Below are positions 1-64,000 of a stretch of DNA of 64,000 bases, in pieces. The stretch comes from an uncultured Candidatus Binatia bacterium. Its GTDB lineage: Bacteria > Desulfobacterota > Binatia > UBA9968 > JAJDTQ01. The stretch lies in the NCBI GenBank assembly GCA_965242525.1, contig OZ251459.1, positions 3,353,515 to 3,417,514 on the forward strand. The letters are read 5' to 3'. A program made the position numbers and the translations under genes. Position 1 is the stretch's first letter. Each line of letters begins with the position of its first letter. Below the pieces are notes generated by a model, which was not told where the DNA came from, searched no databases, and saw nothing but the letters and a program-made list of their open reading frames with translations.

Positions 1-638
1 TGCGCGAGCGGCTGCCGCTGCTGTGGCAGGCGGCGCACCAGTTCGCCTCGCTCCAGATCCGCAACACCGCCACCATCGGCGGCAACATCTGCCGGGCCTC
101 GCCTTCCGGCGAGACCTTGGCGCCGCTGCTGGTGCTCGAAGCCCGGGCGGAGATGGCCTTCCCGGACGGCGCGCGCACCGAACCCTTCCGCGACTTCTTC
201 CGCGGCCCCGGCGAGACCAGCCTGGGGACCGGGGGCCTGCTCACGGGCGTCCACGTGCCGTTCCCGGAGGCGGGAAGCCGGGCCGTCTATCTCAAGCACG
301 CGGTGCGCGGCCCCATGGACATCGCCATGGTGGGGGTCGCGGTGATGGCGGCGCCCAACGCGGACAAGACCGCCCTGGGCGACGTGCGCATCGGCCTGGG
401 GGCGGTGGCGCCCACGCCCATCCGCGCCGCCCGGACCGAGGCGCTGGTGCGGGGCAAGGCCCCGGACGCCGCCCTGGTGAAGGAAGCGGGCGCCATGGCG
501 GCTTCCGAATCGAGTCCCATTACCGACCAGCGCAGCAGCGGCGAGTACCGCGGCTGGATCGTGGAGGCCCTCACCCGCCGGGGGCTGGAGCAGTGCTGGC
601 GCGCGATCACCACGGGCGGTCCCGAGGAGGTGGCATGA
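1..638 (+). CDS. Molybdenum hydroxylase FAD-binding (medium) subunit, CoxM/XdhB-like. Truncated at its 5' end by the window start.
   Basis: Frame 3 from position 3 reads REALPLLWQAAHQFASLQIRNTATIGGNICRASP..., the CoxM-type FAD-binding motif, continuing through the ORF-track entry 117..638. Stop TGA at 636-638 overlaps the next gene's ATG in an ATGA arrangement. Confidence 0.8.
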   Translation, partial: RERLPLLWQAAHQFASLQIRNTATIGGNICRASPSGETLAPLLVLEARAEMAFPDGARTEPFRDFFRGPGETSLGTGGLLTGVHVPFPEAGSRAVYLKHAVRGPMDIAMVGVAVMAAPNADKTALGDVRIGLGAVAPTPIRAARTEALVRGKAPDAALVKEAGAMAASESSPITDQRSSGEYRGWIVEALTRRGLEQCWRAITTGGPEEVA

Positions 639-1114
639 TGAGCCTGGAGATTACCCTCACGGTCAACGGCAAGACCCATACGGCCGCGCTGGAGCCCGCC
701 GCGGCGCTGGTGGACTTCCTGCGCGACACCCTGGGCTACAAGGGCGTCAAGCTCTGCTGCAACACCGGGGAATGCGGCGCGTGCACCATCCTCATGGACG
801 GCAAGCCGGTGAACTCCTGCGTGGTGCTGGGAGCGGACGCCGCGGGCGCCGACATCGTCACGGTGGAGGGCATCGCCGATGGCGACCGGCTCCACCCGGT
901 GCAGCAGGCGTTCATCGACACCGGCGCGGTGCAGTGCGGCTACTGCACGCCGGGCTTCATCGTGTCGGTCAAGGCGCTGCTCGACCGCTCGCCGCACCCC
1001 TCCGCGGAGGAGGTGGAGGAGGCCATCTCCGGCAACATCTGCCGGTGCACGGGCTACACCAAGATCTTCGACGCCGTGGAGCTGGCCGCCAAGCAACTCG
1101 AGGGAAGGAGTTAG
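635..1114 (+). CDS. Molybdenum hydroxylase 2Fe-2S small subunit (CoxS/XdhC-like), 159 aa.
   Basis: MMSLEITLTVNGK... with the two [2Fe-2S] cysteine clusters CNTGECGACT and CGYCTPG...CRCTGY. ATG at 635 overlaps the upstream stop. Confidence 0.85.
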   Translation: MMSLEITLTVNGKTHTAALEPAAALVDFLRDTLGYKGVKLCCNTGECGACTILMDGKPVNSCVVLGADAAGADIVTVEGIADGDRLHPVQQAFIDTGAVQCGYCTPGFIVSVKALLDRSPHPSAEEVEEAISGNICRCTGYTKIFDAVELAAKQLEGRS

Positions 1115-1119
1115 GAGCC

Positions 1120-3405
1120 ATGGCAAAGGCTGCACACACGGTCCTGGGGACCAACATGCCCCGCATGGGCGGGGTGGAGCGCGTGGTGGGCAAGGGCATC
1201 TACGGCATCGACCTGAACCTCCCCGACGCCCTCCACGGCGGAGTGCTGCGGAGCGCGCACGCCCACGCCAGGATCGTCCGCATCGACACCGGTGCGGCCA
1301 AGGCGCTGCCCGGGGTGCGCGCGGTGGTGACCGCGGCGGACGCGCCGGACGTGCGCTACGGCCGCTCCTACATCGACCGCTACATCCTCGCCCGGGACCG
1401 GGTGCGCTACATGGGCGACCCGGTGGCCGCGGTGGCCGCGGACAGCCCGGCCCTGGTCAGGGAGGCCCTCAGGAAGATCGAGGTGGTTTACGAGCCGCTG
1501 CCGGTGGTGGTGGACCCGGAAGCGGCCATGGAGCCGTCGGCGCCCACCATCCACGAGGACATGCCGCTGCCCAAGAACCTCCCGGAAGGCGCTCACGTGA
1601 AGAACGTGTGCGGCTACGCCCTCGTGGACATGGGCGACGCCGAAAAAGCCATGGCGGAAGCCGACTTGGTGGTGGAGGAGGCGTACGAGACCAGGATGAT
1701 CCACCCCCAGTACCTGGAGCCGCGCATCGCCGCGGCCCGGCCCGAGGAGGACGGGCGCATCACGGTGTGGGCCAACGCCCAGGCGCCGTTCCCGGTGCGC
1801 ACGGAGGTCGCCTCCCTCCTGGGGTTGCCGCTGAACCGCGTGCGGGTCATCTCCACGGACATCGGCGGCGGCTTCGGCGGCAAGGGCAGCGGGGTCACCT
1901 CCAGCGCCGGGCTGGAGCCCGTGTGCGCGCTGCTGGCCCTGGCCGCGGGGCAGCCGGTGATGATCGTGCTGGACAAGGCCGAGGAGACCGTCTCCACCAC
2001 CATCCGGTCCGGCGCGAAGATGTGGATCAAGAGCGGCGTCCGGAAGGACGGCGCGCTGGTGGCCCGCCAGGGCAAGGTGGTGTACGACGCCGGCGGCTAC
2101 TCCGGCTTCGGCAACCAGGCCGGTGGCCGGTGCACCCAGATGGTGGGCGGCTGGTACCGGGTTCCCAACGTCCGCATGGAGGGCTACACGGTCTATACCA
2201 ACAAGCAGGTGTGCGGCCCGGTGCGCGGCCCGGGCGGCCCCCAGGCCGCGTTCGCCCTGGAGTCCCACATGGACTCCATCGCCGCCCGGCTGGGCATGGA
2301 CCCCATCGAGTTCCGCCTGAAGAACGCGCCGCAAGCCGGGGACGGCATCGTCGGCGTTCCCAAGCTGCGGGACAGCTCTCTGGGCGAGACCCTGCGCATC
2401 GCCGCGGAGAAGATCGGCTGGGGCAAGGTGGAGTTGAAGGAGAACCAGGGCATCGGGTTCGCCACCGGCGCGTGGATCGAAGGCGCGGGTCCCGGCGGCG
2501 GCGCGGTGGTGAAGGTCAACGAGGACGGCTCGGCCACGGTGCACATCGGCAAGGTGGATTACGGCACCGCGGCCCGCTTCGGCATCCCCATGATCGTGGC
2601 CGAGGAGCTGGGCATCCCCACGGACGACGTCACCGTGCTGAACGTGGATACCGACGCCAGCCCCTGGGACGCCGGTACCGTGGGCAGCCGCTCCATGCTG
2701 GTGTCCGGCAACGCCGTCAAGCTCGCGGCCGAGGACGCTCGCAACCAGCTCCTGCGCATGGCCGCGTCGCAACTGGAAGCCAGCCCCGAGGACCTGGAGA
2801 TCCGGGACCGGCAGATCCGGGTGAAGGGCACGCCGTCCCGGTCCGTGCCGCTGGCCTCGGTGGCCACCGCGGCCCACAACGAGATCGGCGACGTCATCGG
2901 CCGGGGCTACTTCGACTCCAAGGCGTCCCAGGCCGACGAACGCGCCCGCGGCAGCTCCCAGCCCTTCACCACCCACGCGGCCCTGGTGGAGGTGGACACG
3001 GACACCGGCAACGTGAAGGTGCTGAAGTACGTGGCCGTCCACGACGTGGGTTTCGTGGTCCACCCCAAGGCGGTGGACGGACAGATCGAGGGCGCCGCGG
3101 CCATGAGCCTGGGCCAGGCGTTGTGCGAGCAGGTGGTGCACGACGACCTGGGGCGGACCCTGAACCCCACGTTCGTCGATTACCTGATGCCGACCGTCAA
3201 CATGCTGCCGCGCATCGAGGCGGTCACCGTGCCCGGCTATCCCGGGGCCGGACCCTACGGCACCAAGGGGGCCGGGGAGATCGGTTCGGTGCCGCCCATG
3301 GCCTGCATCGCCAACGCCATCCGCAACGCCACCGGAGTGCGCATCCACAAGCTGCCCCTGAGCCCCGAGAACGTGCTGCGGGCGCTCCGGGAAGCCGGGC
3401 AGTAG
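1120..3405 (+). CDS. Xanthine dehydrogenase-family molybdopterin-binding large subunit (CoxL/aldehyde oxidoreductase-like), 761 aa.
   Basis: MAKAAHTVLGTNMPRMGGVERVVGKGIYGIDLN... and GGGFGGKG motif. ATG at 1120 follows an AGGGAAGGAG RBS six nucleotides after the small-subunit stop. The track ORF 772..3405 is the same frame with a spurious upstream extension. Confidence 0.85.
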   Translation: MAKAAHTVLGTNMPRMGGVERVVGKGIYGIDLNLPDALHGGVLRSAHAHARIVRIDTGAAKALPGVRAVVTAADAPDVRYGRSYIDRYILARDRVRYMGDPVAAVAADSPALVREALRKIEVVYEPLPVVVDPEAAMEPSAPTIHEDMPLPKNLPEGAHVKNVCGYALVDMGDAEKAMAEADLVVEEAYETRMIHPQYLEPRIAAARPEEDGRITVWANAQAPFPVRTEVASLLGLPLNRVRVISTDIGGGFGGKGSGVTSSAGLEPVCALLALAAGQPVMIVLDKAEETVSTTIRSGAKMWIKSGVRKDGALVARQGKVVYDAGGYSGFGNQAGGRCTQMVGGWYRVPNVRMEGYTVYTNKQVCGPVRGPGGPQAAFALESHMDSIAARLGMDPIEFRLKNAPQAGDGIVGVPKLRDSSLGETLRIAAEKIGWGKVELKENQGIGFATGAWIEGAGPGGGAVVKVNEDGSATVHIGKVDYGTAARFGIPMIVAEELGIPTDDVTVLNVDTDASPWDAGTVGSRSMLVSGNAVKLAAEDARNQLLRMAASQLEASPEDLEIRDRQIRVKGTPSRSVPLASVATAAHNEIGDVIGRGYFDSKASQADERARGSSQPFTTHAALVEVDTDTGNVKVLKYVAVHDVGFVVHPKAVDGQIEGAAAMSLGQALCEQVVHDDLGRTLNPTFVDYLMPTVNMLPRIEAVTVPGYPGAGPYGTKGAGEIGSVPPMACIANAIRNATGVRIHKLPLSPENVLRALREAGQ

Positions 3406-3436
3406 GCCCGCGGGCGAGCCCCGGGCGCGTGGCCCC

Positions 3437-4783
3437 TTGCCGATGACGCGAACGCGCGGCGGCCCCTTCCGCCGGCTGTCGAAGCTCTACTACGGCTGGC
3501 GGATGGTGGGGCTGTTGTCCCTCATCCGCACCATCGGCGGCGGCGTCCACGGGTTCGGCTTCACCGTCTTCTTCCTGCCCGTCAGCGCCGAGTTGGGCAT
3601 CAGCCGGGCGGCCACCTCCTTTGCCTTCTCCCTGGCCCGGGCCGAAGGGGCCATCGAGGGTCCGCTGGCGGGTTGGCTCATCGACCGCTTCGGCGCCAAG
3701 CCCGTCATCCTCACCGCCACGCTACTGTGCGGCGTGGGCTACCTCCTGCTCGCCGGCATCGACGGCTACGCCGGCTTCGTGGCGGTTTACGTCGGGGTGG
3801 TCTCCCTGGCTTTCATCCCGGGCTTCGTGCACGCCCCCGCGGTGCTCATCACCCGATGGTTCACCCGCTATCGCGCCCGGGCGTTGACCTGCCTGAGCGC
3901 CGCCATGCCCATCGGCGGCGTCCTGGTCACGCCCCTGCTGGCGCTGGCCCTCCAGGCCTGGGGCTGGCGCACGGCCGCGGCGCTCACGGGCTGCCTGTTC
4001 CTGGCGGCGGCAGCGCCGTTGACCCTGGGGATTCGCCCGTCGCCCGAGAGCATGGGCCTGCCCCCGGACGGGGACGGAGCGCCGCCGCCTGCCGCGGGAC
4101 GGGGCGCGGCTCCGGGACGGTCCGCGCCGGAGTCCCGCCCGGAGCCGGACTACACCGTGCGCGGCGCCATGCGCACCTCGGTGTTCTGGCTGTTCGTCCT
4201 GTGGATGACCGCCCGGAGCGCCGCCTACACCATCGTCATCGTGCACTTCGTGCCGTTGATGGTGTGGAAGGGCATGACCGAGCAGGGCGCCGCGTTCCTG
4301 CTGTCGGGGTTCGCCTTCATGAACATCGTGGCCCACTTCGTCCTGGGGTGGATCGCCGACCGGACCAACAAGATGCGCTTGGTGACCCGGTGCATGGCGC
4401 TCTCGTCCATCGCCGTCCTGCCGCTCCTGTGGACCGACGCCCTGTGGGGCTCGTTGCTGTTCGCGGCCCTGTTCTCCGTGCTGGATGCGTCCATCCCGGT
4501 GGTGTGGGCCGCGGTGGGCGACTTCTTCGGGCGCAGACGCTTCGGCACCATCCGCGGGAACATGAGTTTCTTCTACATGTGGGGCAGCTTCGCCGGCCCC
4601 ACCATGGCCGGCGTCATCTATGACCGGTACGGCAGCTACGCCGGCGTGCTGTGGTTGTTGCTGGGCCTGGTGGCGGTCTCCGGCGCGGCCACGGGCCGCC
4701 TGGTGGAGCCGTGGAGCCGTCTTGGCCGCGGCGCGGATGATCCGCACGGCACGGGCGCCGACCTGCCCAGCGTCGATGGCTGA
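3437..4783 (+). CDS. MFS transporter, about 12 TM segments.
   Basis: Hydrophobic 448-aa protein with MFS-like loops (GWLIDRFG.KP, FFGRRRFGTIRG). The start could instead be the internal Met at 3503. Confidence 0.7.
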   Translation: MPMTRTRGGPFRRLSKLYYGWRMVGLLSLIRTIGGGVHGFGFTVFFLPVSAELGISRAATSFAFSLARAEGAIEGPLAGWLIDRFGAKPVILTATLLCGVGYLLLAGIDGYAGFVAVYVGVVSLAFIPGFVHAPAVLITRWFTRYRARALTCLSAAMPIGGVLVTPLLALALQAWGWRTAAALTGCLFLAAAAPLTLGIRPSPESMGLPPDGDGAPPPAAGRGAAPGRSAPESRPEPDYTVRGAMRTSVFWLFVLWMTARSAAYTIVIVHFVPLMVWKGMTEQGAAFLLSGFAFMNIVAHFVLGWIADRTNKMRLVTRCMALSSIAVLPLLWTDALWGSLLFAALFSVLDASIPVVWAAVGDFFGRRRFGTIRGNMSFFYMWGSFAGPTMAGVIYDRYGSYAGVLWLLLGLVAVSGAATGRLVEPWSRLGRGADDPHGTGADLPSVDG

Positions 4784-4806
4784 CCGCTGTCGGGAGCGAG
4801 GGGAAG

Positions 4807-5457
4807 ATGAACAGGCAGAAACGCACCGCCATCTACGGCCGCCTCCGGGAGCGCAACCCCCGTCCCGAGACCGAGCTCGACTGGGTGGATCCTTTCGAGT
4901 TGCTGGTGGCGGTGGTGCTGTCGGCCCAGGCCACGGACGTGGGCGTCAACAAGGCCACCGCGAAGTTGTTCCCGGCGGCCAACACGCCCGAACAGATCCT
5001 CGCGCTGGGGACCGACGGGCTCAAACGCTACATCCGCACCATCGGCCTCTTCAACAGCAAGGCCGAGAACATCATCAAGACCTGCCGCATCCTCATGGAC
5101 CGGCACGCAGGCCAGGTCCCGCGCAGCCGCGAGGCCCTGGAGGCCCTGCCCGGCGTGGGCCGGAAGACCGCCAACGTCATCCTCAACACCGCCTTCGGCC
5201 AACCCACCATCGCGGTGGACACCCACATCTTCCGCGTGGCCAACCGCACCCGCCTGGCCCGCGGCAAGACGCCCCTGGAAGTCGAGCAGCGCCTGACCCG
5301 CCTCACCCCCCCGGAGTTCCGCAAGGACGCCCACCACTGGCTCATCCTCCACGGCCGCTACGTCTGCAAGGCCCGCAAGCCCGAATGCCCCACCTGCTTC
5401 CTCGCCGACCTGTGCGAGTTCCCGGACAAGACGCGAGAACCGGCGTCCGAGCCGTGA
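4807..5457 (+). CDS. nth: Endonuclease III (DNA glycosylase/AP lyase).
   Basis: HhH-GPD motif LPGVGRKTANVILN and C-terminal 4Fe-4S ligands CKARKPECPTCFLADLC. Collinear with the Nth family over its full length. Confidence 0.9.
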   Translation: MNRQKRTAIYGRLRERNPRPETELDWVDPFELLVAVVLSAQATDVGVNKATAKLFPAANTPEQILALGTDGLKRYIRTIGLFNSKAENIIKTCRILMDRHAGQVPRSREALEALPGVGRKTANVILNTAFGQPTIAVDTHIFRVANRTRLARGKTPLEVEQRLTRLTPPEFRKDAHHWLILHGRYVCKARKPECPTCFLADLCEFPDKTREPASEP

Positions 5458-5489
5458 CCGCTACGGGTGGGGTCCGATTTGGAAACGGC

Positions 5490-5783
5490 TCAATCGGAAA
5501 GTGCGCCGAAAAATTTCTCCTTGTTTGAGAACCTCGCTCGATCTTCTTCGGTAGGTGGGTTACTCTGGTAGGGTGGACAGTGGTAGTAGTAGGTCCGCAC
5601 GACGCTTGATCTCGCGGCTATTGCCGAAACGAAAGCCCCATAGTCGATTCGCTGTCTGTTGAAGTGGTCGTCGAGCAGCTTGTCGATGTATCCCCCATCA
5701 AGAAAGACAACCGATCTGTCCACGAGGTGCGTCTCCTGTCGGCACGAAAAGGAGAGGGGTCCCTTGCAGGACCCCTCTCTCAT
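5490..5783 (-). pseudogene. N-terminal fragment (about 95 aa) of a NYN/LabA-like domain protein, probably a gene remnant.
   Basis: VVFLDGGYIDKLL ... VRTYYYHCPPY resembles the first half of the NYN domain (the FIDG.NL and YYY segments). No plausible start codon or RBS; it sits in the nth-hsdR gap. Confidence 0.3.
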
Positions 5784-6052
5784 GAAAAGCCCGACATCCA
5801 GAGTGAACGCCGGGGGGTATAAACAGCGGCGTTTGCACGCCTGAAAGATAAGCTAAACCCACAGGCCGCTCGTGTCAAGACCCAAGGGGCGTCGTCCAGG
5901 ATCTTGAGGTCGCCGGTTCATAGAGGGCGCCCAGCCGTTCGTGGCGAGGTTGTCCGTCTTGGCGCGGTTCTCCGCCACCGTGTTGGATTCCGAGGACTTC
6001 CAAGCTATCCTGCTTTCTCAGTACCGACAGACTACCGCAGTGCTGACCCGCC

Positions 6053-8584
6053 ATGAACGAAGCCACAGCGCGCATCAAGATCAACAGACTGCTGGAAGCG
6101 GCCGGATGGCGGTTCTCCGACGAAGGAGACCATCGGGCCAACATCCGCCTCGAATCCGGCGTCACCATTGAACCGGCCGGTCTCGACGCCCTCGGAGACA
6201 ATTTCGAGAAAACCGCCCAAGGATTCATCGACTTCCTTTTGCTGGACGCCAAGGGATTCCCACTGATCGTTCTGGAGGCCAAGGCCGAGAACAAGAACCC
6301 GCTGGTAGGCAAGGAACAGGCGCGCAGGTACGCCCGCGCGCAGAACTGCCGTTTCGTGATCCTCTCCAACGGCAATCTGCACTACTTCTGGGATCTGGAA
6401 CGCGGCAGCCCATACATCATCACCACGTTCCCCAGGCCGGAGTCGGTAACCGGCTATCGGGAAGTAACGCCCGACCCGCAGCGCTTGGCGGAAGAACGGG
6501 TCAGCGACGACTACATTGTCCTGACCCAGCGCCCCAATTACGCGTCGGAAGCGGCTTGGAAGAGTGAAGCCGAACGCCCCATCTTCATCCGCGCCCATAA
6601 GCTGCGCTTTCTGCGTCCCTACCAACTGAATGCCGTCCTTGCCTTGCAACGCGCGGTCCGGGACGGCAACGACCGCTTTCTGTTCGAGATGGCTACCGGC
6701 ACGGGCAAGACGCTCACTGCAGCCGCGGTCATAAAGCTGTTCCTGCGCTCCCGCAACGCGCGCCGCGTGCTGTTCCTAGTGGACCGTCTGGAGTTGGAGG
6801 ATCAGACCCATAAGGTTTTCACCGCGTTGCTTTCCGTCGACTTCCAGACGGTCATCTACAAGGAGAAGCGCGACGATTGGCGGCGCGCCGAGATCGTCGT
6901 CAGCACGGTCCAATCCCTGCTGTTCAACAACAAGTACCAGCAGCTCTTCTCGCCCACGGATTTCGATCTGGTAATCTCCGACGAGGCGCATCGCTCCATC
7001 GGCGGTAACGCCCGGGCTGTGTTCGATTATTTCGTGGGCTACAAGCTCGGGCTCACCGCGACCCCGCGCGACTACCTGAAGGGTGCAGACCCCCAACGAG
7101 CCGCCAGTCATCCACGGGAGGCTGAGCGCCGGTTGCTGCTGGACACTTACCGTACCTTTGGCTGCGAGAGCGGACAGCCCACCTTTCGCTACTCGCTGTT
7201 GGACGGCGTGAAGGATGGCTACCTGATCAGCCCGACGGTGGTGGATGCGCGCACGGACGTGACCACCCGGCTCCTGTCCGAAGAAGGGTTCGTGGTCTCC
7301 TTCACCGACGAGACGGGCGACGACCGGGATGAGGCATACAGGCAGCGCGAGTTCGAGAAGCGTTTCTTCTCCGAAGCCACCAACCGCTTGTTCTGCAGGA
7401 CCTTCTTGGAGAACGCCTTGCGCGATCCGGTTAGCCGAGAGGTGGGCAAGTCCATCATCTTCGGAGTCAGCCAGAACCATGCCGCCAAGCTCGTCCATAT
7501 CTTCAACGCGATGGCCCATCGCATGTTCCCTGGCAAGTATCAGTCCGACTTCGCCGTGCAGGTGACCTCGCAGATACCGGACGCCCAGCCGTTTACCGTG
7601 AACTTCACCAACAACAACCTGCTGGGCTCGGGCAATTTCCTGCCCACGTACAGGAGCAGCAAGGCCCGTGTCTGTGTTACTGTAGGTATGATGACCACCG
7701 GGTACGACTGTACCGACGTCCTGAACCTTGGCATGTTTCGGCCCATTTTCTCGCCCACCGATTTCGTCCAGATCAAGGGCCGCGGCACCCGCAGGCACCG
7801 GTTCCTCGACCAACTCCACGATCCGGCGCTCGCAGAGAACGTCAGGCAGCCCGAAAAGACCGCCTTCAAGCTCTTTGACTTCTTCGCCAATTGTGAGTAC
7901 TTTGAGGAAGAATACGATTACGACCAGGTCATCGACCTGCCCAAAGCCGTCACGGACAACGGGCCAACCGACGGTGTTGTGGACGGGCCGCACACAGTGT
8001 TGGAAATATACGAGCATTCGGGTCCGGACGACTTGTCAATGGTGAAGGAAGAAACCATCGGCGTCGAGGGCATGAAGATCGACCGCATGTTCTTCGAGCG
8101 GTTCGAGGATACAGTGAAGGAGAATGGATTCATCGCCACGTGCGTCGAAGCCGGGGAGTGGGAGAAAGTGATCGAGTACGTCAACCGGGAAGTCTTCGAC
8201 AAGCCGGAGGAATACTACAGTTTGGACAAGCTTCGCAGAGCCGCGGCGGTGGACCGTCGCCTGACCCTGCGGGAGATCCTTGAAAAGGTCTTCGGCCTCA
8301 TCCCGCGCTTCAAGTCGAGGGACGAGTTGCTGGAGGAGGAGTTCGCCAAGTTCGTCGCCGATTACAAACCCAAAGAGGCGACGGCCATCCCCGCCCTCAA
8401 GACTTACTTCAAAGCGTACGCCACCAGTAACCAGATCCGCGACATCATCGAAAGCCGTAACTACACAGACCTCGCCACCAACCCGGCCTTTTCCACCCGG
8501 GACTTTCGCGCAGTGCCAGAGAGATACCGCGCCATCATCCCGAATTACATCAAGGACTACGTGCCACTGAACCAGTTCGCCTGA
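6053..8584 (+). CDS. hsdR: Type I restriction enzyme R subunit-like: N-terminal PD-(D/E)xK nuclease plus SF2 DEAD/DEAH motor, 843 aa.
   Basis: HSDR_N-type nuclease motif LLDAKGFPLIVLEAKAE. Helicase motifs LRPYQLNAV (Q), MATGTGKT (I), VISDEAHRS (II), LGLTATP (III) and QIKGRGTRR (VI). Confidence 0.8.
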   Translation: MNEATARIKINRLLEAAGWRFSDEGDHRANIRLESGVTIEPAGLDALGDNFEKTAQGFIDFLLLDAKGFPLIVLEAKAENKNPLVGKEQARRYARAQNCRFVILSNGNLHYFWDLERGSPYIITTFPRPESVTGYREVTPDPQRLAEERVSDDYIVLTQRPNYASEAAWKSEAERPIFIRAHKLRFLRPYQLNAVLALQRAVRDGNDRFLFEMATGTGKTLTAAAVIKLFLRSRNARRVLFLVDRLELEDQTHKVFTALLSVDFQTVIYKEKRDDWRRAEIVVSTVQSLLFNNKYQQLFSPTDFDLVISDEAHRSIGGNARAVFDYFVGYKLGLTATPRDYLKGADPQRAASHPREAERRLLLDTYRTFGCESGQPTFRYSLLDGVKDGYLISPTVVDARTDVTTRLLSEEGFVVSFTDETGDDRDEAYRQREFEKRFFSEATNRLFCRTFLENALRDPVSREVGKSIIFGVSQNHAAKLVHIFNAMAHRMFPGKYQSDFAVQVTSQIPDAQPFTVNFTNNNLLGSGNFLPTYRSSKARVCVTVGMMTTGYDCTDVLNLGMFRPIFSPTDFVQIKGRGTRRHRFLDQLHDPALAENVRQPEKTAFKLFDFFANCEYFEEEYDYDQVIDLPKAVTDNGPTDGVVDGPHTVLEIYEHSGPDDLSMVKEETIGVEGMKIDRMFFERFEDTVKENGFIATCVEAGEWEKVIEYVNREVFDKPEEYYSLDKLRRAAAVDRRLTLREILEKVFGLIPRFKSRDELLEEEFAKFVADYKPKEATAIPALKTYFKAYATSNQIRDIIESRNYTDLATNPAFSTRDFRAVPERYRAIIPNYIKDYVPLNQFA

Positions 8585-8603
8585 ATCGTGAGGAGGAACC
8601 GCC

Positions 8604-10451
8604 TTGCTCGACTCCACCACCAAACACCGTATTGACACCGCCCGTGATATCCTCGTGGGCAAGGTGCCTGACCCCAAGAGTCAGGTGGAGCAGATCACCA
8701 TCGCGCTCATCTATAAGTTCATGGACGATATGGACGCCGAAAGCGAGGAGTTGGGAGGACGGCGCAGGTTTTTTGCCAACAGGTTCGCCCGCTACGGCTG
8801 GACGAAGTTGATGCGCTCCGGCCTGGGGGGGCACGAAACCCTGAACCTCTATGCCGAAGCCATCACCCGTATGCCCGAGAACCCCGGCATTCCACCCCTG
8901 TTCCGCAGCATCTTTAACAATGCCTACCTGCCCTACCGCGACCCGGAGACCTTGCGCGCCTTCCTAAAGGTCATCAACGAGTTCACCTATGACCACTCGG
9001 AGCGGCTGGGAGACGCTTTCGAGTACCTGCTGTCCGTCATGGGTTCCCAGGGCGACGCTGGCCAGTTCCGCACCCCGCGCCACATCATCGACTTCATCGT
9101 CGCCATCATCGACCCGAAAAAGGATGAGACTATGCTCGATCCGGCGTGCGGTACCGGAGGTTTCCTCATCTCCTCTTACAAACACATCCTGAAGACCAAC
9201 ACGGACGAGGACGGGAACAGCACTCTCACGCCCGAAGACCGCCGCCGACTCGCCGTCAACTTCAAGGGCTACGATATCTCTCCCGACATGGTGCGCCTCT
9301 CCCTCGTGAATATGTACCTCCACGGCTTCGCCGACCCGCACATCTTGGAGTACGACACCCTCACCAGCCAGGAACACTGGAACGAGTACGCCGACGTCAT
9401 ACTGGCCAACCCCCCTTTCATGTCACCCAAGGGCGGCATCCGCCCACACAACCGGTTTTCGGTCCAGTCCAAGCGTAGCGAAGTCCTGTTCGTGGACTAC
9501 ATGGCCGAGCACTTGAACCCTACTGGCCGAGCCGGAATCATCGTACCCGAAGGCATCATCTTCCAGAGTCAAGGCGCACACACGAAATTGCGCCGGATGC
9601 TGGTAGAGGATTTCCTCGTAGCGGTCATTTCATTGCCAGCCGGCGTGTTCCAGCCCTATTCCGGCGTGAAGACCTCGATCCTGATCCTGGACAAGGCGCT
9701 GGCCAAACGGACAAACCGCATCGCTTTCTTCGGGGTGGAGAACGACGGCTACGATCTAGGAGCACAGCGACGACCGATCGAGGAGAACGACTTGCCACGC
9801 GTAACGGCCGAGATCGTAGAGTATCTGGGCCACTCGCGAACCGATAAATTCCTGAACGCTGCCGAACCGATACGCGCCGGGCAAGTGGCGGAGCCTAGGG
9901 GTACGTATACGACGGTCGAACCGTCCAGAGGCTTTCAACCTAATAGCGGACTCATCGTCGAGAAGGAACAAATCGCCACTCTTGGAGGCTATGGCTTGAA
10001 TGCGGTGCGTTATCAGGAAGGCGACACCCGCAAGAAGAAATCAAAGTGGCCACTTGTGAAAGTTAAGGATGTGTGCCAAGCTATTTTGGGTGGTGGCACT
10101 CCTTCTACGAAAAACGAAGAGTACTGGCAAGGGAAGATTCCTTGGATCACAAGTGCCGACATCGTAAATCTCACGACTGCGAGACCACGTCGATATATCA
10201 CGGAGAAAGCAATAAAGGAATCGGCCACCAACTTGATCCCCAAAGACAATGTGGTAGTTGTAACAAGAGTTGGCCTCGGGAAACTATTCAGGAACAGTTT
10301 TGATATATGTATTAGTCAAGACTCACATGGGTTGATCGTGAAAGATGGAGTCAATGCGGATTATCTGGTACAGATACTGAAAGACAAGGTGAAGGAATTC
10401 AAGAAAAGCAGTCAAGGTTCGACCATACAGGGAGTTACAAAAAGAGACTAG
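8604..10451 (+). CDS. hsdM: Type I R-M HsdM (N6-adenine methyltransferase) fused to a single HsdS-like target-recognition domain. Reading frame is interrupted at 10449.
   Basis: TTG start after a GAGGAGG RBS. HsdM_N region, motif I DPACGTGGFL, motif IV NPPF. The C-terminal ~200 aa (KVKDVCQAILGGGTPSTKNEEYWQGKIPWITSADI...) resembles an HsdS TRD. Confidence 0.8.
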   Translation: MLDSTTKHRIDTARDILVGKVPDPKSQVEQITIALIYKFMDDMDAESEELGGRRRFFANRFARYGWTKLMRSGLGGHETLNLYAEAITRMPENPGIPPLFRSIFNNAYLPYRDPETLRAFLKVINEFTYDHSERLGDAFEYLLSVMGSQGDAGQFRTPRHIIDFIVAIIDPKKDETMLDPACGTGGFLISSYKHILKTNTDEDGNSTLTPEDRRRLAVNFKGYDISPDMVRLSLVNMYLHGFADPHILEYDTLTSQEHWNEYADVILANPPFMSPKGGIRPHNRFSVQSKRSEVLFVDYMAEHLNPTGRAGIIVPEGIIFQSQGAHTKLRRMLVEDFLVAVISLPAGVFQPYSGVKTSILILDKALAKRTNRIAFFGVENDGYDLGAQRRPIEENDLPRVTAEIVEYLGHSRTDKFLNAAEPIRAGQVAEPRGTYTTVEPSRGFQPNSGLIVEKEQIATLGGYGLNAVRYQEGDTRKKKSKWPLVKVKDVCQAILGGGTPSTKNEEYWQGKIPWITSADIVNLTTARPRRYITEKAIKESATNLIPKDNVVVVTRVGLGKLFRNSFDICISQDSHGLIVKDGVNADYLVQILKDKVKEFKKSSQGSTIQGVTKRD

Positions 10452-10607
10452 CCGAAATTGAGATACCTCTTCCTCCGCCGATCGTACAACGAGAAATCGT
10501 AGAAGAGATAGAGAGGTGCCAAAAAGTTATAGACGAGGCATTAGAATTGGTAACGCAGATGAACAGCAAAATAGAGACAACCCTAACGCGAGTGTGGGAA
10601 TCATAGT
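10439..10607 (+). pseudogene. Frameshifted conserved C-terminal segment of HsdS (LAEIEIPLPPPIVQREIVEEIERCQKVIDEALELVTQMNSKIETTLTRVWES). An A5 tract at 10439-10443 separates the two frames.
   Basis: Frame 2 downstream of the TAG at 10449 encodes the canonical HsdS 'IPLPPLxEQ' conserved region. One extra A in the A5 run would fuse it in frame, giving ...STIQGVTKKRLAEIEIPLPP... Confidence 0.6.
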
Positions 10608-10610
10608 TTT

Positions 10611-12278
10611 ATGAGAGAGAATCAAATGTATTGGGATATTCCGCAAATTGTCGGCGAGCCGCTGCATATACCTATCACTGGCGGCGACCGGATTTTCATC
10701 GTAGGTCCCAACGGTTCGGGAAAATCAGCGTTGATTCAGCACTTTGTCTCGTTACATGGGTCTCAGAATCAGCCTCAGGAAATCCAACGTATTGCAGCGC
10801 ATAGGCAGACATGGCTTACTTCGGGAAGCATTGATGTTACACCGAAGAAACGCAGACAGTTTGATGAAATCTTTAAGACATATGAAACCGATCCTGCCTC
10901 ACGATGGATGGATAGGAGTCCGCACGAGAGACAGTCAGCGGTGCTCTTTGATTTGGTTGCGCAAGAGAATGATCGAGCCCGTCGCATTACTCGTCAAGTT
11001 GACGATGGAAAGGAGTGTGAAGCGAAACGAATCGCTGCTAGAACAACATCTCCTTTCGCTCGACTCAACGATCTATTACAATGTGGAATGTTGACAATCA
11101 CACTTGAAGATTCGCTTGGGGAAGAGATACTGGCTCGGCATCGAGGTACGGAAACCTCCTTCAGCATGGCGCAGATGTCGGATGGGGAACGAAATGCTGC
11201 TATTATTGCCGCTAATGTATTGACTGTGAAACCTGATACTATATTGTTAATCGATGAACCGGAGCGGCATTTGCACAGGTCGATTATTGAGCCTTTTCTT
11301 TCTGCCGTGTTTGAACAACGACAAGACTGTGCGTTCATCATTTCGACACATGAGCTCGCCCTGCCGATTGCCAATCCAAGAGCACAAGTTCTTATGGTTC
11401 GATCATGTAGATGGGGGGCGGATACTGCAGAAGCGTGGGATGCGCAACTTCTCAAAGCAAGTCCGGAACTACCGGAAGATCTGAAACGCTTGATCCTGGG
11501 TGCTCGAAGGAGAATTTTGTTTGTCGAGGGCACCTCAGGCAGCTTAGACCTACCACTTTATACTACTCTATTCCCGAAGGTCTCCGTGGTGTCGCAGGGG
11601 AGTTGTACTGATCTCCTAAGGGCCGTAAAAGGCTTGCGAGAGACTACAAACCTGCATCACGTCGAGGCATTTGGTCTTATTGACCGGGATAACCGCGGAG
11701 AGGATGAGGTTAAACAATTGTTTGATAATGGAGTGTTTGCTCTCGAAGTGTACTCAGTGGAAGCGCTTTACTATTCTCTGGACGCTATTGAAGCGGTGGC
11801 TCGTTGGCAAGCGAATTCATTCAGGTGCAGCGCCGATGAGATGATCGCGTCTGTGAAAGAGGAAGCATTGCGTGTCTTGGAGGAAAGCGATTTGGCAGAA
11901 AGAATGGCAGCACGACGAAGTGCCGGTCGGATACATGCTGAATTATTGTCACAAATGCCTGATTGGAAATACATCAGAGACCATAGGGGTAGCAGATTCA
12001 AAGTTTCCGTGGAGTCTCCGTACTCAGAGGAACTGGAGCATTTTCGCAAACTTGTTGCCGAAAAGAGATTGGATGAACTCGTCGCACGCTATCCGTTACG
12101 CGAGAGTCGTCTATTCAATACCATTGCCAACGCTTTGAAGTGTCGTTACAGAAGTGACTACGAGCAGATGGTGCTTTCCCGGCTTAGAGACGCCGAGAAT
12201 CTGGCTCAGAAGCTGAAACAACGCGTCGGCCCTCTCGCGACGGAGCTTGAGCGGGCTACCTCCCGGGAAGCAGGCTGA
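10611..12278 (+). CDS. ABC-type ATPase fused to a DUF4435/TOPRIM-like domain: an OLD-family or fused AriA-AriB (PARIS)-like defence protein.
   Basis: Walker A GPNGSGKS, signature-like MSDGER, Walker B/H ILLIDEPERHLH. C-terminal half has TOPRIM-type acidic motifs ILFVEGTSGSLD and FGLIDRDNRGEDE. About 44% GC against a ~69% background, and begins four nucleotides after the hsdS end. Confidence 0.65.
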   Translation: MRENQMYWDIPQIVGEPLHIPITGGDRIFIVGPNGSGKSALIQHFVSLHGSQNQPQEIQRIAAHRQTWLTSGSIDVTPKKRRQFDEIFKTYETDPASRWMDRSPHERQSAVLFDLVAQENDRARRITRQVDDGKECEAKRIAARTTSPFARLNDLLQCGMLTITLEDSLGEEILARHRGTETSFSMAQMSDGERNAAIIAANVLTVKPDTILLIDEPERHLHRSIIEPFLSAVFEQRQDCAFIISTHELALPIANPRAQVLMVRSCRWGADTAEAWDAQLLKASPELPEDLKRLILGARRRILFVEGTSGSLDLPLYTTLFPKVSVVSQGSCTDLLRAVKGLRETTNLHHVEAFGLIDRDNRGEDEVKQLFDNGVFALEVYSVEALYYSLDAIEAVARWQANSFRCSADEMIASVKEEALRVLEESDLAERMAARRSAGRIHAELLSQMPDWKYIRDHRGSRFKVSVESPYSEELEHFRKLVAEKRLDELVARYPLRESRLFNTIANALKCRYRSDYEQMVLSRLRDAENLAQKLKQRVGPLATELERATSREAG

Positions 12279-12368
12279 ATCAATGGGCTCTTCCGGCTTT
12301 CGTGTGGGTAGGGATAGGGAGGAAAGGGGGGGTGAGACAGGGTAGAGGGAGCGGCAAGGGAGGGAGCA

Positions 12369-12650
12369 ATGCGCTACGTCGCGCTCATCCACGGTGGTGA
12401 CGGTTCCGGTTTCGGCATCAGCTTCCCCGACTTTCCCGGATATGCGTCGGATGGCGACACCGTGGAGGAAGCCTTCCACCGCGGCGCCGAGGCGCTGGCC
12501 TTTCACATCGAGGGCATGATCGAGGACGGAGAAACCATCCCGGAACCGCTCGGCGTCCAGGAGGTCAGGGCCGATCCGAGCCTTGCGGAATGGCGGGAGG
12601 GCGCGGACGTGGCCTTCGTTCCTCTCGTCCTCGACAAGGGTTCCCCGTGA
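12369..12650 (+). CDS. HicB-family (UPF0150) antitoxin-like protein; an orphan copy.
   Basis: MRYVALIHGGDGSGFGISFPDFPGYASDGDTVEEAFHRGAEALAFHIE is the HicB N-terminal RNase-H-like fold signature. Confidence 0.6.
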   Translation: MRYVALIHGGDGSGFGISFPDFPGYASDGDTVEEAFHRGAEALAFHIEGMIEDGETIPEPLGVQEVRADPSLAEWREGADVAFVPLVLDKGSP

Positions 12651-12712
12651 CGTGTCCGCGTCTCTCTGGATTACGGTTCGCTGCAGGCCATCCACAAAGG
12701 GCACTCATGGCC

Positions 12713-12901
12713 TCATTTGAGTACTTCCACCCCAAGGTCCCTGCATATCTTCTTCGCTAGGATGTCCTTTATCTCGGAATGCCGTGGAATCGCGGAACGC
12801 TTGTTCAAAGCAGGGTTGTGCCACCACGAATGCTTGCGGCCTTCCCGCAGGAGGTCACACCCCCGGCTTCGTAGATACTGCAAGAGTTCGTTTCTCTTCA
12901 C
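12713..12901 (-). CDS. hicA: HicA mRNA interferase toxin, 62 aa.
   Basis: MKRNELLQYLRSRGCDLLREGRKHSWWHNP...IPRHSEIKD matches the HicA dsRBD-like architecture (conserved G..H, P.H). Confidence 0.7.
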   Translation of the reverse strand: MKRNELLQYLRSRGCDLLREGRKHSWWHNPALNKRSAIPRHSEIKDILAKKICRDLGVEVLK

Positions 12902-13110
12902 AGGGTGACGGTTTCTTCCCTGAAGTCACTTCCCGCCGCCTTCAGGGCATCCCGCCGGTTGAATTCCAGTGCTTCCCGGAGCGTTACCGCCAAGGTGTCC
13001 ATCAACTCTTCATGGGTCCTTTCCTGGCAGTTCACTCCGGGCACTTCTTCGATCCATCCCAGCCACCAGTCGCCTTCCTGCTTGACGACGGCGGTATATT
13101 CCTTTTCCAT
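12898..13110 (-). CDS. hicB: HicB antitoxin; overlaps the hicA start by 4 nt.
   Basis: MEKEYTAVVKQEGDWWLGWIEEVPGVNCQERTHEELMDTLAVTLREALEF is HicB/UPF0150. The upstream in-frame Met at 13218 lacks an RBS. Confidence 0.6.
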   Translation of the reverse strand: MEKEYTAVVKQEGDWWLGWIEEVPGVNCQERTHEELMDTLAVTLREALEFNRRDALKAAGSDFREETVTL

Positions 13111-13263
13111 GGTGGTTGCCTCCGTACCAGGCCCCGTGATGCGGTCGGCTGCGCCGAAGCGGGTTTTCAGGTGCTGCCGGTCTGAGGGTTCAAGTCTATA
13201 CTGTCGGTCCGGGATCATGCAACGTCGCTGTCGTTCTGCCTATTTCACGACACGCTCCCGCAC

Positions 13264-14652
13264 TCACCTGAGCACGCTCATCACCGCACGTGCGTCCACC
13301 ACGTGGACGCCGGCGCGGGTGCGCGGAGCAGCGCCTCCCGGGACGAACAGCGCATGGCAGACTTCGGCGTTCCCGACATGGGGCAGGTTTCGGAGGGCGG
13401 CAAGGGCGCCGGCTCCGGACGGGGCGGCCGGCTTCACGGACCACTTGACTTCGCCCACCAGCAGCCGCCGGCCGTCCACCGAGAACGCGACGACGTCCAG
13501 TTCCGGCTCATGGCCCCGCCAGTACCTTTGCGCGGGCTCCCACGGGCCGAGTTCCGCCAGCCTGGTATCGGAGCGGTGCAGCAGGGGTACGGCCATGCGG
13601 CACAACTCTTCCCAGGCCAGGGACTCCAGGCCGGGGCAGTGCCGGTTCCAGTAGCGCAACCGCGTCTCCCGAGGCGCCGCGGCAAGGGCGGCCCGGTGGG
13701 GGGCGACCACCCGGAACCACAGCCGGAGAAAGGGGTCGTCGATCCGGTAGAGGCTTCGCTTGCCCGACTTCGGGTCGCTCCCGAAGGGCGTCTCGCGGCG
13801 CACGAACCCCATCTCCATCAGGGACGCCAGGGGCTTCGACAAGCCGGATGCGGGTTTGCCCAGACGGCTTGCGACCTCGCTGACCCGATGCGCGCCGTTG
13901 CCGATGACGTCCAGCACCGGGCGTAACGCAGTAGCCGGGGGCGTTTCCTCCCGCAGCAACCGGTCGGGCTCTCCATGCAGCGGTCCTGCAGGGTCGAGGA
14001 CCAGGGCGTCCACCGCAGCGTCGCAATCGTCTCCGAAGGGTTCGGCCAGCTCCCAATAGCGGGGCATCCCGCCCCACAGCGCATACGCGGAGACCAGGGC
14101 GCGGAGGTCGTCGAAGGGAAAGACCCGGGCAAGGTGTCCCGGTTGCAGCGGGCGCACGGCAAAGGCTTCCGCGGCCCGGCCGTACAGGGGCGCGGCGGCG
14201 TCGAGGATGGCGCTGCGCATCATGTGCTGGCTCGACCCGCAGACCACCAGCTTCAGCCGACGCTCCGGGCGGTCCAGCCAGTTCTGCAGGACGCCGGCCA
14301 GAGCAGGGTCCGCGTCGAGGAGGTAGGGCAGTTCGTCGAGTACGAACGGCCCCTGCCAGCCGGCCCGCTGGGCCTCCGCGTCGAGCCGCGTCAGGAACGA
14401 GCGCCAGTCCGGGTATTCGACGTCGGCAAAGCCGGGGAACCGTTCGGCGACCGCTCCGGCCAGGTAGCGCCGCTGCACCGGAGGCGCGGACTGGTCGGCC
14501 ACCGCGTAGAGGCCGTCGTGACGCCGGGTCCACTCGATGAGCAGGCGTGACTTGCCGACCCTGCGGCGCCCCCGGACGACGGCGAAGGCCCCGGGCCGCA
14601 AGAGCACGCGGTCCAGTCGGCGCATCTCTTCCGCGCGGTCGAGGAACTGCAT
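13264..14652 (-). CDS. Archaeal-type AAA+ ATPase with a DUF234 C-terminal domain (an 'ATP-binding protein' common in defence islands).
   Basis: MQFLDRAEEMRRLDRVLL...VVRGRRRVGKSRLL (Walker A); DUF234-like C-terminus. The true ATG is at 14652; the track's 14745 start is a high-GC extension. Confidence 0.6.
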   Translation of the reverse strand: MQFLDRAEEMRRLDRVLLRPGAFAVVRGRRRVGKSRLLIEWTRRHDGLYAVADQSAPPVQRRYLAGAVAERFPGFADVEYPDWRSFLTRLDAEAQRAGWQGPFVLDELPYLLDADPALAGVLQNWLDRPERRLKLVVCGSSQHMMRSAILDAAAPLYGRAAEAFAVRPLQPGHLARVFPFDDLRALVSAYALWGGMPRYWELAEPFGDDCDAAVDALVLDPAGPLHGEPDRLLREETPPATALRPVLDVIGNGAHRVSEVASRLGKPASGLSKPLASLMEMGFVRRETPFGSDPKSGKRSLYRIDDPFLRLWFRVVAPHRAALAAAPRETRLRYWNRHCPGLESLAWEELCRMAVPLLHRSDTRLAELGPWEPAQRYWRGHEPELDVVAFSVDGRRLLVGEVKWSVKPAAPSGAGALAALRNLPHVGNAEVCHALFVPGGAAPRTRAGVHVVDARAVMSVLR

Positions 14653-14791
14653 GGAACTATTATGTGGGTCGGTATTATGCCTGTCAACATAACCTCTGGA
14701 TACGCGCCGGCGGCAGCGAACTCCGCTCGACTTGGGGATTGACACGCCGCCGCCTCATCGCCTACCTTTGTCGCCGAACGCCAATCGTCCC

Positions 14792-14842
14792 CGTTCGTCC
14801 TGAGCGTAGCGAAGCGAAGTCGAAGGACGCGCTTCCCCGCGG
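14792..14842. repeat. RepA dispersed repeat, about 45 bp (CCCCGTTCGTCCTGAGCGTAGCGAAGCGAAGTCGAAGGACGCGC).
   Basis: Near-identical copies at 18641-18680, 18863-18901 (inverted), 19170-19212, 44726-44815 (two copies), 46142-46190 (inverted) and 55381-55430 (inverted). Confidence 0.85.
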
Positions 14843-14901
14843 GGAGAGGGAGTTCGAGCCGGAATCGACCAGACGTCCCCAAACCCACGAGAGGCGCCGT
14901 T

Positions 14902-16164
14902 GTGACCACACCCGACACTCCCCTGGAACCGGAAAAGCAGTCCGCTCCGCCGGACCCGGAGAAGCAGCCTGCGATGGTGCGCGTGGACTCCTACGCGGAG
15001 TGGCGCAACCGGGAGGGGGTCCCGCTGGTGGGCGGGATCTACATCGAGGACATGAAGGCGGTGGAGGTGGGGCCGTGGCCGCGCAAGGGCGACGGGGTCA
15101 AGGGCGCGCTGTGCTACCTGGACGGCGACAACGGCGGCGACGAGCACATCGTCGAGCTGGCGCCCGGGGGCTACACCGCGCCGTTGCGGCACATGTACAC
15201 CGAGGCCATCTACGTGGTGTCGGGCCACGGCTCGTGCTCGGTGTGGCGCGAGGGCGGGGAGAAACAGACCTTCGAGTGGGGGCCGGGAAGCTATTTCGTT
15301 CCGCCCACCAACGCCTGGCACCAGTTCTTCAACGCCAGCCTGTCGCAGCCCGCGCGCTGGTTCTCCGTCACCGACCTGCCCCAGCTCCTGCGCCAGTGGG
15401 CCAGCGAGGACTTCATCTTCCACAACCCCTACGACTTCGACGACCGCTACCGGGGCGAGCCCGACTACTTCAGCGCCGAGGCCAAGCTCTACCGCGGCCG
15501 GGTGTGGGAGACCAACTTCATCCCGGACATCCGCAAGCTGCCCCTCTACGAGTGGAAGAGCCGAGGGGGCGGCGGAACCAACGCGTTCATGGTGATGGGC
15601 GCCGGGATGATGGAGTCGCACGTGTCCCGCTTCGAGTCGGGCTACTACAAGAAGTCCCACCGCCACGGCCCCGGAGCGCACCTCTACATCATCGAAGGCG
15701 AAGGCTACGTGCTCGCCCAGCGGGGCGACGAGCCGCGCATCCGCTGCGACTGGAAGGAGGGGAGCCTCTACCTCTCCGGCGCGGGCCAGGGCCTGTGGCT
15801 GCACCAGCACTTCAACGTGGGCGCGACCCCGGCCACCTACCTGGTGATGAACCAGGGCCTGTCGCGCAAGTACGCGGTGAACCGCTGGCAGGCCCAGGAA
15901 TCCACGGTGCTCCGCACCGGCGAGGTGAGCGGCAAGAAGGGCGGCTACCAGGTGGAGTACGAAGACGAGGACCCGGAGGTCCACCGGATCTTCGAGGAAG
16001 AGCTGCGGCGGCGCGGGCTTGCCTGCAAGATGAAGAACATGGTGCCTTGGTGCACGGGCGAGTCCGGGGCGGAGGCGGTCAAGGTCTTCTTCCCGGACGA
16101 GCACGGGAACCTGCCGGGCGAGCATGGCGTCCTCCCGGACGAGGAGGGGAGCTTCGTCGATTGA
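14902..16164 (+). CDS. Bicupin (two cupin domains), gentisate/quercetin-dioxygenase-like.
   Basis: Two cupin motif sets: RHMYTE...PGSYFVPPTNAWHQFFN and HRHGPGAHLYIIEGEGY...GLWLHQHFN. Confidence 0.55.
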   Translation: MTTPDTPLEPEKQSAPPDPEKQPAMVRVDSYAEWRNREGVPLVGGIYIEDMKAVEVGPWPRKGDGVKGALCYLDGDNGGDEHIVELAPGGYTAPLRHMYTEAIYVVSGHGSCSVWREGGEKQTFEWGPGSYFVPPTNAWHQFFNASLSQPARWFSVTDLPQLLRQWASEDFIFHNPYDFDDRYRGEPDYFSAEAKLYRGRVWETNFIPDIRKLPLYEWKSRGGGGTNAFMVMGAGMMESHVSRFESGYYKKSHRHGPGAHLYIIEGEGYVLAQRGDEPRIRCDWKEGSLYLSGAGQGLWLHQHFNVGATPATYLVMNQGLSRKYAVNRWQAQESTVLRTGEVSGKKGGYQVEYEDEDPEVHRIFEEELRRRGLACKMKNMVPWCTGESGAEAVKVFFPDEHGNLPGEHGVLPDEEGSFVD

Positions 16165-16174
16165 CGGGCCGGCC

Positions 16175-17689
16175 ATGCACGACATCGCGGACGAACACGA
16201 CCACGACGGACCTTCCCCCGATGACGAGGAAGGACACCCCCTGTGGAAGCTCGACACCATCACCCTCACCAGCGTCGGCATCGACGTGGGCACGGCGACC
16301 TCCCAGATCCTGTTCTCGCGTCTGGTGCTGCGGCGGATGGGACGGGAGTTGTCCAGCCGCTTCGTGGTCACGGACCGGGAGACCCTCTACCTCTCCCCCA
16401 TACGCTTCACCCCCTACACCCCGGACCGTGAACGCATCGACGACGCGGCCCTGGGCCGTCTCGTGGACGCCGCCTACGGGGAGGCCGGCCTCACCCCGGA
16501 CCACGTGGACACCGGAGCCATCATCCTCACGGGCGAAGCCATCCGCCGGGACAACGCCCGGGCCATTGCCGACCTCTTCGCCGAGCAGCGGGGAGACTTC
16601 GTCTGCGCCACCGCGGGCCACAACTTCGAAGCGTTGCTGGCCGCCCACGGGTCCGGCGCAGTGGCCTGTTCCGCGGAACGGGGATGCCGCGTCCTCAACA
16701 TCGACATCGGCGGCGGCACCACCAAGCTGGCCCTGGCCGAGGCCGGGCGGGTGCTCGGCGCCGCGGCCTTCCACGTGGGCGGGCGGCTGCTCGCCACCGA
16801 CGGCGACGGGACCATCACCGTGCTGGAGCCGGGGGGCAGGACCCTCGCCCGGCGCGCGGGGCTGGACTGGAACGTGGGCGACCGGGCCGACCCCGACGAC
16901 GTCCGGCGGCTGGCCGGCCACATGGCGGACGCGGTCCTGGCCCTCGCCCGGGACGGCGGCGACGCCACGCCCGACCTGGAGCCGCTCTGGCTGACCCCGC
17001 CCCTGGATGGCGGCGGCCAATGCGACGCGGTGGTCTTCTCCGGCGGGGTGGGCGAGTACGTCTATGGCCGGGAGCGCGAGTCCTACGGCGACCTGGGGGC
17101 GCCGCTGGGCAAGGCGTTGCGGCAACGCATGGACCACGGCGCGTTGCCGGGAAGCCTGGTGGCCGCCCGCGAATGCATCCGGGCCACGGTCATGGGCGCG
17201 GCCCAGCACACCGTGCAGGTGTCCGGCAACACCATCCACCGCTCGGACGACTCGCTGTTGCCGCGCAAGAACCTCCAGGTCCTGCGTCCGCAGGTGGACC
17301 TGGAAGGCGACATCGACCCCGAAGCCATGGGCCGGACCGTCCGGGACCACTTCCGCGCCTTCGACCTGGTGGAGGGCGAGGCCGAGGCGGCGCTGGTCTT
17401 CGCGTGGCAGGGACCGCCCGCAGCCGCCCGCCTCGCAGCGTTCTGCCGCGGCCTGCTGGCGGGCCTGCCGGCCACCGTGGAGCGGAGACGCCCCCTCTAC
17501 CTGGTGTTCGACCACGACATGGCCGGCCTCGTGGGCACGGTGCTGAAGCAGGATTTCGGCATCGAGGCCCCCGTCCTGGCCCTGGACGGGGTCACCCTCC
17601 GGGACTTCGACTTCATCGACCTGGGCAGGGTGCTGGAGCCTTCGGGCGCCGTCCCCGTCACCATCAAGTCGCTGGTGTTCCGGTTCTAG
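16175..17689 (+). CDS. EutA-like ASKHA-fold ATPase (ethanolamine ammonia-lyase reactivase family).
   Basis: LTSVGIDVGTATSQILFSRLVL parallels the EutA N-terminal phosphate-1 motif (SVGIDIGTTTTQVIFSRLEL); a second nucleotide-binding block is NIDIGGGTTKLAL. ATG at 16175 is 11 nt after the bicupin stop. Confidence 0.6.
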   Translation: MHDIADEHDHDGPSPDDEEGHPLWKLDTITLTSVGIDVGTATSQILFSRLVLRRMGRELSSRFVVTDRETLYLSPIRFTPYTPDRERIDDAALGRLVDAAYGEAGLTPDHVDTGAIILTGEAIRRDNARAIADLFAEQRGDFVCATAGHNFEALLAAHGSGAVACSAERGCRVLNIDIGGGTTKLALAEAGRVLGAAAFHVGGRLLATDGDGTITVLEPGGRTLARRAGLDWNVGDRADPDDVRRLAGHMADAVLALARDGGDATPDLEPLWLTPPLDGGGQCDAVVFSGGVGEYVYGRERESYGDLGAPLGKALRQRMDHGALPGSLVAARECIRATVMGAAQHTVQVSGNTIHRSDDSLLPRKNLQVLRPQVDLEGDIDPEAMGRTVRDHFRAFDLVEGEAEAALVFAWQGPPAAARLAAFCRGLLAGLPATVERRRPLYLVFDHDMAGLVGTVLKQDFGIEAPVLALDGVTLRDFDFIDLGRVLEPSGAVPVTIKSLVFRF

Positions 17690-17810
17690 GCCCATATCCC
17701 TTCTCGAAGAGAATCTTGCATCTCCGATCCCCTCTTCGAAGGAGGTTCCGTATCTCAGCGCCAACGGACAGACGGCTGAACGTGGCGGGCCGAGAGCGGG
17801 AGTGAAGACG

Positions 17811-18572
17811 ATGGGAATCCTTGTGGAAAAGACCGGCCGTGCGGCCTCCCTGGTCATCGACCGGCCGCCCCTGAACGTGCTCGACTTGGCCTTGCTGCGG
17901 GAACTGCGGCAGGCCCTCGACGAGGTGGAGCGGGACGACGGGGTGGACCTCGTGACCATGAGGGGCGCGGGCGAACGCGCGTTCTCGGCCGGCGTGGACG
18001 TGAAGGACCACACCCGCGCCCAGGTCCCCGAGATGCTCGACCTGGTGCACGGCGTCGTACGGAAGCTCTTGAGCCTCCCTCAGCCCACGGTTGCGGTGGT
18101 GGACGGCCTCTGCCTGGGCGGAGGCTGCGAGCTGGCTTCGTCCTGCGACCTGGTCCTTGCCAGCGAAGAGAGCGTGTTCGCCACGCCCGAGATCACGGTG
18201 GGCTGCTTCCCGCCGGTGGCGCTGGCCCGGTTCTCCTCGCAGGTGGGGTATCACCGGGCCGCGGAGATGATACTCACGGGCCGCCGCCTGTCGGCCCATG
18301 AAGCCGCGTCCATGGGGCTGGTGAACCGCGTGGCGCCGCGAGACCGGCTGCCCCGGGCGCTGGCGGAGCTCCAAGACGACCTCCTGGACAAGAGCCAAGC
18401 GGTGCTGCGCATCACCCTCAAGGGCCTGCGGGAGACCGGCCTCGAGGGTCTCTCCGCGGCCTTGGCGCGTTCCGAACGGATCTACCTGGAAGAGTTGCTG
18501 GAGACCGAAGACGTGGAGGAAGGCGTCCGCGCCTTCGTGGAGAAGCGCAAGCCCAAGTGGCGGCACCGTTGA
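17811..18572 (+). CDS. Enoyl-CoA hydratase/isomerase (crotonase) family protein.
   Basis: Crotonase fold motifs AFSAGVDVK and VAVVDGLCLGGGCELA. ATG at 17811 is preceded by a GGGAG RBS; the GTG at 17802 is a less likely start. Confidence 0.75.
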   Translation: MGILVEKTGRAASLVIDRPPLNVLDLALLRELRQALDEVERDDGVDLVTMRGAGERAFSAGVDVKDHTRAQVPEMLDLVHGVVRKLLSLPQPTVAVVDGLCLGGGCELASSCDLVLASEESVFATPEITVGCFPPVALARFSSQVGYHRAAEMILTGRRLSAHEAASMGLVNRVAPRDRLPRALAELQDDLLDKSQAVLRITLKGLRETGLEGLSAALARSERIYLEELLETEDVEEGVRAFVEKRKPKWRHR

Positions 18573-18599
18573 GGAACCCCCGGACATGGAGGGCTGATT

Positions 18600-19230
18600 C
18601 CCCGACCCTCCCGTCCCCGGTTCGTCCTCGTCCCCGTTCGTCCCGAGCGTAGCGAAGCAAAGGAACCTCTGAAAAATGGCTCTTCCGGCTTTCGTGTGGG
18701 TAAGGTAGAAGGGAAAGGGAAGCGACATCTCCGCGGACACTCACCCCGTCATTCCCGCAAACGCCCCACCCTCCGTCATTCCCGCGAAAGCGGGAATCCA
18801 TCCACTTTCCTCGCTCTCGTTGTACAAACGGAACCCCTGAACAATCGGATAGAGGCAAGGCCCGTCCTTCGACTCCGCTACGCTACGCTCAGGACGAACG
18901 GAAATAGGGGCGTCAGGGTGAGGGAATCCATCCTGTATGTCTCGATTGTTCAGAGGCCCCAAACCCTCATACAGGGCGCCCACGGAGTTTGCTCGCAAGG
19001 TCTGGATTCCCGCTTTCGCGGGAATGACGTGAAGGGGCTTTCGCGGGAATGACGAGGCAGGGCTTTCACGGGGAGGATGAAATGGGGAGTGTCGCAACCC
19101 ACACGAATTCCGGAAGCGCCTGAAAAATCGAGACATGGAGCATGGGTTCCTTCACCCTGACCCCTATCTCCGTTCGTCCTGAGCGTAGCGAAGCGAAGTC
19201 GAAGGACGCGCTCATGCTCCCCCTGTCCCG
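18600..19230. repeat. A 630-bp intergenic mosaic of REP/MITE-like repeats: RepA x3, the palindromic RepB hairpin GGATTCCCGCTTTCGCGGGAATGAC with 23-bp tandem derivatives, and RepC GGCTCTTCCGGCTTTCGTGTGGGTA with its inverse CCCACACGAATTCCGGAAGCGCC.
   Basis: The same motifs recur at 12284-12310, 23940-23975, 35556-35582, 38460-38700 and 39305-39490. Track ORFs 18696..19052 and 18741..19136 are just translations of these repeats. Confidence 0.85.
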
Positions 19231-19242
19231 ATTGCGCGACGG

Positions 19243-20226
19243 TCAGGCGGGTTGGCTGGCCAGCGTCCGGCGCACCGCGGCAACGATGTCGTCCTTGCCC
19301 GGCACGAACCGGCCCTCCAGGGGCGGGGAGCAGGGGACCGGCGCGTTGGGCGCGGCGACCCGGAGGATCGGAGCGTCCAGGTAGTAGAGGGCTTGCTCCT
19401 GGACCCGGGCGGCGACCTCGGCGCCGACGCCGCCCTGCTCCACCGCCTCGTGGGCCACGATGAGCCTCGACGTCTTCCTCACCGAGTCCACCAGGGTCTC
19501 CACGTCCAGCGGCGCCAGACTGCGGAGGTCGATGACCTCCACGGAGACGCCTTCCCCGGCCAGCGCTTCGGCCGCTTCCAGGGCCGGCGCGACCATGTGG
19601 GAGAGCGCGGCCACGGTGGCATCGGCGCCGGACCGGAGCACCGCGGCCTTGCCCAAAGGCAGGCTGCCGCGGTCCTCCGGGACCGGCCCGCGGGAGAAGT
19701 AGAGGCCCCGGTGCTCGATGAACAGCACCGGGTTGTCGTCGCGGACCGCGGCCTTCAGCAGCCCTTCGGCGTCCGCGGGACTCGACGGCATGACCGCCTT
19801 CAGGCCGGGCACGTGCAGGAACCACGACTCCAGGCTCTGGGAATGGTGCGCGCCCATGTTGCCCTTGACCCCGCACTGGACCCGCACGGTCAGGGGCACT
19901 TTCAGTTGTCCGCCCGACATGTAGTGCAGCTTGGCCGCGTGGTTCACGAGCTGGTCCATGGCCAGCGTGATGAAGTCCACGAACATGACCTCCACCACCG
20001 GACGCAGCCCGGACAGGGCCGCGCCGACGGCGATGCCCATGACCGCGCCTTCGCTGATGGGAGTGTTCACCACGCGGTGGCCGCCCAGTTCCTCGGCGAT
20101 GCCCCGGGTGACCCCGAACGGTCCTCCCAGGGCCACGTCCTCGCCAAAGACGTACACCGATGCGTCCCGCCTCATCTCCGCCAGCAACCCCGCGCGGACC
20201 GCTTCCAGGTAGCTCATTTCCGGCAT
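19243..20226 (-). CDS. Alpha-keto acid (pyruvate/acetoin) dehydrogenase E1 component, beta subunit.
   Basis: Transketolase-like pyrimidine-binding and C-terminal domains (MSYLEAVRAGL..., FGEDVALGGPFGVT). ATG at 20226 has a GAGGT RBS. Confidence 0.8.
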   Translation of the reverse strand: MPEMSYLEAVRAGLLAEMRRDASVYVFGEDVALGGPFGVTRGIAEELGGHRVVNTPISEGAVMGIAVGAALSGLRPVVEVMFVDFITLAMDQLVNHAAKLHYMSGGQLKVPLTVRVQCGVKGNMGAHHSQSLESWFLHVPGLKAVMPSSPADAEGLLKAAVRDDNPVLFIEHRGLYFSRGPVPEDRGSLPLGKAAVLRSGADATVAALSHMVAPALEAAEALAGEGVSVEVIDLRSLAPLDVETLVDSVRKTSRLIVAHEAVEQGGVGAEVAARVQEQALYYLDAPILRVAAPNAPVPCSPPLEGRFVPGKDDIVAAVRRTLASQPA

Positions 20227-20233
20227 ACGGACC

Positions 20234-21226
20234 TCAAGCATAGACTTGGGTTGCGGCCTCCCGGGGCTTGGGCCAGGGAGACGAAAGGGCGAACCGCGCG
20301 GCTTCCTCCACCAGCGCCCGGGCGTCGCTCTCCGCCTCCTCCAGGTCCTTCGGGGAAGCGGCTTTCCTCCGCTTCAGGACGCGGGTGAAGCGGGCGATGG
20401 GGTCCTTCTTCTTCCAGTCGGCCAGCCGAGACAGCTCCCGGTACTTGCCGGGGTCGCCCTCGTAGTGCCCCCGGAGACGGTAGGTCAGGCATTCGACGAA
20501 CGCGGGACCCTTGCCCCCGCGGGCGCCGCGCACCGCCCGGTCCAGGGCGCCGCGCACCGCCAGGACATCGTTGCCGTCCACGGTGGCCGCGGAGATGTCG
20601 TAGGTCTCCGCATGCCGGGCGAGCCGCTCCACCCGCGTGTGGGCGGACAGCGGCGTGAACTCGGCGTAGCCGTTGTTCTCGCACACGAAGACCACCGGAA
20701 GCCGCCACAGGCTGGCGATGTTCAGGGACTCGTGGAAGGGGCCGGCCTGGCCGGCGCCGTCGCCGAAGAACACCACCGCCACCCGCCCGGCGCCCTTCTC
20801 CCGGGCCGCGAAGGCCGCGCCCAGGGCCAGCGGCGCCGTGCCCGCCACCACGCCGCTGGCGGTGACGAACCCGGACTCCGCGGCCGCCACGTGCATGGAC
20901 CCGCCCTTGCCGCGGCAATAGCCGGTGGCCCTCCCGGCGAGTTCGGCCATGAGCCGGTTCACGTCCGCGCCCTTGGCGATGGCGTGCCCGTGGGACCGGT
21001 GGCCGCCGAAGACCGTGTCCTCCCGGTCGAGCACGCTGCACGCCCCCACCGCCACCGCCTCCTGCCCGATGCCGAGATGGAGCAGGCCCACGATCTCCCG
21101 GGCCGCGTAGAGCGCGGACACCTTCTCCTCGAAGGCGCGGATCACCCACATGCGCCGGAGCAGCGACACCAGGTCCCGGTCACCGTCCCGGCGCGCCGCG
21201 GAACGCCCTTGCCCGGTTGCCTTCAT
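20234..21226 (-). CDS. TPP-dependent dehydrogenase E1 component, alpha subunit.
   Basis: TPP-binding motif GDGAGQAGPFHESLNIA...NNGYA, and the typical AcoA/PdhA fold. Confidence 0.8.
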   Translation of the reverse strand: MKATGQGRSAARRDGDRDLVSLLRRMWVIRAFEEKVSALYAAREIVGLLHLGIGQEAVAVGACSVLDREDTVFGGHRSHGHAIAKGADVNRLMAELAGRATGYCRGKGGSMHVAAAESGFVTASGVVAGTAPLALGAAFAAREKGAGRVAVVFFGDGAGQAGPFHESLNIASLWRLPVVFVCENNGYAEFTPLSAHTRVERLARHAETYDISAATVDGNDVLAVRGALDRAVRGARGGKGPAFVECLTYRLRGHYEGDPGKYRELSRLADWKKKDPIARFTRVLKRRKAASPKDLEEAESDARALVEEAARFALSSPWPKPREAATQVYA

Positions 21227-21227
21227 G

Positions 21228-22766
21228 CTACTCCTTCCGTTGGCTCCGCGGGTCGTCCAGCGGCGTCCTGGGTCCGTCCAGGGCCAGCCGCCGGAAACGC
21301 GCCCGGTCCACCTTGAAGTCGTGGGCGTCGGTCTCCGGCCATTGGTAGAACGCGTCCGGGATCTTGTAGCGCGGCAGGGTCCGCCCGAGCCAGGCGGCCA
21401 GCGCCGCGGCGCCGGGACGCTCCCCCCGTGTCTGCACGAACGCCACGCACCGCTGGCCGAACTCCTCGTCGGGGATGGGCGCCACCACCGCCCGGTCCAC
21501 CCCGTCGTGGTCGGTCAGGGCGCGCTCGATCTCCTCGGGGTGGATGGTCTCGCCGCCGGAGAAGAAGCGGTTGTCGCGCCGGCCGATGACCGTCAGGTAG
21601 CCGTCCTCGTCCACGCGCCCGAGATCCCCGGTGGCGAACCAGCCGTCCGGGGTCAGGGGACGCATCAGGCTCCCGCCCTCCACGTAGCCCATGAACAGGG
21701 TCTCTCCGGCCAACTGGATCTCCCCCTCGCCGCCGATCCGGAGGCGGCGGTACGGCAGCAGCTTCCCGGAAGTGAGCCGCTGGGCGGTGGTGGAACCGGG
21801 TCCCGCGGTAGCCACCTGGGAGGCCATCTCGGTGCAGCCGTAGCTGGCGAACACCGGCAGACCGCGAGCGCCCGCCCGTTGCAGCAGTTTCCGCGGGACC
21901 GGGCTGCCCCCCAGGACGATGCAGCGGAGCGAAGGGTAGCGCACGGACTCGGGCCGCTGCAACAACCTGTGGAGCTGGGTGGCCACCACCGACAGGTGCG
22001 TGACCTCGTAACGGTTCAGGACCGCGTCCAAGGTCTCTCCCCGGTCCGGCATCACCACCGCGGCCCCCGCCAGCAGGCAGCGGAAGAGGATACCGAGCCC
22101 GCCCACGTGGTAGAGCGGCAGGTCCAGCAGCCAGCGGTCCCCGGCCGCCAGCGGCAGGTTCCGGTTGGATCCCAGGGCGTTGTAGTAGTGGTTGCCGTAG
22201 GAGTGGAGCACCGCCTTGGGCGCGCCGGTGCTGCCGGAGGTAAAGACGATGGTCGCGGCGCGGCCGAGGGGCATGGCGGAACCCTGGGTATCCTCGACCA
22301 AGGGATCCCTGTCCGCGGCGAATTTGCGGCCGGCATGGGATTCGGCAAGATCCATGTGCGTATCGGCGACCGGCGAGGCTCCGGCCGCGGCAAGGTCCCG
22401 GCCCCGGATCAGGGTCGCGCGGTCTCCGAGCCCCTGCTCGTCCGGGACCTGGGCCACCAGCTTCCGGCAGTCGATGCGCCGCAGCAGGTCGGCCACCGGG
22501 CGGTTGGGCAGGCGGGTGTTCATGGGACAGCACACCGCGCCCAGCCGGAGCAGCGCCAACAGCCAGACGAGGTAGTCCGGGCTGTTGGGCGCCAGTACGG
22601 CCACGCGCTCGCCGGGGGCGCAACCGGCCCGTCGCAGGGCAGCGGCCGCGGCGGCGACGCGGCCGCGGAGTTCGGCGAAGGAGAGGACGCGGTCGCCGCG
22701 CACCACCGCGGGGCGGTCGCCGGAATGCTCGGCCGCTTCTTCGAGGGGGCAGCGGACCTCAGTCAT
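21228..22766 (-). CDS. menE: o-Succinylbenzoate--CoA ligase (adenylate-forming enzyme).
   Basis: AMP-binding motif TSGSTGAPKAV and GEL(x)xGxxxxxGY. Located directly downstream of menC. Confidence 0.75.
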   Translation of the reverse strand: MTEVRCPLEEAAEHSGDRPAVVRGDRVLSFAELRGRVAAAAAALRRAGCAPGERVAVLAPNSPDYLVWLLALLRLGAVCCPMNTRLPNRPVADLLRRIDCRKLVAQVPDEQGLGDRATLIRGRDLAAAGASPVADTHMDLAESHAGRKFAADRDPLVEDTQGSAMPLGRAATIVFTSGSTGAPKAVLHSYGNHYYNALGSNRNLPLAAGDRWLLDLPLYHVGGLGILFRCLLAGAAVVMPDRGETLDAVLNRYEVTHLSVVATQLHRLLQRPESVRYPSLRCIVLGGSPVPRKLLQRAGARGLPVFASYGCTEMASQVATAGPGSTTAQRLTSGKLLPYRRLRIGGEGEIQLAGETLFMGYVEGGSLMRPLTPDGWFATGDLGRVDEDGYLTVIGRRDNRFFSGGETIHPEEIERALTDHDGVDRAVVAPIPDEEFGQRCVAFVQTRGERPGAAALAAWLGRTLPRYKIPDAFYQWPETDAHDFKVDRARFRRLALDGPRTPLDDPRSQRKE

Positions 22767-23850
22767 GCCGCGCCTCGCGCAACAGCGCGCAGTCGATGCG
22801 GTGGTCCCGGGCCAGGTCGTCGTTCCAGGACAGGGCGTCCGGTCGGAACCGGATGCGCGGCCGGACCACGTCGGCGTCGAGCCAGCGGTAGGTGTCGAGG
22901 CCCGCGGGGACTGCCGCGCCGGTGGAGTCCCAGGCGAACCCTGCCACCGCCAGCGTCCCGACGCCGCTCTCGAAACAGCCGCTCGCCACCGGGCGCACGC
23001 CCAGGGCCAGCGCCTTGGCGGCCCATTCCCGGGCCCTTGCCGCGCCGCCCAGGAGCGTGGGCTTCAACACCACCGCGCCCACCTCCTGGCGTCCTTCCAG
23101 GTCGTCGGGTCCGAGCTCCAACAGGCTCTCGTCCAGCCCCACCGGGATGCCGGTGGCGTCGAAGAACTCTCCCAGGCGCGCCGGGTCGCGCAGGGGCTCC
23201 TCCAGGTACTCGACGCCCGCGTCGCCCGCCGCCTTGCCGAAGGCCACCGCCTGCTCCAGGCTCCAGCTCCGGTTGGCGTCCAGCCGGAGGCTCACGCCTT
23301 GCCCCACCGCGGCCCGCACCGCCCGCGTCAACTCCGCGTCTTCCGCCGCCCCTCGACTCCCCACCTTGAGCTTGACCGCGCGGCAACCCGCGTCCCCGAG
23401 TCGCGCGGCCTGCCGCAGCACTTCCTCCCGGGACCCCATCAGCAGACCGTTGACCGGGACTGCGCCGTCGAAGCCCGGCAACTCCCCGTCAGTCCCCGTG
23501 CGCATGCGCCGCGACAGGCTCGCCAGCGCGGTCTCCAGGCCGAAACGCACCGACGGCGAGGCCGCCTCGGGCGGCTCGCGGCCCAGCCACGATTCGAGGT
23601 CGCCGCCGCCGGGCTCGAACCCCGCGCCTCCCAGACGCCGGGCAAGGGCGGTGAACTCGGCCGCGGCGTCGTCCACGCTCTCGCGGCTGAACCCGGGCAG
23701 CGGCGCCGCGTCGCCCCAACCCCACGCCCCGGAATCCGCCTGCACCCGCACCAGCAGGCCCGTGCGCTCGCGCACCGCCCCGCCCGCCAGCGGCAGCGGC
23801 CGCGCCAGCGGCAGGCGGTAGCGAAAGATCCGGCAGCCCTCGATCCTCAT
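22759..23850 (-). CDS. menC: o-Succinylbenzoate synthase (enolase superfamily).
   Basis: Enolase-superfamily barrel with KLKVG...LRLDAN.SW...EEP; lies in the men gene context. Confidence 0.75.
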   Translation of the reverse strand: MRIEGCRIFRYRLPLARPLPLAGGAVRERTGLLVRVQADSGAWGWGDAAPLPGFSRESVDDAAAEFTALARRLGGAGFEPGGGDLESWLGREPPEAASPSVRFGLETALASLSRRMRTGTDGELPGFDGAVPVNGLLMGSREEVLRQAARLGDAGCRAVKLKVGSRGAAEDAELTRAVRAAVGQGVSLRLDANRSWSLEQAVAFGKAAGDAGVEYLEEPLRDPARLGEFFDATGIPVGLDESLLELGPDDLEGRQEVGAVVLKPTLLGGAARAREWAAKALALGVRPVASGCFESGVGTLAVAGFAWDSTGAAVPAGLDTYRWLDADVVRPRIRFRPDALSWNDDLARDHRIDCALLREARHD

Positions 23851-24042
23851 GATGCTAAGGTTAGCCAGGCTAGGAGCCTGTCCGAGTAAGGAATCCTGGA
23901 TTCCAGGTCAAGCCTAGAATGACCGGACGGAACTTCTCCCGTCATTCCCGCGAAAGCGGGAATCCAGAGGAAGCGAGCCCCACTTCCCCGTGGCGGGTCG
24001 CTTCCCTTTCATCGTGTTCCATTTTATTTCTCCTTCCCCCTT

Positions 24043-24069
24043 TTCATTGGCTACTTCGCCAAGTATAAT
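24043..24069 (+). promoter_or_regulatory. Candidate sigma70-type promoter (TTCATT-N15-TATAAT) for the low-GC cassette.
   Basis: Perfect TATAAT at 24064-24069, 77 nt upstream of the XRE gene ATG; the -35 is weak. Confidence 0.3.
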
Positions 24070-24145
24070 CTGTCTCAAGGGTAAAGCATGCCCTAACCGA
24101 TGTCAATACCCGACAGTTTATTTTTGTCGAACTCGACATTAAAGG

Positions 24146-24496
24146 ATGCTTGCTCTGTCTGAAATCTTTCAACAACGTTTAAGGGCTGCTAGGGGTACAC
24201 GCGAATGGAGCCAAAGCGATTTGGCTAAACGCGCGGGTTTGCCGCCTAGCTCGATTGCCCATTTTGAAACCGGACCGCGCAAGCCGTCTTTCGAAACCCT
24301 GCGTCGCTTGGCTAATGCCCTAGAAGTTACGACCGATTATCTTCTAGGGAGAGTCGAAGATCCAGGTCTTGCCGAATCAGGAGATCCGCTCTTCCGTGAT
24401 ATTGGCAACCTGACCGGCAGTGATCGCGACCTAGCGAGAGACTTCCTCAAAATGTTGACGGAACGCAGTTCGGCTAAGCAAGGGAGGATCAAATGA
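24146..24496 (+). CDS. XRE-family helix-turn-helix transcriptional regulator.
   Basis: HTH_XRE signature WSQSDLAKRAGLPPSSIAHFETG; AAAGGA RBS; about 50% GC. Confidence 0.8.
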   Translation: MLALSEIFQQRLRAARGTREWSQSDLAKRAGLPPSSIAHFETGPRKPSFETLRRLANALEVTTDYLLGRVEDPGLAESGDPLFRDIGNLTGSDRDLARDFLKMLTERSSAKQGRIK

Positions 24497-24708
24497 ATGT
24501 GCCCTTGGTTTAGAGTTAGCCAAAAGGATGGGGGGAGCTATCCAGGGTTTTGAAATTCAACCTTGCCCGTCACCTCTCTTGAAATGGCAGGACTCCACGA
24601 TATCGTCTGGAGCCGAAACTCGGCATCGCCACAGGGGTGTCAGGAATGCTGTCTGTACTGGGAAGTCATTTGCTGAGCAGATCGTTACCGCTATAACGGA
24701 GTCATCAA

Positions 24709-25578
24709 ATGGCTACGGGAAAAAGCTCGACTGTCTATCGCGCCCTTAGCTTGGGTGCGGGAGCGCAGAGTTCTGTTTTAGCACTCCTGCTATCTCGATC
24801 CGACCCCCATTTAGCTAAGCTTGGGTATCACAAGCCCAATGCCGCCATCTTCGCTGATACCGGATGGGAACCTGAGTATGTGTATCGTCATTTGGACTGG
24901 CTTGAGGGACAGCTTCGGTATCCGCTGATCCGAGTGTCCGAAGGCAATCTGAGGACTAACCTTAAACAGGCCCGCACTGTGTCAGGTCATCGTTTTGTTG
25001 ATGTCCCCTTATTCATAGTCGATGGGGACGGCAGGAAAGGGATGTTACGCCGACAGTGCACCACTCACTACAAAATCAGGCCGATTTATCGACAGATCCG
25101 AAAGCTTGCCGGAGGACAGCCTAGTCGACCGTTCCCCAAGGACACCCATGCTGAAATATGGCTCGGGATTTCGCTGGACGAGGTCGGCCGCATGAAGCCG
25201 AGCAAGGAACCGTGGGTAGAACATCGATGGCCGCTGGTGGACATCGGCATGACACGTCAAGATTGTATCGAATGGTTTCAGTCTGAGTATCCAGACCGCC
25301 ATCTACCTCGGTCGGCCTGCGTCATTTGCCCGTATCGTTCAGACAAACATTGGTTGGAATTGAAACGACATGAACCTACTAGCTACAAAGAGGCTGTGCA
25401 ATTCGACCGCTGGCTCCGAAGAAGCACCGAGACACCTCTACGCAAACTGCTGAACGGTCGCCCATATCTGCATTCGGCTCGGCGACCCCTCGCCAGCGTC
25501 ATGAAGGAACGGAAGACGGAAGACGTGGGCGATATAAATAACTTCAACAATGAATGCGAGGGTCTCTGTGGTGTCTGA
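24709..25578 (+). CDS. PAPS reductase / PP-loop ATP-pyrophosphatase-like protein (DndC/CysH-like fold). First gene of the 4-gene cassette.
   Basis: N-terminal degenerate PP-loop YRALSLGAGAQSSVLALL. C-terminal Cys-rich segments CTTHYKIRP and CVICPYRSDKHW. GGAG RBS. Confidence 0.5.
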   Translation: MATGKSSTVYRALSLGAGAQSSVLALLLSRSDPHLAKLGYHKPNAAIFADTGWEPEYVYRHLDWLEGQLRYPLIRVSEGNLRTNLKQARTVSGHRFVDVPLFIVDGDGRKGMLRRQCTTHYKIRPIYRQIRKLAGGQPSRPFPKDTHAEIWLGISLDEVGRMKPSKEPWVEHRWPLVDIGMTRQDCIEWFQSEYPDRHLPRSACVICPYRSDKHWLELKRHEPTSYKEAVQFDRWLRRSTETPLRKLLNGRPYLHSARRPLASVMKERKTEDVGDINNFNNECEGLCGV

Positions 25579-26818
25579 AACAGAGGCTGAAACAATCAGG
25601 CCAAGATATTCCTTATATCCCTACCAGCGTCAGGTGCTGGCCGACGTTCTTCGTGCCCTATCGTTTTCCGAACGTCGTGTGCTTGCTCATCTTCCTACTG
25701 GCGCCGGGAAAACCAGAATCGCAGCCCATGCTGCTTGCCATATGCTCAACGATCACGACACAGACAAGTCTCTTGTAATTTGGTTAGCGGCCACAGAGGA
25801 ACTCTGTGAGCAAGCAGCAGAGCAGCTTTCAAGGGCATGGATTTATCTGGGACGACGAGATGCCTGCATCCATCGACATTGGGGAACAAAGTCGGCGGAA
25901 CTACGGGACCTCCATTCGGGGTTTTTGGTGACAGGTCTTGCTAAACTTCGCTCCGCCGCTTTTTCAGATAACACTCTCCTTGCGCATCTTGCACACCGCG
26001 CTGCTGCGGTCATTTTTGACGAAGCCCATCAGGCAATTGCAGCAACCTACTCCTTTATTACAGAGCAACTATGCAGTGTAAAGCCACCTCTTCTTGGTCT
26101 TACAGCCACGCCGGGACGAACCGCGAATCTCACTGACGCAGATTATCTCCTTGCTAACATGTTCAATAATAACAAGGTTTCCATAGACCCAAGGGGACAC
26201 GGCAACCCTGTTACCTATTTGATCCAGAATCGCTACCTAGCCGATCCGCGATTTGTGTCTGTCAGATTCGATTCCGCCGCGTCGATTATTGACCCTTTAC
26301 CCGGTACAGACTACCGTACAGAAGACCTTGACGATTTGGGCCGCAGCCGCGAGCGCACGCGCAAGATTGTAGATCTCGCCGTGGCCGCAGCGGAGCATCA
26401 CCCTCGTACAATCATGTTTTGCCCTTCCGTTGAGAGTGTTTTGGAATGCAACAAACTCCTTCAAGCCAGGTCGGTCAAGACGGCTGTAGTCACGGCTCAC
26501 ACACCAAAGGAAGAACGTCGTGAAATCATCGAGACGTTCAGAAGTAACGACAGAGAGCACATGCTAATACTTAATTATGGCGTGCTCACTGCAGGTTTCG
26601 ATGCCCCTCGTACCCGCTGCGTCATCATCGCACGCCCGACCACTTCGCTGGTACTTTACTCGCAAATGGTCGGTCGAGCTATGCGTGGCCCGATGGCCGG
26701 GGGAAATTCCAAGGCCGAAATCTTTACGGTTACTGACACCAACCTTCCAGGGTTTGGTTCTGTGGTTGACGCCTTTACAAATTGGGAGGATCTATGGACG
26801 ACCAACTCGCCGAATTAG
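25550..26818 (+). CDS. SF2 DEAD/DEAH-box helicase.
   Basis: Motifs I HLPTGAGKT, II FDEAHQ, III LTATP and VI QMVGRAMRG. Overlaps the preceding gene by 29 nt. Confidence 0.8.
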   Translation: MNARVSVVSETEAETIRPRYSLYPYQRQVLADVLRALSFSERRVLAHLPTGAGKTRIAAHAACHMLNDHDTDKSLVIWLAATEELCEQAAEQLSRAWIYLGRRDACIHRHWGTKSAELRDLHSGFLVTGLAKLRSAAFSDNTLLAHLAHRAAAVIFDEAHQAIAATYSFITEQLCSVKPPLLGLTATPGRTANLTDADYLLANMFNNNKVSIDPRGHGNPVTYLIQNRYLADPRFVSVRFDSAASIIDPLPGTDYRTEDLDDLGRSRERTRKIVDLAVAAAEHHPRTIMFCPSVESVLECNKLLQARSVKTAVVTAHTPKEERREIIETFRSNDREHMLILNYGVLTAGFDAPRTRCVIIARPTTSLVLYSQMVGRAMRGPMAGGNSKAEIFTVTDTNLPGFGSVVDAFTNWEDLWTTNSPN

Positions 26819-28665
26819 AAAACGCAGACCGCAGCCTTTTTCCGAGCGACTATACAGTACAGGCTCTTCGAGACAGTCGGTATCACAATACCGCCTATGC
26901 CATTGCTGAACTCATTGATAACTCGATAGAGGCAAATGCTGCAAGAATCGATTTTCTTTGCATGGAAGAACTACAAAGCGTAGGCCCTCAGACACGGAGA
27001 CGAATCTCAGGAGTTGCCATACTGGACGACGGTGAGGGAATGGAAGTAAGGACACTCCTTGAGGCTCTTAGATTTGGGGGAGGAACACGACACAACTCGG
27101 ATAGAGGAATCGGCAAATATGGCATGGGTCTCCCCACATCCTCGATGTCTCAATGCAAGAGAGTTGACGTATGGACTTGGCAGGAAGGGGTGGACTCAAC
27201 TTGGCATTCCTATATCGATGCGGACGATATTGCTAACGGGAACCACAAGGTGCCTGTTCCTGATCGACAACAAATACCCGAGACATGGCGAATAGCCGGA
27301 AGCGATGAAATCTATGGACATCGCACCGGTACTCTTGTCGTGTGGAGCAAGCTAGACAAGGTTCAGTGGAAAACTAGCCGTGCGATCATCGACAATACCT
27401 CCCGCGAGGTAGGTCGTATTCATAGGCACTGGATTCATGCGGAAATGACCAAAATACGAGTCGTTTCTTTCCCTGCTAACCGGCCTACAGAGCCAGATAC
27501 GGGTCCCTCCTATATTGTAGCAAACGATCCTCTTTACTTGCTGAAGCCCACTTCTACTCCTCACCCTTGGGATGATAAAGAGATGTTTGTAGAGTGGTGT
27601 CCCCCAAGAGAATACCCGTGTCAAGTTGAGGGTCGAGAACACAGGATTTGGGTAAAATATTCTATCGTGAAACCAGAGGCATTGAGGACGGAGAGAGTTA
27701 CACAAAACCCAGGCAACGAAGCCCACGGGAAACACGCTAGACACAACATCGGGGTATCTGTTGTACGAGAAGATAGGGAAATTGTTCTTGAAGATGCTTT
27801 TCTCAGAGAGGGCGGCAGTACAGACCTTCCTCAGAATCGCTGGTGGGGTTGCGAAGTACTATTCTCTCGAGGTTGCGATGAGTTGTTTGGTGTAGATCAT
27901 AATAAGCAAATGGTGGCAAATTTTACGCAGGCAGCGAAAACTCTTACCCGTGACGATCGTGACCCTCATGTGATCCTAGAGGAGATGGGGATTGATGAAG
28001 AGGACATCATTCACAGGATAGTGGGAGACATCCGAAACCAAACGCGGGCCATGATGGATGCCATTCGGCAGATGTTTGAGCAGCGTCGAAAGTCGGTTGA
28101 CGATGGTGGGCGTACCAGTAGGCATAGGAACCCAGAAGATAAAGCTATAAGGATCGCTACTGACGCGGATCGGGACGCTATAGCAGCCGGTGAAGAGCAG
28201 CCGACTAAGACTGATATAGATCGTGAGCAAATTCCGCCTCAAGAACGACAGGAGCGCCTCGTAGAACAGTTCATTGAAGCCGGACAACCCGGCCAAGACG
28301 CGGAGAAGCGCGCGAAGCTGCTGATACAGGAAGATTTGTCCTACCAGTTCAGCTCGGAACAGGGAGACGGATTTCAGATTTTCAAGGTACGTTCTTATCA
28401 AGGAATTTTGCACATCAAGCTCAACACGGAGCATCCAATCTATGACCTTCTCAAACATATTGAAAATGATCTTCCGGAGAATGGAGATGAGGCGGATCCC
28501 AGGTTTCAGGCCAGTGTTGCGATCAGATTATTGCTATCTTCCTGGGCTCGGATGGAAGACCAGACAGAGGCACAGCAGGAACGAGCACGTATTCAAGATA
28601 CTGCCATGAACTGGGGGCGTCAAGTAGACAAGGCTATCCGCCAACTGCGTGACAGAAGCCGATGA
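26794..28665 (+). CDS. GHKL (Bergerat-fold, MORC/HATPase_c_3-like) ATPase.
   Basis: Bergerat motifs ELIDNSIEANA (N box), ILDDGEGM (G1) and GKYGMGLP (G2). The long C-terminal region is charged and helical. ATG at 26794 follows GGGAGG; TTG at 26782 is an alternative start. Confidence 0.75.
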   Translation: MDDQLAELENADRSLFPSDYTVQALRDSRYHNTAYAIAELIDNSIEANAARIDFLCMEELQSVGPQTRRRISGVAILDDGEGMEVRTLLEALRFGGGTRHNSDRGIGKYGMGLPTSSMSQCKRVDVWTWQEGVDSTWHSYIDADDIANGNHKVPVPDRQQIPETWRIAGSDEIYGHRTGTLVVWSKLDKVQWKTSRAIIDNTSREVGRIHRHWIHAEMTKIRVVSFPANRPTEPDTGPSYIVANDPLYLLKPTSTPHPWDDKEMFVEWCPPREYPCQVEGREHRIWVKYSIVKPEALRTERVTQNPGNEAHGKHARHNIGVSVVREDREIVLEDAFLREGGSTDLPQNRWWGCEVLFSRGCDELFGVDHNKQMVANFTQAAKTLTRDDRDPHVILEEMGIDEEDIIHRIVGDIRNQTRAMMDAIRQMFEQRRKSVDDGGRTSRHRNPEDKAIRIATDADRDAIAAGEEQPTKTDIDREQIPPQERQERLVEQFIEAGQPGQDAEKRAKLLIQEDLSYQFSSEQGDGFQIFKVRSYQGILHIKLNTEHPIYDLLKHIENDLPENGDEADPRFQASVAIRLLLSSWARMEDQTEAQQERARIQDTAMNWGRQVDKAIRQLRDRSR

Positions 28666-29519
28666 CTATGTACGGTTGGCCGGGAGACTTGTTGGCCGGC
28701 GTTTGTTCACGTGCCCAATATTTGATTATCGCAGCGCCATACATCAAGTCCGACGCTCTTGTCAGGGTTCTAGCTGACGTTAATCCAGGAGCCTCTCTTG
28801 TCTGCATCACGAGATGGAATCCGCATGACCTCGTTACAGGTGCATCCGATGTGGAATGTCGTACCATTGTCATTAAGCGAGAAGGTTTCTTTAGACTTCA
28901 TCCGTCACTCCATGCGAAATACTATCGAGCAGACAATGTGGTTTTAATTGGATCCGCTAATTTGACATCTTCCGCATTAGGCTGGACACGTCAACCTAAC
29001 CTGGAGATTCTTTGTCGTCCGGAAGATGATTTCGACGCTGACGCCTTTCAACAGTCTCTGTTCGATGGATCGAGAGAAATTGATGATGAAGAGTTCAAAT
29101 CTTGGAAATCCATTGCAGATATGACACTTCAAGGTAGGAGAAGAGTGGTTGACGAACCTCCTAGACTTGATACCTGGAGACCGGCGACTCGCGACCCCAG
29201 ACACTTGGAGTTCGCGTATCAGGGGAAAGACGATGAAATTGCTTCGTTCGACGAGCAACGAGCGGCACAGCGTGACATGCGGACTCTTCGGATTCCTCCA
29301 GGTTTGACCAGCGCGCAGGTTCGAACCTGGATCTCAGGTTGTCTTTTTGCCGCTTCCTTCACCAACACCATACTCCGGCTGCATAATATGGAAAACTTAG
29401 ATGTATCTCGTTCACTTGCAGACATCTACAAACTCAGCGTCACTGATGCACGAAGGGATATGGAAACCGTCCAAAATTGGCTTTCATTCCTTGCTCCACA
29501 GACTTTGACTCGAACTTAA
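28662..29519 (+). CDS. Phospholipase D-family (single HKD) nuclease, Nuc/BfiI-like.
   Basis: HKD motif HAKYYRADNVVLIGSANLT. The ATGA overlaps the GHKL gene's stop. Confidence 0.75.
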   Translation: MTMYGWPGDLLAGVCSRAQYLIIAAPYIKSDALVRVLADVNPGASLVCITRWNPHDLVTGASDVECRTIVIKREGFFRLHPSLHAKYYRADNVVLIGSANLTSSALGWTRQPNLEILCRPEDDFDADAFQQSLFDGSREIDDEEFKSWKSIADMTLQGRRRVVDEPPRLDTWRPATRDPRHLEFAYQGKDDEIASFDEQRAAQRDMRTLRIPPGLTSAQVRTWISGCLFAASFTNTILRLHNMENLDVSRSLADIYKLSVTDARRDMETVQNWLSFLAPQTLTRT

Positions 29520-29596
29520 AATCGATCCTCTTCCGATTCTCCTCGTGCACGGTCCGCATGTCCACTCCTATCGAAGGGGCTCATACCAAGAGATCC

Positions 29597-30493
29597 TCAC
29601 AGGACCCAACCGACGGAGAAGAGCGCGCTGTACAACAGGAGCAGCTTGGCCGTGTAAGCGAGTAACGGGTTCAACGAAGGCCCCTCGGAGACGAAGATCC
29701 TGCGGAAGGCCGGCAGCGCCGCGACCAGGACCGCGGCCGCGGCCGCGGACCAGGGACGACGGCCCGAAGCGAGGTAGAGGGCGAGGGGCAGCAGGCAGGC
29801 GGCCACCACCGCGGCCACGTATTCGGCGCGGACGAAGCCGCGTCCGAAACGCACGGCCAGGGTCCGCTTGCCGGTGCGCCGGTCCTCGTCCGCGTCCCGG
29901 AGGTTGTTGACCGCGAGGATGGCCACGGACAGCAGGCCCGGCGCCAGCCCGGCCGCCGCCACCGTGGCGTTGACGCTCAGGGTCTGCACGTAATAGGTCC
30001 CGGCCACCGCCACCGGTCCGAAGAACACCAGCACGAAGAGGTCGCCGAGCCCCAGGTAGCCCAGCGGCCGCGGTCCGCCGGTGTAGAGCAGCCCCGCGGC
30101 CACGGAGGACAGGCCGATGAGGGCCGCGGGCCATCCGCCGCGCCACACGAGGTAGAGGCCGCCCAGCAGGGTGAGGGCCAGCACCGCGGCGATGCCGCGC
30201 TTCATGGTCCCGGGGGCCAAGAGCCCGGCCTGGGTGACCCGCAACGGCCCCTGGCGGGACTCGGTGTCCGCGCCCTTCTCGAAGTCGAAGAGGTCGTTGG
30301 CGAAGTTGGTGGCCACCTGGATCAGCACCGCGCAGGCCAGCGCCGCCAGCGCCGAAGGCGCGTGGAACCCGCCGTCGTCCACGGCCATGGCGGCGCCCAC
30401 CACCACCGGGGCCACCGAAGCCCAGAGGGTCTTGGGTCTCGCCGCCAGGAACCAGACCGCGGCGGGGCCCGGCGGCTGGGCGCGGGTGCTCAA
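29597..30493 (-). CDS. menA: 1,4-dihydroxy-2-naphthoate polyprenyltransferase (UbiA family).
   Basis: UbiA-type motif NDLFDFEKGAD; nine predicted TM segments; lies in the men context. Confidence 0.8.
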   Translation of the reverse strand: MSTRAQPPGPAAVWFLAARPKTLWASVAPVVVGAAMAVDDGGFHAPSALAALACAVLIQVATNFANDLFDFEKGADTESRQGPLRVTQAGLLAPGTMKRGIAAVLALTLLGGLYLVWRGGWPAALIGLSSVAAGLLYTGGPRPLGYLGLGDLFVLVFFGPVAVAGTYYVQTLSVNATVAAAGLAPGLLSVAILAVNNLRDADEDRRTGKRTLAVRFGRGFVRAEYVAAVVAACLLPLALYLASGRRPWSAAAAAVLVAALPAFRRIFVSEGPSLNPLLAYTAKLLLLYSALFSVGWVL

Positions 30494-30521
30494 CGTTCCC
30501 CCGTGGCTTTCGCTCGCGGTC

Positions 30522-31343
30522 TCAAGGACGCCGGGGGAACTTGGAGAAGTCCGGCTTGCGCTTCTCGACGAAAGCGTTCCTGCCCTCCTGGCCCTCTTCG
30601 GTCATGTAGAAGAGCATGGTGGCGTTGCCCGCGAGCTCCTGCAGGCCGGCCTGGCCGTCGCAGTCCGCGTTGAACGCGGCCTTGAGGCAGCGGATGGCGA
30701 TGGGGGAGTTGGCCAGGATCTCGCGGCACCATTGGACCGTCTCCTCCTCCAGCCGCTCGTACGGCACCACCGCGTTCACCAGGCCCATGTCCAGGGCCTG
30801 GGCGGCGCTGTACTGGCGGCACAGGTACCAGATCTCGCGGGCCTTCTTCTGTCCCACGATGCGGGCCAGGTAGGTGGCGCCGTAGCCCCCGTCGAAGGAG
30901 CCCACCCGCGGGCCGGTCTGCCCGAAGACGGCGTTGTCCGCGGCGATGGTAAGGTCGCACATGACGTGCAGCACGTGGCCGCCGCCCACGGCGTAGCCCG
31001 CCACCATGGCGATGACCGGCATGGGGCAACTGCGCATCTGGCGCTGGAAGTCCAGCACGTTCAGCCGGTGCACGCCCGCGGCGTCCTTGTACCCGGAGTC
31101 CCCCCGCACCTTCTGGTCGCCGCCGGAGCAGAACGCCTCCCTGCCCGCGCCGGTGAGGATGACCACCCCGACGGTGTGGTCGTTGCGCGCGTCGTCCAGC
31201 GCCCGGATCATCTCTTCCACGGTCAGCGGCCGAAAGGCGTTCCGGACCTCCGGGCGGTTGATGGTGATCTTCGCGATGCCTTCGGTCTTGTGGTACAGGA
31301 TGTCGGTGTACTGCCCCGCCTCGCTCCATTGGATGGTTGCCAT
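30522..31343 (-). CDS. menB: 1,4-dihydroxy-2-naphthoyl-CoA synthase.
   Basis: Crotonase fold with MenB-specific blocks [12 protein letters not shown] and GQTGPKVGSFDGG. Confidence 0.9.
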
Positions 31344-31388
31344 GCTCCAGACCTCGATGTGACGCCCCCGGCCGCTCCGGCGCCCGGT

Positions 31389-32228
31389 TCAGGCTGCGGA
31401 CCCGTCGGCCGCAGTGCCCCGGCGTCCTCCAAGGGACGCCAAGTACTCGCGCAAGGTGCGAGAGTACGCCTCGGGGTTCTCGAAATGTGTGTTGTGGCCC
31501 GCGTCCGGGACGGTCGCGAGCCTGCCCTTTTCCGACAGGCTTACCATATCCCGCATGGTTTTTCCGTAGGCCGGGTCGAGCTCCCCCACCACCGCCAGCC
31601 AAGGCGCCGGCAGTTCCGCCAGCCGCGGCCACAGGGACGGCTGGGATCCCGTGCCCATGCGGCGGAGGGACCGGGCCAGGGCGGCCGGGTCGTTGCGCCG
31701 CCGCCGCTCCATCATGGCGCCGAAGCGCGTCTCGTTCCTGCGGATGGAACGGAACAGGGACTGCCGGTACCATTCCTCCAGGAACTCGGGGAGACCCTGC
31801 CGTTCCAACCGCAGCGCCTGGGACTCGTCCCATCCCCGCCGGCGCTCGCGTTCGTCCTCGGAATCCAGCCCGGGAGACGCGGACTCCAACACCAGTCCGC
31901 GGCAACGGCCGGGGTGGTTCGAGGCGAGCCACAGGGCCAGCCGCCCGCCCATGGAATAACCCACGGGCACGCATCGCTCCACGCCCAGGCGGTCCAGCAC
32001 CGCCAGCAACGCAAGGGCCGCCCGGGGCATGGGGTAGAGGCGCGCCGAGCATCCGGCGCTCAGCCCGTGTCCCGGAAGGTCCACCAGGATGCGCCGGTAG
32101 TCCGGGAACGCCTCCGCGACTTCCGCCCAGTCCCGGCCCGACCCCAGGAAGCCGTGGAGGAACAGCAGCGCCGGGTCCGTGCGGCTCCCGCGGACCTCGT
32201 AGTGCAGTCCATGGGGGTCGGCCGCCAC
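31389..32228 (-). CDS. menH: 2-succinyl-6-hydroxy-2,4-cyclohexadiene-1-carboxylate synthase (alpha/beta hydrolase).
   Basis: Nucleophile elbow GYSMGG; sits between menD and menB as in the canonical operon. Confidence 0.7.
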   Translation of the reverse strand: MAADPHGLHYEVRGSRTDPALLFLHGFLGSGRDWAEVAEAFPDYRRILVDLPGHGLSAGCSARLYPMPRAALALLAVLDRLGVERCVPVGYSMGGRLALWLASNHPGRCRGLVLESASPGLDSEDERERRRGWDESQALRLERQGLPEFLEEWYRQSLFRSIRRNETRFGAMMERRRRNDPAALARSLRRMGTGSQPSLWPRLAELPAPWLAVVGELDPAYGKTMRDMVSLSEKGRLATVPDAGHNTHFENPEAYSRTLREYLASLGGRRGTAADGSAA

Positions 32229-32229
32229 G

Positions 32230-33987
32230 CTAGACCCCTTCCAGCGCCGCTTGCCGCAGGCCCATGTGGAGGCCGCGGTTTTCTTCGCGCCGGGTCCGCA
32301 CCTCGATGAGGGTTGCCGCGGGTCTGCGCCGGGCCTCGTCGTAGGCCGCGGTGAACTCGTCGGTGGTCGAGGGTCGGGCGTAGGCCGCGCCGAACAAGGC
32401 CGCGGCGTGCTCGAAGGTCAGGCCGTGGGGGGCCGCGAAGTAGCGCTCGAACACGTCCGGGAACCCGGCGATGGGAAGGAACGAGAAAATCCCTCCGCCG
32501 TCGTTGTTCAGGATGACCACGACCAGGGGGGTACGGAGGTCCCGGGCGAGGCTCAGGGAGTTGAGGTCGTGCAGGAACGCCACGTCCCCCACCAGGAGCG
32601 TCGTGGGCCGGCCCAGGCCCCGGGCGAACCCCGCGGCCGTGGCGATGGCCCCGTCCACGCCGCTGGCGCCCCGGTTGGCGGCCACCGCGGGGGGCTCGTC
32701 GAGCCTTGGGCAACCAAAAGCGTCCATGTCGCGGACGGGCATGCTCGACGCCAGGAACAGCCCTTCGCCCGCGCCCATGCGGCGCGACACGAGCCACGCC
32801 ACCTTGGGCTCGTTCAAGCCCCGGTCTTGGTTGAAGCATTCGGCGAAGCCGCGCCCCACGCGCTCGGACGCCTGCCGCCAACCGGCCAGCCAGTCGGCGT
32901 CGCCCGCGGCCTGCCCGACCCGCTCCTTCAGGGACTCGCAGAAGGCCGCCACCGGCAGCCGGAGCCGCTGCGTGGCCCGGTGGATGGGGTCCTGCCGGTG
33001 GGGGTGGTCGTCCACCACCACGTAGTCACCGGGGCGGACCGCCTCCAGGTGGTCCATGAGCCGTCTCGAAGTCAACCGCCCTCCCAGATGGATCACCGCC
33101 TCGATACGGCGCCGCCGCATGAAGGTCTCGGAGAAGAGCAGGGTGTCGTGGTAGGGCACGGAGTTCCCGGGCCTGCCATCCAGACGGAGACCCGAGGTCA
33201 CGTCGGGCAGGAGCGGCCAGCCCAGGGACACGGCGAGGTCGGCGGCGGCCCGGCGCGCCGCGGGGTCGGCGAGGCGTCCAGCCACCAGGATGCCGCGGGG
33301 TCGGCGTCCCGCCAGCGCCGCCAGCCGGTCCAAGGCCTCCCGGCTTGGCCGGGCGGACGCGTTCTCGTAACGGGTGTAGGGGCGCTCCCCGGCGCGCCAG
33401 GCTTCCAGCGGCGCAAGGCAGGGCTCCGGGTCCTCGCCCTCGTCCGTGGGCGCCAGAGGCTCGCGGAACATGCAGTTGAGATGCACCACGCCGCCGGACG
33501 GACCGCGGCAACGGCTCACCGCCTGGTCGACCGTGGTCAGGACCACCGAGGGATCGACGCTCCGGGAAGGACACGGCAGGGTCGCGGACCATTCCGCATA
33601 GCCGCGGAAGAACCGGACCTGGTCCATGGTCTGGTTGGCCCCGGCGTCCTGGAGCTCCGGCGGGCGGTCGCCGCTCAGGACCAGCAGCGGCGCGCGCTCC
33701 AGCGACGCCTCCACCACGGCCGGCCACACGTTGGCCAGGGCGCTGCCCGAGGTGGTGACCACCGCGGCCGGCGCGCCCGCGGCCCGGGCGTGTCCCAGTG
33801 CGTGGAAGGCCGCGCCGCGCTCGTCGTAGTGGACGACGGCGCGGGCTTGGCGGTGGCGCGCTGCCGCCACTACGAGGGGCGCACTGCGGGACCCGGGGGC
33901 TATGCAGAAGGTGTCGATGCCGTTGCGGACCAGCTCTTCGACGAGCAGCCCCGCCCACAGGTGGTTCAGGTTGGCGGCCCCGGTCAT
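32230..33987 (-). CDS. menD: 2-succinyl-5-enolpyruvyl-6-hydroxy-3-cyclohexene-1-carboxylate synthase (TPP enzyme).
   Basis: MTGAANLNHLWAGLLVEELVRNGIDTFCIAPGSRS is the MenD N-terminus; TPP motif GDVAFLHDLN...NNDGGGIF. True ATG at 33987; the track's 768-aa ORF is an upstream extension. Confidence 0.85.
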   Translation of the reverse strand: MTGAANLNHLWAGLLVEELVRNGIDTFCIAPGSRSAPLVVAAARHRQARAVVHYDERGAAFHALGHARAAGAPAAVVTTSGSALANVWPAVVEASLERAPLLVLSGDRPPELQDAGANQTMDQVRFFRGYAEWSATLPCPSRSVDPSVVLTTVDQAVSRCRGPSGGVVHLNCMFREPLAPTDEGEDPEPCLAPLEAWRAGERPYTRYENASARPSREALDRLAALAGRRPRGILVAGRLADPAARRAAADLAVSLGWPLLPDVTSGLRLDGRPGNSVPYHDTLLFSETFMRRRRIEAVIHLGGRLTSRRLMDHLEAVRPGDYVVVDDHPHRQDPIHRATQRLRLPVAAFCESLKERVGQAAGDADWLAGWRQASERVGRGFAECFNQDRGLNEPKVAWLVSRRMGAGEGLFLASSMPVRDMDAFGCPRLDEPPAVAANRGASGVDGAIATAAGFARGLGRPTTLLVGDVAFLHDLNSLSLARDLRTPLVVVILNNDGGGIFSFLPIAGFPDVFERYFAAPHGLTFEHAAALFGAAYARPSTTDEFTAAYDEARRRPAATLIEVRTRREENRGLHMGLRQAALEGV

Positions 33988-35333
33988 TGCGGAAGGTTCA
34001 GGGCGCGGGTGAAGTGGCCGATCTTGTAGTCGAGCTCGCGCCATTCGTCCCCGGGCGCGGACCCGGCGACGATGCCCGCGCCGGCGAAGACCGAGAGCGT
34101 CGAGCCTTCCACCAGCCCGGAGCGGATGGCCACCGCGAACTCGGCCCGGTCGCGCCCCACCCAGCCCACGGGTCCAGCGTACCAGCCCCGGTCGAAGGGC
34201 TCGGTCTCGCGGATCCGTCGGACCGCCAAGTCCGTGGGGTAGCCTCCGACGGCCGGCGTGGGGTGCAGCGCGTCCACCAGGTCGGCGTCGCCCACACCGT
34301 CCCGAAGCACGCCCCGGAACGAGGTCATGAGGTGCTGGCACTGGCGCAGTTTCACCACCGACGGGCCGGCGTCCGCGCTCAGCGAGCGGCACAGGCGCAC
34401 CATGCCCTCCCGCACGCCCCGGGCCACGTAGTCCTGCTCCCGCCGCTCCTTCTCGCTGGCCATGAGGTCCCGTTCCAGTTGCCGGTCCAGGGAGACGTCG
34501 TCGTCGCGCACGCGCGTGCCCGCAATGGCCTCGCACAGAACCTGCCGTCCGTCCCGGCGGTAGAGCCGCTCGGGCGAGACCCCGAGGAAGGCGCTACCGT
34601 ATGGGTCCGGGATGAAGCAGAAGCGGTAGCAACGGGCCGCCCCGGGAGACAGGGCTTCGAGACACGCCCAGGGGTCCAGCTCCCCGGTGAACCCGAAGGT
34701 GGATCTCCGGGCGAGCACGAGTTTCTCCAGAGGCCCCTCGGACAGGAGGGCGAGGGTCCCGGTCACCGCGGCCTCCCAGCCGCTCCGGTCCGGCAGGTCC
34801 CGGCGCTCCCCCGCGGCCGCAGGGACGCCCTCCGAAGCCGCGGGATGGAACGCCAGCGTGTCCACCTCTTTCAGCAGGGCGTCCTCGGCGGTCTCCGAAC
34901 ACAGCCACTGGCAAGCGAGCATGCTGTCCCCGCCTCGTTGGCTCAACTCGAACCGCGGCAACACGAAACTGCAGGTAGCTAAGCCGCGCCAAGCCGGAGC
35001 GCACGCCCTCCCGCGGTCGAACCGCATTCCCCCGAAATAGCGCGTCCCCGCGCCCCCGGCGTCCAAGCGCCGGCGCAACTCCTCGAACAGCGCATGGACG
35101 CCGGCCGGGCCGGCGCACGCCGTCATGTCCGCGGCGCCGACCCCGGCCACCTCCTCGCCGCCGTCCCGGTCGGCCCAGTACGTCTTGACGGCGCGGGGGT
35201 CCTGCGCCCGCAGCCATGCCAGGGCGTCGGTGGGCGGGATCGGGGTCTCCACCCGGACGATGCCGGCCGGGCCGAGCCGGGAACACTCCCGCTGGATCCG
35301 ATCCCGCAATCTCTCCCGCAGGTTGCGTTCCAT
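33984..35333 (-). CDS. menF: Isochorismate synthase.
   Basis: Chorismate-binding C-terminal domain (PTPAVGGYP, GWYAGPVGW). ATGA overlap with menD. Start MERNLRE at 35333. Confidence 0.8.
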   Translation of the reverse strand: MERNLRERLRDRIQRECSRLGPAGIVRVETPIPPTDALAWLRAQDPRAVKTYWADRDGGEEVAGVGAADMTACAGPAGVHALFEELRRRLDAGGAGTRYFGGMRFDRGRACAPAWRGLATCSFVLPRFELSQRGGDSMLACQWLCSETAEDALLKEVDTLAFHPAASEGVPAAAGERRDLPDRSGWEAAVTGTLALLSEGPLEKLVLARRSTFGFTGELDPWACLEALSPGAARCYRFCFIPDPYGSAFLGVSPERLYRRDGRQVLCEAIAGTRVRDDDVSLDRQLERDLMASEKERREQDYVARGVREGMVRLCRSLSADAGPSVVKLRQCQHLMTSFRGVLRDGVGDADLVDALHPTPAVGGYPTDLAVRRIRETEPFDRGWYAGPVGWVGRDRAEFAVAIRSGLVEGSTLSVFAGAGIVAGSAPGDEWRELDYKIGHFTRALNLPQ

Positions 35334-35555
35334 TCGGGCTTCCGTCGGCCCTTCCGTCCCTTCAGGGTCTCGTGCGGGTCGTGACACTCTCCCCCCACGT
35401 GATGAGGCGCGCTTCCCTCCCGTTCCGACCATGCCGTTCCCGGTTCGCCATTGCGGGGAACTCCGATTCCCTCCCCACAGCCCCGCCGCATCCCCCTCCC
35501 TGTCCCTCCCCCTCAAGGGGGGAGGGGACGCCAAGCCGCAAGCCCTTGCCGCTCT

Positions 35556-35582
35556 TGTACACGAAAGCCGGAAGAGTCCCCA
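35556..35582. repeat. RepC (inverse copy) in the menF upstream region.
   Basis: GTACACGAAAGCCGGAAGAGTCCCC, compared with RepC copies at 12284, 18675 and 38491. Confidence 0.6.
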
Positions 35583-35654
35583 AACGCAGACGGGCGGCCG
35601 GTAGTCTCTGCGCCTACCGGCCGCCCGTCTGGCTCGGGAACCGCCCGGGAGCGT

Positions 35655-36106
35655 CAGTTCCCGGCGAGCTCCTTCCTGATGTTGTCGATGAACAGGTTGA
35701 GCATCTGGTCGGCCTTCTTGCGGATGATGGGCTGGCCGAACTCGCCGATCTTGCCGAGGATGTTGACGTCGGTCTCCACCGTCAACTCGGTTTCCCCGGC
35801 GCTCAACTCCTTGAGCGACATGGTGGACTTTCCGCGCATGGCCCCGGCCACCCGGCGGTCTTCCGCCTCGGCCCGCAGCGCCGCGCGCCAGGCGTCCCGA
35901 TCCTTCTCTTCCAGGACGATCCTGCCTTGCAGGCTCAAGGCGATGGGTCCCACCCGCACCTTCAGGGTCCCCTGGTAAGTGTCCCCGTCCACCTGCTCCA
36001 CGTCCTCGACTCCGGGCAGGCATCCGGCCACCCTGGGGATGTCCATGAGGAGTTGCCACAGGGGCTCCCGTCCTGCCGGCACCGTTGCGCTCTGGCTGAA
36101 TTTCAC
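35655..36106 (-). CDS. coxG: CoxG-like SRPBCC protein (carbon monoxide dehydrogenase subunit G family).
   Basis: VKFSQSATVPAGREPLWQLLMDIPRVAGCLPG...; GTG start after GGAGGAC. Follows the FAD subunit gene. Confidence 0.7.
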
Positions 36107-36129
36107 TTGGGTCCTCCCCCCTCCGACGT

Positions 36130-36993
36130 TCAGGCGTTGGCGATGGCGCGCTCCAGCGCGCGCCGGACGAACACCGCGGCCATCTGGGTCTTGTAGGACG
36201 CGGATCCCCGGAAGTCGCTCACCGGGTCGGTGGCTTCCCTGGCCTTCTCCCCGGCTTCCCGAAGCCCCTCGGGCTTCACCGGCTGGCCCCGGAGCACGGC
36301 CTCGGCGTCCGCGGCGCGCACCGGCGTGGTGTTGACGCTGCCCATGGCGATGCGCACGTCCTCGATCGTGGTCTTGCCCGGGTCCAGGGTCACCACCGCG
36401 GCTGCGCTGACCGTGGCGTAGTCGTCCGCGGAGCGCGGCAGGAACTTGAGGTAGGCCCCGCCGCTGTGGGCGGGCATCAACGGCACGTTGACGCCGCTCA
36501 GGACCTCGTCCGGCTCCAGCACGGTCTCGTAGTAGTCTCTGAAGAAGTCTTCGGCCGCTACCGTCCGGCTGCCGCGGGAGGAACTCAACTCGAAGGAGGC
36601 GCCCAGGGCGATGAGCGACGGCGGCGGGTCCTGGTTGGGGTCCGCGTGGGCGAGGCCGCCCCCCACCGTGGCCATGGTGCGCACCCGCTGGGTGGCCACG
36701 TGGTGGTAGGTCTCGGCCAGCATGGGCAGCTTCTCCTGCACCACCGGGGAGGCGTCCAGGGCGGCGTGGCTCATGAGGCCGCCGATGTGCACGCTGCCGT
36801 CGTTCTCGGACACGCCGCCCAGGTCCGACACGTTGCGGAGGCTGATGACGCACGCGGGCTGCACGAGCTGCTGCTTCATCATGATGACCAGGGCGGTGCC
36901 GCCGGCGATCAGCTTGCCGTCGGGTCCCAGCTCCTTCAGGGCCGCGTGGGCCTCTTCGAGGCTTCCCGGAGTACGGTAATCGAAAGCGATCAT
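36130..36993 (-). CDS. Molybdenum hydroxylase FAD-binding medium subunit (CoxM-like).
   Basis: MIAFDYRTPGSLEEAHAAL...IAGGTAL...TVGGGLAHADP. ATGA overlap with the small-subunit stop. Confidence 0.85.
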   Translation of the reverse strand: MIAFDYRTPGSLEEAHAALKELGPDGKLIAGGTALVIMMKQQLVQPACVISLRNVSDLGGVSENDGSVHIGGLMSHAALDASPVVQEKLPMLAETYHHVATQRVRTMATVGGGLAHADPNQDPPPSLIALGASFELSSSRGSRTVAAEDFFRDYYETVLEPDEVLSGVNVPLMPAHSGGAYLKFLPRSADDYATVSAAAVVTLDPGKTTIEDVRIAMGSVNTTPVRAADAEAVLRGQPVKPEGLREAGEKAREATDPVSDFRGSASYKTQMAAVFVRRALERAIANA

Positions 36994-37472
36994 TCCTCGA
37001 CCCCTTGCCCGGCGAACTCGTGCGCCTTCTCGATGGATTCGATGATCTTGTAGTAGCCGGTGCAGCGGCACAGGTTGCCCATCATCCAGTCCTTGATATC
37101 TTCCTCGTTGGGCCGGGGGTTGCGGTCCAGCAAGGCCTTGGCCGCCACCACCTGGCCGGGGGTGCAGATGCCGCACTGGAAGCCGCCGTAGCGGATGAAG
37201 CTCTGCTGCACCGGATGGAGCTCGCCGTCCCGGGCCAGCCCTTCCACCGTGGTCACGTCGTGCCCGTCGGCAAAGACCGCCAGGGCCAGGCACGAGCTCA
37301 CCATCTCGCCGTCCATGAGCACCGTGCACGCGCCGCACACGCCGACGCTGCACCCTTCCTTGGTTCCGGTGAGGCCCAGGTCGTACCGGAGCACGTCCAC
37401 CAGCAAGCGGTTGGTGGGCACGTCCAGTTCGTGCTCCGTCCCGTTGACGCGAAACTTGATCTTCTTGTCCAT
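36990..37472 (-). CDS. Molybdenum hydroxylase 2Fe-2S small subunit (CoxS-like).
   Basis: CSVGVCGACTV and CGICTPG...CRCTGY cysteine clusters. Confidence 0.85.
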   Translation of the reverse strand: MDKKIKFRVNGTEHELDVPTNRLLVDVLRYDLGLTGTKEGCSVGVCGACTVLMDGEMVSSCLALAVFADGHDVTTVEGLARDGELHPVQQSFIRYGGFQCGICTPGQVVAAKALLDRNPRPNEEDIKDWMMGNLCRCTGYYKIIESIEKAHEFAGQGVEE

Positions 37473-37650
37473 GAAATCCGTCTCCGATCGTGGGGTTTGT
37501 TGCTCGGAGGGTCTGGGGATACCCGAAAAGCCGCTCCGTTATAGGAAGAATCAAGGCAAAGTGCAAGCAAGGCTCCGGGGCTTGGCTCCCCGCTTCGTTC
37601 CGGCGTCCCCGGAGCGCATGCGTCCCGCCGCAGGGGGTGGAACGGGCGGT

Positions 37651-38232
37651 TCAGGCGCTTTCCACGGGCTTGTCCATGAACCGGCCGATGCGCTGCGCGA
37701 GGTCTTCCAGCCGTTTGCCGCCGCCCCGGTCCAGCAGCACCGAACGCGAGTCGGACAGGAGCAGGCGGAGCGAGCGGGCCGGAAAGGACTTGCGCCCTGC
37801 GGTGGAGCCGGCCACGGCGTAGCCGCTGTAAACCTGGTCGTCGGCGAGCTTCAGGCCCCGGACCTCGTGGAAGTCCAGGGTCAACCGGCGCCGCCCCAGC
37901 AGGCTGGCGCGGGTCATATGGACCTTGCCCGCGCGCCGGTCGATGCGGATGGCGCGCTTGAGCGTGAGCAGGAACAGGGCAACCCCGAAGAGGACGGCGT
38001 TCATGGCCGGGAAGTACCACAGGTTCCCCACCGGGCTGTGGAGACCCTGGGCGCGGATGGCCTGGAACACCGGCGCCGACAGCAACAGCAGCAGGACCGC
38101 GATGCCCAGGCACAGGGCCGCGGGGAAGCGTCCGCCGCGCCAGACCAAGCGGATCTCGTCCTCGCCCGCAGGTTCCGTGCGGAACCCCAGCCGGTTGCCG
38201 ATGGACTCGAAGTGTCGCGGGTCGCCTGTCAT
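37651..38232 (-). CDS. Hypothetical membrane protein (2 TM).
   Basis: ORF with two hydrophobic helices; no recognisable domain. Confidence 0.4.
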   Translation of the reverse strand: MTGDPRHFESIGNRLGFRTEPAGEDEIRLVWRGGRFPAALCLGIAVLLLLLSAPVFQAIRAQGLHSPVGNLWYFPAMNAVLFGVALFLLTLKRAIRIDRRAGKVHMTRASLLGRRRLTLDFHEVRGLKLADDQVYSGYAVAGSTAGRKSFPARSLRLLLSDSRSVLLDRGGGKRLEDLAQRIGRFMDKPVESA

Positions 38233-38274
38233 AGCGGTGACCGGCCCCGGGCCGCCCGCCGCGACCGGACCGGG

Positions 38275-38451
38275 CTATTGCTCCGGCTTGACCCCGTGCT
38301 TTTGCAGCGTCCGGTCGGAGCGGTCCCGGATATCCTGCTGCGCACCCCGGGCCTGGGCGCGGATCTTCTCGCCGCAGGTCTGGCAGATGCCGCCGTTCAG
38401 CGGGGCGACCTTGGCGCACACCATGCAGCGCTCCCGTGGCTGCCTCTCCAT
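38275..38451 (-). CDS. Small zinc-ribbon protein, 58 aa.
   Basis: MERQPRERCMVCAKVAPLNGGICQTCGEKI contains CxxC...CxxC. The upstream part of the track ORF 38275..38670 is a repeat translation. Confidence 0.4.
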   Translation of the reverse strand: MERQPRERCMVCAKVAPLNGGICQTCGEKIRAQARGAQQDIRDRSDRTLQKHGVKPEQ

Positions 38452-38459
38452 GGCACCGA

Positions 38460-38700
38460 GCTTAACCGAAAACACGGGACGAGAAAACAGGCTCTTCCGG
38501 CTTTCGTGCGGGCAAGTTTCGTGTGGGCAAGGCAGGAGGGAAAGGGCCATGGGGTTTGCTCGCAAGGTCTGGATTCCCGCTTTCGCAGGAATGACGAGCG
38601 GGTGGGCTTTCGCGGGTATGACGAGGCGGGCTTTCGCAGGTATGACGGGATAGGGAGTGTCGCAACCCACACGAATTCCGGAAGCGCCCCGAAAGATACC
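38460..38700. repeat. Repeat cluster: RepC, then the 45-bp block shared with 18976, then three tandem ~23-bp RepB-derived units, then inverse RepC.
   Basis: AGTTTGCTCGCAAGGTCTGGATTCCCGCTTTCGC is identical to 18976-19010. Tandem units GGGCTTTCGCGGGTATGACGAGG. Confidence 0.8.
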
Positions 38701-38766
38701 GGACCGGCCGGCGGCTCGACCCGGTGCGGACCTTCCCCCGGTCGGGAAGCCGGTCGCAGGGACGGG

Positions 38767-39261
38767 TCAGGGCAGCGGCTCGATCTGGCGCGGACCCTCC
38801 AGGATCATTTGCAGCCCGTACTTGGGATCGTCCCTGACCGTGCCCGTGAGCTCCACCTCCTGTCCCTGGAACCGGTCCGGATGGGCGTCCTCGCGCAGGA
38901 AGGAATCCACCGCGGACGAGAATATGACCGCGGTGAAGGCGGACCGGGACGGGCCGAAGTCCAGGAAGTAGGTGTTGCTCCTGGACGAGTGCCCCACGCG
39001 GAAGACCCGTCCCCGGACCCGCGCCCGCGTCCCTGCAAGCTCCCGGAGCCGCTCCACCTCCACCACGTCCACCACCGGCAGCTCAGCCGTGACTGTGGAT
39101 TCGAGGGCCGAAACGCCGGACGGAAAGCCGTCGCACGGCGGCGCGCCGGTCCAGAGCCGGTACGAGAAATGGCTCAGGGAACCGGAAAGGAACACCGCCA
39201 GCAGAAGCGCCGCGGACCGAACCGAAAGCCGCTTTTGGAATACCGAGAACCTGAACGCCAT
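38767..39261 (-). CDS. Hypothetical exported protein (N-terminal signal peptide).
   Basis: MAFRFSVFQKRLSVRSAALLLAVFLSGSLS is a signal peptide. The start codon lies inside the 60-bp RepD copy. Confidence 0.45.
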   Translation of the reverse strand: MAFRFSVFQKRLSVRSAALLLAVFLSGSLSHFSYRLWTGAPPCDGFPSGVSALESTVTAELPVVDVVEVERLRELAGTRARVRGRVFRVGHSSRSNTYFLDFGPSRSAFTAVIFSSAVDSFLREDAHPDRFQGQEVELTGTVRDDPKYGLQMILEGPRQIEPLP

Positions 39262-39310
39262 GACCCGACTCCCTGGAATAGGGAATCGGCGTGACGGCGG
39301 GGATCTTTAG
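39251..39310. repeat. RepD copy 1: a 60-bp direct repeat carrying RBS plus ATG on the minus strand.
   Basis: CTGAACGCCATGACCCGACTCCCTGGAATAGGGAATCGGCGTGACGGCGGGGATCTTTAG; 57/60 identical to 40051-40110. Confidence 0.8.
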
Positions 39311-39490
39311 GGAGTTATCCGGCAAAATAGATTCCCGCTTTCGCGGGAATGACGGGGGCAGGCGTCTGCGGCATGACGGGGCGAGCGTCCGCGGGAATGC
39401 CGGCCTGAGTGTCCTCGGGAATGACGGCGTGACCCCTGTCGCCCCCCTTCTCCTGCCTTACCCACACGAAAGCCCGAAGGCCCAGCCCAG
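39305..39490. repeat. Degenerate tandem array of RepB-type units (GGAATGACGG, GCATGACGGGG, GGGAATGCCGG, GGGAATGACGG) followed by inverse RepC.
   Basis: Successive ~22-25 bp units each ending in ...GGGAATGACG(G); CCCACACGAAAGCCCGAAGGCC at 39461. Confidence 0.7.
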
Positions 39491-39498
39491 CCAAGCGG

Positions 39499-39816
39499 CT
39501 AACTGGCCACTGTCGGGGAGAGCCTCAGCACGGCAATAGCAATGGTGGCGGCCAGTCCCATGCCTCCGATGATTCCCCCCAACCACCATACCTTGAGTTT
39601 TTGGAGGTCTTCCTTGGTAGCAAAGTACTGTATATGGGTTTCAAAGTGCTGCAAATGGGTTTCGAGTTTCTGCAGGTCTTCCTTGGTAGCGAGGTACCGG
39701 AAGTGGGTTTCCAGTCTCGTGAGCCGATTTTCCAGACCATCGCTGACCCCCCTGCTGCCGCTCTCCGCTGCGGGCGGGTCAGGAGGAGCCTTGAAATCCG
39801 GGTTGGCGCTCATCAC
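39499..39816 (-). CDS. Small tail-anchored coiled-coil protein with an internal tandem repeat (XhlA-like architecture).
   Basis: Protein repeat ETHFRYLATKEDLQKL / ETHIQYFATKEDLQKL, encoded by the DNA direct repeat CAGGTCTTCCTTGGTAGC(A/G)A(A/G)GTAC at 39606 and 39675. C-terminal TM GGIIGGMGLAATIAIAV. Confidence 0.45.
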   Translation of the reverse strand: MMSANPDFKAPPDPPAAESGSRGVSDGLENRLTRLETHFRYLATKEDLQKLETHLQHFETHIQYFATKEDLQKLKVWWLGGIIGGMGLAATIAIAVLRLSPTVAS

Positions 39817-40050
39817 TGTTTCTCCATGTCCTTATGCCAGTCCTGCCGAGGCACGGCCTTCTCCCTTCGTCCCAAAGAACCGACCACCGCCAGCCGAGCG
39901 CAGCCGGTTTGGTTTTTCTCCCGACCGCCCATGCAGGTCTCACTCTACTGCAACGGGACCCTGGAATGCAACGTTTTCCGCACTCCACAAGGCTATCGTT
40001 CCGTCGTTCCCTTGCATACGGGACAGGGTATCAGGACAACTTCCAGGGAC

Positions 40051-40110
40051 CTGGACGCCATGACCCGACTCCCTGGAACAGGGAATCGGCGTGACGGCGG
40101 GATTCTTTAG
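40051..40110. repeat. RepD copy 2.
   Basis: Direct repeat of 39251-39310; here the embedded ATG opens only a 22-codon ORF. Confidence 0.8.
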
Positions 40111-40182
40111 CGATTCTTCGACAGGGTTCCCTCGGCGACCCGTACGTCCGGACGCTCCGGGCAGGCGCCGCGCCCGGCCCGT

Positions 40183-41511
40183 TCAGGGCAGGCACATTTC
40201 GAGGATGAGCCGCTCCATGGCGGCCTGGGGTTCGACGCCGGAGGACTTGAGGCGGGCGTCGGTCTCCCGGACCAGGCGGAGGAAAACCCTGAGCTTGGGG
40301 AGGGGGAACTTCTCGGCTCGCTGCAACGTCAGGTAGTTGGCGTAGGGGCTCTTGGTGGGCATTCCTTCGGTGTCCGCAGGCACCTGCTGCTGGAACTGGG
40401 CAAAGGACATGGACCGGCGCCAGACTCCGGCCAACTCGTGGTCGAGGAGTTGGCGGGCGCTGAGGAGGCGGCGCACTTGGCTGGCGATGGCCCCCAGCAC
40501 CCGCAGCGGGTACTCGCCGTTGGCCAGGAGGCGCCTGAGAAAGCCCAGGGACTGAAGCGCGTCCCTCCGTCCCAGGGAATCGGTCAGGTCGAACACCCAG
40601 CTCTCCGACTGGTCGATGAAGACCTCGTCCACGTCGGACGGGCCCACGGTGTCGGAGTCCCCCACGTACAGGAGCAGCTTCTCGATCTCCTGCTGGACCG
40701 TCCATAGCTCGTTGCCGCACCGGGACAGCAGGGTCTCCCGGGCCCGGGGGTCGATGCGCTTGCGCGCCTGCCGAAGGCCCTGGTCCAGGAACGCGGCCAG
40801 GAACTCGCGGCGGATGCGCCCGCTCCGGTCCCGCTCCACCCCGAGATCGACGACGCAGCCGTTGCGGCCCAACTGCTTGTAGGCGCGTCCGCGCTTGTCC
40901 ACCTGGGAGGCCAGCAGCAGCAGGCGGCAACCGTCGGGCAACCCTCGCTCCAGCAGTTGCAGGATCCGGCCCTGCTCGTCGGCCTTGGGGTTGCCCAAAG
41001 GGAGCTTCTGTTCGCGGCAATACTGCCACACCGCCTGGACCTCCCGCGCGCGGGTCCGGTAGTCCTTGAGGGTTTGGGCGAGCTCCGACGGGTCCTGCGC
41101 CTCCTGCCACTGCTCCCGCGTCCAGCCCTCCGAACGCAGCAACGCCATGAAGGCGCGTCCGCTCTCGTCCCTCTGCCCCTCCTCCCAGAGGCCCAGCGAC
41201 TTCTCGAGCAGGTCCGTCTTCCGTTCCGCGGGGGCGAACCAGGGGACGGACTCCACCACCACCGTGCACGTGGGGGCGAACAGGGACGGGGTCAGGAGGG
41301 CGGCTTCGATGTCCGCCCACGGAGCGGTCCGCGCGTCGAACCTCGACGTGTCGAGGCCGCGTTCCGAATCCGGGGCGACGACCTTCAGCACCGCCCGGCT
41401 CGTGCTGCGGACGCGGTACTCGTCCCCGTGGAGCAGGATGACGGACGGCCCCTTTCCTTCGCGAAGGCTCTGCAGGAGCGTCCTTGCGCCGTCGGTGGCG
41501 GCTGCGGCCAT
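40183..41511 (-). CDS. holA: DNA polymerase III delta subunit.
   Basis: DNA_pol3_delta N-terminal domain (VILLHGDEYRV...) and the overall clamp-loader delta architecture. Confidence 0.75.
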   Translation of the reverse strand: MAAAATDGARTLLQSLREGKGPSVILLHGDEYRVRSTSRAVLKVVAPDSERGLDTSRFDARTAPWADIEAALLTPSLFAPTCTVVVESVPWFAPAERKTDLLEKSLGLWEEGQRDESGRAFMALLRSEGWTREQWQEAQDPSELAQTLKDYRTRAREVQAVWQYCREQKLPLGNPKADEQGRILQLLERGLPDGCRLLLLASQVDKRGRAYKQLGRNGCVVDLGVERDRSGRIRREFLAAFLDQGLRQARKRIDPRARETLLSRCGNELWTVQQEIEKLLLYVGDSDTVGPSDVDEVFIDQSESWVFDLTDSLGRRDALQSLGFLRRLLANGEYPLRVLGAIASQVRRLLSARQLLDHELAGVWRRSMSFAQFQQQVPADTEGMPTKSPYANYLTLQRAEKFPLPKLRVFLRLVRETDARLKSSGVEPQAAMERLILEMCLP

Positions 41512-41515
41512 GGGG

Positions 41516-41713
41516 TCAGCGCCTCGACACCCACATCTGGTTCTTGTCGTTCCAGACGTAGTCCGATTTCCACACCTTCAGACCCACCGTGAAGTCGCCG
41601 CCGGACCTCGACAGGAAGACTTTCTGGGTCGAATGGGGGATGTCCACCCTGGCCACCAGCATGACCTGCTTGTTCAAGTCCCGCCGCACCAGCACTCGGT
41701 CCCCCACCTCCAT
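41516..41713 (-). CDS. Small hypothetical protein (66 aa) upstream of holA.
   Basis: MEVGDRVLVRRDLNKQVMLVARVDIPHSTQ... The rest of track ORF 41516..42907 runs antisense to the FAH gene. Confidence 0.3.
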   Translation of the reverse strand: MEVGDRVLVRRDLNKQVMLVARVDIPHSTQKVFLSRSGGDFTVGLKVWKSDYVWNDKNQMWVSRR

Positions 41714-42031
41714 GGCGGTACGCTGTACCCTGGCTCGCCTCACACCCCGAAGGGTAACACCGGCGGCCCGGCCGCGCAATTTCACCGGAGGCGCCCGCGG
41801 CCGTAAACGCGGCTGCGACCGCGGCTTGACAACCATACGGCGCTTCTCTATGAGGATAGGGGCGGGGCCGCCGGACGCTTGGGCCGGCGGCGGAGTCCGC
41901 ACGGACCGTCCGGTCCGAGGGGCCACGCAGGACCCGCCCGCCGCATCCATTCCTGCCGTTGGAGACAGAGAGCGTAGCGCTGGGGAACCTGCGCCGGATC
42001 GGTCCCCGGGACCGGGATCAGGAGGCCGTCG

Positions 42032-42979
42032 ATGCGTTTCGTCACTTACAACTTCCAGAGGGAGAACCGTCTCGGCCTGATGACCGGCGAGGACCAGATC
42101 ATGGACCTCCGGCAGGTCAGCAAGCGCTATCTGCCGGGGTCCGCGGCCTCGTACCTGGACAGCATGCAGGCGTTCCTCGACGCCGGCGCCAAGGCGTTGC
42201 AAACCGCCAGGAAAGCGGCCCGCTACGTGGAGGAGCTGGATTCCAAGGGCGTCCGACGGCTCGCCCAGATTGACGTCCTGGTGAAGCGCAACCGCGCCCG
42301 GCTGTTGTCGCCCATCCCCGCGCCGCGAAAGAACGTCATCTGCCTGGGGGTGAACTACCAGGAGCACATCGACGAGGGCGACCGGGTCCGGGACGTGAAA
42401 CTCGACACGCCCCAGGCCCCGGTGTTCTTCACCAAGCCGGCCACCGCGGTCATCGGGGACCAGGGCCGGGTGCTGGCCCATTCGGCCACCGACAAGATCG
42501 ACTGGGAGGTGGAGTTGGCCGTGGTCATCGGCCGCAAGGGCAGGAACATCCCCCGGGCCAAGGCCAACGACTACGTCTTCGGTTACACCGTCTGCCTGGA
42601 CATGACCGCCCGGGACCTCCAGCGCCGCCACCTCCAGTGGTTCAAGGGCAAGGCCCTGGACACTTTCTGCCCCCTGGGTCCCTGCATCGTGCACAAGAGC
42701 GCCATGCCCGACCCGCAGAACGTCAGGCTCCAGTGCCGCGTCAACGGCGAGACCATGCAGGACGGCAACAGCCGGGACATGATCTTCGACATCCCCACCA
42801 CCATCGAGCAGCTTTCCCATGGCATGACACTGGAACCCGGCGACGTCATCAGCACGGGAACCCCGTCGGGGGTGGGTTTCGCCCGCACGCCGCCCGTTTT
42901 CCTCCACCCCGGGGACAAAGTGGAAGGGGAAGTGGAGGGCGTCGGCGTGCTCGAAGTCAAGATCGCCGCGGCCCGTTAG
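42032..42979 (+). CDS. Fumarylacetoacetate hydrolase (FAH)-family hydratase/decarboxylase.
   Basis: FAH-fold blocks NYQEHIDE, PVFFTKP, DWEVELAVVIGR and GDVISTGTPSGVG. Confidence 0.8.
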   Translation: MRFVTYNFQRENRLGLMTGEDQIMDLRQVSKRYLPGSAASYLDSMQAFLDAGAKALQTARKAARYVEELDSKGVRRLAQIDVLVKRNRARLLSPIPAPRKNVICLGVNYQEHIDEGDRVRDVKLDTPQAPVFFTKPATAVIGDQGRVLAHSATDKIDWEVELAVVIGRKGRNIPRAKANDYVFGYTVCLDMTARDLQRRHLQWFKGKALDTFCPLGPCIVHKSAMPDPQNVRLQCRVNGETMQDGNSRDMIFDIPTTIEQLSHGMTLEPGDVISTGTPSGVGFARTPPVFLHPGDKVEGEVEGVGVLEVKIAAAR

Positions 42980-43023
42980 CGGGGCCGGCAGGTCCCGTCG
43001 GACGCGGGTTCCGAGAGCTCCCC

Positions 43024-43224
43024 GTGGTCATCCGCATCAACGGCAAAGACAGCGAGGTGGCGGCCGACATCAGCGTCGCCCGACTGCTGGAGGACCTGGA
43101 GTTGCGGCCCGGGCGCGTGGTGGTGGAGCTCAACGCCCGGGTGCTCTCGCGCGACGCCCACGGCGCCACGCGCCTCGAGCAGGGGGACGAGGTGGAGATC
43201 GTCCACTTCGTGGGCGGTGGATAG
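43024..43224 (+). CDS. thiS: Sulfur carrier protein ThiS.
   Basis: 66 aa, (V)VIRINGK...EVEIVHFVGGG with C-terminal GG. GTG start. Followed directly by thiG. Confidence 0.7.
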   Translation: MVIRINGKDSEVAADISVARLLEDLELRPGRVVVELNARVLSRDAHGATRLEQGDEVEIVHFVGGG

Positions 43225-43230
43225 AGAACC

Positions 43231-44040
43231 ATGACCGATCCCGTATCCCAAGGCCCGGGGGCGGCGCCCTCCGATGGCCTGCGTCTGGCCGGGAGGGAGT
43301 ACCGCTCCCGGTTGATCGTCGGCACGGGCAAGTACCGCGACTTCGAGGAAACCCGCAAGGCCATCGAGGCTTCCGGGGCCGAGATCGTGACGGTGGCGGT
43401 CCGGCGCGTCAACGTGGTCGATCTGGACCGGGAGAACCTGCTCGACTACCTGGATCCCGCCAAGTTCACCATCCTCCCCAACACCGCGGGCTGCCATACC
43501 CCGGACGAAGCCGTGCGGACCTGCCGCCTGGCCCGGGAAGCGGGGGTCGGCAGCATGATCAAGCTCGAAGTCATCGGCGACGACAGGACGCTCTTCCCCG
43601 ACACCCCGGGCACCCTCGAAGCCGCGCGGCTGCTGGTGGAGGACGGCTTTACGGTGCTGCCGTACATCAGCGACGACGTGGTCACCGCCCGGAAGCTCGA
43701 AGACATGGGCTGCGCCGCGGTGATGCCCCTGGCCGCGCCCATCGGCTCCGGCCTGGGTATCCGCAACCCCTACAACATCCGCATCATCCAGGAGAACGTC
43801 TCCATCCCGGTCATCGTGGATGCGGGGGTGGGGACCGCCTCCGACGCCGCCATCGTCATGGAGATGGGCTGCGACGGCGTGCTCATGAACACGGCCATCG
43901 CCGGGGCCCGGGACCCGGTTCTCATGGCCGACGCCATGAAGCTCGCGGTGGAGGCCGGGCGCAAGGCGTTCCTGGCCGGGCGCATCCCCAGGAAGCTCTA
44001 CGCCACCGCGTCGAGTCCCATCGAAGGACTCCTCGCCTGA
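43231..44040 (+). CDS. thiG: Thiazole synthase.
   Basis: RLIVGTGKY...KLEVIGD...[14 protein letters not shown] is the ThiG TIM-barrel signature. Confidence 0.9.
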
Positions 44041-44073
44041 CCGGCGTCCCGCGGGGAACGTCGGGCCGGACCC

Positions 44074-44745
44074 TTGAGAGCCGTCGATTTCGACCTGTAC
44101 CTCGTCACCGACCGCAAGGCCACCGCGGGCCGGGACCTGCTGTGGGTGCTGGAGCAGGCGTTGGAGGGCGGAGTCCGGGCGGTGCAACTGCGGGAAAAGG
44201 ACCTGGGCGGGCGGGCGCTGCTGGAGCTCGCGCGAGAAGTGAAGCGGCTGTGCGACGGCTACGGCGCCGAGCTCTTCGTCAACGACCGCGTGGACGTGGC
44301 TTTGGCCGCGGACGCCGCGGGCGTGCACCTGGCCGCGGACTCCATGCCCGCGGCGACGGCCCGGGCGCTCCTCGGCGCGGACCGCAAGATCGGCGTGTCC
44401 ACCCACTCCCCCGCGGAGGTCCGCGCCGCGGCCCGGGCGGGCGCAGACTTCGTGGTCTTCGGACCGGTGTTCGCCACCCCGTCCAAGACGCGGTTCGGCG
44501 ACCCCCAGGGACCCGCGGCCCTCGGGGCCGTCACGGACGGCGCGCAACTGCCGGTCTTCGCCATCGGCGGCGTCACCGAGCGCAACCTGCCCGAGATCAA
44601 GGCCGCCGGCACGGACCGGGTCGCCCTGGTCTCCGCGGTATCGGAGGCGCCCGACCCCAAGGCCGCGGCCCGGCGCCTCCTGGCGGCGTTGCGGGTCCGG
44701 GACCCGGCCAAGGAAACTCGGAACAACGATTCCCGTTCGCCCTAA
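44074..44745 (+). CDS. thiE: Thiamine-phosphate synthase.
   Basis: DLYLVTD...VQLREKD...GADFVVFGPVFATPSK...FAIGGV. Confidence 0.85.
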   Translation: MRAVDFDLYLVTDRKATAGRDLLWVLEQALEGGVRAVQLREKDLGGRALLELAREVKRLCDGYGAELFVNDRVDVALAADAAGVHLAADSMPAATARALLGADRKIGVSTHSPAEVRAAARAGADFVVFGPVFATPSKTRFGDPQGPAALGAVTDGAQLPVFAIGGVTERNLPEIKAAGTDRVALVSAVSEAPDPKAAARRLLAALRVRDPAKETRNNDSRSP

Positions 44746-44815
44746 GCGTAGCGTAGCGAAGTTCCCCGTTCATCCTGAGCGTAGCAAAGCGAAGTCGAAG
44801 GACGTGCTCTTCCAC
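44726..44815. repeat. Two tandem RepA copies overlapping the thiE 3' end.
   Basis: CGTTCGCCCTAAGCGTAGCGTAGCGAAG, then CCCCGTTCATCCTGAGCGTAGCAAAGCGAAGTCGAAGGACGTGC. Confidence 0.8.
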
Positions 44816-44944
44816 AGCGAGAAGGAGCCCAAGCCGGAATGGATCAGAAGTTCCCTGAGCATTCGAGCCCCGGGACACCGGCCCAAGGCTGCCCGGAAAC
44901 GTGACGCGGCCTGCCGCGGGTGACCGGAGAAAGGGAGGGAATCA

Positions 44945-45745
44945 ATGAGGGATCTCGGACTCCAGGGCAAGGTGGTCCTCATCACCGGCGGCGCCGGGGT
45001 GCTGGGCAGCGCTTTCGCGCAAGGGTTCATCGACCACGGCGCCAGGGTCGCAGTCAACGACCTCAGGGAAGAGAAGGCGCTGGAATGCATCGACCGGCTC
45101 ACCGGCCCGGCCGTGGAGGCCATCCCCGCCCCTGGCGACGTGTCGGACGACGCCGACGTGGCGCGGATGGCGACGGGGGTGGTGGAACGCTACGGCGCCA
45201 TCGACGTGCTGGTCAACGCCGCGGCCGTGCAGATCTATCCGCCCAAGACCCTGAGCGAGATGGAGCCCGGCGAGTGGGACTTCGTGCTGGACATCTGCCT
45301 CAAGGCCGCCTACCTGTGCGCGCGCCACGTGGCGCCGGTGATGAAACGGCAGGGAGCCGGCAAGATCGTCAACATCGCGTCCATCGCCGGTCACCGGGGC
45401 ACGGCCGGAGGCTCGGCCTACAGCGCGGCCAAGGGCGGAGTGGTGATGCTCACCCGGCAGATGGCCGTGGAACTGGGGCCGGACAACATCAACGTGAACT
45501 CCGTGAGTCCGGGCTTCACGCCCAACCGCCTCACCACCGTTTACGAGTACGAGGCCCTGTCCAAGGGCGAGGGGAGGGGGCCCGAGCCTTCCCACGCCGC
45601 AGGCGAGTTCACCCCGCCGGCGCTGGGAAGGAAGGGCGAGGTCGAGGACTTCGTGGGTCCGGTGCTGTTCCTCGCCTCCCGCTGGGCCGACTACATCACC
45701 GGCGCCGACCTGCCCGTGGAGGGAGGCCGCATGGCCGCCCGGTAA
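44945..45745 (+). CDS. SDR-family oxidoreductase.
   Basis: TGGAGVLG Rossmann motif and catalytic S...YSAAK. Confidence 0.8.
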   Translation: MRDLGLQGKVVLITGGAGVLGSAFAQGFIDHGARVAVNDLREEKALECIDRLTGPAVEAIPAPGDVSDDADVARMATGVVERYGAIDVLVNAAAVQIYPPKTLSEMEPGEWDFVLDICLKAAYLCARHVAPVMKRQGAGKIVNIASIAGHRGTAGGSAYSAAKGGVVMLTRQMAVELGPDNINVNSVSPGFTPNRLTTVYEYEALSKGEGRGPEPSHAAGEFTPPALGRKGEVEDFVGPVLFLASRWADYITGADLPVEGGRMAAR

Positions 45746-45863
45746 CGCCCGCGGGAAGGGCCTCCACTGCCGCGGTACGGCTCCGCACGCGCCGACGCTT
45801 GCCCACATGCGCGGCCAACTGTTAGATTGGCTGCTGACCCTTCCCCCAACGTCGTCCCTCCGG

Positions 45864-45939
<76 letters not shown>

Positions 45940-46141
45940 GCCTTTTCCGTTACTTGGTCCGAACTTCTCGAGTGGTGACGAGGTAACTGATCGATTTGAC
46001 CAAGTTTCATGCTGGGGGGTCACTGCTGTCCGGGATATTTCTCGTCAGTGTGCCGTAACCTGTCGTAGTCAAAGGGGAAAGCCTTCATTTGGGCTGTCAC
46101 CGACTTGAACGGCGCCAAGGATTCGAAGCACCCTCTTCCAT

Positions 46142-46190
46142 GGAGACGAGCGCGCCCTTCGACTCCGCTTCGCTACGCTCAGGACGAACG
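46142..46190. repeat. RepA (inverted copy).
   Basis: GCGCGCCCTTCGACTCCGCTTCGCTACGCTCAGGACGAACGGGG. Confidence 0.8.
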
Positions 46191-46219
46191 GGGATGGAAG
46201 GTCACGTGAGGGAACGCCC

Positions 46220-47916
46220 TCAACCACGGTTCGATTTTTCGTCGGCAAGCCCGTATGTCTCCCGGGCCTGCCGTCGTGACACGTATCCGTCCTCGACGTC
46301 CTGGCGCACGAGTTCCGGGGGACGTTCCCGGGGGTTGCCGTAACCGCCGCCTCCGCTGCGGAAGACGGCGAGTCTGGCGCCGGCCCGCAGCGACCGGGTT
46401 TCCAGGATATCGACTTCGGACGGCTCTTCGCCCGGTTGCTGGATCGTGGTCCTGGAGGTGGGCGGGCCTCCGCCGCCGTTCAGGCCCCATGACGCCTGTC
46501 GATGGTTTGCCGAGCGCACCGTGAGCATGCAGTCGGACAGGAACTCGTACTCGCGGACGAACCCGGCGCCGCCGCGCCAGCGCCCGGGGCCGGCCGAGTC
46601 CGGCCAGATCTCGTAACGGCGGACGGTAACGGGATATTCCGTCTCCAGGATCTCCACCGGCGTGCCGGGGGCGAAATGGTTGACCGGCATCACGATGGAC
46701 GCTCCGTCATGGTCGCGGGTGCCGCCCAGCGAGGTGATCAGGATCTCGTACTGGACGGTGGGCCGGCCCGAACGGCCTTCCCCGTAGCCGACGGCAATGG
46801 CGCCGGCGCCCAGGCCGGAGGGGGCCACCGCCCGGCGGGGGTTGAAGCGTCCGACCGCGGCGAGGACGCAGTTATAGACCAAGTGGGACGTGGGAAAGTA
46901 GTGGTTGACGGTTGCCGGGAAACGGGGGCTCAGCACGAGCCCCGGCGGCATCTCGAACTCGACGGCCTCGAACGCGCCCGCGTTCATGGGGATGCTCGGG
47001 TCCGACGCCGCCAGGACCGCTTGCATGGAGACCGCCCGAGCCGTTACCCCCGTCGTGTTCACGGGTCCGGGGGCCTGGGGGTCGCTGCCGGAGAAGTCGA
47101 GGGTCAACCGCTCCCCGGCCTTGACGGCCCGGACATGCACCCGCACTGGCCTGGACCGGTCCGCGCCGTCGTGGTCCAGGAACCCTTCCGCCTCGAACTC
47201 CCCGTCCGGCCATGAGGCGATCTCGCTGCGGACCCGGTTCGTCGTGCGCGTCAGCAGTTCCTCGACAGCGCCGAGCAGGGTGTCCGCGCCGTATTCGCGC
47301 AGCAGCGCCTGGAACCGGCTGGCCCCGAGCCTCGTGGCCCCCACCTGTCCGCGCAGGTCGCCGAGCACCACGTCCGGAATGCGGCTGTTGTTGCGAAGGA
47401 TCGCCTCCACCTCGGGCTGTACTCCCTCGGACGTGGCGAACCGCACCGGCGGCAGCAGGATCCCGTCGTGGAAGATCTCGCGCGCGGCGGCACCGCTCGA
47501 CCCCGGCACAAGGCCGCCGACGTCGGCCTTGTGGGCCACGCTGACGCCGAAAGCCACCACCCTGCCCTCGTGGAAAGCCGGCGTCGCCACGACCATGTCG
47601 GGCACATGGCTGTTCCCCGCCTTGTAGGGATCGTTGGAAACGAACGAATCCCCTTCGCTCATGTCCGCCGCCGGATAGCGTTCCAGGACGCCGGCCACCG
47701 ACTGCGAATACAGCAGGGAATGGTATTGGAGGCCTCCGCCCACCATGATTACCCGGCCGTCGCGGTCGGTCAGCCCGGCGGTGCCGTCCTGGGACTCGCG
47801 CAGGATCGGCGAGTAGCCGCTGTGGAACAGCGCGTGCGCCATGGACGCGGTGACCTCCCGCAGCCGGCTCAGCACGACCTCGATGGTGATGGGATCCAGG
47901 CTCATGACGCCCTCTC
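46220..47916 (-). CDS. hyuB: Hydantoinase B / 5-oxoprolinase-family subunit.
   Basis: MSLDPITIEVVLSRL... Hydantoinase_B family throughout. ATG at 47916; track ORF 46220..49408 is a run-on through hyuA antisense frames. Confidence 0.8.
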
Positions 47917-49971
47917 GATGACCAGGTTGCCGAAACCATCGACGGTGGCCTGCTGCGATTCGGGCACCACCGTCGTCGCATCCGGTTGTTCGATTACGGC
48001 AGGCCCGTGGATCCGGTCGCCCCCCAGCAACCGGCCGCGGTCGAGCACCGCGGCCTCCAGGAACCCTCCGCGCTTCAGGTCGAAAAGCGGTCTCCGGCCG
48101 ATGACGGCGTTTTCGACGTTTCCGTCCCCCGCTTCCACGGGCGGCGGAGTGAGCCGCGGCACAGCGATCTCGACCAGGAGCCGGAACGTGACGATTTCGG
48201 CGTCCTCGTCTTCGGCGCTCACGCCGTACACCGCGCCATGGCGTTGGTCGAAGCGCGCCTTGAGGTCGGCCTTGTCCGCTTCCACCATCTCCCGGTCCGG
48301 ACAATCGATGGACAGGTCGTACCCCTGGTGCAGGTAGCGCATGTCCACCTGCCGCCGGAACACCGCCTCCGAGAGGTCGAAACGCTCCTCCCGGACGTCC
48401 TCCACGGCCCGGAGGCGCAACTCCTCGAACCGCCGGTTCATGCGTCGGACGTCGTAACCGCTCACCAGGCCGAGGTCCGATTGCAGGTAGAGATGCCGGA
48501 CCCTGGTCTGGAGCAGCCCCAGGGCGCTGTTGAGGCCGGGGTTCGGCGGCGCCAGGACCGCGGGTATCCGGAGTTCCTCGGCCAGCAGGCCCGCGTGGAG
48601 CGGTCCCGCGCCGCCGAAGGCCACCAGGACGAAGTCGCGCGGATCCACGCCGCGGTATTGCAGCGCAAGCCTGAGCTCCACCGACATGTGGTTGTTGACG
48701 ATCCTGAGGACCCCGGCCGCTGCCTGCACCACGTCGAGACCCAGCGGTTCGGCCAAGCCCGTGCGAACGGCCGCCTCCGCCCTGGACCGATCCAGCCGCA
48801 GCCGCCCGCCGAGGGCGCTGCTGTCCCCGAGGGCCCCCAGCAGGAGGTTGGCGTCGGTCACCGTCGGCAGCTCGCCGCCCCTGCCGTAGCAGGCCGGCCC
48901 CGGGTCCGCGCCCGAACTCCGCGGTCCGACCTTCATCAGGCCGTCCTTTCCGATCCAGGCGATGGCGCCGCCTCCCGCCCCCAGGGTGTGGACGGCCAGC
49001 ATCGGCGTCGCGAGGTCCTGCCCCGCGACCCGGCCCGCGGTGGTCTCCTCGGACCGCCCGTCGCGGATCACGCTGATGTCGGTGGAAGTGCCGCCCATGT
49101 CGAAGGTGACCAGGTTCTTGCGTCCCAGGAGCGCGGCCAGCTCGATGCCGGACACGACCCCGGCCGCGGGTCCCGAGAGCAGCGTCTGGTTGGGATAGCG
49201 GGCTCCGACGTTCATGCGCATCAGGCCGCCGTTGGACTGCATGAGGAAGATCTGCGGGGTCTCGACCCCGGCGGCGCGCAGCCTGTCCACCAGCCGCAGC
49301 AGGTAGGTTTCCATGGACCTGCCCACGAAGGCGTCGATGACCGTGGTGGAAAGGCGCGGGTATTCGCGGATGGTGGGCAGGATGCGCGACGATACCGACA
49401 CGCGCCACTCCGGCGCCATCTCGGCCACGAGCGCCGCGGTCCTCTCCTCGTGCTCGGGGTTTCGGAAACTGAACAGGAAGTTGACGGCGACCGCCTCGAC
49501 TTGCTTCTCCTTCAGCCGCGCAATCGCCCGTCTGGCGTCGTCCTCGTCGAGGGGCGTCCGCACGTTGCCGAGGTAGTCCAGGCGCTCGGTGACCTCTTCG
49601 GTCAGCGATTGCGGCGCCAACAGCGGCGGTTTGACGTAGTAGGGATCCGCCAGGTCCTCCGGCGCCGGCTGCGACCAGCCGCGCCCTTCATAGACCGCCC
49701 GGAAGCCGCGGGTGATCAGCAGGCCCGTGCGCGCGCCCCGGTTTTCCAGGATGGCGTTGGTGGCCACCGTGGTGCCGTGCACCAGGAACTCGATCCCGCC
49801 CGGCTCGACCCCGGAGCGGAACAGCTCGTCGAGGGCGTTCATCACCGCGGCCGACGGATCCTCCGGCATCGAGGGGACCTTGGCGGTCCGCCGTTCGCCG
49901 GTGGCGGGGTCGAACGCGATCAGGTCGGTGAACGAGCCTCCGGTATCGATGCCGACCATCCACGACGTCAT
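47902..49971 (-). CDS. hyuA: Hydantoinase A / N-methylhydantoinase A-family subunit.
   Basis: MVGIDTGGSFTDL (Hydant_A_N) and the ASKHA-fold hydantoinase domain. Confidence 0.8.
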   Translation of the reverse strand: MTSWMVGIDTGGSFTDLIAFDPATGERRTAKVPSMPEDPSAAVMNALDELFRSGVEPGGIEFLVHGTTVATNAILENRGARTGLLITRGFRAVYEGRGWSQPAPEDLADPYYVKPPLLAPQSLTEEVTERLDYLGNVRTPLDEDDARRAIARLKEKQVEAVAVNFLFSFRNPEHEERTAALVAEMAPEWRVSVSSRILPTIREYPRLSTTVIDAFVGRSMETYLLRLVDRLRAAGVETPQIFLMQSNGGLMRMNVGARYPNQTLLSGPAAGVVSGIELAALLGRKNLVTFDMGGTSTDISVIRDGRSEETTAGRVAGQDLATPMLAVHTLGAGGGAIAWIGKDGLMKVGPRSSGADPGPACYGRGGELPTVTDANLLLGALGDSSALGGRLRLDRSRAEAAVRTGLAEPLGLDVVQAAAGVLRIVNNHMSVELRLALQYRGVDPRDFVLVAFGGAGPLHAGLLAEELRIPAVLAPPNPGLNSALGLLQTRVRHLYLQSDLGLVSGYDVRRMNRRFEELRLRAVEDVREERFDLSEAVFRRQVDMRYLHQGYDLSIDCPDREMVEADKADLKARFDQRHGAVYGVSAEDEDAEIVTFRLLVEIAVPRLTPPPVEAGDGNVENAVIGRRPLFDLKRGGFLEAAVLDRGRLLGGDRIHGPAVIEQPDATTVVPESQQATVDGFGNLVIERAS

Positions 49972-50011
49972 GGCGACCTCCGAGACGATTGGCCCGCGCC
50001 GGCCCGGTGCG

Positions 50012-51016
50012 TTAACGCGAAAGGTCCACTACCACGCGCCCGCGGACCTTGCCCGCGAGGATGCGCTCGACGTGGGCGTCGAGCTCCTCCAGGGAGCAGT
50101 CGATGGCCACCGCGTCGAGTCGGGGCAGCTTCCATTCCGCGGCCATCTTCCGCCACAGCACGGTGCGGACGTCCACGGGGCAGTCCGGGGTGGCCACGCC
50201 GATGAGGCGCACGTCCCGGAGGATGAAGGGGAAGACCGTGGTGGGCAGGTCCGCGGAGGCCGCGTTGCCGCAGCAGGTGACCACGCCGCCGTACCTGGTG
50301 GACTTGAGCGCGGTGGCCAGGATGTTGCCCCCCACCGTGTCCACCACCCCGGCCCACAGGCCCTTGGACAGGGGCCGTCCCGACCGGTCGTCCACCGCCT
50401 CCCGGGAGATGACTTCGGCGGCCCCTAGGTCCGTGAGGAAGTCCTTCTCCGCTTCCTTGCCGGTGGAGGCCACCACCCGGTAGCCGGCCCGGGCCAGTAT
50501 GCCCACCGCCAGACAGCCCACGCCGCCGGTGGCCCCGGTCACCAGGACGTCGCCCGAACCCGGCTCGACCCCGGATTCCCGAAGCCGCAGCACGGACAGG
50601 GCCGCGGTGAAGCCCGCGGTGCCATAGACCATGCTTTCCCTGAGGGTGAGGCCGTCGGGGCGTTTCACCGCCCAGGCCCCGGGCACGCGCACGTACTCGG
50701 CAAAGCCGCCGTCGGTGTTCGCGCCGAGGTCGAAGCCCGTGAGCACCACCTCGTCGCCCTTGGCGAAGCCGCCGACCCGGCTCTCCGCCACCGTGCCCGC
50801 GGCGTCGATGCCCGGGGTGTGCGGGTAGTTGCGGGTCACGCCCTTGTTGCCGGACGCCGAGAGCGCGTCCTTGTAGTTGAGGGAGGACCAGGCCACCGCC
50901 ACCAGCAGGTCCCCGTCCGGCAGGTCGTCCACCGTCCTTTGGCTGACGGCGCGGGTGAAGGTCTTGTCCTCGTTCTCGCTCACGACCATGGCTCGGAAGC
51001 GCTTGGGGTCCGGCAT
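50012..51016 (-). CDS. YhdH/AcuI-family NADPH:quinone (acrylyl-CoA) oxidoreductase (MDR superfamily).
   Basis: MDR fold with the YhdH-specific N-terminus (VAWSSLNYKDAL) and cofactor site GATGGVG. Confidence 0.75.
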   Translation of the reverse strand: MPDPKRFRAMVVSENEDKTFTRAVSQRTVDDLPDGDLLVAVAWSSLNYKDALSASGNKGVTRNYPHTPGIDAAGTVAESRVGGFAKGDEVVLTGFDLGANTDGGFAEYVRVPGAWAVKRPDGLTLRESMVYGTAGFTAALSVLRLRESGVEPGSGDVLVTGATGGVGCLAVGILARAGYRVVASTGKEAEKDFLTDLGAAEVISREAVDDRSGRPLSKGLWAGVVDTVGGNILATALKSTRYGGVVTCCGNAASADLPTTVFPFILRDVRLIGVATPDCPVDVRTVLWRKMAAEWKLPRLDAVAIDCSLEELDAHVERILAGKVRGRVVVDLSR

Positions 51017-51063
51017 GATGGGGTCTCCTTTCGGCTAGGTATCGGATCCGTCCGGGGCGGCGC

Positions 51064-53361
51064 TCAACTCGCGCGCCGGCGCTCCTGCAGGCGCTGCCAC
51101 ACCTTGGGGGGCGACAGCGGCAGGTCGCAGATGCGCAGGTCCACGGCGTCGTCCACCGCCGCGGCAATGGCGGACGCGGCCGGCAGCACGCCGCCCTCGC
51201 CCATGCCCTTGGCGCCGAACGGCCCGGGGCCGTTGCCGCTTTCCACCAGCTCGGAGACGAAGCTCTCCGGCAGGTCGTGGAAGGCGGGCACGCGGTAGTC
51301 GATGAGGTTGGGGTTCAGGAGCTGGCCGTCCTCATAGACCATCTCTTCCAGCAGGGTGTGGCCCAGGCCGAACAACACGCCGCCTTCGTCCTGGCCCTCG
51401 CACTGCAACGGGTTGATGGCCCGTCCCACGTCCGCCATGGACACGTACTTGAGGATGCGGATGACGCCGGTGTCCGGGTCCACCTCCAACTCGACTCCGC
51501 CCCAGCCCACTTCCCAGAAGGTGGTGGGGGATCCCAGCACCGCGGTCTTGCTCTTCCTGTCCCGGTAAACCCCCCGCCCCACGATCTCGGTGGCGGAGCT
51601 GCCGAAGTACTCGGCGATGACTTGGCCGTAGGGCACGCCCCGGCCCTTGCCGCCGCGCACCCGGCCGCCCTTGAGGGTGAGCCGGTCGGCCTTCTCGCCC
51701 GTGACCCTGGCCGCGGCCCGCAGCAACTGCTTCTTCACGTCCCGGGCCGCCCGCTGGGTCGCCAGCCCCATGACGGTCATGGAGCTGCTGGCGCTGGTGG
51801 ACACGTCGAAGGGCGTCACGTCCGTGTCCAACTGGGCCACGGACACCTGCTCCAGGGCGATGCCCAGCTCTTCCGCCACCACTTGGCTGAGGGCGGTGCG
51901 GCAGCCCTGTCCCACCTCCACGCTGCCGGTGAGCAGCACCGCGCTGCCGTCCGAGGACATCTTCACGGTGGCGCCGGCCACCTTGTAGGTGCCGCCCGCG
52001 TCCTTCATGCACACGCTCAGCCCCTTGCCCACGTTGGGCCGGGACGCCTTCTTCCAGTCCAGCGCCCTGGCCACCTTGCGCAGCCCCTGCTTCAGGTCGC
52101 AGTCCACCGGGGTGTCGCCGGGGGTGTAGGCCTCGCCCTTGTCCAGCAGGTTCCCGAGGCGGAAGTCCAGGGGGTCCATGCCGAGCCGCTTGGCGATCAT
52201 GTCCATCTGCGACTCGTAGGCCCAGGCCACCTGGACCGCGCCGAAGCCGCGGAAGGCCCCCGCGGGCACCGTGTTGCTATAGACGCCGTGGGCGTCGATC
52301 TTCACGTGGGCGACCCGGTACGGCCCCACCGCGCGGTACCCGGCCTTCTGGGTCACCCGGGGCCCGGCGTCGGCGTAGGCGCCGGTGTCCATGTAGATCT
52401 CCAACTCCCGCGCCACCAGCTTGCCCTTCCCGCTGACGCCGGTCTTGATGCGGATGCGCGCCGGATGGCGGGTCACGGTCTTGAAGCTCTCGTTGACGCT
52501 GAGGGCCAGCTTGACCGGGCGGCGGGTCCTCACGGACAGGGCCGCGGCAATGGGGTCCGCCTTGACGTAGAGTTTGCCGCCGTAGCCGCCGCCCACGTAG
52601 GGCACCACCACGCGCACCCGGTTGAGGGGCAGCCTGAAGATCCCGGCCAAGTGGCCCCGCAGCGTGAACGGGTCCTGGCACGAGCTCCACACCGTCAAAC
52701 GGTCGCCGTCGTAATGGGCGATGCAGATATGGGGCTCCAGCGAGTAGTGCTGGACCTTGGAGAACCGGAAGACGTCCTCGAACACGTGGTCGGAGCGGGC
52801 GAAGCCGTCCTCCACGTTCCCCCGTGCGTAGCCGAAGTGGTAGCACACGTTGGTGCCCTCGAAGCGCGCAGGCGCGCCGTACCGGGAGCCGCGCAACTCG
52901 GCCTTGGCCACCTCGGCGTCGTGCACCAGCGGCGCCCCCGGCGCCAGAGCGTCGTCCACCGTGTCCACGAACGGAAGCTCCTCGTACTCCACGTCGATGA
53001 GCTCCAGGGCCTCCTCGGCCGTCGTCTCGTCCGCGGACAGCACCGCGGCCACCGGGTCGCCCACGTAGCGGACCTTGTCCACGGCCACCACGGACTGGTC
53101 CTTGTAGGTGGCGCCGTACCGGTAGTCGAGGCCGCCCAGGTCGTCGCGCGTGAGCACGTCGATGACCCCCGGCAAGGCCCTGGCCCGGCTGGCGTCCACC
53201 TTAAGGATGCGGGCGTGGGGCAGGGGGCTTCTCAGGATCCTGGCGTAGGCCATTCCCGGAAGCTCCAGGTCCCCGGTGTAGAACGCCTTGCCCGACACCT
53301 TCTCCACCGCGTCGAGCCGCACGGCGGCGCGCCCGGCCACTGACAGTCTGGGTTTTTTCAT
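51064..53361 (-). CDS. Orphan xanthine dehydrogenase-family Mo-binding large subunit, 765 aa.
   Basis: Ald_Xan_dh_C and C2 domains (VPYVGGGYGGKL; GEGGVLPAASAIAAAV). No adjacent S/M subunit genes. Confidence 0.8.
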   Translation of the reverse strand: MKKPRLSVAGRAAVRLDAVEKVSGKAFYTGDLELPGMAYARILRSPLPHARILKVDASRARALPGVIDVLTRDDLGGLDYRYGATYKDQSVVAVDKVRYVGDPVAAVLSADETTAEEALELIDVEYEELPFVDTVDDALAPGAPLVHDAEVAKAELRGSRYGAPARFEGTNVCYHFGYARGNVEDGFARSDHVFEDVFRFSKVQHYSLEPHICIAHYDGDRLTVWSSCQDPFTLRGHLAGIFRLPLNRVRVVVPYVGGGYGGKLYVKADPIAAALSVRTRRPVKLALSVNESFKTVTRHPARIRIKTGVSGKGKLVARELEIYMDTGAYADAGPRVTQKAGYRAVGPYRVAHVKIDAHGVYSNTVPAGAFRGFGAVQVAWAYESQMDMIAKRLGMDPLDFRLGNLLDKGEAYTPGDTPVDCDLKQGLRKVARALDWKKASRPNVGKGLSVCMKDAGGTYKVAGATVKMSSDGSAVLLTGSVEVGQGCRTALSQVVAEELGIALEQVSVAQLDTDVTPFDVSTSASSSMTVMGLATQRAARDVKKQLLRAAARVTGEKADRLTLKGGRVRGGKGRGVPYGQVIAEYFGSSATEIVGRGVYRDRKSKTAVLGSPTTFWEVGWGGVELEVDPDTGVIRILKYVSMADVGRAINPLQCEGQDEGGVLFGLGHTLLEEMVYEDGQLLNPNLIDYRVPAFHDLPESFVSELVESGNGPGPFGAKGMGEGGVLPAASAIAAAVDDAVDLRICDLPLSPPKVWQRLQERRRAS

Positions 53362-53467
53362 GGCGTCTCCGAACTCCCCATTCTCTTAGCCGAAGTTCCA
53401 GGCCCAAGCAACGTCGGGGCGCACCGAGGGCCATGCACGGATCGAGGATCGGGAGACGGACGTTCCG

Positions 53468-55372
53468 TCAGTTCCGGATCCGCAGTTCCCTCAGTTCCTC
53501 GAGTTCCGACCAGCGCTCCACCGTCTCTTCGAGGGCCGCCTTCGCGGTCTCCAACTCGTCCAGCACGGGCCGGACGGCGTCGAAGGGCCGCGCGTAGAAA
53601 TCCGGCTGCCGGGTCTCTTCCTCCAGCGCGGCCACCGCCTTTTCCATGGCCTCGATGCGGTCCGGCAGTCCGTCCAGCTCCAGTTGCAGCTTGTAGCTGA
53701 GCTTGGTCGAGCGGGACCCCGGCTCGCGCGGCTGCCGCGGCGCGTTGCGGGCGGCCTTCCGGTTGGGGTCGTCGGTGACGGCCAGGGCCTTGCCGCGCCT
53801 GGCCCAGTCGGTGTAGCCGCCGGCATGGCGCCGGACCACGCCCGCGTCCTCGAACACCAGGGTGCTGGTGACGCAGTTGTCCAGGAAGCTGCGGTCGTGG
53901 CTCACCACCAGGAGGGTGCCGCGGTAGTCCACGAGCTGCTCCTCCAGCACCTCCAGGGTGTCGATGTCCAGGTCGTTGGTGGGTTCGTCCAGCACCAGCA
54001 GGTTCGCCGGCCGGGTGAGCAGCCGGGCCAGGAGGACGCGGTTGCGCTCGCCGCCGGACAGGGCCGCCACCGGGCTCATGGCCCGCTTGGGAGTGAACAG
54101 GAAACCCTTGAGGTAGCCCACCACGTGGCGCGGCCTGCCGTTCACCACCACGTGGTCGCGGCCGTCCGCCACGGTTTCGGCCACGGTCTTCTGCGGGTCC
54201 AACCGCCGCCGGAGCTGGTCGAAATAGCCGATCTCCAGGTTCGCGCCCACCTCCACGGTCCCCGAATCCGGGGCGATCTCTCCCACGAGGATGCGCAGCA
54301 GGGTGCTCTTGCCCACGCCGTTGTTGCCGATGAGCCCCATGCGGTCGCCGCGCACGATCCGTAGCGAGAGGTTGCGGATCAGCGGCTCGGCGCCGTAGCC
54401 GTGGGTCACGTTGCGGAGCTCCACCACCTTCCGGCCCGACTGCTCCCCGTGCTGGACGCGGATGCGCGCCTGTCCCTGGGGCTTGAGACGCCCGGCGGCC
54501 TGCTCCCGCATGGCCATGAGGGCGCGCACACGGCCTTCGTTGCGGGTCCGGCGCGCCTTGAGGCCCTGCCGGATCCACGCCTCCTCCTGGGCCAGACGCT
54601 TGTCGAACAGGGCGTCGCGCCGGGCGTCCTCGGCCAAGGCCTTCTCCTTGAGGGCGAGGTAGTCGTCGTAGTCGCCGGGCCAGCTCACCAGCCGGGTCCG
54701 GTCGATCTCCACGATCCGGGTGGCCAGCCGCCGCAGGAAGGCGCGGTCGTGGGTGATGAACAGCACGCTGCCCGCGTAGTCGTAGATCCGGTCCTCCAGC
54801 CACCGGATGGTGCTCAGGTCGAGATGGTTGGTGGGCTCGTCGAGCAGCAGCAACTCGGCGTTGCCCACGATGGCCCGGGCCAGCCCTACCCGGCGCCGCC
54901 AACCGCCGGAGAGCTCCCCCAGCCGCATTTCCGCGGGCAGGTCCATCTCGCTCAGGACCGTCTCCACCCGCTGGTCCACGCGCCAACCGCCGTGGGCGTC
55001 GATCTCCCGATGCAACGCCTCCAACTCCAGCAGCCCCTTGCGGTCCAGCGCCTCCCGGGAGCGCCGTTCGTAGAGGTCGATGAGGCCTTGCAGGTCGGCC
55101 AGGCCCGCGGTCACGTATTCCCGCACCGTCCGGCCGAGCTCTTCGGGGAGCGCCTGCTCCAGCTCGCTGATGCGGATGCGGCTCTGGTAACGGACCTCGC
55201 CGCGGTCGGGTTGGAGCCGGCCGGTGATGAGCCGGAGCATGGAGGTCTTGCCCGCGCCGTTGCGCCCGATCAGGCACACCCGCTCCCCCGGCTCGATGGC
55301 GAAGTCGGCATGGGCGAACAACCGCTGGTCGCCCAACTCCAGGGAGACGTCTTCGAGGCTGACGAGAGGCAT
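53468..55372 (-). CDS. ABC-F family ATPase (Uup/EttA-like) with a C-terminal coiled coil.
   Basis: Two ABC cassettes (GRNGAGKTS; GNNGVGKST; LSGG signatures), no TM domain, charged helical C-terminus. Confidence 0.8.
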   Translation of the reverse strand: MPLVSLEDVSLELGDQRLFAHADFAIEPGERVCLIGRNGAGKTSMLRLITGRLQPDRGEVRYQSRIRISELEQALPEELGRTVREYVTAGLADLQGLIDLYERRSREALDRKGLLELEALHREIDAHGGWRVDQRVETVLSEMDLPAEMRLGELSGGWRRRVGLARAIVGNAELLLLDEPTNHLDLSTIRWLEDRIYDYAGSVLFITHDRAFLRRLATRIVEIDRTRLVSWPGDYDDYLALKEKALAEDARRDALFDKRLAQEEAWIRQGLKARRTRNEGRVRALMAMREQAAGRLKPQGQARIRVQHGEQSGRKVVELRNVTHGYGAEPLIRNLSLRIVRGDRMGLIGNNGVGKSTLLRILVGEIAPDSGTVEVGANLEIGYFDQLRRRLDPQKTVAETVADGRDHVVVNGRPRHVVGYLKGFLFTPKRAMSPVAALSGGERNRVLLARLLTRPANLLVLDEPTNDLDIDTLEVLEEQLVDYRGTLLVVSHDRSFLDNCVTSTLVFEDAGVVRRHAGGYTDWARRGKALAVTDDPNRKAARNAPRQPREPGSRSTKLSYKLQLELDGLPDRIEAMEKAVAALEEETRQPDFYARPFDAVRPVLDELETAKAALEETVERWSELEELRELRIRN

Positions 55373-55380
55373 GGGGAATC

Positions 55381-55430
55381 GAAAAGCGCGTCCTTCGACT
55401 TCGCTACGCTACGCTCAGGACGAACGGGGG
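55381..55430. repeat. RepA (inverted copy).
   Basis: GCGCGTCCTTCGACTTCGCTACGCTACGCTCAGGACGAACGGGGG. Confidence 0.8.
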
Positions 55431-55494
55431 ACGTTGTTCGGAATTGCCCCCCGTTCGTAATTTCCCCCGATCGTAAATCCTCGATCCCCGATGC

Positions 55495-56373
55495 TCACTG
55501 GCTGGCGACGAACGCGCGCAGCACCTCGTTGAACTCCGCGGGATGCTCCCGGTACGAGAAATGGCCGGCCTGGTTGATGATGTGCATTTGGGTGCGGCGC
55601 TCGCTTCCGGCCATGACCTCGAACAGGCGCATGCCCTGGTCCAGGGTGGCGGTGGGGTCGTTGTAGCCCCATACCAGGAGGGTGGGCTTGCCCAGCCCCC
55701 GGTCCCGGAGCCAGCCCAAGGTCTCCTCCTTCTGGCGCGCGTGCTGCAGCAGGAAGCGGTTGGTCTTGAGCCCCTGCGTCTCCATCTTCTCCACTGCTTC
55801 CCGGTACTTGGGCAGTTGGGCGATGGCGGTGCAGGCGTCGAGCCACTCGTCGGTGACGTGGGCGGCCGAGTACGAATAGCGCTCGAACACCCATCGCTGG
55901 CTCTCCCGCCCCAGCCGCGGCTCCGGGGCGTTGGCGAAGACGATGTCGTTCCTGCCCACCCCCGGGGCCAGGGTGTTCGTGTCCACCGGGATGCAGGACT
56001 TCACCAGGTCGCCCCGCTCCAGGGTCATGCGCGCCACAAGGTAGGCGCCGCGGGAATGGCCCACGAGGTGCACGTTGCCGAGCTTCAGGGTCTCCAGGAA
56101 GGCCAGCGCGTGCCGCACCACCGCGGCCATGGTGTAGTCCTCGTCGCTCCGGGGGTTGTCGGTCATCCCCTGCCCCAGCTTGTCCACCGCATGGACGTGG
56201 AACCACTGCGCCAGGCCGTCGAAGTTGAGGCCCCAGTCCAGAGCGCAGTCCGCGGCGTCGTTGGAGCCGAAGTTGCCGCCGTGGAACAGCACCAGAGGCT
56301 CGCCGCTACCTTTCTCGAAGTAGCGGGTGCGGATGCCGCCCACGTCCACGAATCTTTCGTCCGCCTGGTTCAT
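55495..56373 (-). CDS. Alpha/beta hydrolase, meta-cleavage-product (BphD/MhpC-like) hydrolase family.
   Basis: Nucleophile elbow GHSRGA and C-terminal H (AGHFSY). Start MNQADERF at 56373. Confidence 0.65.
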   Translation of the reverse strand: MNQADERFVDVGGIRTRYFEKGSGEPLVLFHGGNFGSNDAADCALDWGLNFDGLAQWFHVHAVDKLGQGMTDNPRSDEDYTMAAVVRHALAFLETLKLGNVHLVGHSRGAYLVARMTLERGDLVKSCIPVDTNTLAPGVGRNDIVFANAPEPRLGRESQRWVFERYSYSAAHVTDEWLDACTAIAQLPKYREAVEKMETQGLKTNRFLLQHARQKEETLGWLRDRGLGKPTLLVWGYNDPTATLDQGMRLFEVMAGSERRTQMHIINQAGHFSYREHPAEFNEVLRAFVASQ

Positions 56374-56768
56374 CACGGTCCTCCTCACCGGCCGGCCTGT
56401 GCCGGCCGCGGGTCGCGTTCCCCATGGAGCGGCTCCACGCCGCGTCCTCCTGCCCCGGACGGCGCACCCGGCCCGAGGGTGTCCCAATGTAACGGATTGT
56501 CCCCGGAAGGTTAACCCGTTCCTCCGGATCTGCCAGATCTGCGGTTGACGTTGGAGACGGCGTCGGCCATGAACTCAAAAGGGCAGTCCATGCGTTCATT
56601 CCACTGAAAGCGGAATGGTTTCGATCCGTGTCGCCATGAAGGGCATCCTCCGGGCGCGGGGACCGGGGTTTCCGGGCGGATCGGCGCGGCGGGGGCATGC
56701 TTGGAAATCATCGGGCAATCGGATAAGGGAAGGTGAGCCGGAAGGCGCGAGACCCAAGGAGGCAAGCT

Positions 56769-57593
56769 ATGGCGAAACCGAACGGCGACGAGCATCCCAT
56801 GCTGGGGGAGGGGCTGGGGCGGCTGCGCGGCAGGACGGCGGTCATCACCGGGGCCAACAGCGGCATCGGACGGGCCACGGCCCGCCTGTTCGCGCGCGAA
56901 GGCGCCAACGTCCTGTGCTGCGACATCCAGGAAACCACGACGCCCCGGGTGGACCAGCTCATCATCGAGGAGGGCGGCGAAGCCACCTTCCTGAACGTGG
57001 ACGTGACCGCGTCCGACGGCCCGGAGACGATGGTCAAGACGGCGCTGGACCGGTACGGCGGCGTGGACATCCTCTACAACAACGCGGGCGGCGGCATCCG
57101 CAAGCCCATCCACGAGTTCACCGACGAAGAGTGGAACTTCATCATGGACCTCAACCTGAACGCCATCTTCCGGTCGGTGCGGGCGGTCATCCCGCATTTC
57201 CTGGAGAAGGGCAGCGGCAACATCGTGAGCACCGCGTCCACCTTCGGCCTGCTGGCGTCGGAGAACTACCCGGCCTACTGCGCCACCAAGGCGGCGGTCA
57301 TCAACCTGACCCGGGAAATGGCGCTGGACTACGGCCCCAAGGGCGTCCGCGTGAACTGCGTCTGTCCGGGCGCCACCGAGACCCCGCGCTTCCGGGGGCA
57401 TCCGCCGGTTCCGTCGCTCCAGGCCGCCACCGACGAGCAGCGCAAGCGCATGGCCGACAGCAACAAGGCCCTGCTGCGCATGGCGCGGCCGGAGGAGATC
57501 GCCTACGGCGTCCTCTTCCTGGTGTCCGACGAGGCTTCCTTCGTCACCGGCCACGCCCTGGTGGTGGATGGCGGCCAGACCATCGACGCGTAG
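56769..57593 (+). CDS. SDR-family oxidoreductase.
   Basis: TGANSGIG; NNAG; Y..xK (YCATK). Confidence 0.8.
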   Translation: MAKPNGDEHPMLGEGLGRLRGRTAVITGANSGIGRATARLFAREGANVLCCDIQETTTPRVDQLIIEEGGEATFLNVDVTASDGPETMVKTALDRYGGVDILYNNAGGGIRKPIHEFTDEEWNFIMDLNLNAIFRSVRAVIPHFLEKGSGNIVSTASTFGLLASENYPAYCATKAAVINLTREMALDYGPKGVRVNCVCPGATETPRFRGHPPVPSLQAATDEQRKRMADSNKALLRMARPEEIAYGVLFLVSDEASFVTGHALVVDGGQTIDA

Positions 57594-57700
57594 CGGGAGG
57601 CCGCGGGCCGTGGAGGACGCAAAGCGGGGAGCAGGGGAAAAGAGGGCCTTCGTGGCGTGCGGCCGGCCTGCGAAAGCGGGTTCTCGACAAGGGTAACGAC

Positions 57701-58753
57701 ATGGGAGAGATACTCGGCCTCGGCATCACGCATTATCCCGGACTCGGCTTCCAGGGGAACATGACTCGCCGCATCAAGGTGTGCCTGGAAGATCCGGCGC
57801 TTCCGGAACGGCTGCGCAGCGTCGAGAACTGGCCGGCGCCCATGCGCGAGCAGTGGGGCGCGGACGACGGCCGGAGCCACTCGGACGCGCATCGGCAGGC
57901 CATGATCGACCGCTTCCGCATCGCCCGCCGCACCCTGGACGAATTCCGACCCGACCTGTGCGTGCTGTGGGGCGACGACCAGTACGAGAATTACCGGGAA
58001 GACTGCGTACCCGCCTTCTCCATCCTCGCCTATGAATCGGTGGACGCGCAGCCGTGGCTGCACAGCCGCCGGGGCGTCAACGTCTGGGACGAGCCCGACC
58101 ACAAGACCTTCGCCATCGAGGGCCATCGGGAAGGCGGCAAGCACCTGGCGTCGAGCCTGCTGGAGAACGGCTTCGACGTGGCCTACTCCTACAAGCCGCT
58201 GCACCGCGGGCTGGGGCACGCCTTCGTGAACTCGATCCTGTACCTGGACTGGGACCGCGCGGGGTTTCCCTACCCGGTGGTGCCCTTCACCGTGAACAGC
58301 TACGGGCGCAAGCTGGTGGGCAGCCGGGGCGTCCCGCTGACCCCTTCGGCCGCCCGCAGCATTGAAGACCAGTGGGACCCTCCGGGCCCGCAGCCCTGGC
58401 GCTGCTTCGACATCGGCGCCGCAACGGTGCGCGCGTTCCTGGGGAGTCCGTGGCGGGTGGCCCTCATCGCCTCGTCGAGCTGGTCCCATTCGTTCCTCAC
58501 CGCCAAGCACTCCTTCCTGTACCCGGACGTGGAATCGGACCGCCGCTACTTCCAGGCCCTCCGGGACGGCGACTGGGAGACCTGGCGGAACACGAACCTG
58601 CCGGAGGCCGAGGACCGCGGCCACCACGAGCTCCTCAACTGGTTCGCCCTGGCCGGCGCCATGGCCGAGATCGACCGCAAGCCCGACGACATCGTGTTCC
58701 TGGAGTCGTGGATCTCCAACTCCAACAAGGTGTTCGCGGTGTTTCGGCCGTGA
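57701..58753 (+). CDS. Class III extradiol ring-cleavage dioxygenase (LigB family).
   Basis: MGEILGLGITHYPGL N-terminus and LigB-fold His ligands (SSWSHSF). Confidence 0.65.
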   Translation: MGEILGLGITHYPGLGFQGNMTRRIKVCLEDPALPERLRSVENWPAPMREQWGADDGRSHSDAHRQAMIDRFRIARRTLDEFRPDLCVLWGDDQYENYREDCVPAFSILAYESVDAQPWLHSRRGVNVWDEPDHKTFAIEGHREGGKHLASSLLENGFDVAYSYKPLHRGLGHAFVNSILYLDWDRAGFPYPVVPFTVNSYGRKLVGSRGVPLTPSAARSIEDQWDPPGPQPWRCFDIGAATVRAFLGSPWRVALIASSSWSHSFLTAKHSFLYPDVESDRRYFQALRDGDWETWRNTNLPEAEDRGHHELLNWFALAGAMAEIDRKPDDIVFLESWISNSNKVFAVFRP

Positions 58754-58948
58754 GGAGGGGTTGTCGTCCGTGCAGGTGGAGTCGGGGAGGGGCTGGCTAT
58801 CGGAGAAAGCAGGGGCCGGCATACGGAGATGCCGCAGGGTCCCCGCGGTATGGGATATTGCGGGATAATAGGCTATAGGATAGTCATGGAAGAAGCTCTG
58901 GATCAGGGTGCAGGTTCTTCAGACAATGAAAGGGGGGTCTCTATTATG

Positions 58949-59131
58949 TCAAAAAACGAACCAGAGAACGAACGCCCGAAAATCTACGTCACGTCTCGCG
59001 GTGAACGGTACGTCAAGGCCGAGGAGTTGCTCACAAGCAAACGCGGGCGAGAGGCGCTTGAAAGGATGGCAGCGTTTGCGAAAGAACTCCGCGCCTCGAA
59101 GTCTCCACCGAAAAGGGACGACGATCGTTAA
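58949..59131 (+). CDS. Small hypothetical protein in an AT-rich islet.
   Basis: MSKNEPENERPKIYVTSRGERYV... in a ~50% GC region. Start chosen at the internal Met with GGGGGG upstream. Confidence 0.3.
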   Translation, partial: SKNEPENERPKIYVTSRGERYVKAEELLTSKRGREALERMAAFAKELRASKSPPKRDDDR

Positions 59132-59161
59132 CACCCCTACGGACCACGGCAGGTATTTGGT

Positions 59162-59866
59162 GTGGCTCTCGGTTGGCTCCTGATCCCTGCTCTCGGGGGC
59201 TATTGGTTCCTCAGGCACTGCTACCGGACCCGTTTCACCGTGGAACGCGCGTCCGGTTACCATCTCTTCTTTCAGACCGCTATTGCCGGTGGTCTTCTAG
59301 TCATCTTCGCGTACATACTCACCTCGCTCGGCGCATTTCTATGCCCGCCAGGCAGTGATCTGTGGACTTCCTTCGTTCCCTTCCCGTACTCCGGCACCGC
59401 GATATTGAGCGCACTGTTGGGAGTCGTGCTGCCTCCGGTCATCAACTATGGCTATGGCAAAGAGGAGGCAGCCAAACGGGCAGCGGAAGAAAACATCGAT
59501 CTTATCGAGTTGCTCCTGGCGGAATCCGTGGAACGCCAGATATATGTAGAGCTTTCATTGAAGAGCGGAAAATCGTACATCGGATTCGCTCTCAACACCG
59601 GACTTGGTGTGAACAGCGAATCCGACATCGCGATCATTCCTGCGTTGAGCGGGTACAGAAGCCACGACACCCACGAATTGGAAATCACAACCGACTATGC
59701 CCCTGTGATCCTGGATTCCGTCGAGCGCGGTCAGGACTTGGAAGACCTTAGAGATTTTCGAATCGTCTTTCCCCTGTCGGAAGTGGTGTCCGCCCGCTTG
59801 TTCGATGAGGACGTGTACCGGCGCTTCCAGCAAGACCGCGACCACGCCGCCTACCCCCGCGACTGA
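59162..59866 (+). CDS. Hypothetical membrane protein (3 TM) in an AT-rich islet.
   Basis: ORF with N-terminal TM helices; no recognised domain. Confidence 0.45.
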   Translation: MALGWLLIPALGGYWFLRHCYRTRFTVERASGYHLFFQTAIAGGLLVIFAYILTSLGAFLCPPGSDLWTSFVPFPYSGTAILSALLGVVLPPVINYGYGKEEAAKRAAEENIDLIELLLAESVERQIYVELSLKSGKSYIGFALNTGLGVNSESDIAIIPALSGYRSHDTHELEITTDYAPVILDSVERGQDLEDLRDFRIVFPLSEVVSARLFDEDVYRRFQQDRDHAAYPRD

Positions 59867-60741
59867 TACAGGAAGAAGACCCCCGCCACCACCAGGACCG
59901 CGGCCAGGCCGTCCTTCAGGGTGACGGCTTCGTCGCCCCGGAGGATCAGGCGCGCCAGCGAGAACGTCACCAGCGGCTGGACGTTCCAGATGGGGGCGAC
60001 GATGATGGCCGGGGCGTGGGCGACCGCCAGGTAGGTGAAGACGGAGCCCACCCCCTGGAAGAACCCGGAGAGCAGGAGGTAGGCGTAGCTGTCTCCCGAG
60101 ATCCATATGCCTTCCCGCCAATCGACCCGCAGCATGCGGCCGAGCAGCACCACCAGGACGAGGCCGGTGACGTGGGTGACCAGCGCCCCGGGAATGGGCG
60201 CGCCTCCCGACAGGATCGCCACCTTCTTGAGGATCGGCCCGAAGCCGAAGAAGACGATGGAAAGCAGGGGGTTGAGGAACGCCTTGTAGCGCACGGGTCC
60301 CGCGGGGCCTCCGTCGGCGCCCCCGCGGGTGATGAGCAGCAGGCCGGTCACGATCAGGACCACGCCCACCAGGATGAGAGGGGCCGCGGACTCGCCCAGC
60401 AGGACGATGGCGTACACCGCGGTAAGCAGCGGCGCGGAGTTGGCGATGGACTGGGCCTTGGCCGCGCCGATCTCGTCGATGCCCTTGAGCACGAAGGTGC
60501 GGCCCAGGAAGCTCCCCACCAGCCCCACGGAGACGAAGACCCCGGCCGCGGCAAGGGGCATGCGGAGCTGGACCTCGCCGGATGGAAGGGCGACGATCAG
60601 GACCAGCACCAGCACCGATCCCGCCTGCTGCAACAGCACCGCGGCGCTGACGTTGGAGTTCCTGAGACCGCGCTTCACCAGCACCGGCGACGTCCCCCAG
60701 AACAGGGCCGCGGCCAGTGCGTAGAGGATGCCCGCTTCCAC
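59851..60741 (-). CDS. EamA/DMT-family transporter.
   Basis: 10-TM protein with duplicated EamA halves; GTG start. Confidence 0.75.
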   Translation of the reverse strand: MEAGILYALAAALFWGTSPVLVKRGLRNSNVSAAVLLQQAGSVLVLVLIVALPSGEVQLRMPLAAAGVFVSVGLVGSFLGRTFVLKGIDEIGAAKAQSIANSAPLLTAVYAIVLLGESAAPLILVGVVLIVTGLLLITRGGADGGPAGPVRYKAFLNPLLSIVFFGFGPILKKVAILSGGAPIPGALVTHVTGLVLVVLLGRMLRVDWREGIWISGDSYAYLLLSGFFQGVGSVFTYLAVAHAPAIIVAPIWNVQPLVTFSLARLILRGDEAVTLKDGLAAVLVVAGVFFLYQSRG

Positions 60742-60832
60742 CCCTACGGGATAACACCCCCGGGAGCGGGCCGGAAGGAGCGGGCGAGGCGCCGGACCAG
60801 TTCGGCCAGGCCCACGAACCGCAGCCGGACTC

Positions 60833-60960
60833 TACTCGGCGCCGGGCAGGGAGCGGCAGAGGAACGTCTTGCCGGCCCTGCGGACCCCCGCAAGCCAGAC
60901 CACGGACTTCTCGGCCCAGAGTCCCTCAATGGCCTCGGTCCAGTAGCTCCGCCGTACCAT
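60833..60960 (-). pseudogene. 42-codon N-terminal remnant of an AAA ATPase (AAA_14/DUF4143-type), ending in TAG.
   Basis: MVRRSYWTEAIEGLWAEKSVVWLAGVRRAGKTFLCRSLPGAE*, a Walker A GVRRAGKT with no following domain. Confidence 0.4.
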
Positions 60961-61129
60961 ACGTCAGGACTCTTGCATATAGTGCTACCAAACGCAAAAA
61001 CGCCCGACGTTTGGTACAACCTCCATCCTTCCCGATGCGCCGTTTCCAACTCGTAATTTCCCCTTGGTCGTGGTTAGATGAAAGTAGGCGCCGAACGTAT
61101 CGGAACCGCCCTGCGAAAGGAGGACGAAG

Positions 61130-61810
<681 letters not shown>

Positions 61811-61933
61811 CGGCAACGAGGGGCGGCCGTTCCCCGGCGAAGTTCCTCGGCGAACTCGATGCTTGCCGGGGCAGTGGCCCGGACCGACAGATTACGCGCT
61901 TCGACGATGGTGAGGGAAGGACAAGGCATCCAC

Positions 61934-62665
61934 ATGGAAATGAGAGGGACAGCCCGCCTGTGTGTTCCGGCCGTAGTGCTTTTGCTCATGGCGATGGGCG
62001 TGTTTTCGGCGCCGGCGCAAACCTTTGAGGAGGCCGTGGCGGCATATGAGCGCGGCGACTACGCCGCGGCCTATGGCGGGTTCCAGGTGCACGCGGAGCA
62101 GGGCGATGCAAGCGCTCAGTACAATCTCGGTTACATGTACCTCAATGGGGAGGGTGTGCCCCAAGACTATGCAGGGGCGGCGAAGTGGTTTCGCCGGGCC
62201 GCAGATCAGGCCTTTGCCCCTGCTCAGCTCCATCTTGGGACCATGTACCATAAGGGGCAGGGAGTACCCCAGGACTATGCCGAGGCAGCAAAGTGGTTTC
62301 ACCAAGCTGCGGATCAGGGCTTTGGCCCCGCTCAGTTCCTTCTCGGATTCATGTACGACAATGGGCAGGGAGTGCCCCAGGACTATACGGAGGCGGCAAA
62401 GTGGTATCGCCAGGCTGCGGATCGGGGCGATGCTTCCGCTCAACTCAACCTCGGGCTCATGTACCACAAGGGGCAGGGCGTTCCGCAAGACTTCGTTCAG
62501 GCATACCTGTGGTTGAACCTTTCCGCATCCCGAAGATCGGATAAGAGGGTGCAGGAGTTGCGCGATGAAGTAGCAGCCCGTCTGACCCCGGCAGACCTCG
62601 CCCTGGCCCAGCGGTTGTCGCGGGAGTGGCAGCCCAAAGCAGAAGGGACTTATCCAGCAAACTAG
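61934..62665 (+). CDS. Secreted Sel1-repeat (TPR-like) protein.
   Basis: Signal peptide MRGTARLCVPAVVLLLMAMGVFSAPAQT, followed by five Sel1 repeats (Y..G.GV.QDY.EA.KWYR.AA.QG). Confidence 0.75.
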   Translation: MEMRGTARLCVPAVVLLLMAMGVFSAPAQTFEEAVAAYERGDYAAAYGGFQVHAEQGDASAQYNLGYMYLNGEGVPQDYAGAAKWFRRAADQAFAPAQLHLGTMYHKGQGVPQDYAEAAKWFHQAADQGFGPAQFLLGFMYDNGQGVPQDYTEAAKWYRQAADRGDASAQLNLGLMYHKGQGVPQDFVQAYLWLNLSASRRSDKRVQELRDEVAARLTPADLALAQRLSREWQPKAEGTYPAN

Positions 62666-62767
62666 TCAAGCGAGGTGTATCGTGAGGCTTGCCCCTCCGC
62701 CTGATACGACAACGGAGAAGGTGCTCAACAAGATTGCCGAGTTGGAATAAAGGAAAAGGAGACAAAC

Positions 62768-63190
62768 ATGGGCAACAAGTTTATCAGGGGCTGCTTGCTT
62801 GTCGTGATGGTGGCGAGTTTGGGCGGGTGTGCGTCGTCGCCAAAAAGTATTAGTGCGAGTTACGTTTCGCCTCTCCAATACCAATCATATGACTGTGACC
62901 AGATTGCCCAAGAGATGCACCGGATCACCCGCAAGGTTCAGGAAGTGACCGGAGTTCAATCGAGTAAGGCATCGGGGGATGCCGTAGCTGTGACGGCATC
63001 TCTACTGTTCTGGCCGGCCCTCTTCTTTCTGGCGGCGGGAGAAGACAAGAGCGCTGAATTGGCGCGTCTCAAAGGCGAGGCTGAAGCGTTGGAACAGGCT
63101 GCTGTACAGAAGAAGTGCACGGCGTTGCTTGATCAGATCGAGCGTGAACGAAAGGCTGCGGAAAAGAAAGCTGCCGAAACCACGGAGTAG
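62768..63190 (+). CDS. Hypothetical lipoprotein.
   Basis: Lipobox LGGC at residues 18-21; coiled-coil C-terminus; low-GC context. Confidence 0.5.
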   Translation: MGNKFIRGCLLVVMVASLGGCASSPKSISASYVSPLQYQSYDCDQIAQEMHRITRKVQEVTGVQSSKASGDAVAVTASLLFWPALFFLAAGEDKSAELARLKGEAEALEQAAVQKKCTALLDQIERERKAAEKKAAETTE

Positions 63191-63344
63191 CCCATTGAGT
63201 AGTAGGCTTTTTCCACTTTTGAGTGAGTCAAAGTGAGCGGGCAGTGGAGCCGGTGGTTAGGCCTGACGGGAACGGGCTAACGGCGCCGATATGTGGCCAA
63301 GCAGCAAGATTGTTGTGGGAAACAATACTCGTGAGGTAGGGGTA

Positions 63345-64000
63345 TGGAGATGAACATCGCCAGAAAACAGGGGGCCCAGTTAGCGCTATGGGCAGATGAC
63401 CCTGGCGCCGAGGTCCCGGAGTATCTGTCGCGCCAGTTGATCACCTACATCGGCAACAAGCGCGCCCTGCTCGGACACATCGCCGCAGCGGTCGAACAGG
63501 TCAAGCAGCGTCTTGGAAAGACACGTCTCCGGATATTCGACGCCTTCAGCGGCTCCGGGGTGGTCTCCCGATATTTCAAGGCGCATGCCGCCCTGCTGAT
63601 CAGCAACGACATCGAAGAATACGCCGCCGCAACCGCACGCTGTTACCTGAGCAACAGGAGCGGAGTTGACCTTGAGGCGGTAACCGAGGCCGCCGCCGAC
63701 CTGAACCAAAGGGTGGATACCGAGAAGTTTCCAACGGGCTTCATCGAAGAATTGTACTCGCCCAAAGACGAAAAGCGCATCACCAGGGAGGACCGCGTCT
63801 TCTACACGAAGAGCAACGCACAGCGGCTGGACAACTACCGCCGCCTCATAGACACACTACCGGCTGAAATGCAGGATATGCTCCTTGGGCCTCTGCTCAG
63901 CAGCGCGTCCGTTCACGCCAACACAGCAGGGGTCTTCAAGGGCTTCTACAAGAACCGAGAGACCCGGATCGGCCAATTCGGTGGCAGCGGAGCTGATGCC
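63345..64000 (+). CDS. D12-class (Dam-like) N6-adenine DNA methyltransferase, 3'-truncated by the window end.
   Basis: TYIGNKRALL (parallels Dam WAGGKYPLL) and FDAFSGSGVV (parallels the FxGxG AdoMet motif). ATG at 63345 with a GAGGTAGGGGT upstream region. The frame is still open at 64000. Confidence 0.5.

Follow-up and report, generated by a model that had tools for sequence, protein, structure and literature searches.

Gene organization of the locus

The window, a stretch of 64,000 nucleotides, carries a PAPS-reductase-like gene followed on the same strand by genes for an SF2 helicase, a MORC-like GHKL ATPase and an HKD nuclease (Table 1). The helicase gene overlaps the PAPS-reductase-like gene by 29 nt, and the nuclease gene overlaps the GHKL gene by 4 nt. 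All four ORFs are full length relative to their homologues, and their catalytic motifs are intact. The best PADLOC match of the helicase is the helicase part of PbeA (3.9e-20). The GHKL ATPase matches the N-terminal region of the NCBIfam MzaB model (9.6e-18), and its profile matches human MORC2, MORC3 and MORC4 in the PDB (best 2.4e-10).

The four genes lie within a low-GC island bordered by menC-like and menA-like genes on the opposite strand. No integrase was found in the island, a repeat search detected no terminal direct or inverted repeats at its ends, and Rfam yielded no match in positions 23000–30500. A tRNA-Ala predicted by ARAGORN at 30308–30382, inside the menA-like ORF, was rejected as probably spurious.

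The first-pass annotation described the PAPS-reductase-like gene as the first of its cassette. It does head the conserved four-gene core, but a gene for a CapH-like HTH regulator precedes it in the window. This regulator is 85% identical to the HTH protein upstream of the related cassette in locus L001, where a gene for an M78/ImmA (CapP-like) peptidase (287 aa) is intact. The DNA alignment between the window and L001 ends about 50 nt into this peptidase gene, no peptidase homologue is encoded anywhere in the 64,000-nt window, and the small ORF following the regulator gene has the appearance of a 5' remainder left by deletion of a peptidase gene. Relief of CapH repression would require the CapP-like protease, which appears to have been deleted, so that expression of the cassette in this window is uncertain. 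A promoter-like site upstream of the HTH gene lies within DNA that is 77% identical to L001.

Table 1 Features of the locus, in window coordinates
Feature	Position	Strand	Details and evidence
menC-like flank gene	22759–23850	-	Pfam MenC_N/MR_MLE_C
Low-GC (0.51) horizontally acquired island	23890–29596		Composition
Promoter-like site TTTTCA-17-TATAAT	24041–24069	+	10/12 consensus match only; number of such sites not above shuffled expectation
CapH-like Cro/C1 HTH regulator	24146–24496	+	116 aa; Pfam HTH_3 6e-16; PADLOC capH 6e-27
ORF, probably no gene	24528–24749	+	73 aa; zero family matches; L001 DNA alignment
Predicted DNA-modification enzyme, SspD-homologous PAPS-reductase-fold protein	24709–25578	+	ATG start, 289 aa
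Remodelled P-loop SLGAGAQSS, residues 14–22	24748–24774	+	hhalign alignments, invariance, multiple alignment
RQ-C117-TTHYKIRP motif (CTTHYKIRP, residues 117–125)	25057–25083	+	C117 invariant, aligns with Cys of SspD RWCT
C204-V-I-C207-PYRSDKHW, CVICPYRSDKHW, residues 204–215	25318–25353	+	Invariant CxxCP aligns with SspD CTFC
C-terminal tail ECEGLCGV (C283, C287)	25552–25575	+	Alignments, AF2 model
SF2 helicase	25550–26818	+	422 aa; motifs PTGAGKT, DEAH, TAT, QMVGRAMRG; Pfam ResIII 1.9e-20, DEAD, Helicase_C
MORC-like GHKL ATPase	26782–28665	+	627 aa; N box ELIDNSIEA, G1 box DDGEGM, G2 box GIGKYGMGL; Pfam HATPase_c_3 5.8e-21
Single-HKD phospholipase-D-family nuclease	28662–29519	+	285 aa; HAKYYRADNVVLIGSAN; Pfam PLDc_2 2.6e-5 (under gathering score), weak PADLOC DrmC, motif read directly
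menA/UbiA-like flank gene	29597–30493	-	Pfam UbiA

Family and predicted fold of the PAPS-reductase-like protein

The ORF and all motifs quoted for it in the first-pass annotation are present. Among 8000 candidate database proteins scored, 7414 match at E ≤ 1e-3, many of the relatives are full length at 72–91% identity, and the family comprises 3997 representative clusters at 50% identity. These numbers of homologues exclude a chance ORF, and the gene is genuine. The protein matches PHROG 424 (7.5e-40), and its match to Pfam PF01507 scores 19.3 bits, under the gathering score of 22.5. Since PF01507 by itself is sub-threshold, assignment to the family rests on PHROG 424, on the hhalign comparison with SspD and on the fold search.

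The AF2 model (pLDDT 92.3) has the best Foldseek matches in the PDB to CysH (1sur/6vpu), APS reductase (7lhr/2goy), LarE and TrmU (E 2e-4 to 6e-3, probability 1.00). The modelled fold is thus that of the PAPS reductases and PP-loop enzymes (adenine-nucleotide alpha-hydrolase, Rossmann-like AANH), as had been proposed. PDB sequence searches with the single protein, or with two prophage members of the family, returned nothing useful. The family profile found one PDB sequence, 21fy (PptA, 9e-4), another PAPS-reductase-like protein whose loop, SCGAPS, departs from the canonical form; a literature search for a paper on PptA found none.

Relationship to SspD, DndC and CysH

Aligned with hhalign, the family profile matches true SspD with a probability of 98.6% (E 5e-16); the alignment spans 195 columns and keeps the motifs in register. 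For E. coli CysH the probability is 38.7%, and only the N-terminal 101 columns are covered. By profile comparison, the closest characterized relative is therefore SspD, an enzyme of DNA phosphorothioation, and not CysH. The two proteins have in common the DTG, RxCT, SxDExxR and CxxC motifs and a terminal cysteine pair, whereas an insertion of about 13 residues before RQCT sets the window protein apart in the multiple alignment. The PADLOC SspD model scores the window protein at 51.8 bits (2.2e-14) but the SspDs of loci L091 and L093 at 354.7 and 459.2 bits, and we therefore treat the protein as a homologue of SspD rather than a member; its family is best seen as a sister to SspD/DndC, which insert sulfur in DNA phosphorothioation systems. 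The PADLOC models of DndC (at E ≤ 0.01; also in NCBIfam) and BrxP did not match it.

As far as computation can test it, these results bear out the interpretation in the first-pass annotation, which had proposed a possible DNA-modifying component. Of the profile searches that it suggested, the SspD model matched, but PF01507 remained below its gathering score and DndC gave no match. It had also named clear homology to a sulfate-assimilation enzyme (CysH/CysD) as an outcome that would speak against the proposal; the nearest relative being SspD, no such homology was found.

The remodelled loop and the conserved cysteines

The canonical SGGxDS PP-loop, used for cleavage of ATP between the alpha and beta phosphates, is absent from the protein. 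At the corresponding position, G16-A-G18-x-Q20-S21 aligns with S-G-G-K-D-S of SspD, giving GAGxQS instead of SGGKDS in both the hhalign and the multiple alignments. Three residues of SGGKDS are missing: the initial Ser, replaced by G16; the Lys; and the Mg-binding Asp, replaced by Q20. ATP pyrophosphatase activity thus cannot be assumed. The first-pass annotation had called this loop degenerate, a description that does not hold, as the loop is invariant and under selection. The pattern S[LFMV]G[AGV]GxQS occurs in 248 of 270 sequences retrieved for the family, and G16, G18 and Q20 are invariant in an alignment of 118 family sequences. Across thousands of homologues, phage genes and DUF6339 fusions among them, the GAGxQS loop hardly varies. 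In the hhalign alignment, the G-x-Q of the loop corresponds to G-I-Q of E. coli CysH. CysH binds PAPS and does not cleave ATP.

Four cysteines (C117, C204, C207 and C287) are invariant and C283 is nearly so in the same alignment of 118 sequences. C117, C204 and C207 align with a cysteine triad of SspD, and the C283/C287 tail is the positional counterpart of the terminal CxxC of SspD. The protein ends in NNECEGLCGV, and residues 280–289 are disordered in the AF2 model (pLDDT <50); the disordered ECEGxCG tail of the family resembles the C-terminal ECGLH tail of CysH. This pattern fits an Fe-S or sulfur-relay enzyme and so agrees with the suggestion, made from the cysteine-rich C-terminus, of a possibly Fe-S-dependent variant. 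DndC is reportedly a [4Fe-4S] protein, a finding attributed to You et al. 2007.

Conservation of the four-gene cassette

Of 28 close loci that could be assessed, 27 have the PAPS-reductase-like, helicase, GHKL and nuclease genes all present and in the same order, at 62–83% identity. The cassette has a lower GC content than its flanks in every one of the 25 loci tested, and it has been transferred horizontally across phyla. The MAG lineages that bear it are mostly, we presume, sponge-associated ones. This synteny, together with the occurrence of the same three downstream genes behind a canonical SspC-SspD pair in L091, supports the proposed gene order of modification followed by restriction.

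Within the sample anchored on the PAPS-reductase-like gene, several loci are decayed: L022 retains this gene and a helicase stub only, while the N-terminal part of the GHKL protein is missing in L002/L004 and that of the helicase in L027. The PAPS-reductase-like gene is intact in all of these. A scan anchored on the GHKL gene returned 11 loci. Among these, the loci extending sufficiently far upstream in which helicase, GHKL and PLD/nuclease genes accompany a PAPS_reduct-type gene are L084, which has the same four-gene cassette again, L091, and L089/L090/L093, which are near-identical to one another; L088 contains no PAPS_reduct-type gene within the locus. Neither the defence-system libraries nor the literature searched contained the combination of PAPS-like, helicase, GHKL and PLD genes.

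Exchange of PAPS-reductase-type modules

The helicase-GHKL-nuclease triad occurs with three alternative PAPS-reductase-type modules. Besides the type of gene seen in the window, it directly follows SspC (8e-295) and SspD (1e-106) in L091, with 47% (helicase), 36% (GHKL) and 34% (PLD) identity to the window proteins; SspB (DUF4007) and SspC adjoin the triad in both L091 and L093. In L036, L048, L052 and L056, the triad comes after genes for PDC-M33A, M33B and M33C, the last fused to the PAPS-like domain.

Many members of the family are such PDC-M33C (Pfam DUF6339) fusions, with M33A and M33B ahead of them and the same loop and cysteine motifs. M33 genes are present in 31 related loci, whose PAPS-like domains are 40–49% identical to that of the window. 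In the 27 M33-type loci without the triad, the commonest family within 5 kb downstream is of the DUF262/GmrSD type (HEC-05/06, Orf5 and SspE-model matches), with up to 11 of 70 downstream ORFs scanned matching one such model, and L031 encodes a bona fide SspE (1e-236). DndB is found in five M33-type loci, and PbeA/PbeC in two or three.

The possibility that PDC-M33A/B are TdpA/B, or else copies of the triad, was examined. Searches of PDB sequences gave no homologue for either protein, and M33A and the triad GHKL ATPase have only the GHKL N-terminal boxes in common (37.5%). A model of the DUF6339 fusion (pLDDT 89) was matched by Foldseek in its PAPS-reductase part only. The PADLOC PDC-M33 models matched none of the six island proteins, and no paper describing DUF6339 or PDC-M33 was found in the literature searched.

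A modification-type gene is thus strictly linked to a nuclease/translocase module, and the modules are exchangeable, as in restriction-modification-like systems. The exchange of the triad and the M33 modules supports a modification-plus-restriction function, in which the modification is probably of the phosphorothioate type.

A proposed function of the cassette

We hypothesize, with slightly better than even confidence, that the small PAPS-reductase-fold enzyme is the self-marking half of a four-gene restriction-modification-like cassette, that the mark is most probably of the phosphorothioate type, and that the triad cuts DNA that lacks it. The enzyme would mark host DNA chemically, most probably with backbone sulfur. 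A housekeeping cysteine desulfurase would load persulfide sulfur onto the flexible pair C283/C287, from which it would be passed on at an active site. This site would be formed by the remodelled P-loop together with the cysteines C117/C204/C207, which are candidates for holding a [4Fe-4S] cluster. The helicase, the GHKL ATPase and the nuclease, presumably co-transcribed with the enzyme, would scan DNA at the expense of ATP and cut unmarked molecules, with a CapH-like repressor upstream of the cassette.

The phosphorothioate chemistry is put forward as a proposal, because the loop residues for Mg-ATP are lost and the SspB/SspC and DndD/DndE partners are absent. Pfam, PADLOC and NCBIfam scans found no DndD or DndE in the island, and profile scans of the cassette found no cysteine desulfurase, no DNA-recognition partner of the SspB/DndE type and no NTPase of the SspC/DndD/BrxC type. 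The chemistry of DndC/SspD is described as ATP-pyrophosphatase dependent, and gut isolates carrying PAPS-reductase genes without such partners have no detectable phosphorothioate (PMC12914056).

A bolder version of this proposal could be correct, although we would not lean on it. According to this version, a stand-alone SspD homologue of 289 aa with a CysH-type loop that does not cleave ATP would place a sulfur (or other) mark on DNA by a mechanism unlike those of Dnd, Ssp, BREX-4 and Tdp, and would need neither an ATPase nor a DNA-recognition partner of its own. A machine of MORC-like GHKL ATPase, SF2 helicase and HKD nuclease, not described before, would read the mark, and the same family would serve as a portable anti-restriction modification in phages and as the basis of PDC-M33.

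Alternative explanations

The protein might modify DNA by chemistry other than that of Dnd and Ssp, using a pre-activated donor (APS/PAPS or an adenylated intermediate) or placing a different mark; we consider this doubtful, even though several observations are in its favor. The invariant Q20 and G16 substitutions, the G-[IV]-Q sequence and cysteine-bearing tail in common with E. coli CysH, the PAPS/APS reductases heading the structural matches and the lack of an SspC/DndD-type ATPase partner all point this way. However, the profile kinship is far stronger with SspD than with CysH, and SspD likewise ends in a cysteine pair. Moreover, SspE-type DUF262 proteins, which are phosphorothioate sensors (PMC12914056), recur downstream of the M33 fusion module.

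It is unlikely that the protein leaves DNA unmodified and instead serves the helicase-GHKL-nuclease machine as a sensor, a regulator or a structural subunit, or has RNA, a nucleotide or a protein as its substrate. Precedents for such a role are QueC-like PP-loop proteins in Qat and CBASS and, in type IV-B CRISPR, CysH-like genes. In its favor, the catalytic residues of the PP-loop have been lost, tRNA thiolases and LarE are also close in fold, and PAPS-reductase homologues accompany systems without known DNA modification, such as type IV-B CRISPR (PMC11437467). Yet the residues of the loop and the pocket do not vary over thousands of sequences, as expected of an enzyme, and in L091 the triad is paired with canonical SspC-SspD in the same position. 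Solo copies are also kept without the triad in very small phage genomes (17 kb in P23-77), from which it follows that the PAPS-reductase-like protein works alone. These solo homologues lie among early or replication genes (for example P23-77 gp05, HTVC034P gp12 and L096, the last near a Dam gene), a setting as would be expected for a stand-alone DNA-protecting modification enzyme.

We regard as quite unlikely the possibility that the cassette is a silent or decaying passenger in this genome and the gene has no current function here. The deletion of the CapP-like peptidase gene next to the CapH-like repressor gene and the decay of restriction genes in L022, L002/L004 and L027 are what such a passenger would lead one to expect, but the four ORFs of the window are full length with intact motifs. 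Finally, an ordinary assimilatory CysH placed by chance beside defence genes, which the best PDB folds, the weak Pfam PAPS_reduct match, the G-x-Q loop and the cysteine tail might suggest, was rejected as very unlikely, given an hhalign match confined to the N-terminal half, zero NCBIfam matches of any kind, the CysH model included, the overlap with the helicase gene in a mobile low-GC cassette, the absence of cys genes nearby and the frequency of homologues in phages.

If the restriction-modification-like function is confirmed, the cassette would represent a further architecture for modifying DNA in a phosphorothioate-like manner and restricting it, and, Tdp excepted, the smallest. It would combine a single small enzyme, whose nucleotide loop has been rebuilt, with a restriction arm that includes a prokaryotic MORC-type ATPase. 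A function would be provided for a very large unannotated family (the 3997 clusters, PHROG 424 and PDC-M33), the presence of such a gene in tiny phages like P23-77 would be explained, and the cassette would offer a tractable bacterial model for the coupling of a MORC-like GHKL ATPase to a helicase and a nuclease. Given its horizontal movement across phyla, the cassette may shape gene flow in communities that we take to be sponge-associated.

Comparison with known systems

CysH and APS reductase provide the best matches among solved structures and have in common with the window protein the G-x-Q loop and a flexible cysteine-bearing C-terminal tail. The profile match is nevertheless marginal, the window protein has extra conserved cysteines and the tail ECEGLCGV rather than ECGLH, and its gene sits in a defence cassette, with no sulfate-assimilation context.

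Tdp reportedly proceeds through an ATP-derived adenylated DNA intermediate that needs a working PP-loop, and the partners of TdpC are said to be the hexameric translocase TdpA and the nuclease TdpB, not a helicase, a GHKL ATPase and an HKD protein. As far as the description in PMC12914056 goes, the single gene tdpC of the Tdp system (An et al. 2025, Nat Chem Biol) is enough for phosphorothioate synthesis, so that by description TdpABC resembles the window in having one PAPS-reductase-type gene as the whole modification module beside an ATPase/nuclease restriction module. The SspABCD-SspE/SspFGH systems differ in having SspA, SspB (DUF4007) and SspC, all missing from the window cassette. In BREX type 4, the PAPS-reductase domain of BrxP replaces the methyltransferase and makes phosphorothioate (PMC12914056); unlike the window protein, BrxP is a fusion of SspD and SspB (DUF4007) and requires BrxC.

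Modules of the PbeABCD/DndFGH type have an SF2 helicase and an HKD endonuclease downstream of a PAPS-reductase-type modification gene, as does the window. PbeA, however, is an HKD-SF2 fusion (PMC10853773), whereas the window has separate helicase and HKD genes with the MORC-like GHKL gene between them, and lacks the CxC ABC ATPase (PbeC) and the DndE-like PbeD. PDC-M33 is an unvalidated PADLOC candidate whose models leave out the PAPS-reductase-like domain; the window protein, in turn, has no DUF6339 domain, and the window has no M33A or M33B.

The phage PAPS reductase genes of PHROG 424 (Thermus phage P23-77 gp05 and Pelagibacter phage HTVC034P gp12) are 38–42% identical to the window protein and have the same loop and the same terminal CxxxCG. 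They are solo genes of unknown function (PMC11437467), whereas the window copy is fixed in a four-gene cellular cassette.

Fold and family of the PAPS-reductase-like protein

The first gene of the cassette is a real gene, and its 289-residue product (the window protein) contains, in exact form, all the motif strings quoted in the first-pass annotation: SLGAGAQSS (residues 14–22), CTTHYKIRP (117–125) and CVICPYRSDKHW (204–215), followed by a C-terminus that reads ...NNECEGLCGV. A word-indexed search with 8000 candidates scored yielded 7414 proteins at E<=1e-3, many of them full-length and 72–91% identical, and the 50%-identity representatives, when searched exhaustively, yielded 3997 related clusters.

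The PAPS-reductase-like assignment made in that annotation was confirmed by PHROG 424, the phage 'PAPS reductase' family (7.5e-40), and by fold comparison; Pfam PAPS_reduct (PF01507) alone remained below threshold (19.3 vs 22.5 bits), and no NCBIfam (version 20) model matched. AlphaFold2, supplied with an alignment of 118 diverse homologues, produced the confident model that the annotation had called for (pLDDT 92.3), with disorder limited to residues 280–289. The closest solved structures are CysH, APS reductase, LarE, GMP synthetase and TrmU, so that the model places the protein in the PAPS-reductase branch of the adenine-nucleotide alpha-hydrolase fold.

Features of the window and their basis
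Feature	Position	Strand	Basis or remark
HsdR-like ResIII helicase/nuclease, second island	6053-8584
Fused N6-adenine methylase and specificity subunit, second island	8604-10451
AAA_21 + DUF4435 (OLD-like) ABC ATPase, second island	10611-12278
menC-like gene, island flank	22759-23850	-	Pfam
CapH-like HTH regulator, upstream of window-protein gene	24146-24496	+	Pfam, PADLOC
Deletion of CapP-like peptidase gene	24497-24749		~50 nt of 5' end left
73-aa ORF, apparent peptidase-gene remnant	24528-24749	+
Window-protein ORF	24709-25578	+	ATG start
SF2 helicase	25550-26818	+	ResIII/DEAD/Helicase_C; best PADLOC match, helicase part of PbeA
GHKL ATPase	26782-28665	+	HATPase_c_3; profile matches human MORC2, MORC3 and MORC4 structures
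Single-HKD phospholipase-D-family nuclease	28662-29519	+	Intact motif
menA/UbiA-like gene, island flank	29597-30493	-	Pfam
tRNA-Ala(GGC)	30308-30382	-	ARAGORN; inside menA-like ORF; doubtful in high-GC sequence
tRNA-Asn, unusual anticodon ATT	46752-46833	-	ARAGORN; doubtful in high-GC sequence

A remodelled loop and conserved cysteines

The SspD PP-loop SGGKDS aligns to G16-A-G18-x-Q20-S21 of the window protein. In an alignment of 118 homologues, 37–83% identical to it, the invariant residues include G16, G18, Q20, R115, C117, G153, E158, R161, C204, C207, P208, W215, G285 and C287, and S14, S21, D50, T51, S155, D157, C186 and C283 are at least 90% conserved. The 'S.G.G.QS' pattern is present in 248 of 270 family sequences fetched. 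Three PP-loop positions, those of the Lys, the Asp and the first Ser, thus carry replacements that are fixed in the family, and E. coli CysH shares the resulting G-x-Q arrangement (G-I-Q); the loop is therefore remodelled and under selection. The first-pass annotation was thus right about the departure from the canonical motif, but not in calling the loop degenerate. In PP-loop enzymes, loss of the Asp counts against the usual Mg-ATP pyrophosphatase reaction.

The cysteines also have counterparts in SspD: the RWCT Cys corresponds to RQC117T, CTFC to C204xxC207, and the extreme C-terminal CxxC (CIVCHK*, CTVCAL*) to C283xxxC287. The Cys-rich C-terminus noted previously therefore holds a conserved pair, and almost all family sequences with the 'S.G.G.QS' loop end in 'ECEGxCG[VI]'. 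DndC is reportedly an Fe-S protein; an Fe-S site and a sulfur-carrying flexible tail may reasonably be inferred for the window protein.

Profile-profile comparison with a bona fide SspD gave a probability of 98.6% (E 5e-16, 195 columns), as against 38.7% with E. coli CysH, over the N-terminal half only. The window protein therefore belongs to a family that is sister to SspD, an enzyme of DNA phosphorothioation. A sulfate-assimilation identity, which would have overturned the earlier reading, was rejected on the CysH comparison and the genomic context.

The cassette and its movement

The cassette lies on a 5.7-kb island (GC ~51% vs ~67% for the surrounding genome) inserted between menC-like and menA/UbiA-like genes. 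The window-protein gene and the three genes that follow it, encoding a helicase, a MORC-like GHKL ATPase and an HKD nuclease (the triad), have overlapping reading frames, and all triad catalytic motifs are intact. Upstream, the nearest related locus (L001) has the same CapH-like regulator followed by an M78/ImmA (CapP-like) peptidase gene (L001 9074-9937). With this gene deleted from the window, the CapH-like repressor may have lost its inducing protease. A second lower-GC (46–63%) defence-type island occupies window positions 5000-12300.

We compared 30 genome loci anchored on homologues of the window protein (62–83% identical), two of them cut by contig ends. The four genes occur in the same order in 27 of the 28 assessable loci, and likewise in a metagenomic locus (L084). 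In the loci so anchored, exceptions and decay affect restriction genes only: a helicase stub alone remains in L022, the GHKL N-terminus is absent from L002 and L004, and the helicase N-terminus from L027. Neighbouring genes vary, IS elements flank some loci, cassette GC is below that of the flanks in all 25 loci tested (medians 0.544 vs 0.631), and the cassette is carried by MAGs of Chloroflexota/Dehalococcoidia, Caldilineaceae, Latescibacterota, Gemmatimonadetes, Entotheonella and Rhodothermaceae, a set typical of marine-sponge symbionts. This pattern indicates that the four-gene unit moves horizontally across phyla.

Exchange of putative modification and restriction modules

A control scan of metagenomes anchored on the GHKL protein recovered 11 loci. 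One (L091, 34-8781) encodes SspC (8e-295), SspD (1e-106), helicase, GHKL and HKD nuclease in this order, with triad proteins 47%, 36% and 34% identical, respectively, to those of the window. Together with the synteny, it supports the modification-then-restriction gene order proposed previously. In L089, L090 and L093 (64-13712 in the last, also the source of the SspD used in the profile-profile comparison), genes for an SspH-like protein, helicase, GHKL and nuclease are convergent to SspD-SspC-SspB. Judged by these neighbourhoods, the triad is a restriction-type module that also joins canonical Ssp modification genes. In L091 and L093 the helicase, MORC-like GHKL and nuclease stand in place of SspE or the named SspFGH, and could represent a restriction partner for Ssp systems that has not yet been named.

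Family members at 40–49% identity show a second architecture, in 31 loci within L031-L067 (e.g. L031 4479-8834): PDC-M33A (a GHKL-like ATPase), PDC-M33B, then PDC-M33C (DUF6339) fused to a window-family domain, PDC-M33 being a PADLOC candidate defence system. Fold comparison found no structural match for DUF6339. In four loci (L036, L048, L052, L056) the same triad follows the fusion unit. In the other 27, DUF262/GmrSD-type proteins outnumber every other gene family over the 5 kb downstream, with at most 11 of the 70 ORFs scanned matching any one such model (HEC-05/06, Orf5, SspE-model). L031 has a bona fide SspE (1e-236), five M33-type loci have DndB, and two or three have PbeA/PbeC. Genes for SspE, GmrSD-type proteins, DndB or PbeA/PbeC thus very often lie behind the three-gene unit, which resembles a modification module, so far undescribed, belonging to phosphorothioate-type systems.

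SspBCD, M33ABC fused to a window-family domain, and the solo window gene are thus three interchangeable PAPS-reductase-type modules, whose partners are interchangeable restriction modules otherwise known from phosphorothioate systems. Such exchange would be expected if the window family is the modification component.

Phage homologues

The nearest relatives beyond the cassette clade (58%, 49% and 48% identity; L095, L096 and L097) sit in phage-like contexts with Phage_base_V, Dam and VapE genes, which suggests gene exchange between phages and the cellular cassette. The L095 contig, carrying the Phage_base_V gene, is 197.7 kb and, from the final 'c' of its name, possibly circular. Solo copies with the same motifs occur in annotated phage genomes, including Thermus phage P23-77 (gp05; 17-kb genome), Pelagibacter phage HTVC034P (gp12) and Geobacillus, Salisaeta and Synechococcus phages, and in many M. 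abscessus prophages. Such stand-alone copies are consistent with an enzyme that modifies and so protects DNA without partners; a 2024 paper called the function of phage PAPS-reductase genes open (PMC11437467).

Proposed mechanism and comparison with known systems

The analysis establishes the fold and homology of the window protein and its invariant residues, together with the conserved gene order, the mobility of the cassette and the exchange of modules; the substrate, the chemistry with sulfur, the Fe-S cluster and the restriction activity we infer. The window protein would mark host DNA, most likely with backbone sulfur. A housekeeping cysteine desulfurase would supply the sulfur, which would pass via the C-terminal Cys pair and be delivered at a putative Cys-triad/Fe-S active site; unmarked DNA would then be acted on by the helicase, MORC-like ATPase and HKD nuclease.

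Real evidence also stands against a simple chemistry of the Ssp type. The loop has lost its Mg-ATP residues, model searches of the island proteins found no SspB/DndE-type or SspC/DndD/BrxC-type partner, and a gut-isolate survey, in its account of PAPS-reductase genes lacking such partners, reports no phosphorothioate (PMC12914056). The same source's description of the Tdp system has one gene, tdpC, sufficing for phosphorothioate synthesis (PMC12914056).

PADLOC 2.0 gave only weak, scattered matches to the four-gene combination, NCBIfam 20 has no name for it, and it was not found in the literature searched; HKD-SF2 fusions (PbeA) figure in a 2024 Dnd reappraisal, but a MORC/GHKL partner does not (PMC10853773). 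A solved PAPS-reductase-like protein, 'PptA' (PDB 21fy chain C, 270 aa), carries SCGAPS in place of the canonical loop as well as a CVGC motif, and matches SspD at E 1e-5 and the window-family profile at 9e-4. It is outside the Foldseek PDB set used here, and no publication on it was found in the literature searched.

Of the DndC and SspD models named in the first-pass annotation, SspD (PADLOC) matches the window protein (2.2e-14) and DndC does not. The protein nevertheless falls outside SspD by model score, loop and absent operon partners, and differs from PDC-M33 in having no DUF6339, with M33A and M33B absent from the window. On comparative grounds we class the cassette as a probable phosphorothioate-type modification-restriction system with a four-gene combination that is new relative to the libraries and papers searched, although the window family may be the same as, or related to, TdpC. 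The window protein probably works most like SspD or TdpC.

Follow-up and report, generated by a model that had tools for sequence, protein, structure and literature searches.

What kind of system is carried by the low-GC island of ~5.6 kb (23990–29560) in this uncultured Candidatus Binatia genome, and do the three overlapping genes for a helicase, a GHKL ATPase and an HKD nuclease, which a sequence-only reading had described as a compact restriction/effector module, make up the whole of it? In the window, by which we mean the entire 64-kb stretch of DNA analyzed, the island lies between a menC-like host gene on its left (22759–23850, minus strand; Pfam MenC_N and MR_MLE_C) and a menA/UbiA-like host gene on its right (29597–30493, minus strand; Pfam UbiA), splitting a men operon. 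The related scaffold L065 carries its copy at the identical insertion site, in the order menF-D-H-B-A, cassette, menC-menE. The GC content of the cassette is 0.51, compared to 0.72 in the flanks and 72% in the genome. Because the cassette is poorer in GC than its flanks at nearly all loci and the men operon is interrupted in the window, the cassette is foreign, horizontally transferred DNA. The island borders were searched for an integrase, flanking direct repeats and a credible tRNA, and none was found; the tRNA-Ala that ARAGORN called there, within the UbiA ORF, is probably spurious. Scans for promoters and terminators gave signal no higher than shuffled expectation. Close relatives of the GHKL protein were absent from IMG/VR viral contigs, and thus no support was found for a phage vehicle. 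A separate Type I-like restriction-modification island is also present in the window, at 6053–10451.

Four genes, all on the plus strand and together spanning ~4.8 kb, are arranged in the order PAPS-reductase-like enzyme (24709–25578, 289 aa), SF2 helicase (25550–26818, 422 aa), GHKL ATPase (26794–28665, 623 aa from the ATG, with a TTG at 26782 as an alternative start) and phospholipase D (PLD)-fold nuclease (28662–29519, 285 aa). The PAPS-like gene ends at 25578, giving an overlap of 29 nt with a helicase that starts at its ATG (25550); from the GTG at 25571, the start taken by one gene caller in L065, the overlap is 8 nt. The helicase stop (26818) overlaps the GHKL ATG (26794) by 25 nt, and an ATGA at 28662–28665 is common to the GHKL end and the PLD start. 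Relatives are equally tightly coupled, with a helicase-to-GHKL overlap that is most often 25 nt (15 loci). The four-gene order and its overlaps recur in 41 complete loci (43 with two loci cut by contig ends) from at least seven phylum-level lineages, the hosts being Latescibacterota, Chloroflexota, Gemmatimonadota, Acidobacteria, Binatia, Entotheonella and one alphaproteobacterium. When all flanking ORFs were clustered, just the four cassette families recurred, in 46–53 loci, with the next family found in 7. The conserved unit is these four genes, and those only.

Values of dN/dS between 0.07 and 0.13 indicate purifying selection on all four genes, and the PAPS-like gene, which has the lowest dN, is the most constrained (dN/dS 0.07). 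Catalytic motif residues of the helicase, GHKL and HKD proteins are invariant or nearly so among 41–53 homologues. The overlaps, the complete catalytic motifs and the reading of these three genes as a single module, conserved, coupled in translation and intact in its active sites, were all upheld, and a pseudogene among them, which had been named as a possible objection, is not indicated: the trio genes are full length relative to their orthologues, with dN/dS of 0.08–0.13. The boundary of the module was drawn too narrowly, as the PAPS-like gene at 24709–25578, whose stop codon had been cited, was left out of it. Since this gene is part of the unit, the locus calls for a modification-plus-restriction reading rather than that of a bare effector module.

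The helicase is an SF2 helicase/translocase of the Rad25/XPB-RadD type (ResIII, DEAD and Helicase_C domains), with motifs I (PTGAGKT, residues 49–55), II (DEAH, 157–160), III (TATP, 185–188), V (LTAGFDAP, 346–353) and VI (QMVGRAMRG, 372–380). It matched NCBIfam RadD at 1.2e-32 (113 bits versus a cutoff of 720) and, in the PDB, RadD (1.6e-18), XPBII and SauUSI. A match to PADLOC PbeA (3.9e-20) covered the helicase part alone (profile positions 242–426 of 672).

The third gene encodes a GHKL (Bergerat) ATPase (HATPase_c_3, 5.8e-21) whose N (E39/N43), G1 (D78xG80xG82), G2 (G107xxG110xG112) and G3 (T178-G179-T180) boxes are invariant. The protein has 1958 homologues. Its model has a pLDDT of 62.8 and gave Foldseek matches to the MutL N-terminal domain, SMCHD1, MORC2/3/4 and ParE (E-values of 1e-7 to 3e-9 over 370–480 columns); those to the MutL N-terminal domain, MORC2/3/4 and SMCHD1 span the GHKL domain as well as the transducer, and a match to MORC2 was also obtained (5e-5). 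As modeled, the protein is of the MutL/MORC/paraMORC class; an S5-like transducer follows the ATPase domain and the C-terminal region is helical, the AF2 model being too weak for interpretation over the last 220 residues. The fourth protein has a nuclease domain at residues ~1–140 followed by a helical, winged-helix-like C-terminal domain, and carries a single copy of the HKD motif, H84xK86(x4)D91(x5)G97-S98-x-N100. No match was obtained in a PDB sequence search, and its fold matches were the restriction nucleases SauUSI, BfiI and NgoAVII and the non-specific nucleases Nuc and NucT, with SauUSI the nearest structural match of the PLD domain. The sequence-only reading had proposed an SF2 translocase, a MORC-like ATPase and a single-HKD nuclease of the Nuc/BfiI type, and each assignment agrees with these results: the helicase is Rad25/XPB/RadD-like by NCBIfam and PDB matches, the ATPase is a MutL/MORC-type GHKL protein with a transducer by its MORC2 match and by Foldseek (model pLDDT 62.8), and the fold matches of the nuclease place it in a Nuc/BfiI/SauUSI single-HKD type.

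The first protein matched PHROG 424 (7.5e-40) and PADLOC SspD (2.2e-14), and scored 19 bits, under the cutoff, against Pfam PAPS_reduct. Its invariant residues are S14-L-G-A-G-x-Q-S21, D50-T-G, C117, D157-E158, C204xxC207 and a C-terminal tail, E282-C283-x-G285-x-C287. It belongs to a large clade of stand-alone enzymes on phages and plasmids (at least 1150 clusters at 50% identity, E ≤ 1e-30) that carries the SLGAGxQS and ECxGxC signatures and to whose proteins it is 35–44% identical, compared to ~25% for bona fide SspD. No characterized member of this mobile-element clade was found, and neither the protein nor its 16-sequence profile matched a solved structure in a PDB sequence search. The sole solved relative of true SspD is PDB entry 21fy, "PptA", an unpublished-looking entry for which no describing paper was found in the literature. 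The family is associated with DNA elsewhere: one member adjoins ArdC on a conjugative plasmid, others lie within phage replication modules, and fused forms carry either a winged-helix domain or an N-terminal portion of a C5 cytosine methyltransferase. A metagenome context scan of DUF6339-PAPS fusion proteins returned solitary PAPS-domain genes only. Most clade relatives are solitary phage or plasmid genes with no restriction partner, which counts against a restriction-modification reading of the cassette. In addition, SLGAGxQS replaces the canonical SGGxDS PP-loop of SspD and DndC; because of this non-canonical loop, ATP-dependent backbone adenylation is not assured and the chemistry may differ.

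These features bear on an alternative in which the trio would work by itself as an innate nuclease and the PAPS-like protein, rather than writing a mark on DNA, might act as a sensor, an effector that consumes a nucleotide or sulfur metabolite, or a regulator or antitoxin of the nuclease. The unusual PP-loop would suit such a role, the solitary phage relatives show that the enzyme can work without the trio, functions beyond sulfur transfer have been suggested for PAPS-reductase homologues (PMC11437467), and DndFGH has been argued to be able to act uncoupled from modification genes (PMC10853773). However, a PAPS-reductase-family gene adjoins every complete full-trio locus, in the cassette clade and the Ssp-linked clade described below, the winged-helix and C5-methyltransferase-fragment fusions point to a DNA substrate, and a sulfur-handling catalyst would be consistent with the invariant Cys residues and the ECxGxC tail. 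We consider an autonomous trio rather unlikely and continue with the PAPS-like protein as a putative writer.

More distant trio homologues, both in genome assemblies and on plasmids from cultured bacteria, were also found physically adjoining bona fide SspBCD and/or SspFGH genes, with identities to the window proteins of 40–47% (helicase), 34–36% (GHKL) and 28–34% (PLD). Locus L048 has the order SspB (1.8e-100)-SspC (1.7e-300)-SspD (1.1e-106)-helicase-GHKL-PLD, Pannonibacter has a cysteine desulfurase followed by SspB-SspC-SspD and the trio, and further trio homologues lie by Ssp writers on Hymenobacter, Trichormus, Geminocystis and Planktothrix plasmids. In Agrobacterium (L057) and three genome assemblies (L049, L052 and L053) another endonuclease takes the place of PLD, and the module sits beside SspFGH in the former and between SspH and SspD-C-B in the latter. 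In a midpoint-rooted neighbor-joining tree the GHKL proteins fall into two clades, one Ssp-linked and one of cassette members, and this split suggests that in the cassette the PAPS-like gene stands in the place of SspBCD. Beside SspE and SspFGH, SspBCD thus appears to have a third restriction partner, so far undescribed, in the GHKL, SF2 and nuclease trio. A literature search found no paper describing a GHKL-containing Ssp partner or this four-gene cassette.

Upstream of the cassette, a capH-like gene (24146–24496, plus strand, 116 aa) encodes an XRE-family HTH regulator (PADLOC capH 6.2e-27; Pfam HTH_3 6e-16). CapH and CapP form a regulator pair associated with defence operons. L012 is the one locus among the 54 genome loci to carry capH (85% identity), and the close relatives L065 and L066 have it too (97%); it is an accessory gene outside the conserved core. 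In L012 an intact capP of 287 aa lies between capH and the cassette (PADLOC 2.9e-66). Comparison with L012 identified a remnant of this ImmA/IrrE-type metallopeptidase gene in the window (24493–24700, plus strand): its start overlaps the capH stop (ATGA), the frame is closed by a stop codon after 6 codons, and the bulk of the gene has been lost to deletion. The 5' end is kept (window 24452–24541 matches L012 4948–5038 at 71% identity), together with one short fragment at the protein level. A CapH/CapP repressor-protease pair would control the operon in some relatives, with capH kept and capP lost in the window. Because capP is lost, this copy of the cassette might be permanently repressed, a possibility that counts against an active restriction-modification role here. 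The restriction/effector role proposed earlier fits the context of a low-GC island, CapH/CapP in L012 and Ssp genes beside distant homologues. The same context bears on whether a RadD-like helicase, a MutL-like ATPase and a nuclease could form a housekeeping DNA-repair module with no defence role. For the helicase, NCBIfam ranks RadD first, and the GHKL model is similar to the N-terminal domain of MutL, but the RadD score is far under its cutoff, and the island interrupts a men operon, is patchy across phyla and is linked to CapH/CapP and Ssp genes. We judge a repair module very improbable.

Searches of PADLOC, NCBIfam, Pfam and PHROGs assigned no named system, the matches being domain-level or sub-threshold. 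As in Ssp, an enzyme of the PAPS-reductase family is paired with an ATP-dependent restriction module of several proteins, and both systems are mobile islands; the cassette looks like an uncharacterized relative of Ssp-type phosphorothioate restriction-modification systems. The PAPS-like protein is not itself SspD, given its PADLOC score of 2.2e-14 versus 1e-106 to 1e-135 for bona fide SspD (L048, L049 and L051), its ~25% identity and its SLGAGxQS in place of SGGKDS. SspB (DUF4007) and SspC had no tblastn match in the 64-kb window and are not conserved neighbors in the 41 cassette loci. The window proteins had no PADLOC match to SspE, SspF, SspG or SspH, and SspH is also absent from the window. 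Dnd membership was rejected for lack of a DndC, DndD or DndE match, and BREX type 4 for lack of a BrxP match to the PAPS-like protein and of BrxC, BrxZ and BrxL. True SspD proteins, for their part, match BrxP (PAPS reductase plus DUF4007) weakly. DISARM was rejected on a DrmC score for the PLD protein of 20.3 bits against a cutoff of 133, with no DrmA or DrmB. The N-terminal Bergerat domain of MzaB is similar to the window GHKL protein, but the NCBIfam MzaB match (9.5e-18; 63.8 bits versus a cutoff of 850) covers residues 22–193 of this N-terminal domain only, and the other Mza components are absent.

TdpAB is, to our knowledge, not a GHKL/SF2/PLD trio. TdpABC resembles the cassette, by analogy rather than demonstrated homology, in combining one PAPS-reductase/PP-loop writer with a small ATP-dependent translocase/nuclease module, as summarized in PMC12914056, which also cites TdpC (An et al. 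2025) as a precedent for a single-gene phosphorothioate writer. A 2025 review gives DndFGH/SspFGH, SspE and PbeABCD as the branches of phosphorothioate restriction, with no GHKL, SF2 and PLD trio (PMC12707154). PbeABCD membership was rejected as PbeA is a fused HKD-SF2 protein (PMC10853773) and the window HKD is a separate gene. In SauUSI/PbeA-type enzymes, of which SauUSI cleaves modified DNA, nuclease and motor form one polypeptide without GHKL, whereas in the window they are split with the GHKL gene between them. The closest published description is that of Iyer, Abhiman and Aravind, who in 2008 predicted that operons of GHKL (MORC/paraMORC) proteins, Rad25-like SF2 helicases and nucleases are restriction-modification systems, the nuclease usually having a restriction-endonuclease fold and in a few cases HKD, and proposed that DNA looping or clamping links recognition to cleavage (PMC2292703). 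The window shares with these operons a GHKL and S5 ATPase with intact motifs adjoining a Rad25-like SF2 helicase and a nuclease; they carry a DNA methyltransferase arm and an HKD described as helicase-fused, while the window has a PAPS-like arm and a separate HKD. No DNA methyltransferase was found in the cassette or among its conserved neighbors. The earlier statement that the combination fits no named system holds in that PADLOC 2.0 names none, but the class had been predicted in 2008 (PMC2292703).

A further alternative is that the trio serves a phosphorothioate or methylation system elsewhere in the genome, the linked PAPS-like gene being an accessory or decaying passenger. The visible part of the genome is 64 kb, Ssp modification and restriction modules are exchangeable between systems (PMC8092258), and the Type I-like island at 6053–10451 could supply such a partner. 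Against this, none of the other three genes is as conserved as the PAPS-like gene, which runs into the helicase start across many phyla, no SspB, SspC, SspH or DndB is present in the window, and beyond the cassette no flanking gene is conserved across hosts. This explanation is improbable.

We hold, with slightly better than even confidence, that the cassette is a restriction-modification-like defence system in which host DNA receives a mark, possibly phosphorothioate, from a writer encoded by one gene, and unmarked DNA is restricted by a translocase-clamp-nuclease complex. In the first step the PAPS-like enzyme, probably with a [4Fe-4S] cluster and a reactive C-terminal Cys tail, would place a covalent mark on host DNA, most plausibly sulfur-based (phosphorothioate) by analogy with DndC, SspD, BrxP and TdpC. 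Neither a partner for site selection (SspB or DndE) nor a writer ATPase (SspC or DndD) nor a cysteine desulfurase is present in the window; the enzyme would act as a single-gene writer, with sulfur from a housekeeping cysteine desulfurase. In an isolate with a PAPS-reductase gene and an ATPase, phosphorothioate was undetected, the gene alone being insufficient (PMC12914056). In the second step the Rad25/RadD-like motor, the MutL/MORC-like GHKL protein and the single-HKD nuclease, whose domains are identified, would assemble into a restriction complex. The motor would translocate along double-stranded DNA, and ATP-driven dimerization of the GHKL clamp would join and gate two PLD monomers, which are needed because one HKD motif is half an active site. 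The ATP-gated engagement with DNA that the sequence-only reading suggested would likewise be a putative property of the ATPase and translocase pair. In the third step the mark on self DNA would stall the complex or make it disengage, an effect reported for other modules of phosphorothioate restriction, and only unmarked incoming DNA would therefore be cut.

The direction of this last step could be reversed, with the trio sensing the mark in an SspE- or Type IV-like manner and either needing a host mark for activity or cleaving foreign-modified DNA like SauUSI. SspE, another Ssp-linked effector, is stimulated rather than inhibited by phosphorothioate (PMC8092258), and the modification-dependent, ATP-dependent restriction enzyme SauUSI is, among the structural matches, the one closest to the PLD domain, and the helicase matches it too. 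Weak PADLOC mREase_IV matches, and a DndB-annotated protein directly upstream of the trio in cyanobacterial loci, point the same way. However, domain searches detected no recognizable modified-DNA reader (SRA, sulfur-binding domain or DUF262) in the trio, and a strictly co-inherited, translationally coupled writer is a hallmark of protect-self systems; both polarities fit the data, and we regard mark sensing as unlikely and prefer the reading in which the mark protects the host. As a tentative possibility, the PAPS-like clade may be a single-protein writer of a non-Dnd/Ssp mark, sulfur-dependent or new, for which the trio would be an unrecognized reader and restriction machine and the solitary phage and plasmid copies would serve in counter-defence.

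Active exchange of the cassette is shown by its presence in uncultured bacteria of at least seven phylum-level lineages. If the restriction-modification reading is correct, these four genes would be among the most compact modification-dependent defence systems with a PAPS-reductase-type writer at ~4.8 kb, and functions would be provided for two large uncharacterized groups, the stand-alone PAPS-reductase-like proteins of phages and plasmids and the GHKL, SF2 and nuclease trio. The cassette would also offer a tractable bacterial model of a MutL/MORC-type clamp licensing a nuclease, a question with relevance to eukaryotic MORC ATPases and their predicted descent from restriction-modification systems.

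The helicase, GHKL ATPase and HKD nuclease genes that the sequence-only reading had placed at 25550-29519 are present exactly as it described them, and the ORF table gives matching coordinates: an SF2 helicase of 422 aa (25550-26818, +), a GHKL ATPase of 623 aa counted from the ATG (26794-28665, +; an alternative TTG lies at 26782) and a single-HKD PLD nuclease of 285 aa (28662-29519, +). At the reported stop/start overlaps, the helicase and GHKL genes share 25 nt, and GHKL and PLD share 4 nt (ATGA). The stop codon at 25578, taken as part of the same series, is also real but belongs to an upstream PAPS-reductase-like gene (24709-25578, +), which is a fourth member of the unit. Its overlap with the helicase gene is 29 nt, a figure that falls to 8 nt with the GTG at 25571 as helicase start; the equivalent GTG was picked by one gene caller in a close relative. 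The catalytic motifs are complete (helicase I, II, III, V and VI; Bergerat N, G1, G2 and G3; a single HxK(x4)D(x5)GSxN), and in alignments of 41-53 homologues the active-site motifs of the trio were invariant or near-invariant. Pfam matches were to ResIII/DEAD/Helicase_C and HATPase_c_3, with PLDc_2 below cutoff. All are intact genes rather than pseudogenes: they match their orthologues in length, and pairwise dN/dS for the cassette genes was 0.07-0.13 against 35-38 orthologues.

A scan with one genome per species recovered 54 homologous loci, 43 of which carry the PAPS-like, helicase, GHKL and PLD genes in collinear order (41 complete and 2 ending at contig edges), with closer loci showing 58-83% identity to the window proteins. 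Clustering of every ORF at all loci found only these four families to recur, each in 46-53 loci; the next commonest occurred in 7. The cassette is therefore a self-contained unit of four co-inherited genes, and the earlier idea of a compact restriction/effector module holds as a restriction module but not as a set of three genes; the unit also falls into a class that others had already predicted. With a PAPS-like gene travelling alongside the trio in these loci, dependence of the trio on an unlinked modification system is very unlikely. Going by record titles, cassette hosts include Latescibacterota, several Chloroflexota classes, Gemmatimonadota, Acidobacteria, Binatia, Entotheonella and one Oceanicaulis MAG. 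The names of many cassette MAGs (SB06xx_bin, IRC2_bin, RHO3_bin, PNGco, Entotheonella, SAR202 and Sva0996 bins, among L001-L047) resemble those of sponge-microbiome MAG series, which may point to cassette exchange within one habitat. At two loci (L041 and L043) identity to the window is 66-72% for the PAPS-like gene but just 37-41% for the adjoining GHKL gene, a discrepancy that may reflect recombination between the writer and restriction parts.

Cassette GC is below that of the flanks in nearly every host. In the window it lies in a low-GC island (23990-29560; 51% GC within a 72% GC genome) that holds, in order, a capH-like HTH gene, a capP remnant and the four cassette genes. The cassette sits between menC-like and menA-like genes and splits a menaquinone cluster (menE-menC, cassette, menA-menB-menH-menD-menF), with the men genes on the opposite strand (21228-23850 and 29597-30493). 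A related metagenomic scaffold (L065) has the same insertion site within its menF-D-H-B-A / menC-menE cluster. The window island showed no integrase, no repeats at its borders and no credible tRNA, and close relatives of the GHKL protein were absent from IMG/VR viral contigs. ARAGORN called a tRNA-Ala(GGC) at 30308-30382 (-), within a UbiA-family ORF; this is likely a spurious call within GC-rich coding sequence. A REP-like palindromic element of 28-32 nt (cgtcattcccgcgaaagcgggaatccag) lies at the island border (~23938-23970) and also occurs in cassette-bearing MAGs of other phyla (four copies in L021; also L027, L016, L039 and L004).

The capH-like gene (24146-24496; PADLOC capH, 6e-27) is followed by what is left of the metallopeptidase gene capP (24493-24700): an ATGA-overlapped beginning that meets a stop codon six codons on, plus a single short fragment. 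In a relative (L012), capH and an intact capP (2.9e-66) precede the cassette. Because the window has kept capH and reduced capP to a remnant, its copy may be regulated differently or constitutively repressed. A second lower-GC island (0.46-0.60; 6053-12278, +) encodes an HsdR-like helicase/nuclease (ResIII, HSDR_N), an N6_Mtase and Methylase_S fusion, and an AAA_21/ABC ATPase + DUF4435 protein resembling OLD/Gabija GajA, which brings the window to at least two defence islands.

The fourth gene encodes a protein of the PAPS-reductase family (PHROG 424, 7.5e-40; PADLOC SspD, 2.2e-14; Pfam 19 bits, under cutoff). It is not SspD: its identity to bona fide SspD is ~25%, and alignment places the two in separate clades. 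SspD proteins carry (L/I)SGGKDS together with a CxxC at the C-terminus; invariant in the window's clade are SLGAGxQS, FADTGWEP, RQCT..YK, GISxDE, RSxCxxCP and a terminal ECEGxCG. The sole solved-structure relative of bona fide SspD is PptA (PDB 21fy chain C, 270 aa; 5e-9), which has FSCGAPS in place of SGGKDS; a literature search found no paper on it.

The PAPS-like protein is 35-44% identical to stand-alone proteins of phages (Pelagibacter, Geobacillus, Thermus, Salisaeta and mycobacterial prophages) and to conjugative-plasmid proteins. An exhaustive profile-free search placed at least 1150 clusters (50% identity level) in the clade at E <= 1e-30. Members adjoin ArdC on pAtS4b, lie within a phage replication module, are fused to a winged-helix domain, DUF6339 or N-terminal motifs of a C5 cytosine methyltransferase, and are solitary in 80 metagenomic loci. 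From these numbers, contexts and fusions, the family is widespread, carried on mobile genetic elements and apparently directed at DNA; it is uncharacterised, and its study has been explicitly called for (PMC11437467). That the PAPS-like protein is no DNA writer, a reading with which its non-canonical PP-loop would be compatible, is unlikely given the winged-helix and C5-methyltransferase fusions. Its closest non-cassette relatives (44-50% identity; P0269, P0272, P0273, P0279 and P0395) are proteins of 524-574 aa with an N-terminal DUF6339, and another relative, P0353, has an ArsR/MarR winged helix at its N-terminus. The nearest plasmid homologue (43% identity; L062 4497-5816, Mesorhizobium plasmid MesoLjLa5) is annotated 'DNA cytosine methyltransferase' and has N-terminal C5-methyltransferase motifs I and IV in-frame with the PAPS-like domain; it may be either a genuine fusion or the product of a rearrangement.

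More remote homologues of the three genes are also collinear (helicase 40-47%, GHKL 34-36% and PLD 28-34% identity), and they adjoin authentic phosphorothioate genes. At L048 the order is SspB (1.8e-100)-SspC (1.7e-300)-SspD (1.1e-106)-helicase-GHKL-PLD, and on plasmid p.BB_2 of Pannonibacter phragmitetus BB a cysteine desulfurase is followed by DUF4007 (SspB)-ATPase-PAPS reductase-helicase-GHKL-PLD. Variants of this Ssp-linked trio occur on plasmids of Hymenobacter, Trichormus variabilis ATCC 29413 (plasmid A), Geminocystis and Planktothrix; in some, a DndB-annotated protein precedes the helicase and a cysteine desulfurase gene is close by. Another endonuclease replaces PLD on Agrobacterium pAtCFBP7129b, where the module adjoins SspF-SspG-SspH, and in Massilia (MAG), Vogesella and Oxalobacteraceae isolate assemblies, where it lies between SspH and SspD-C-B. 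At L051 (4911-9824), SspB-SspC-SspD is followed by GHKL-GIY-YIG-GHKL, with neither helicase nor PLD. On Planktothrix plasmid p2 (L058 9917-12374), a DUF2779 gene has been inserted between GHKL and PLD of the Ssp-linked trio, whose helicase is separated from the PAPS reductase by two unannotated proteins. A midpoint-rooted neighbour-joining tree of GHKL proteins separates an Ssp-linked clade from the cassette clade. The most economical interpretation gives the restriction trio a choice of two modification partners: SspBCD, or the mobile-element clade's lone PAPS-like gene.

The helicase is nearest to RadD (PDB, 1.6e-18), XPB/Rad25 and the motor of SauUSI, and also matches the helicase part of PbeA. 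The GHKL N-terminal domain matches MORC2. Over 370-480 alignment columns, a model of the GHKL protein resembles the ATPase modules, each of two domains, of MutL, SMCHD1, MORC2/3/4 and ParE; this model is of low confidence (pLDDT only 62.8), and its last ~220 residues are uninterpretable. A DNA repair module, to which matches such as RadD and MutL might point, is highly improbable beside the linkage of trio homologues to phosphorothioate writers. Operons of GHKL (MORC/paraMORC), Rad25-like SF2 helicase and nuclease were predicted to act in restriction-modification in 2008, with a nuclease mostly of restriction-endonuclease fold and HKD in few (PMC2292703). Their modification arm consists of methyltransferases (PMC2292703), whereas that of the window cassette would be the PAPS-like enzyme.

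On balance we favour a restriction-modification-like mechanism. The PAPS-like enzyme would mark host DNA, with phosphorothioate the leading candidate; the SF2 motor would translocate along DNA; ATP-driven dimerisation of the GHKL clamp would join two single-HKD monomers into one active site; and the mark would block cleavage of self DNA. Mark-sensing polarity as in SspE or SauUSI, which the match to the SauUSI motor would suit, seems rather unlikely for a cassette that carries its own putative writer. That the mark is specifically phosphorothioate is tentative and less likely than not, because the PP-loop is non-canonical and SspB/SspC-like partners and a desulfurase are absent from the window. 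The Tdp system shows that phosphorothioation can be achieved with just one gene of PAPS-reductase type (PMC12914056).

In phosphorothioate-associated systems, PbeA combines HKD and SF2 in one fused protein (PMC10853773). The phosphorothioate restriction branches named in a 2025 review are limited to DndFGH/SspFGH, SspE and PbeABCD (PMC12707154). Just ~15% of genomes with sspBCD also have sspE or sspFGH (PMC8092258). Our literature search found no paper on a GHKL-containing Ssp partner or on the four-gene cassette. The putative writer clade and the restriction trio are both widespread and experimentally untouched.
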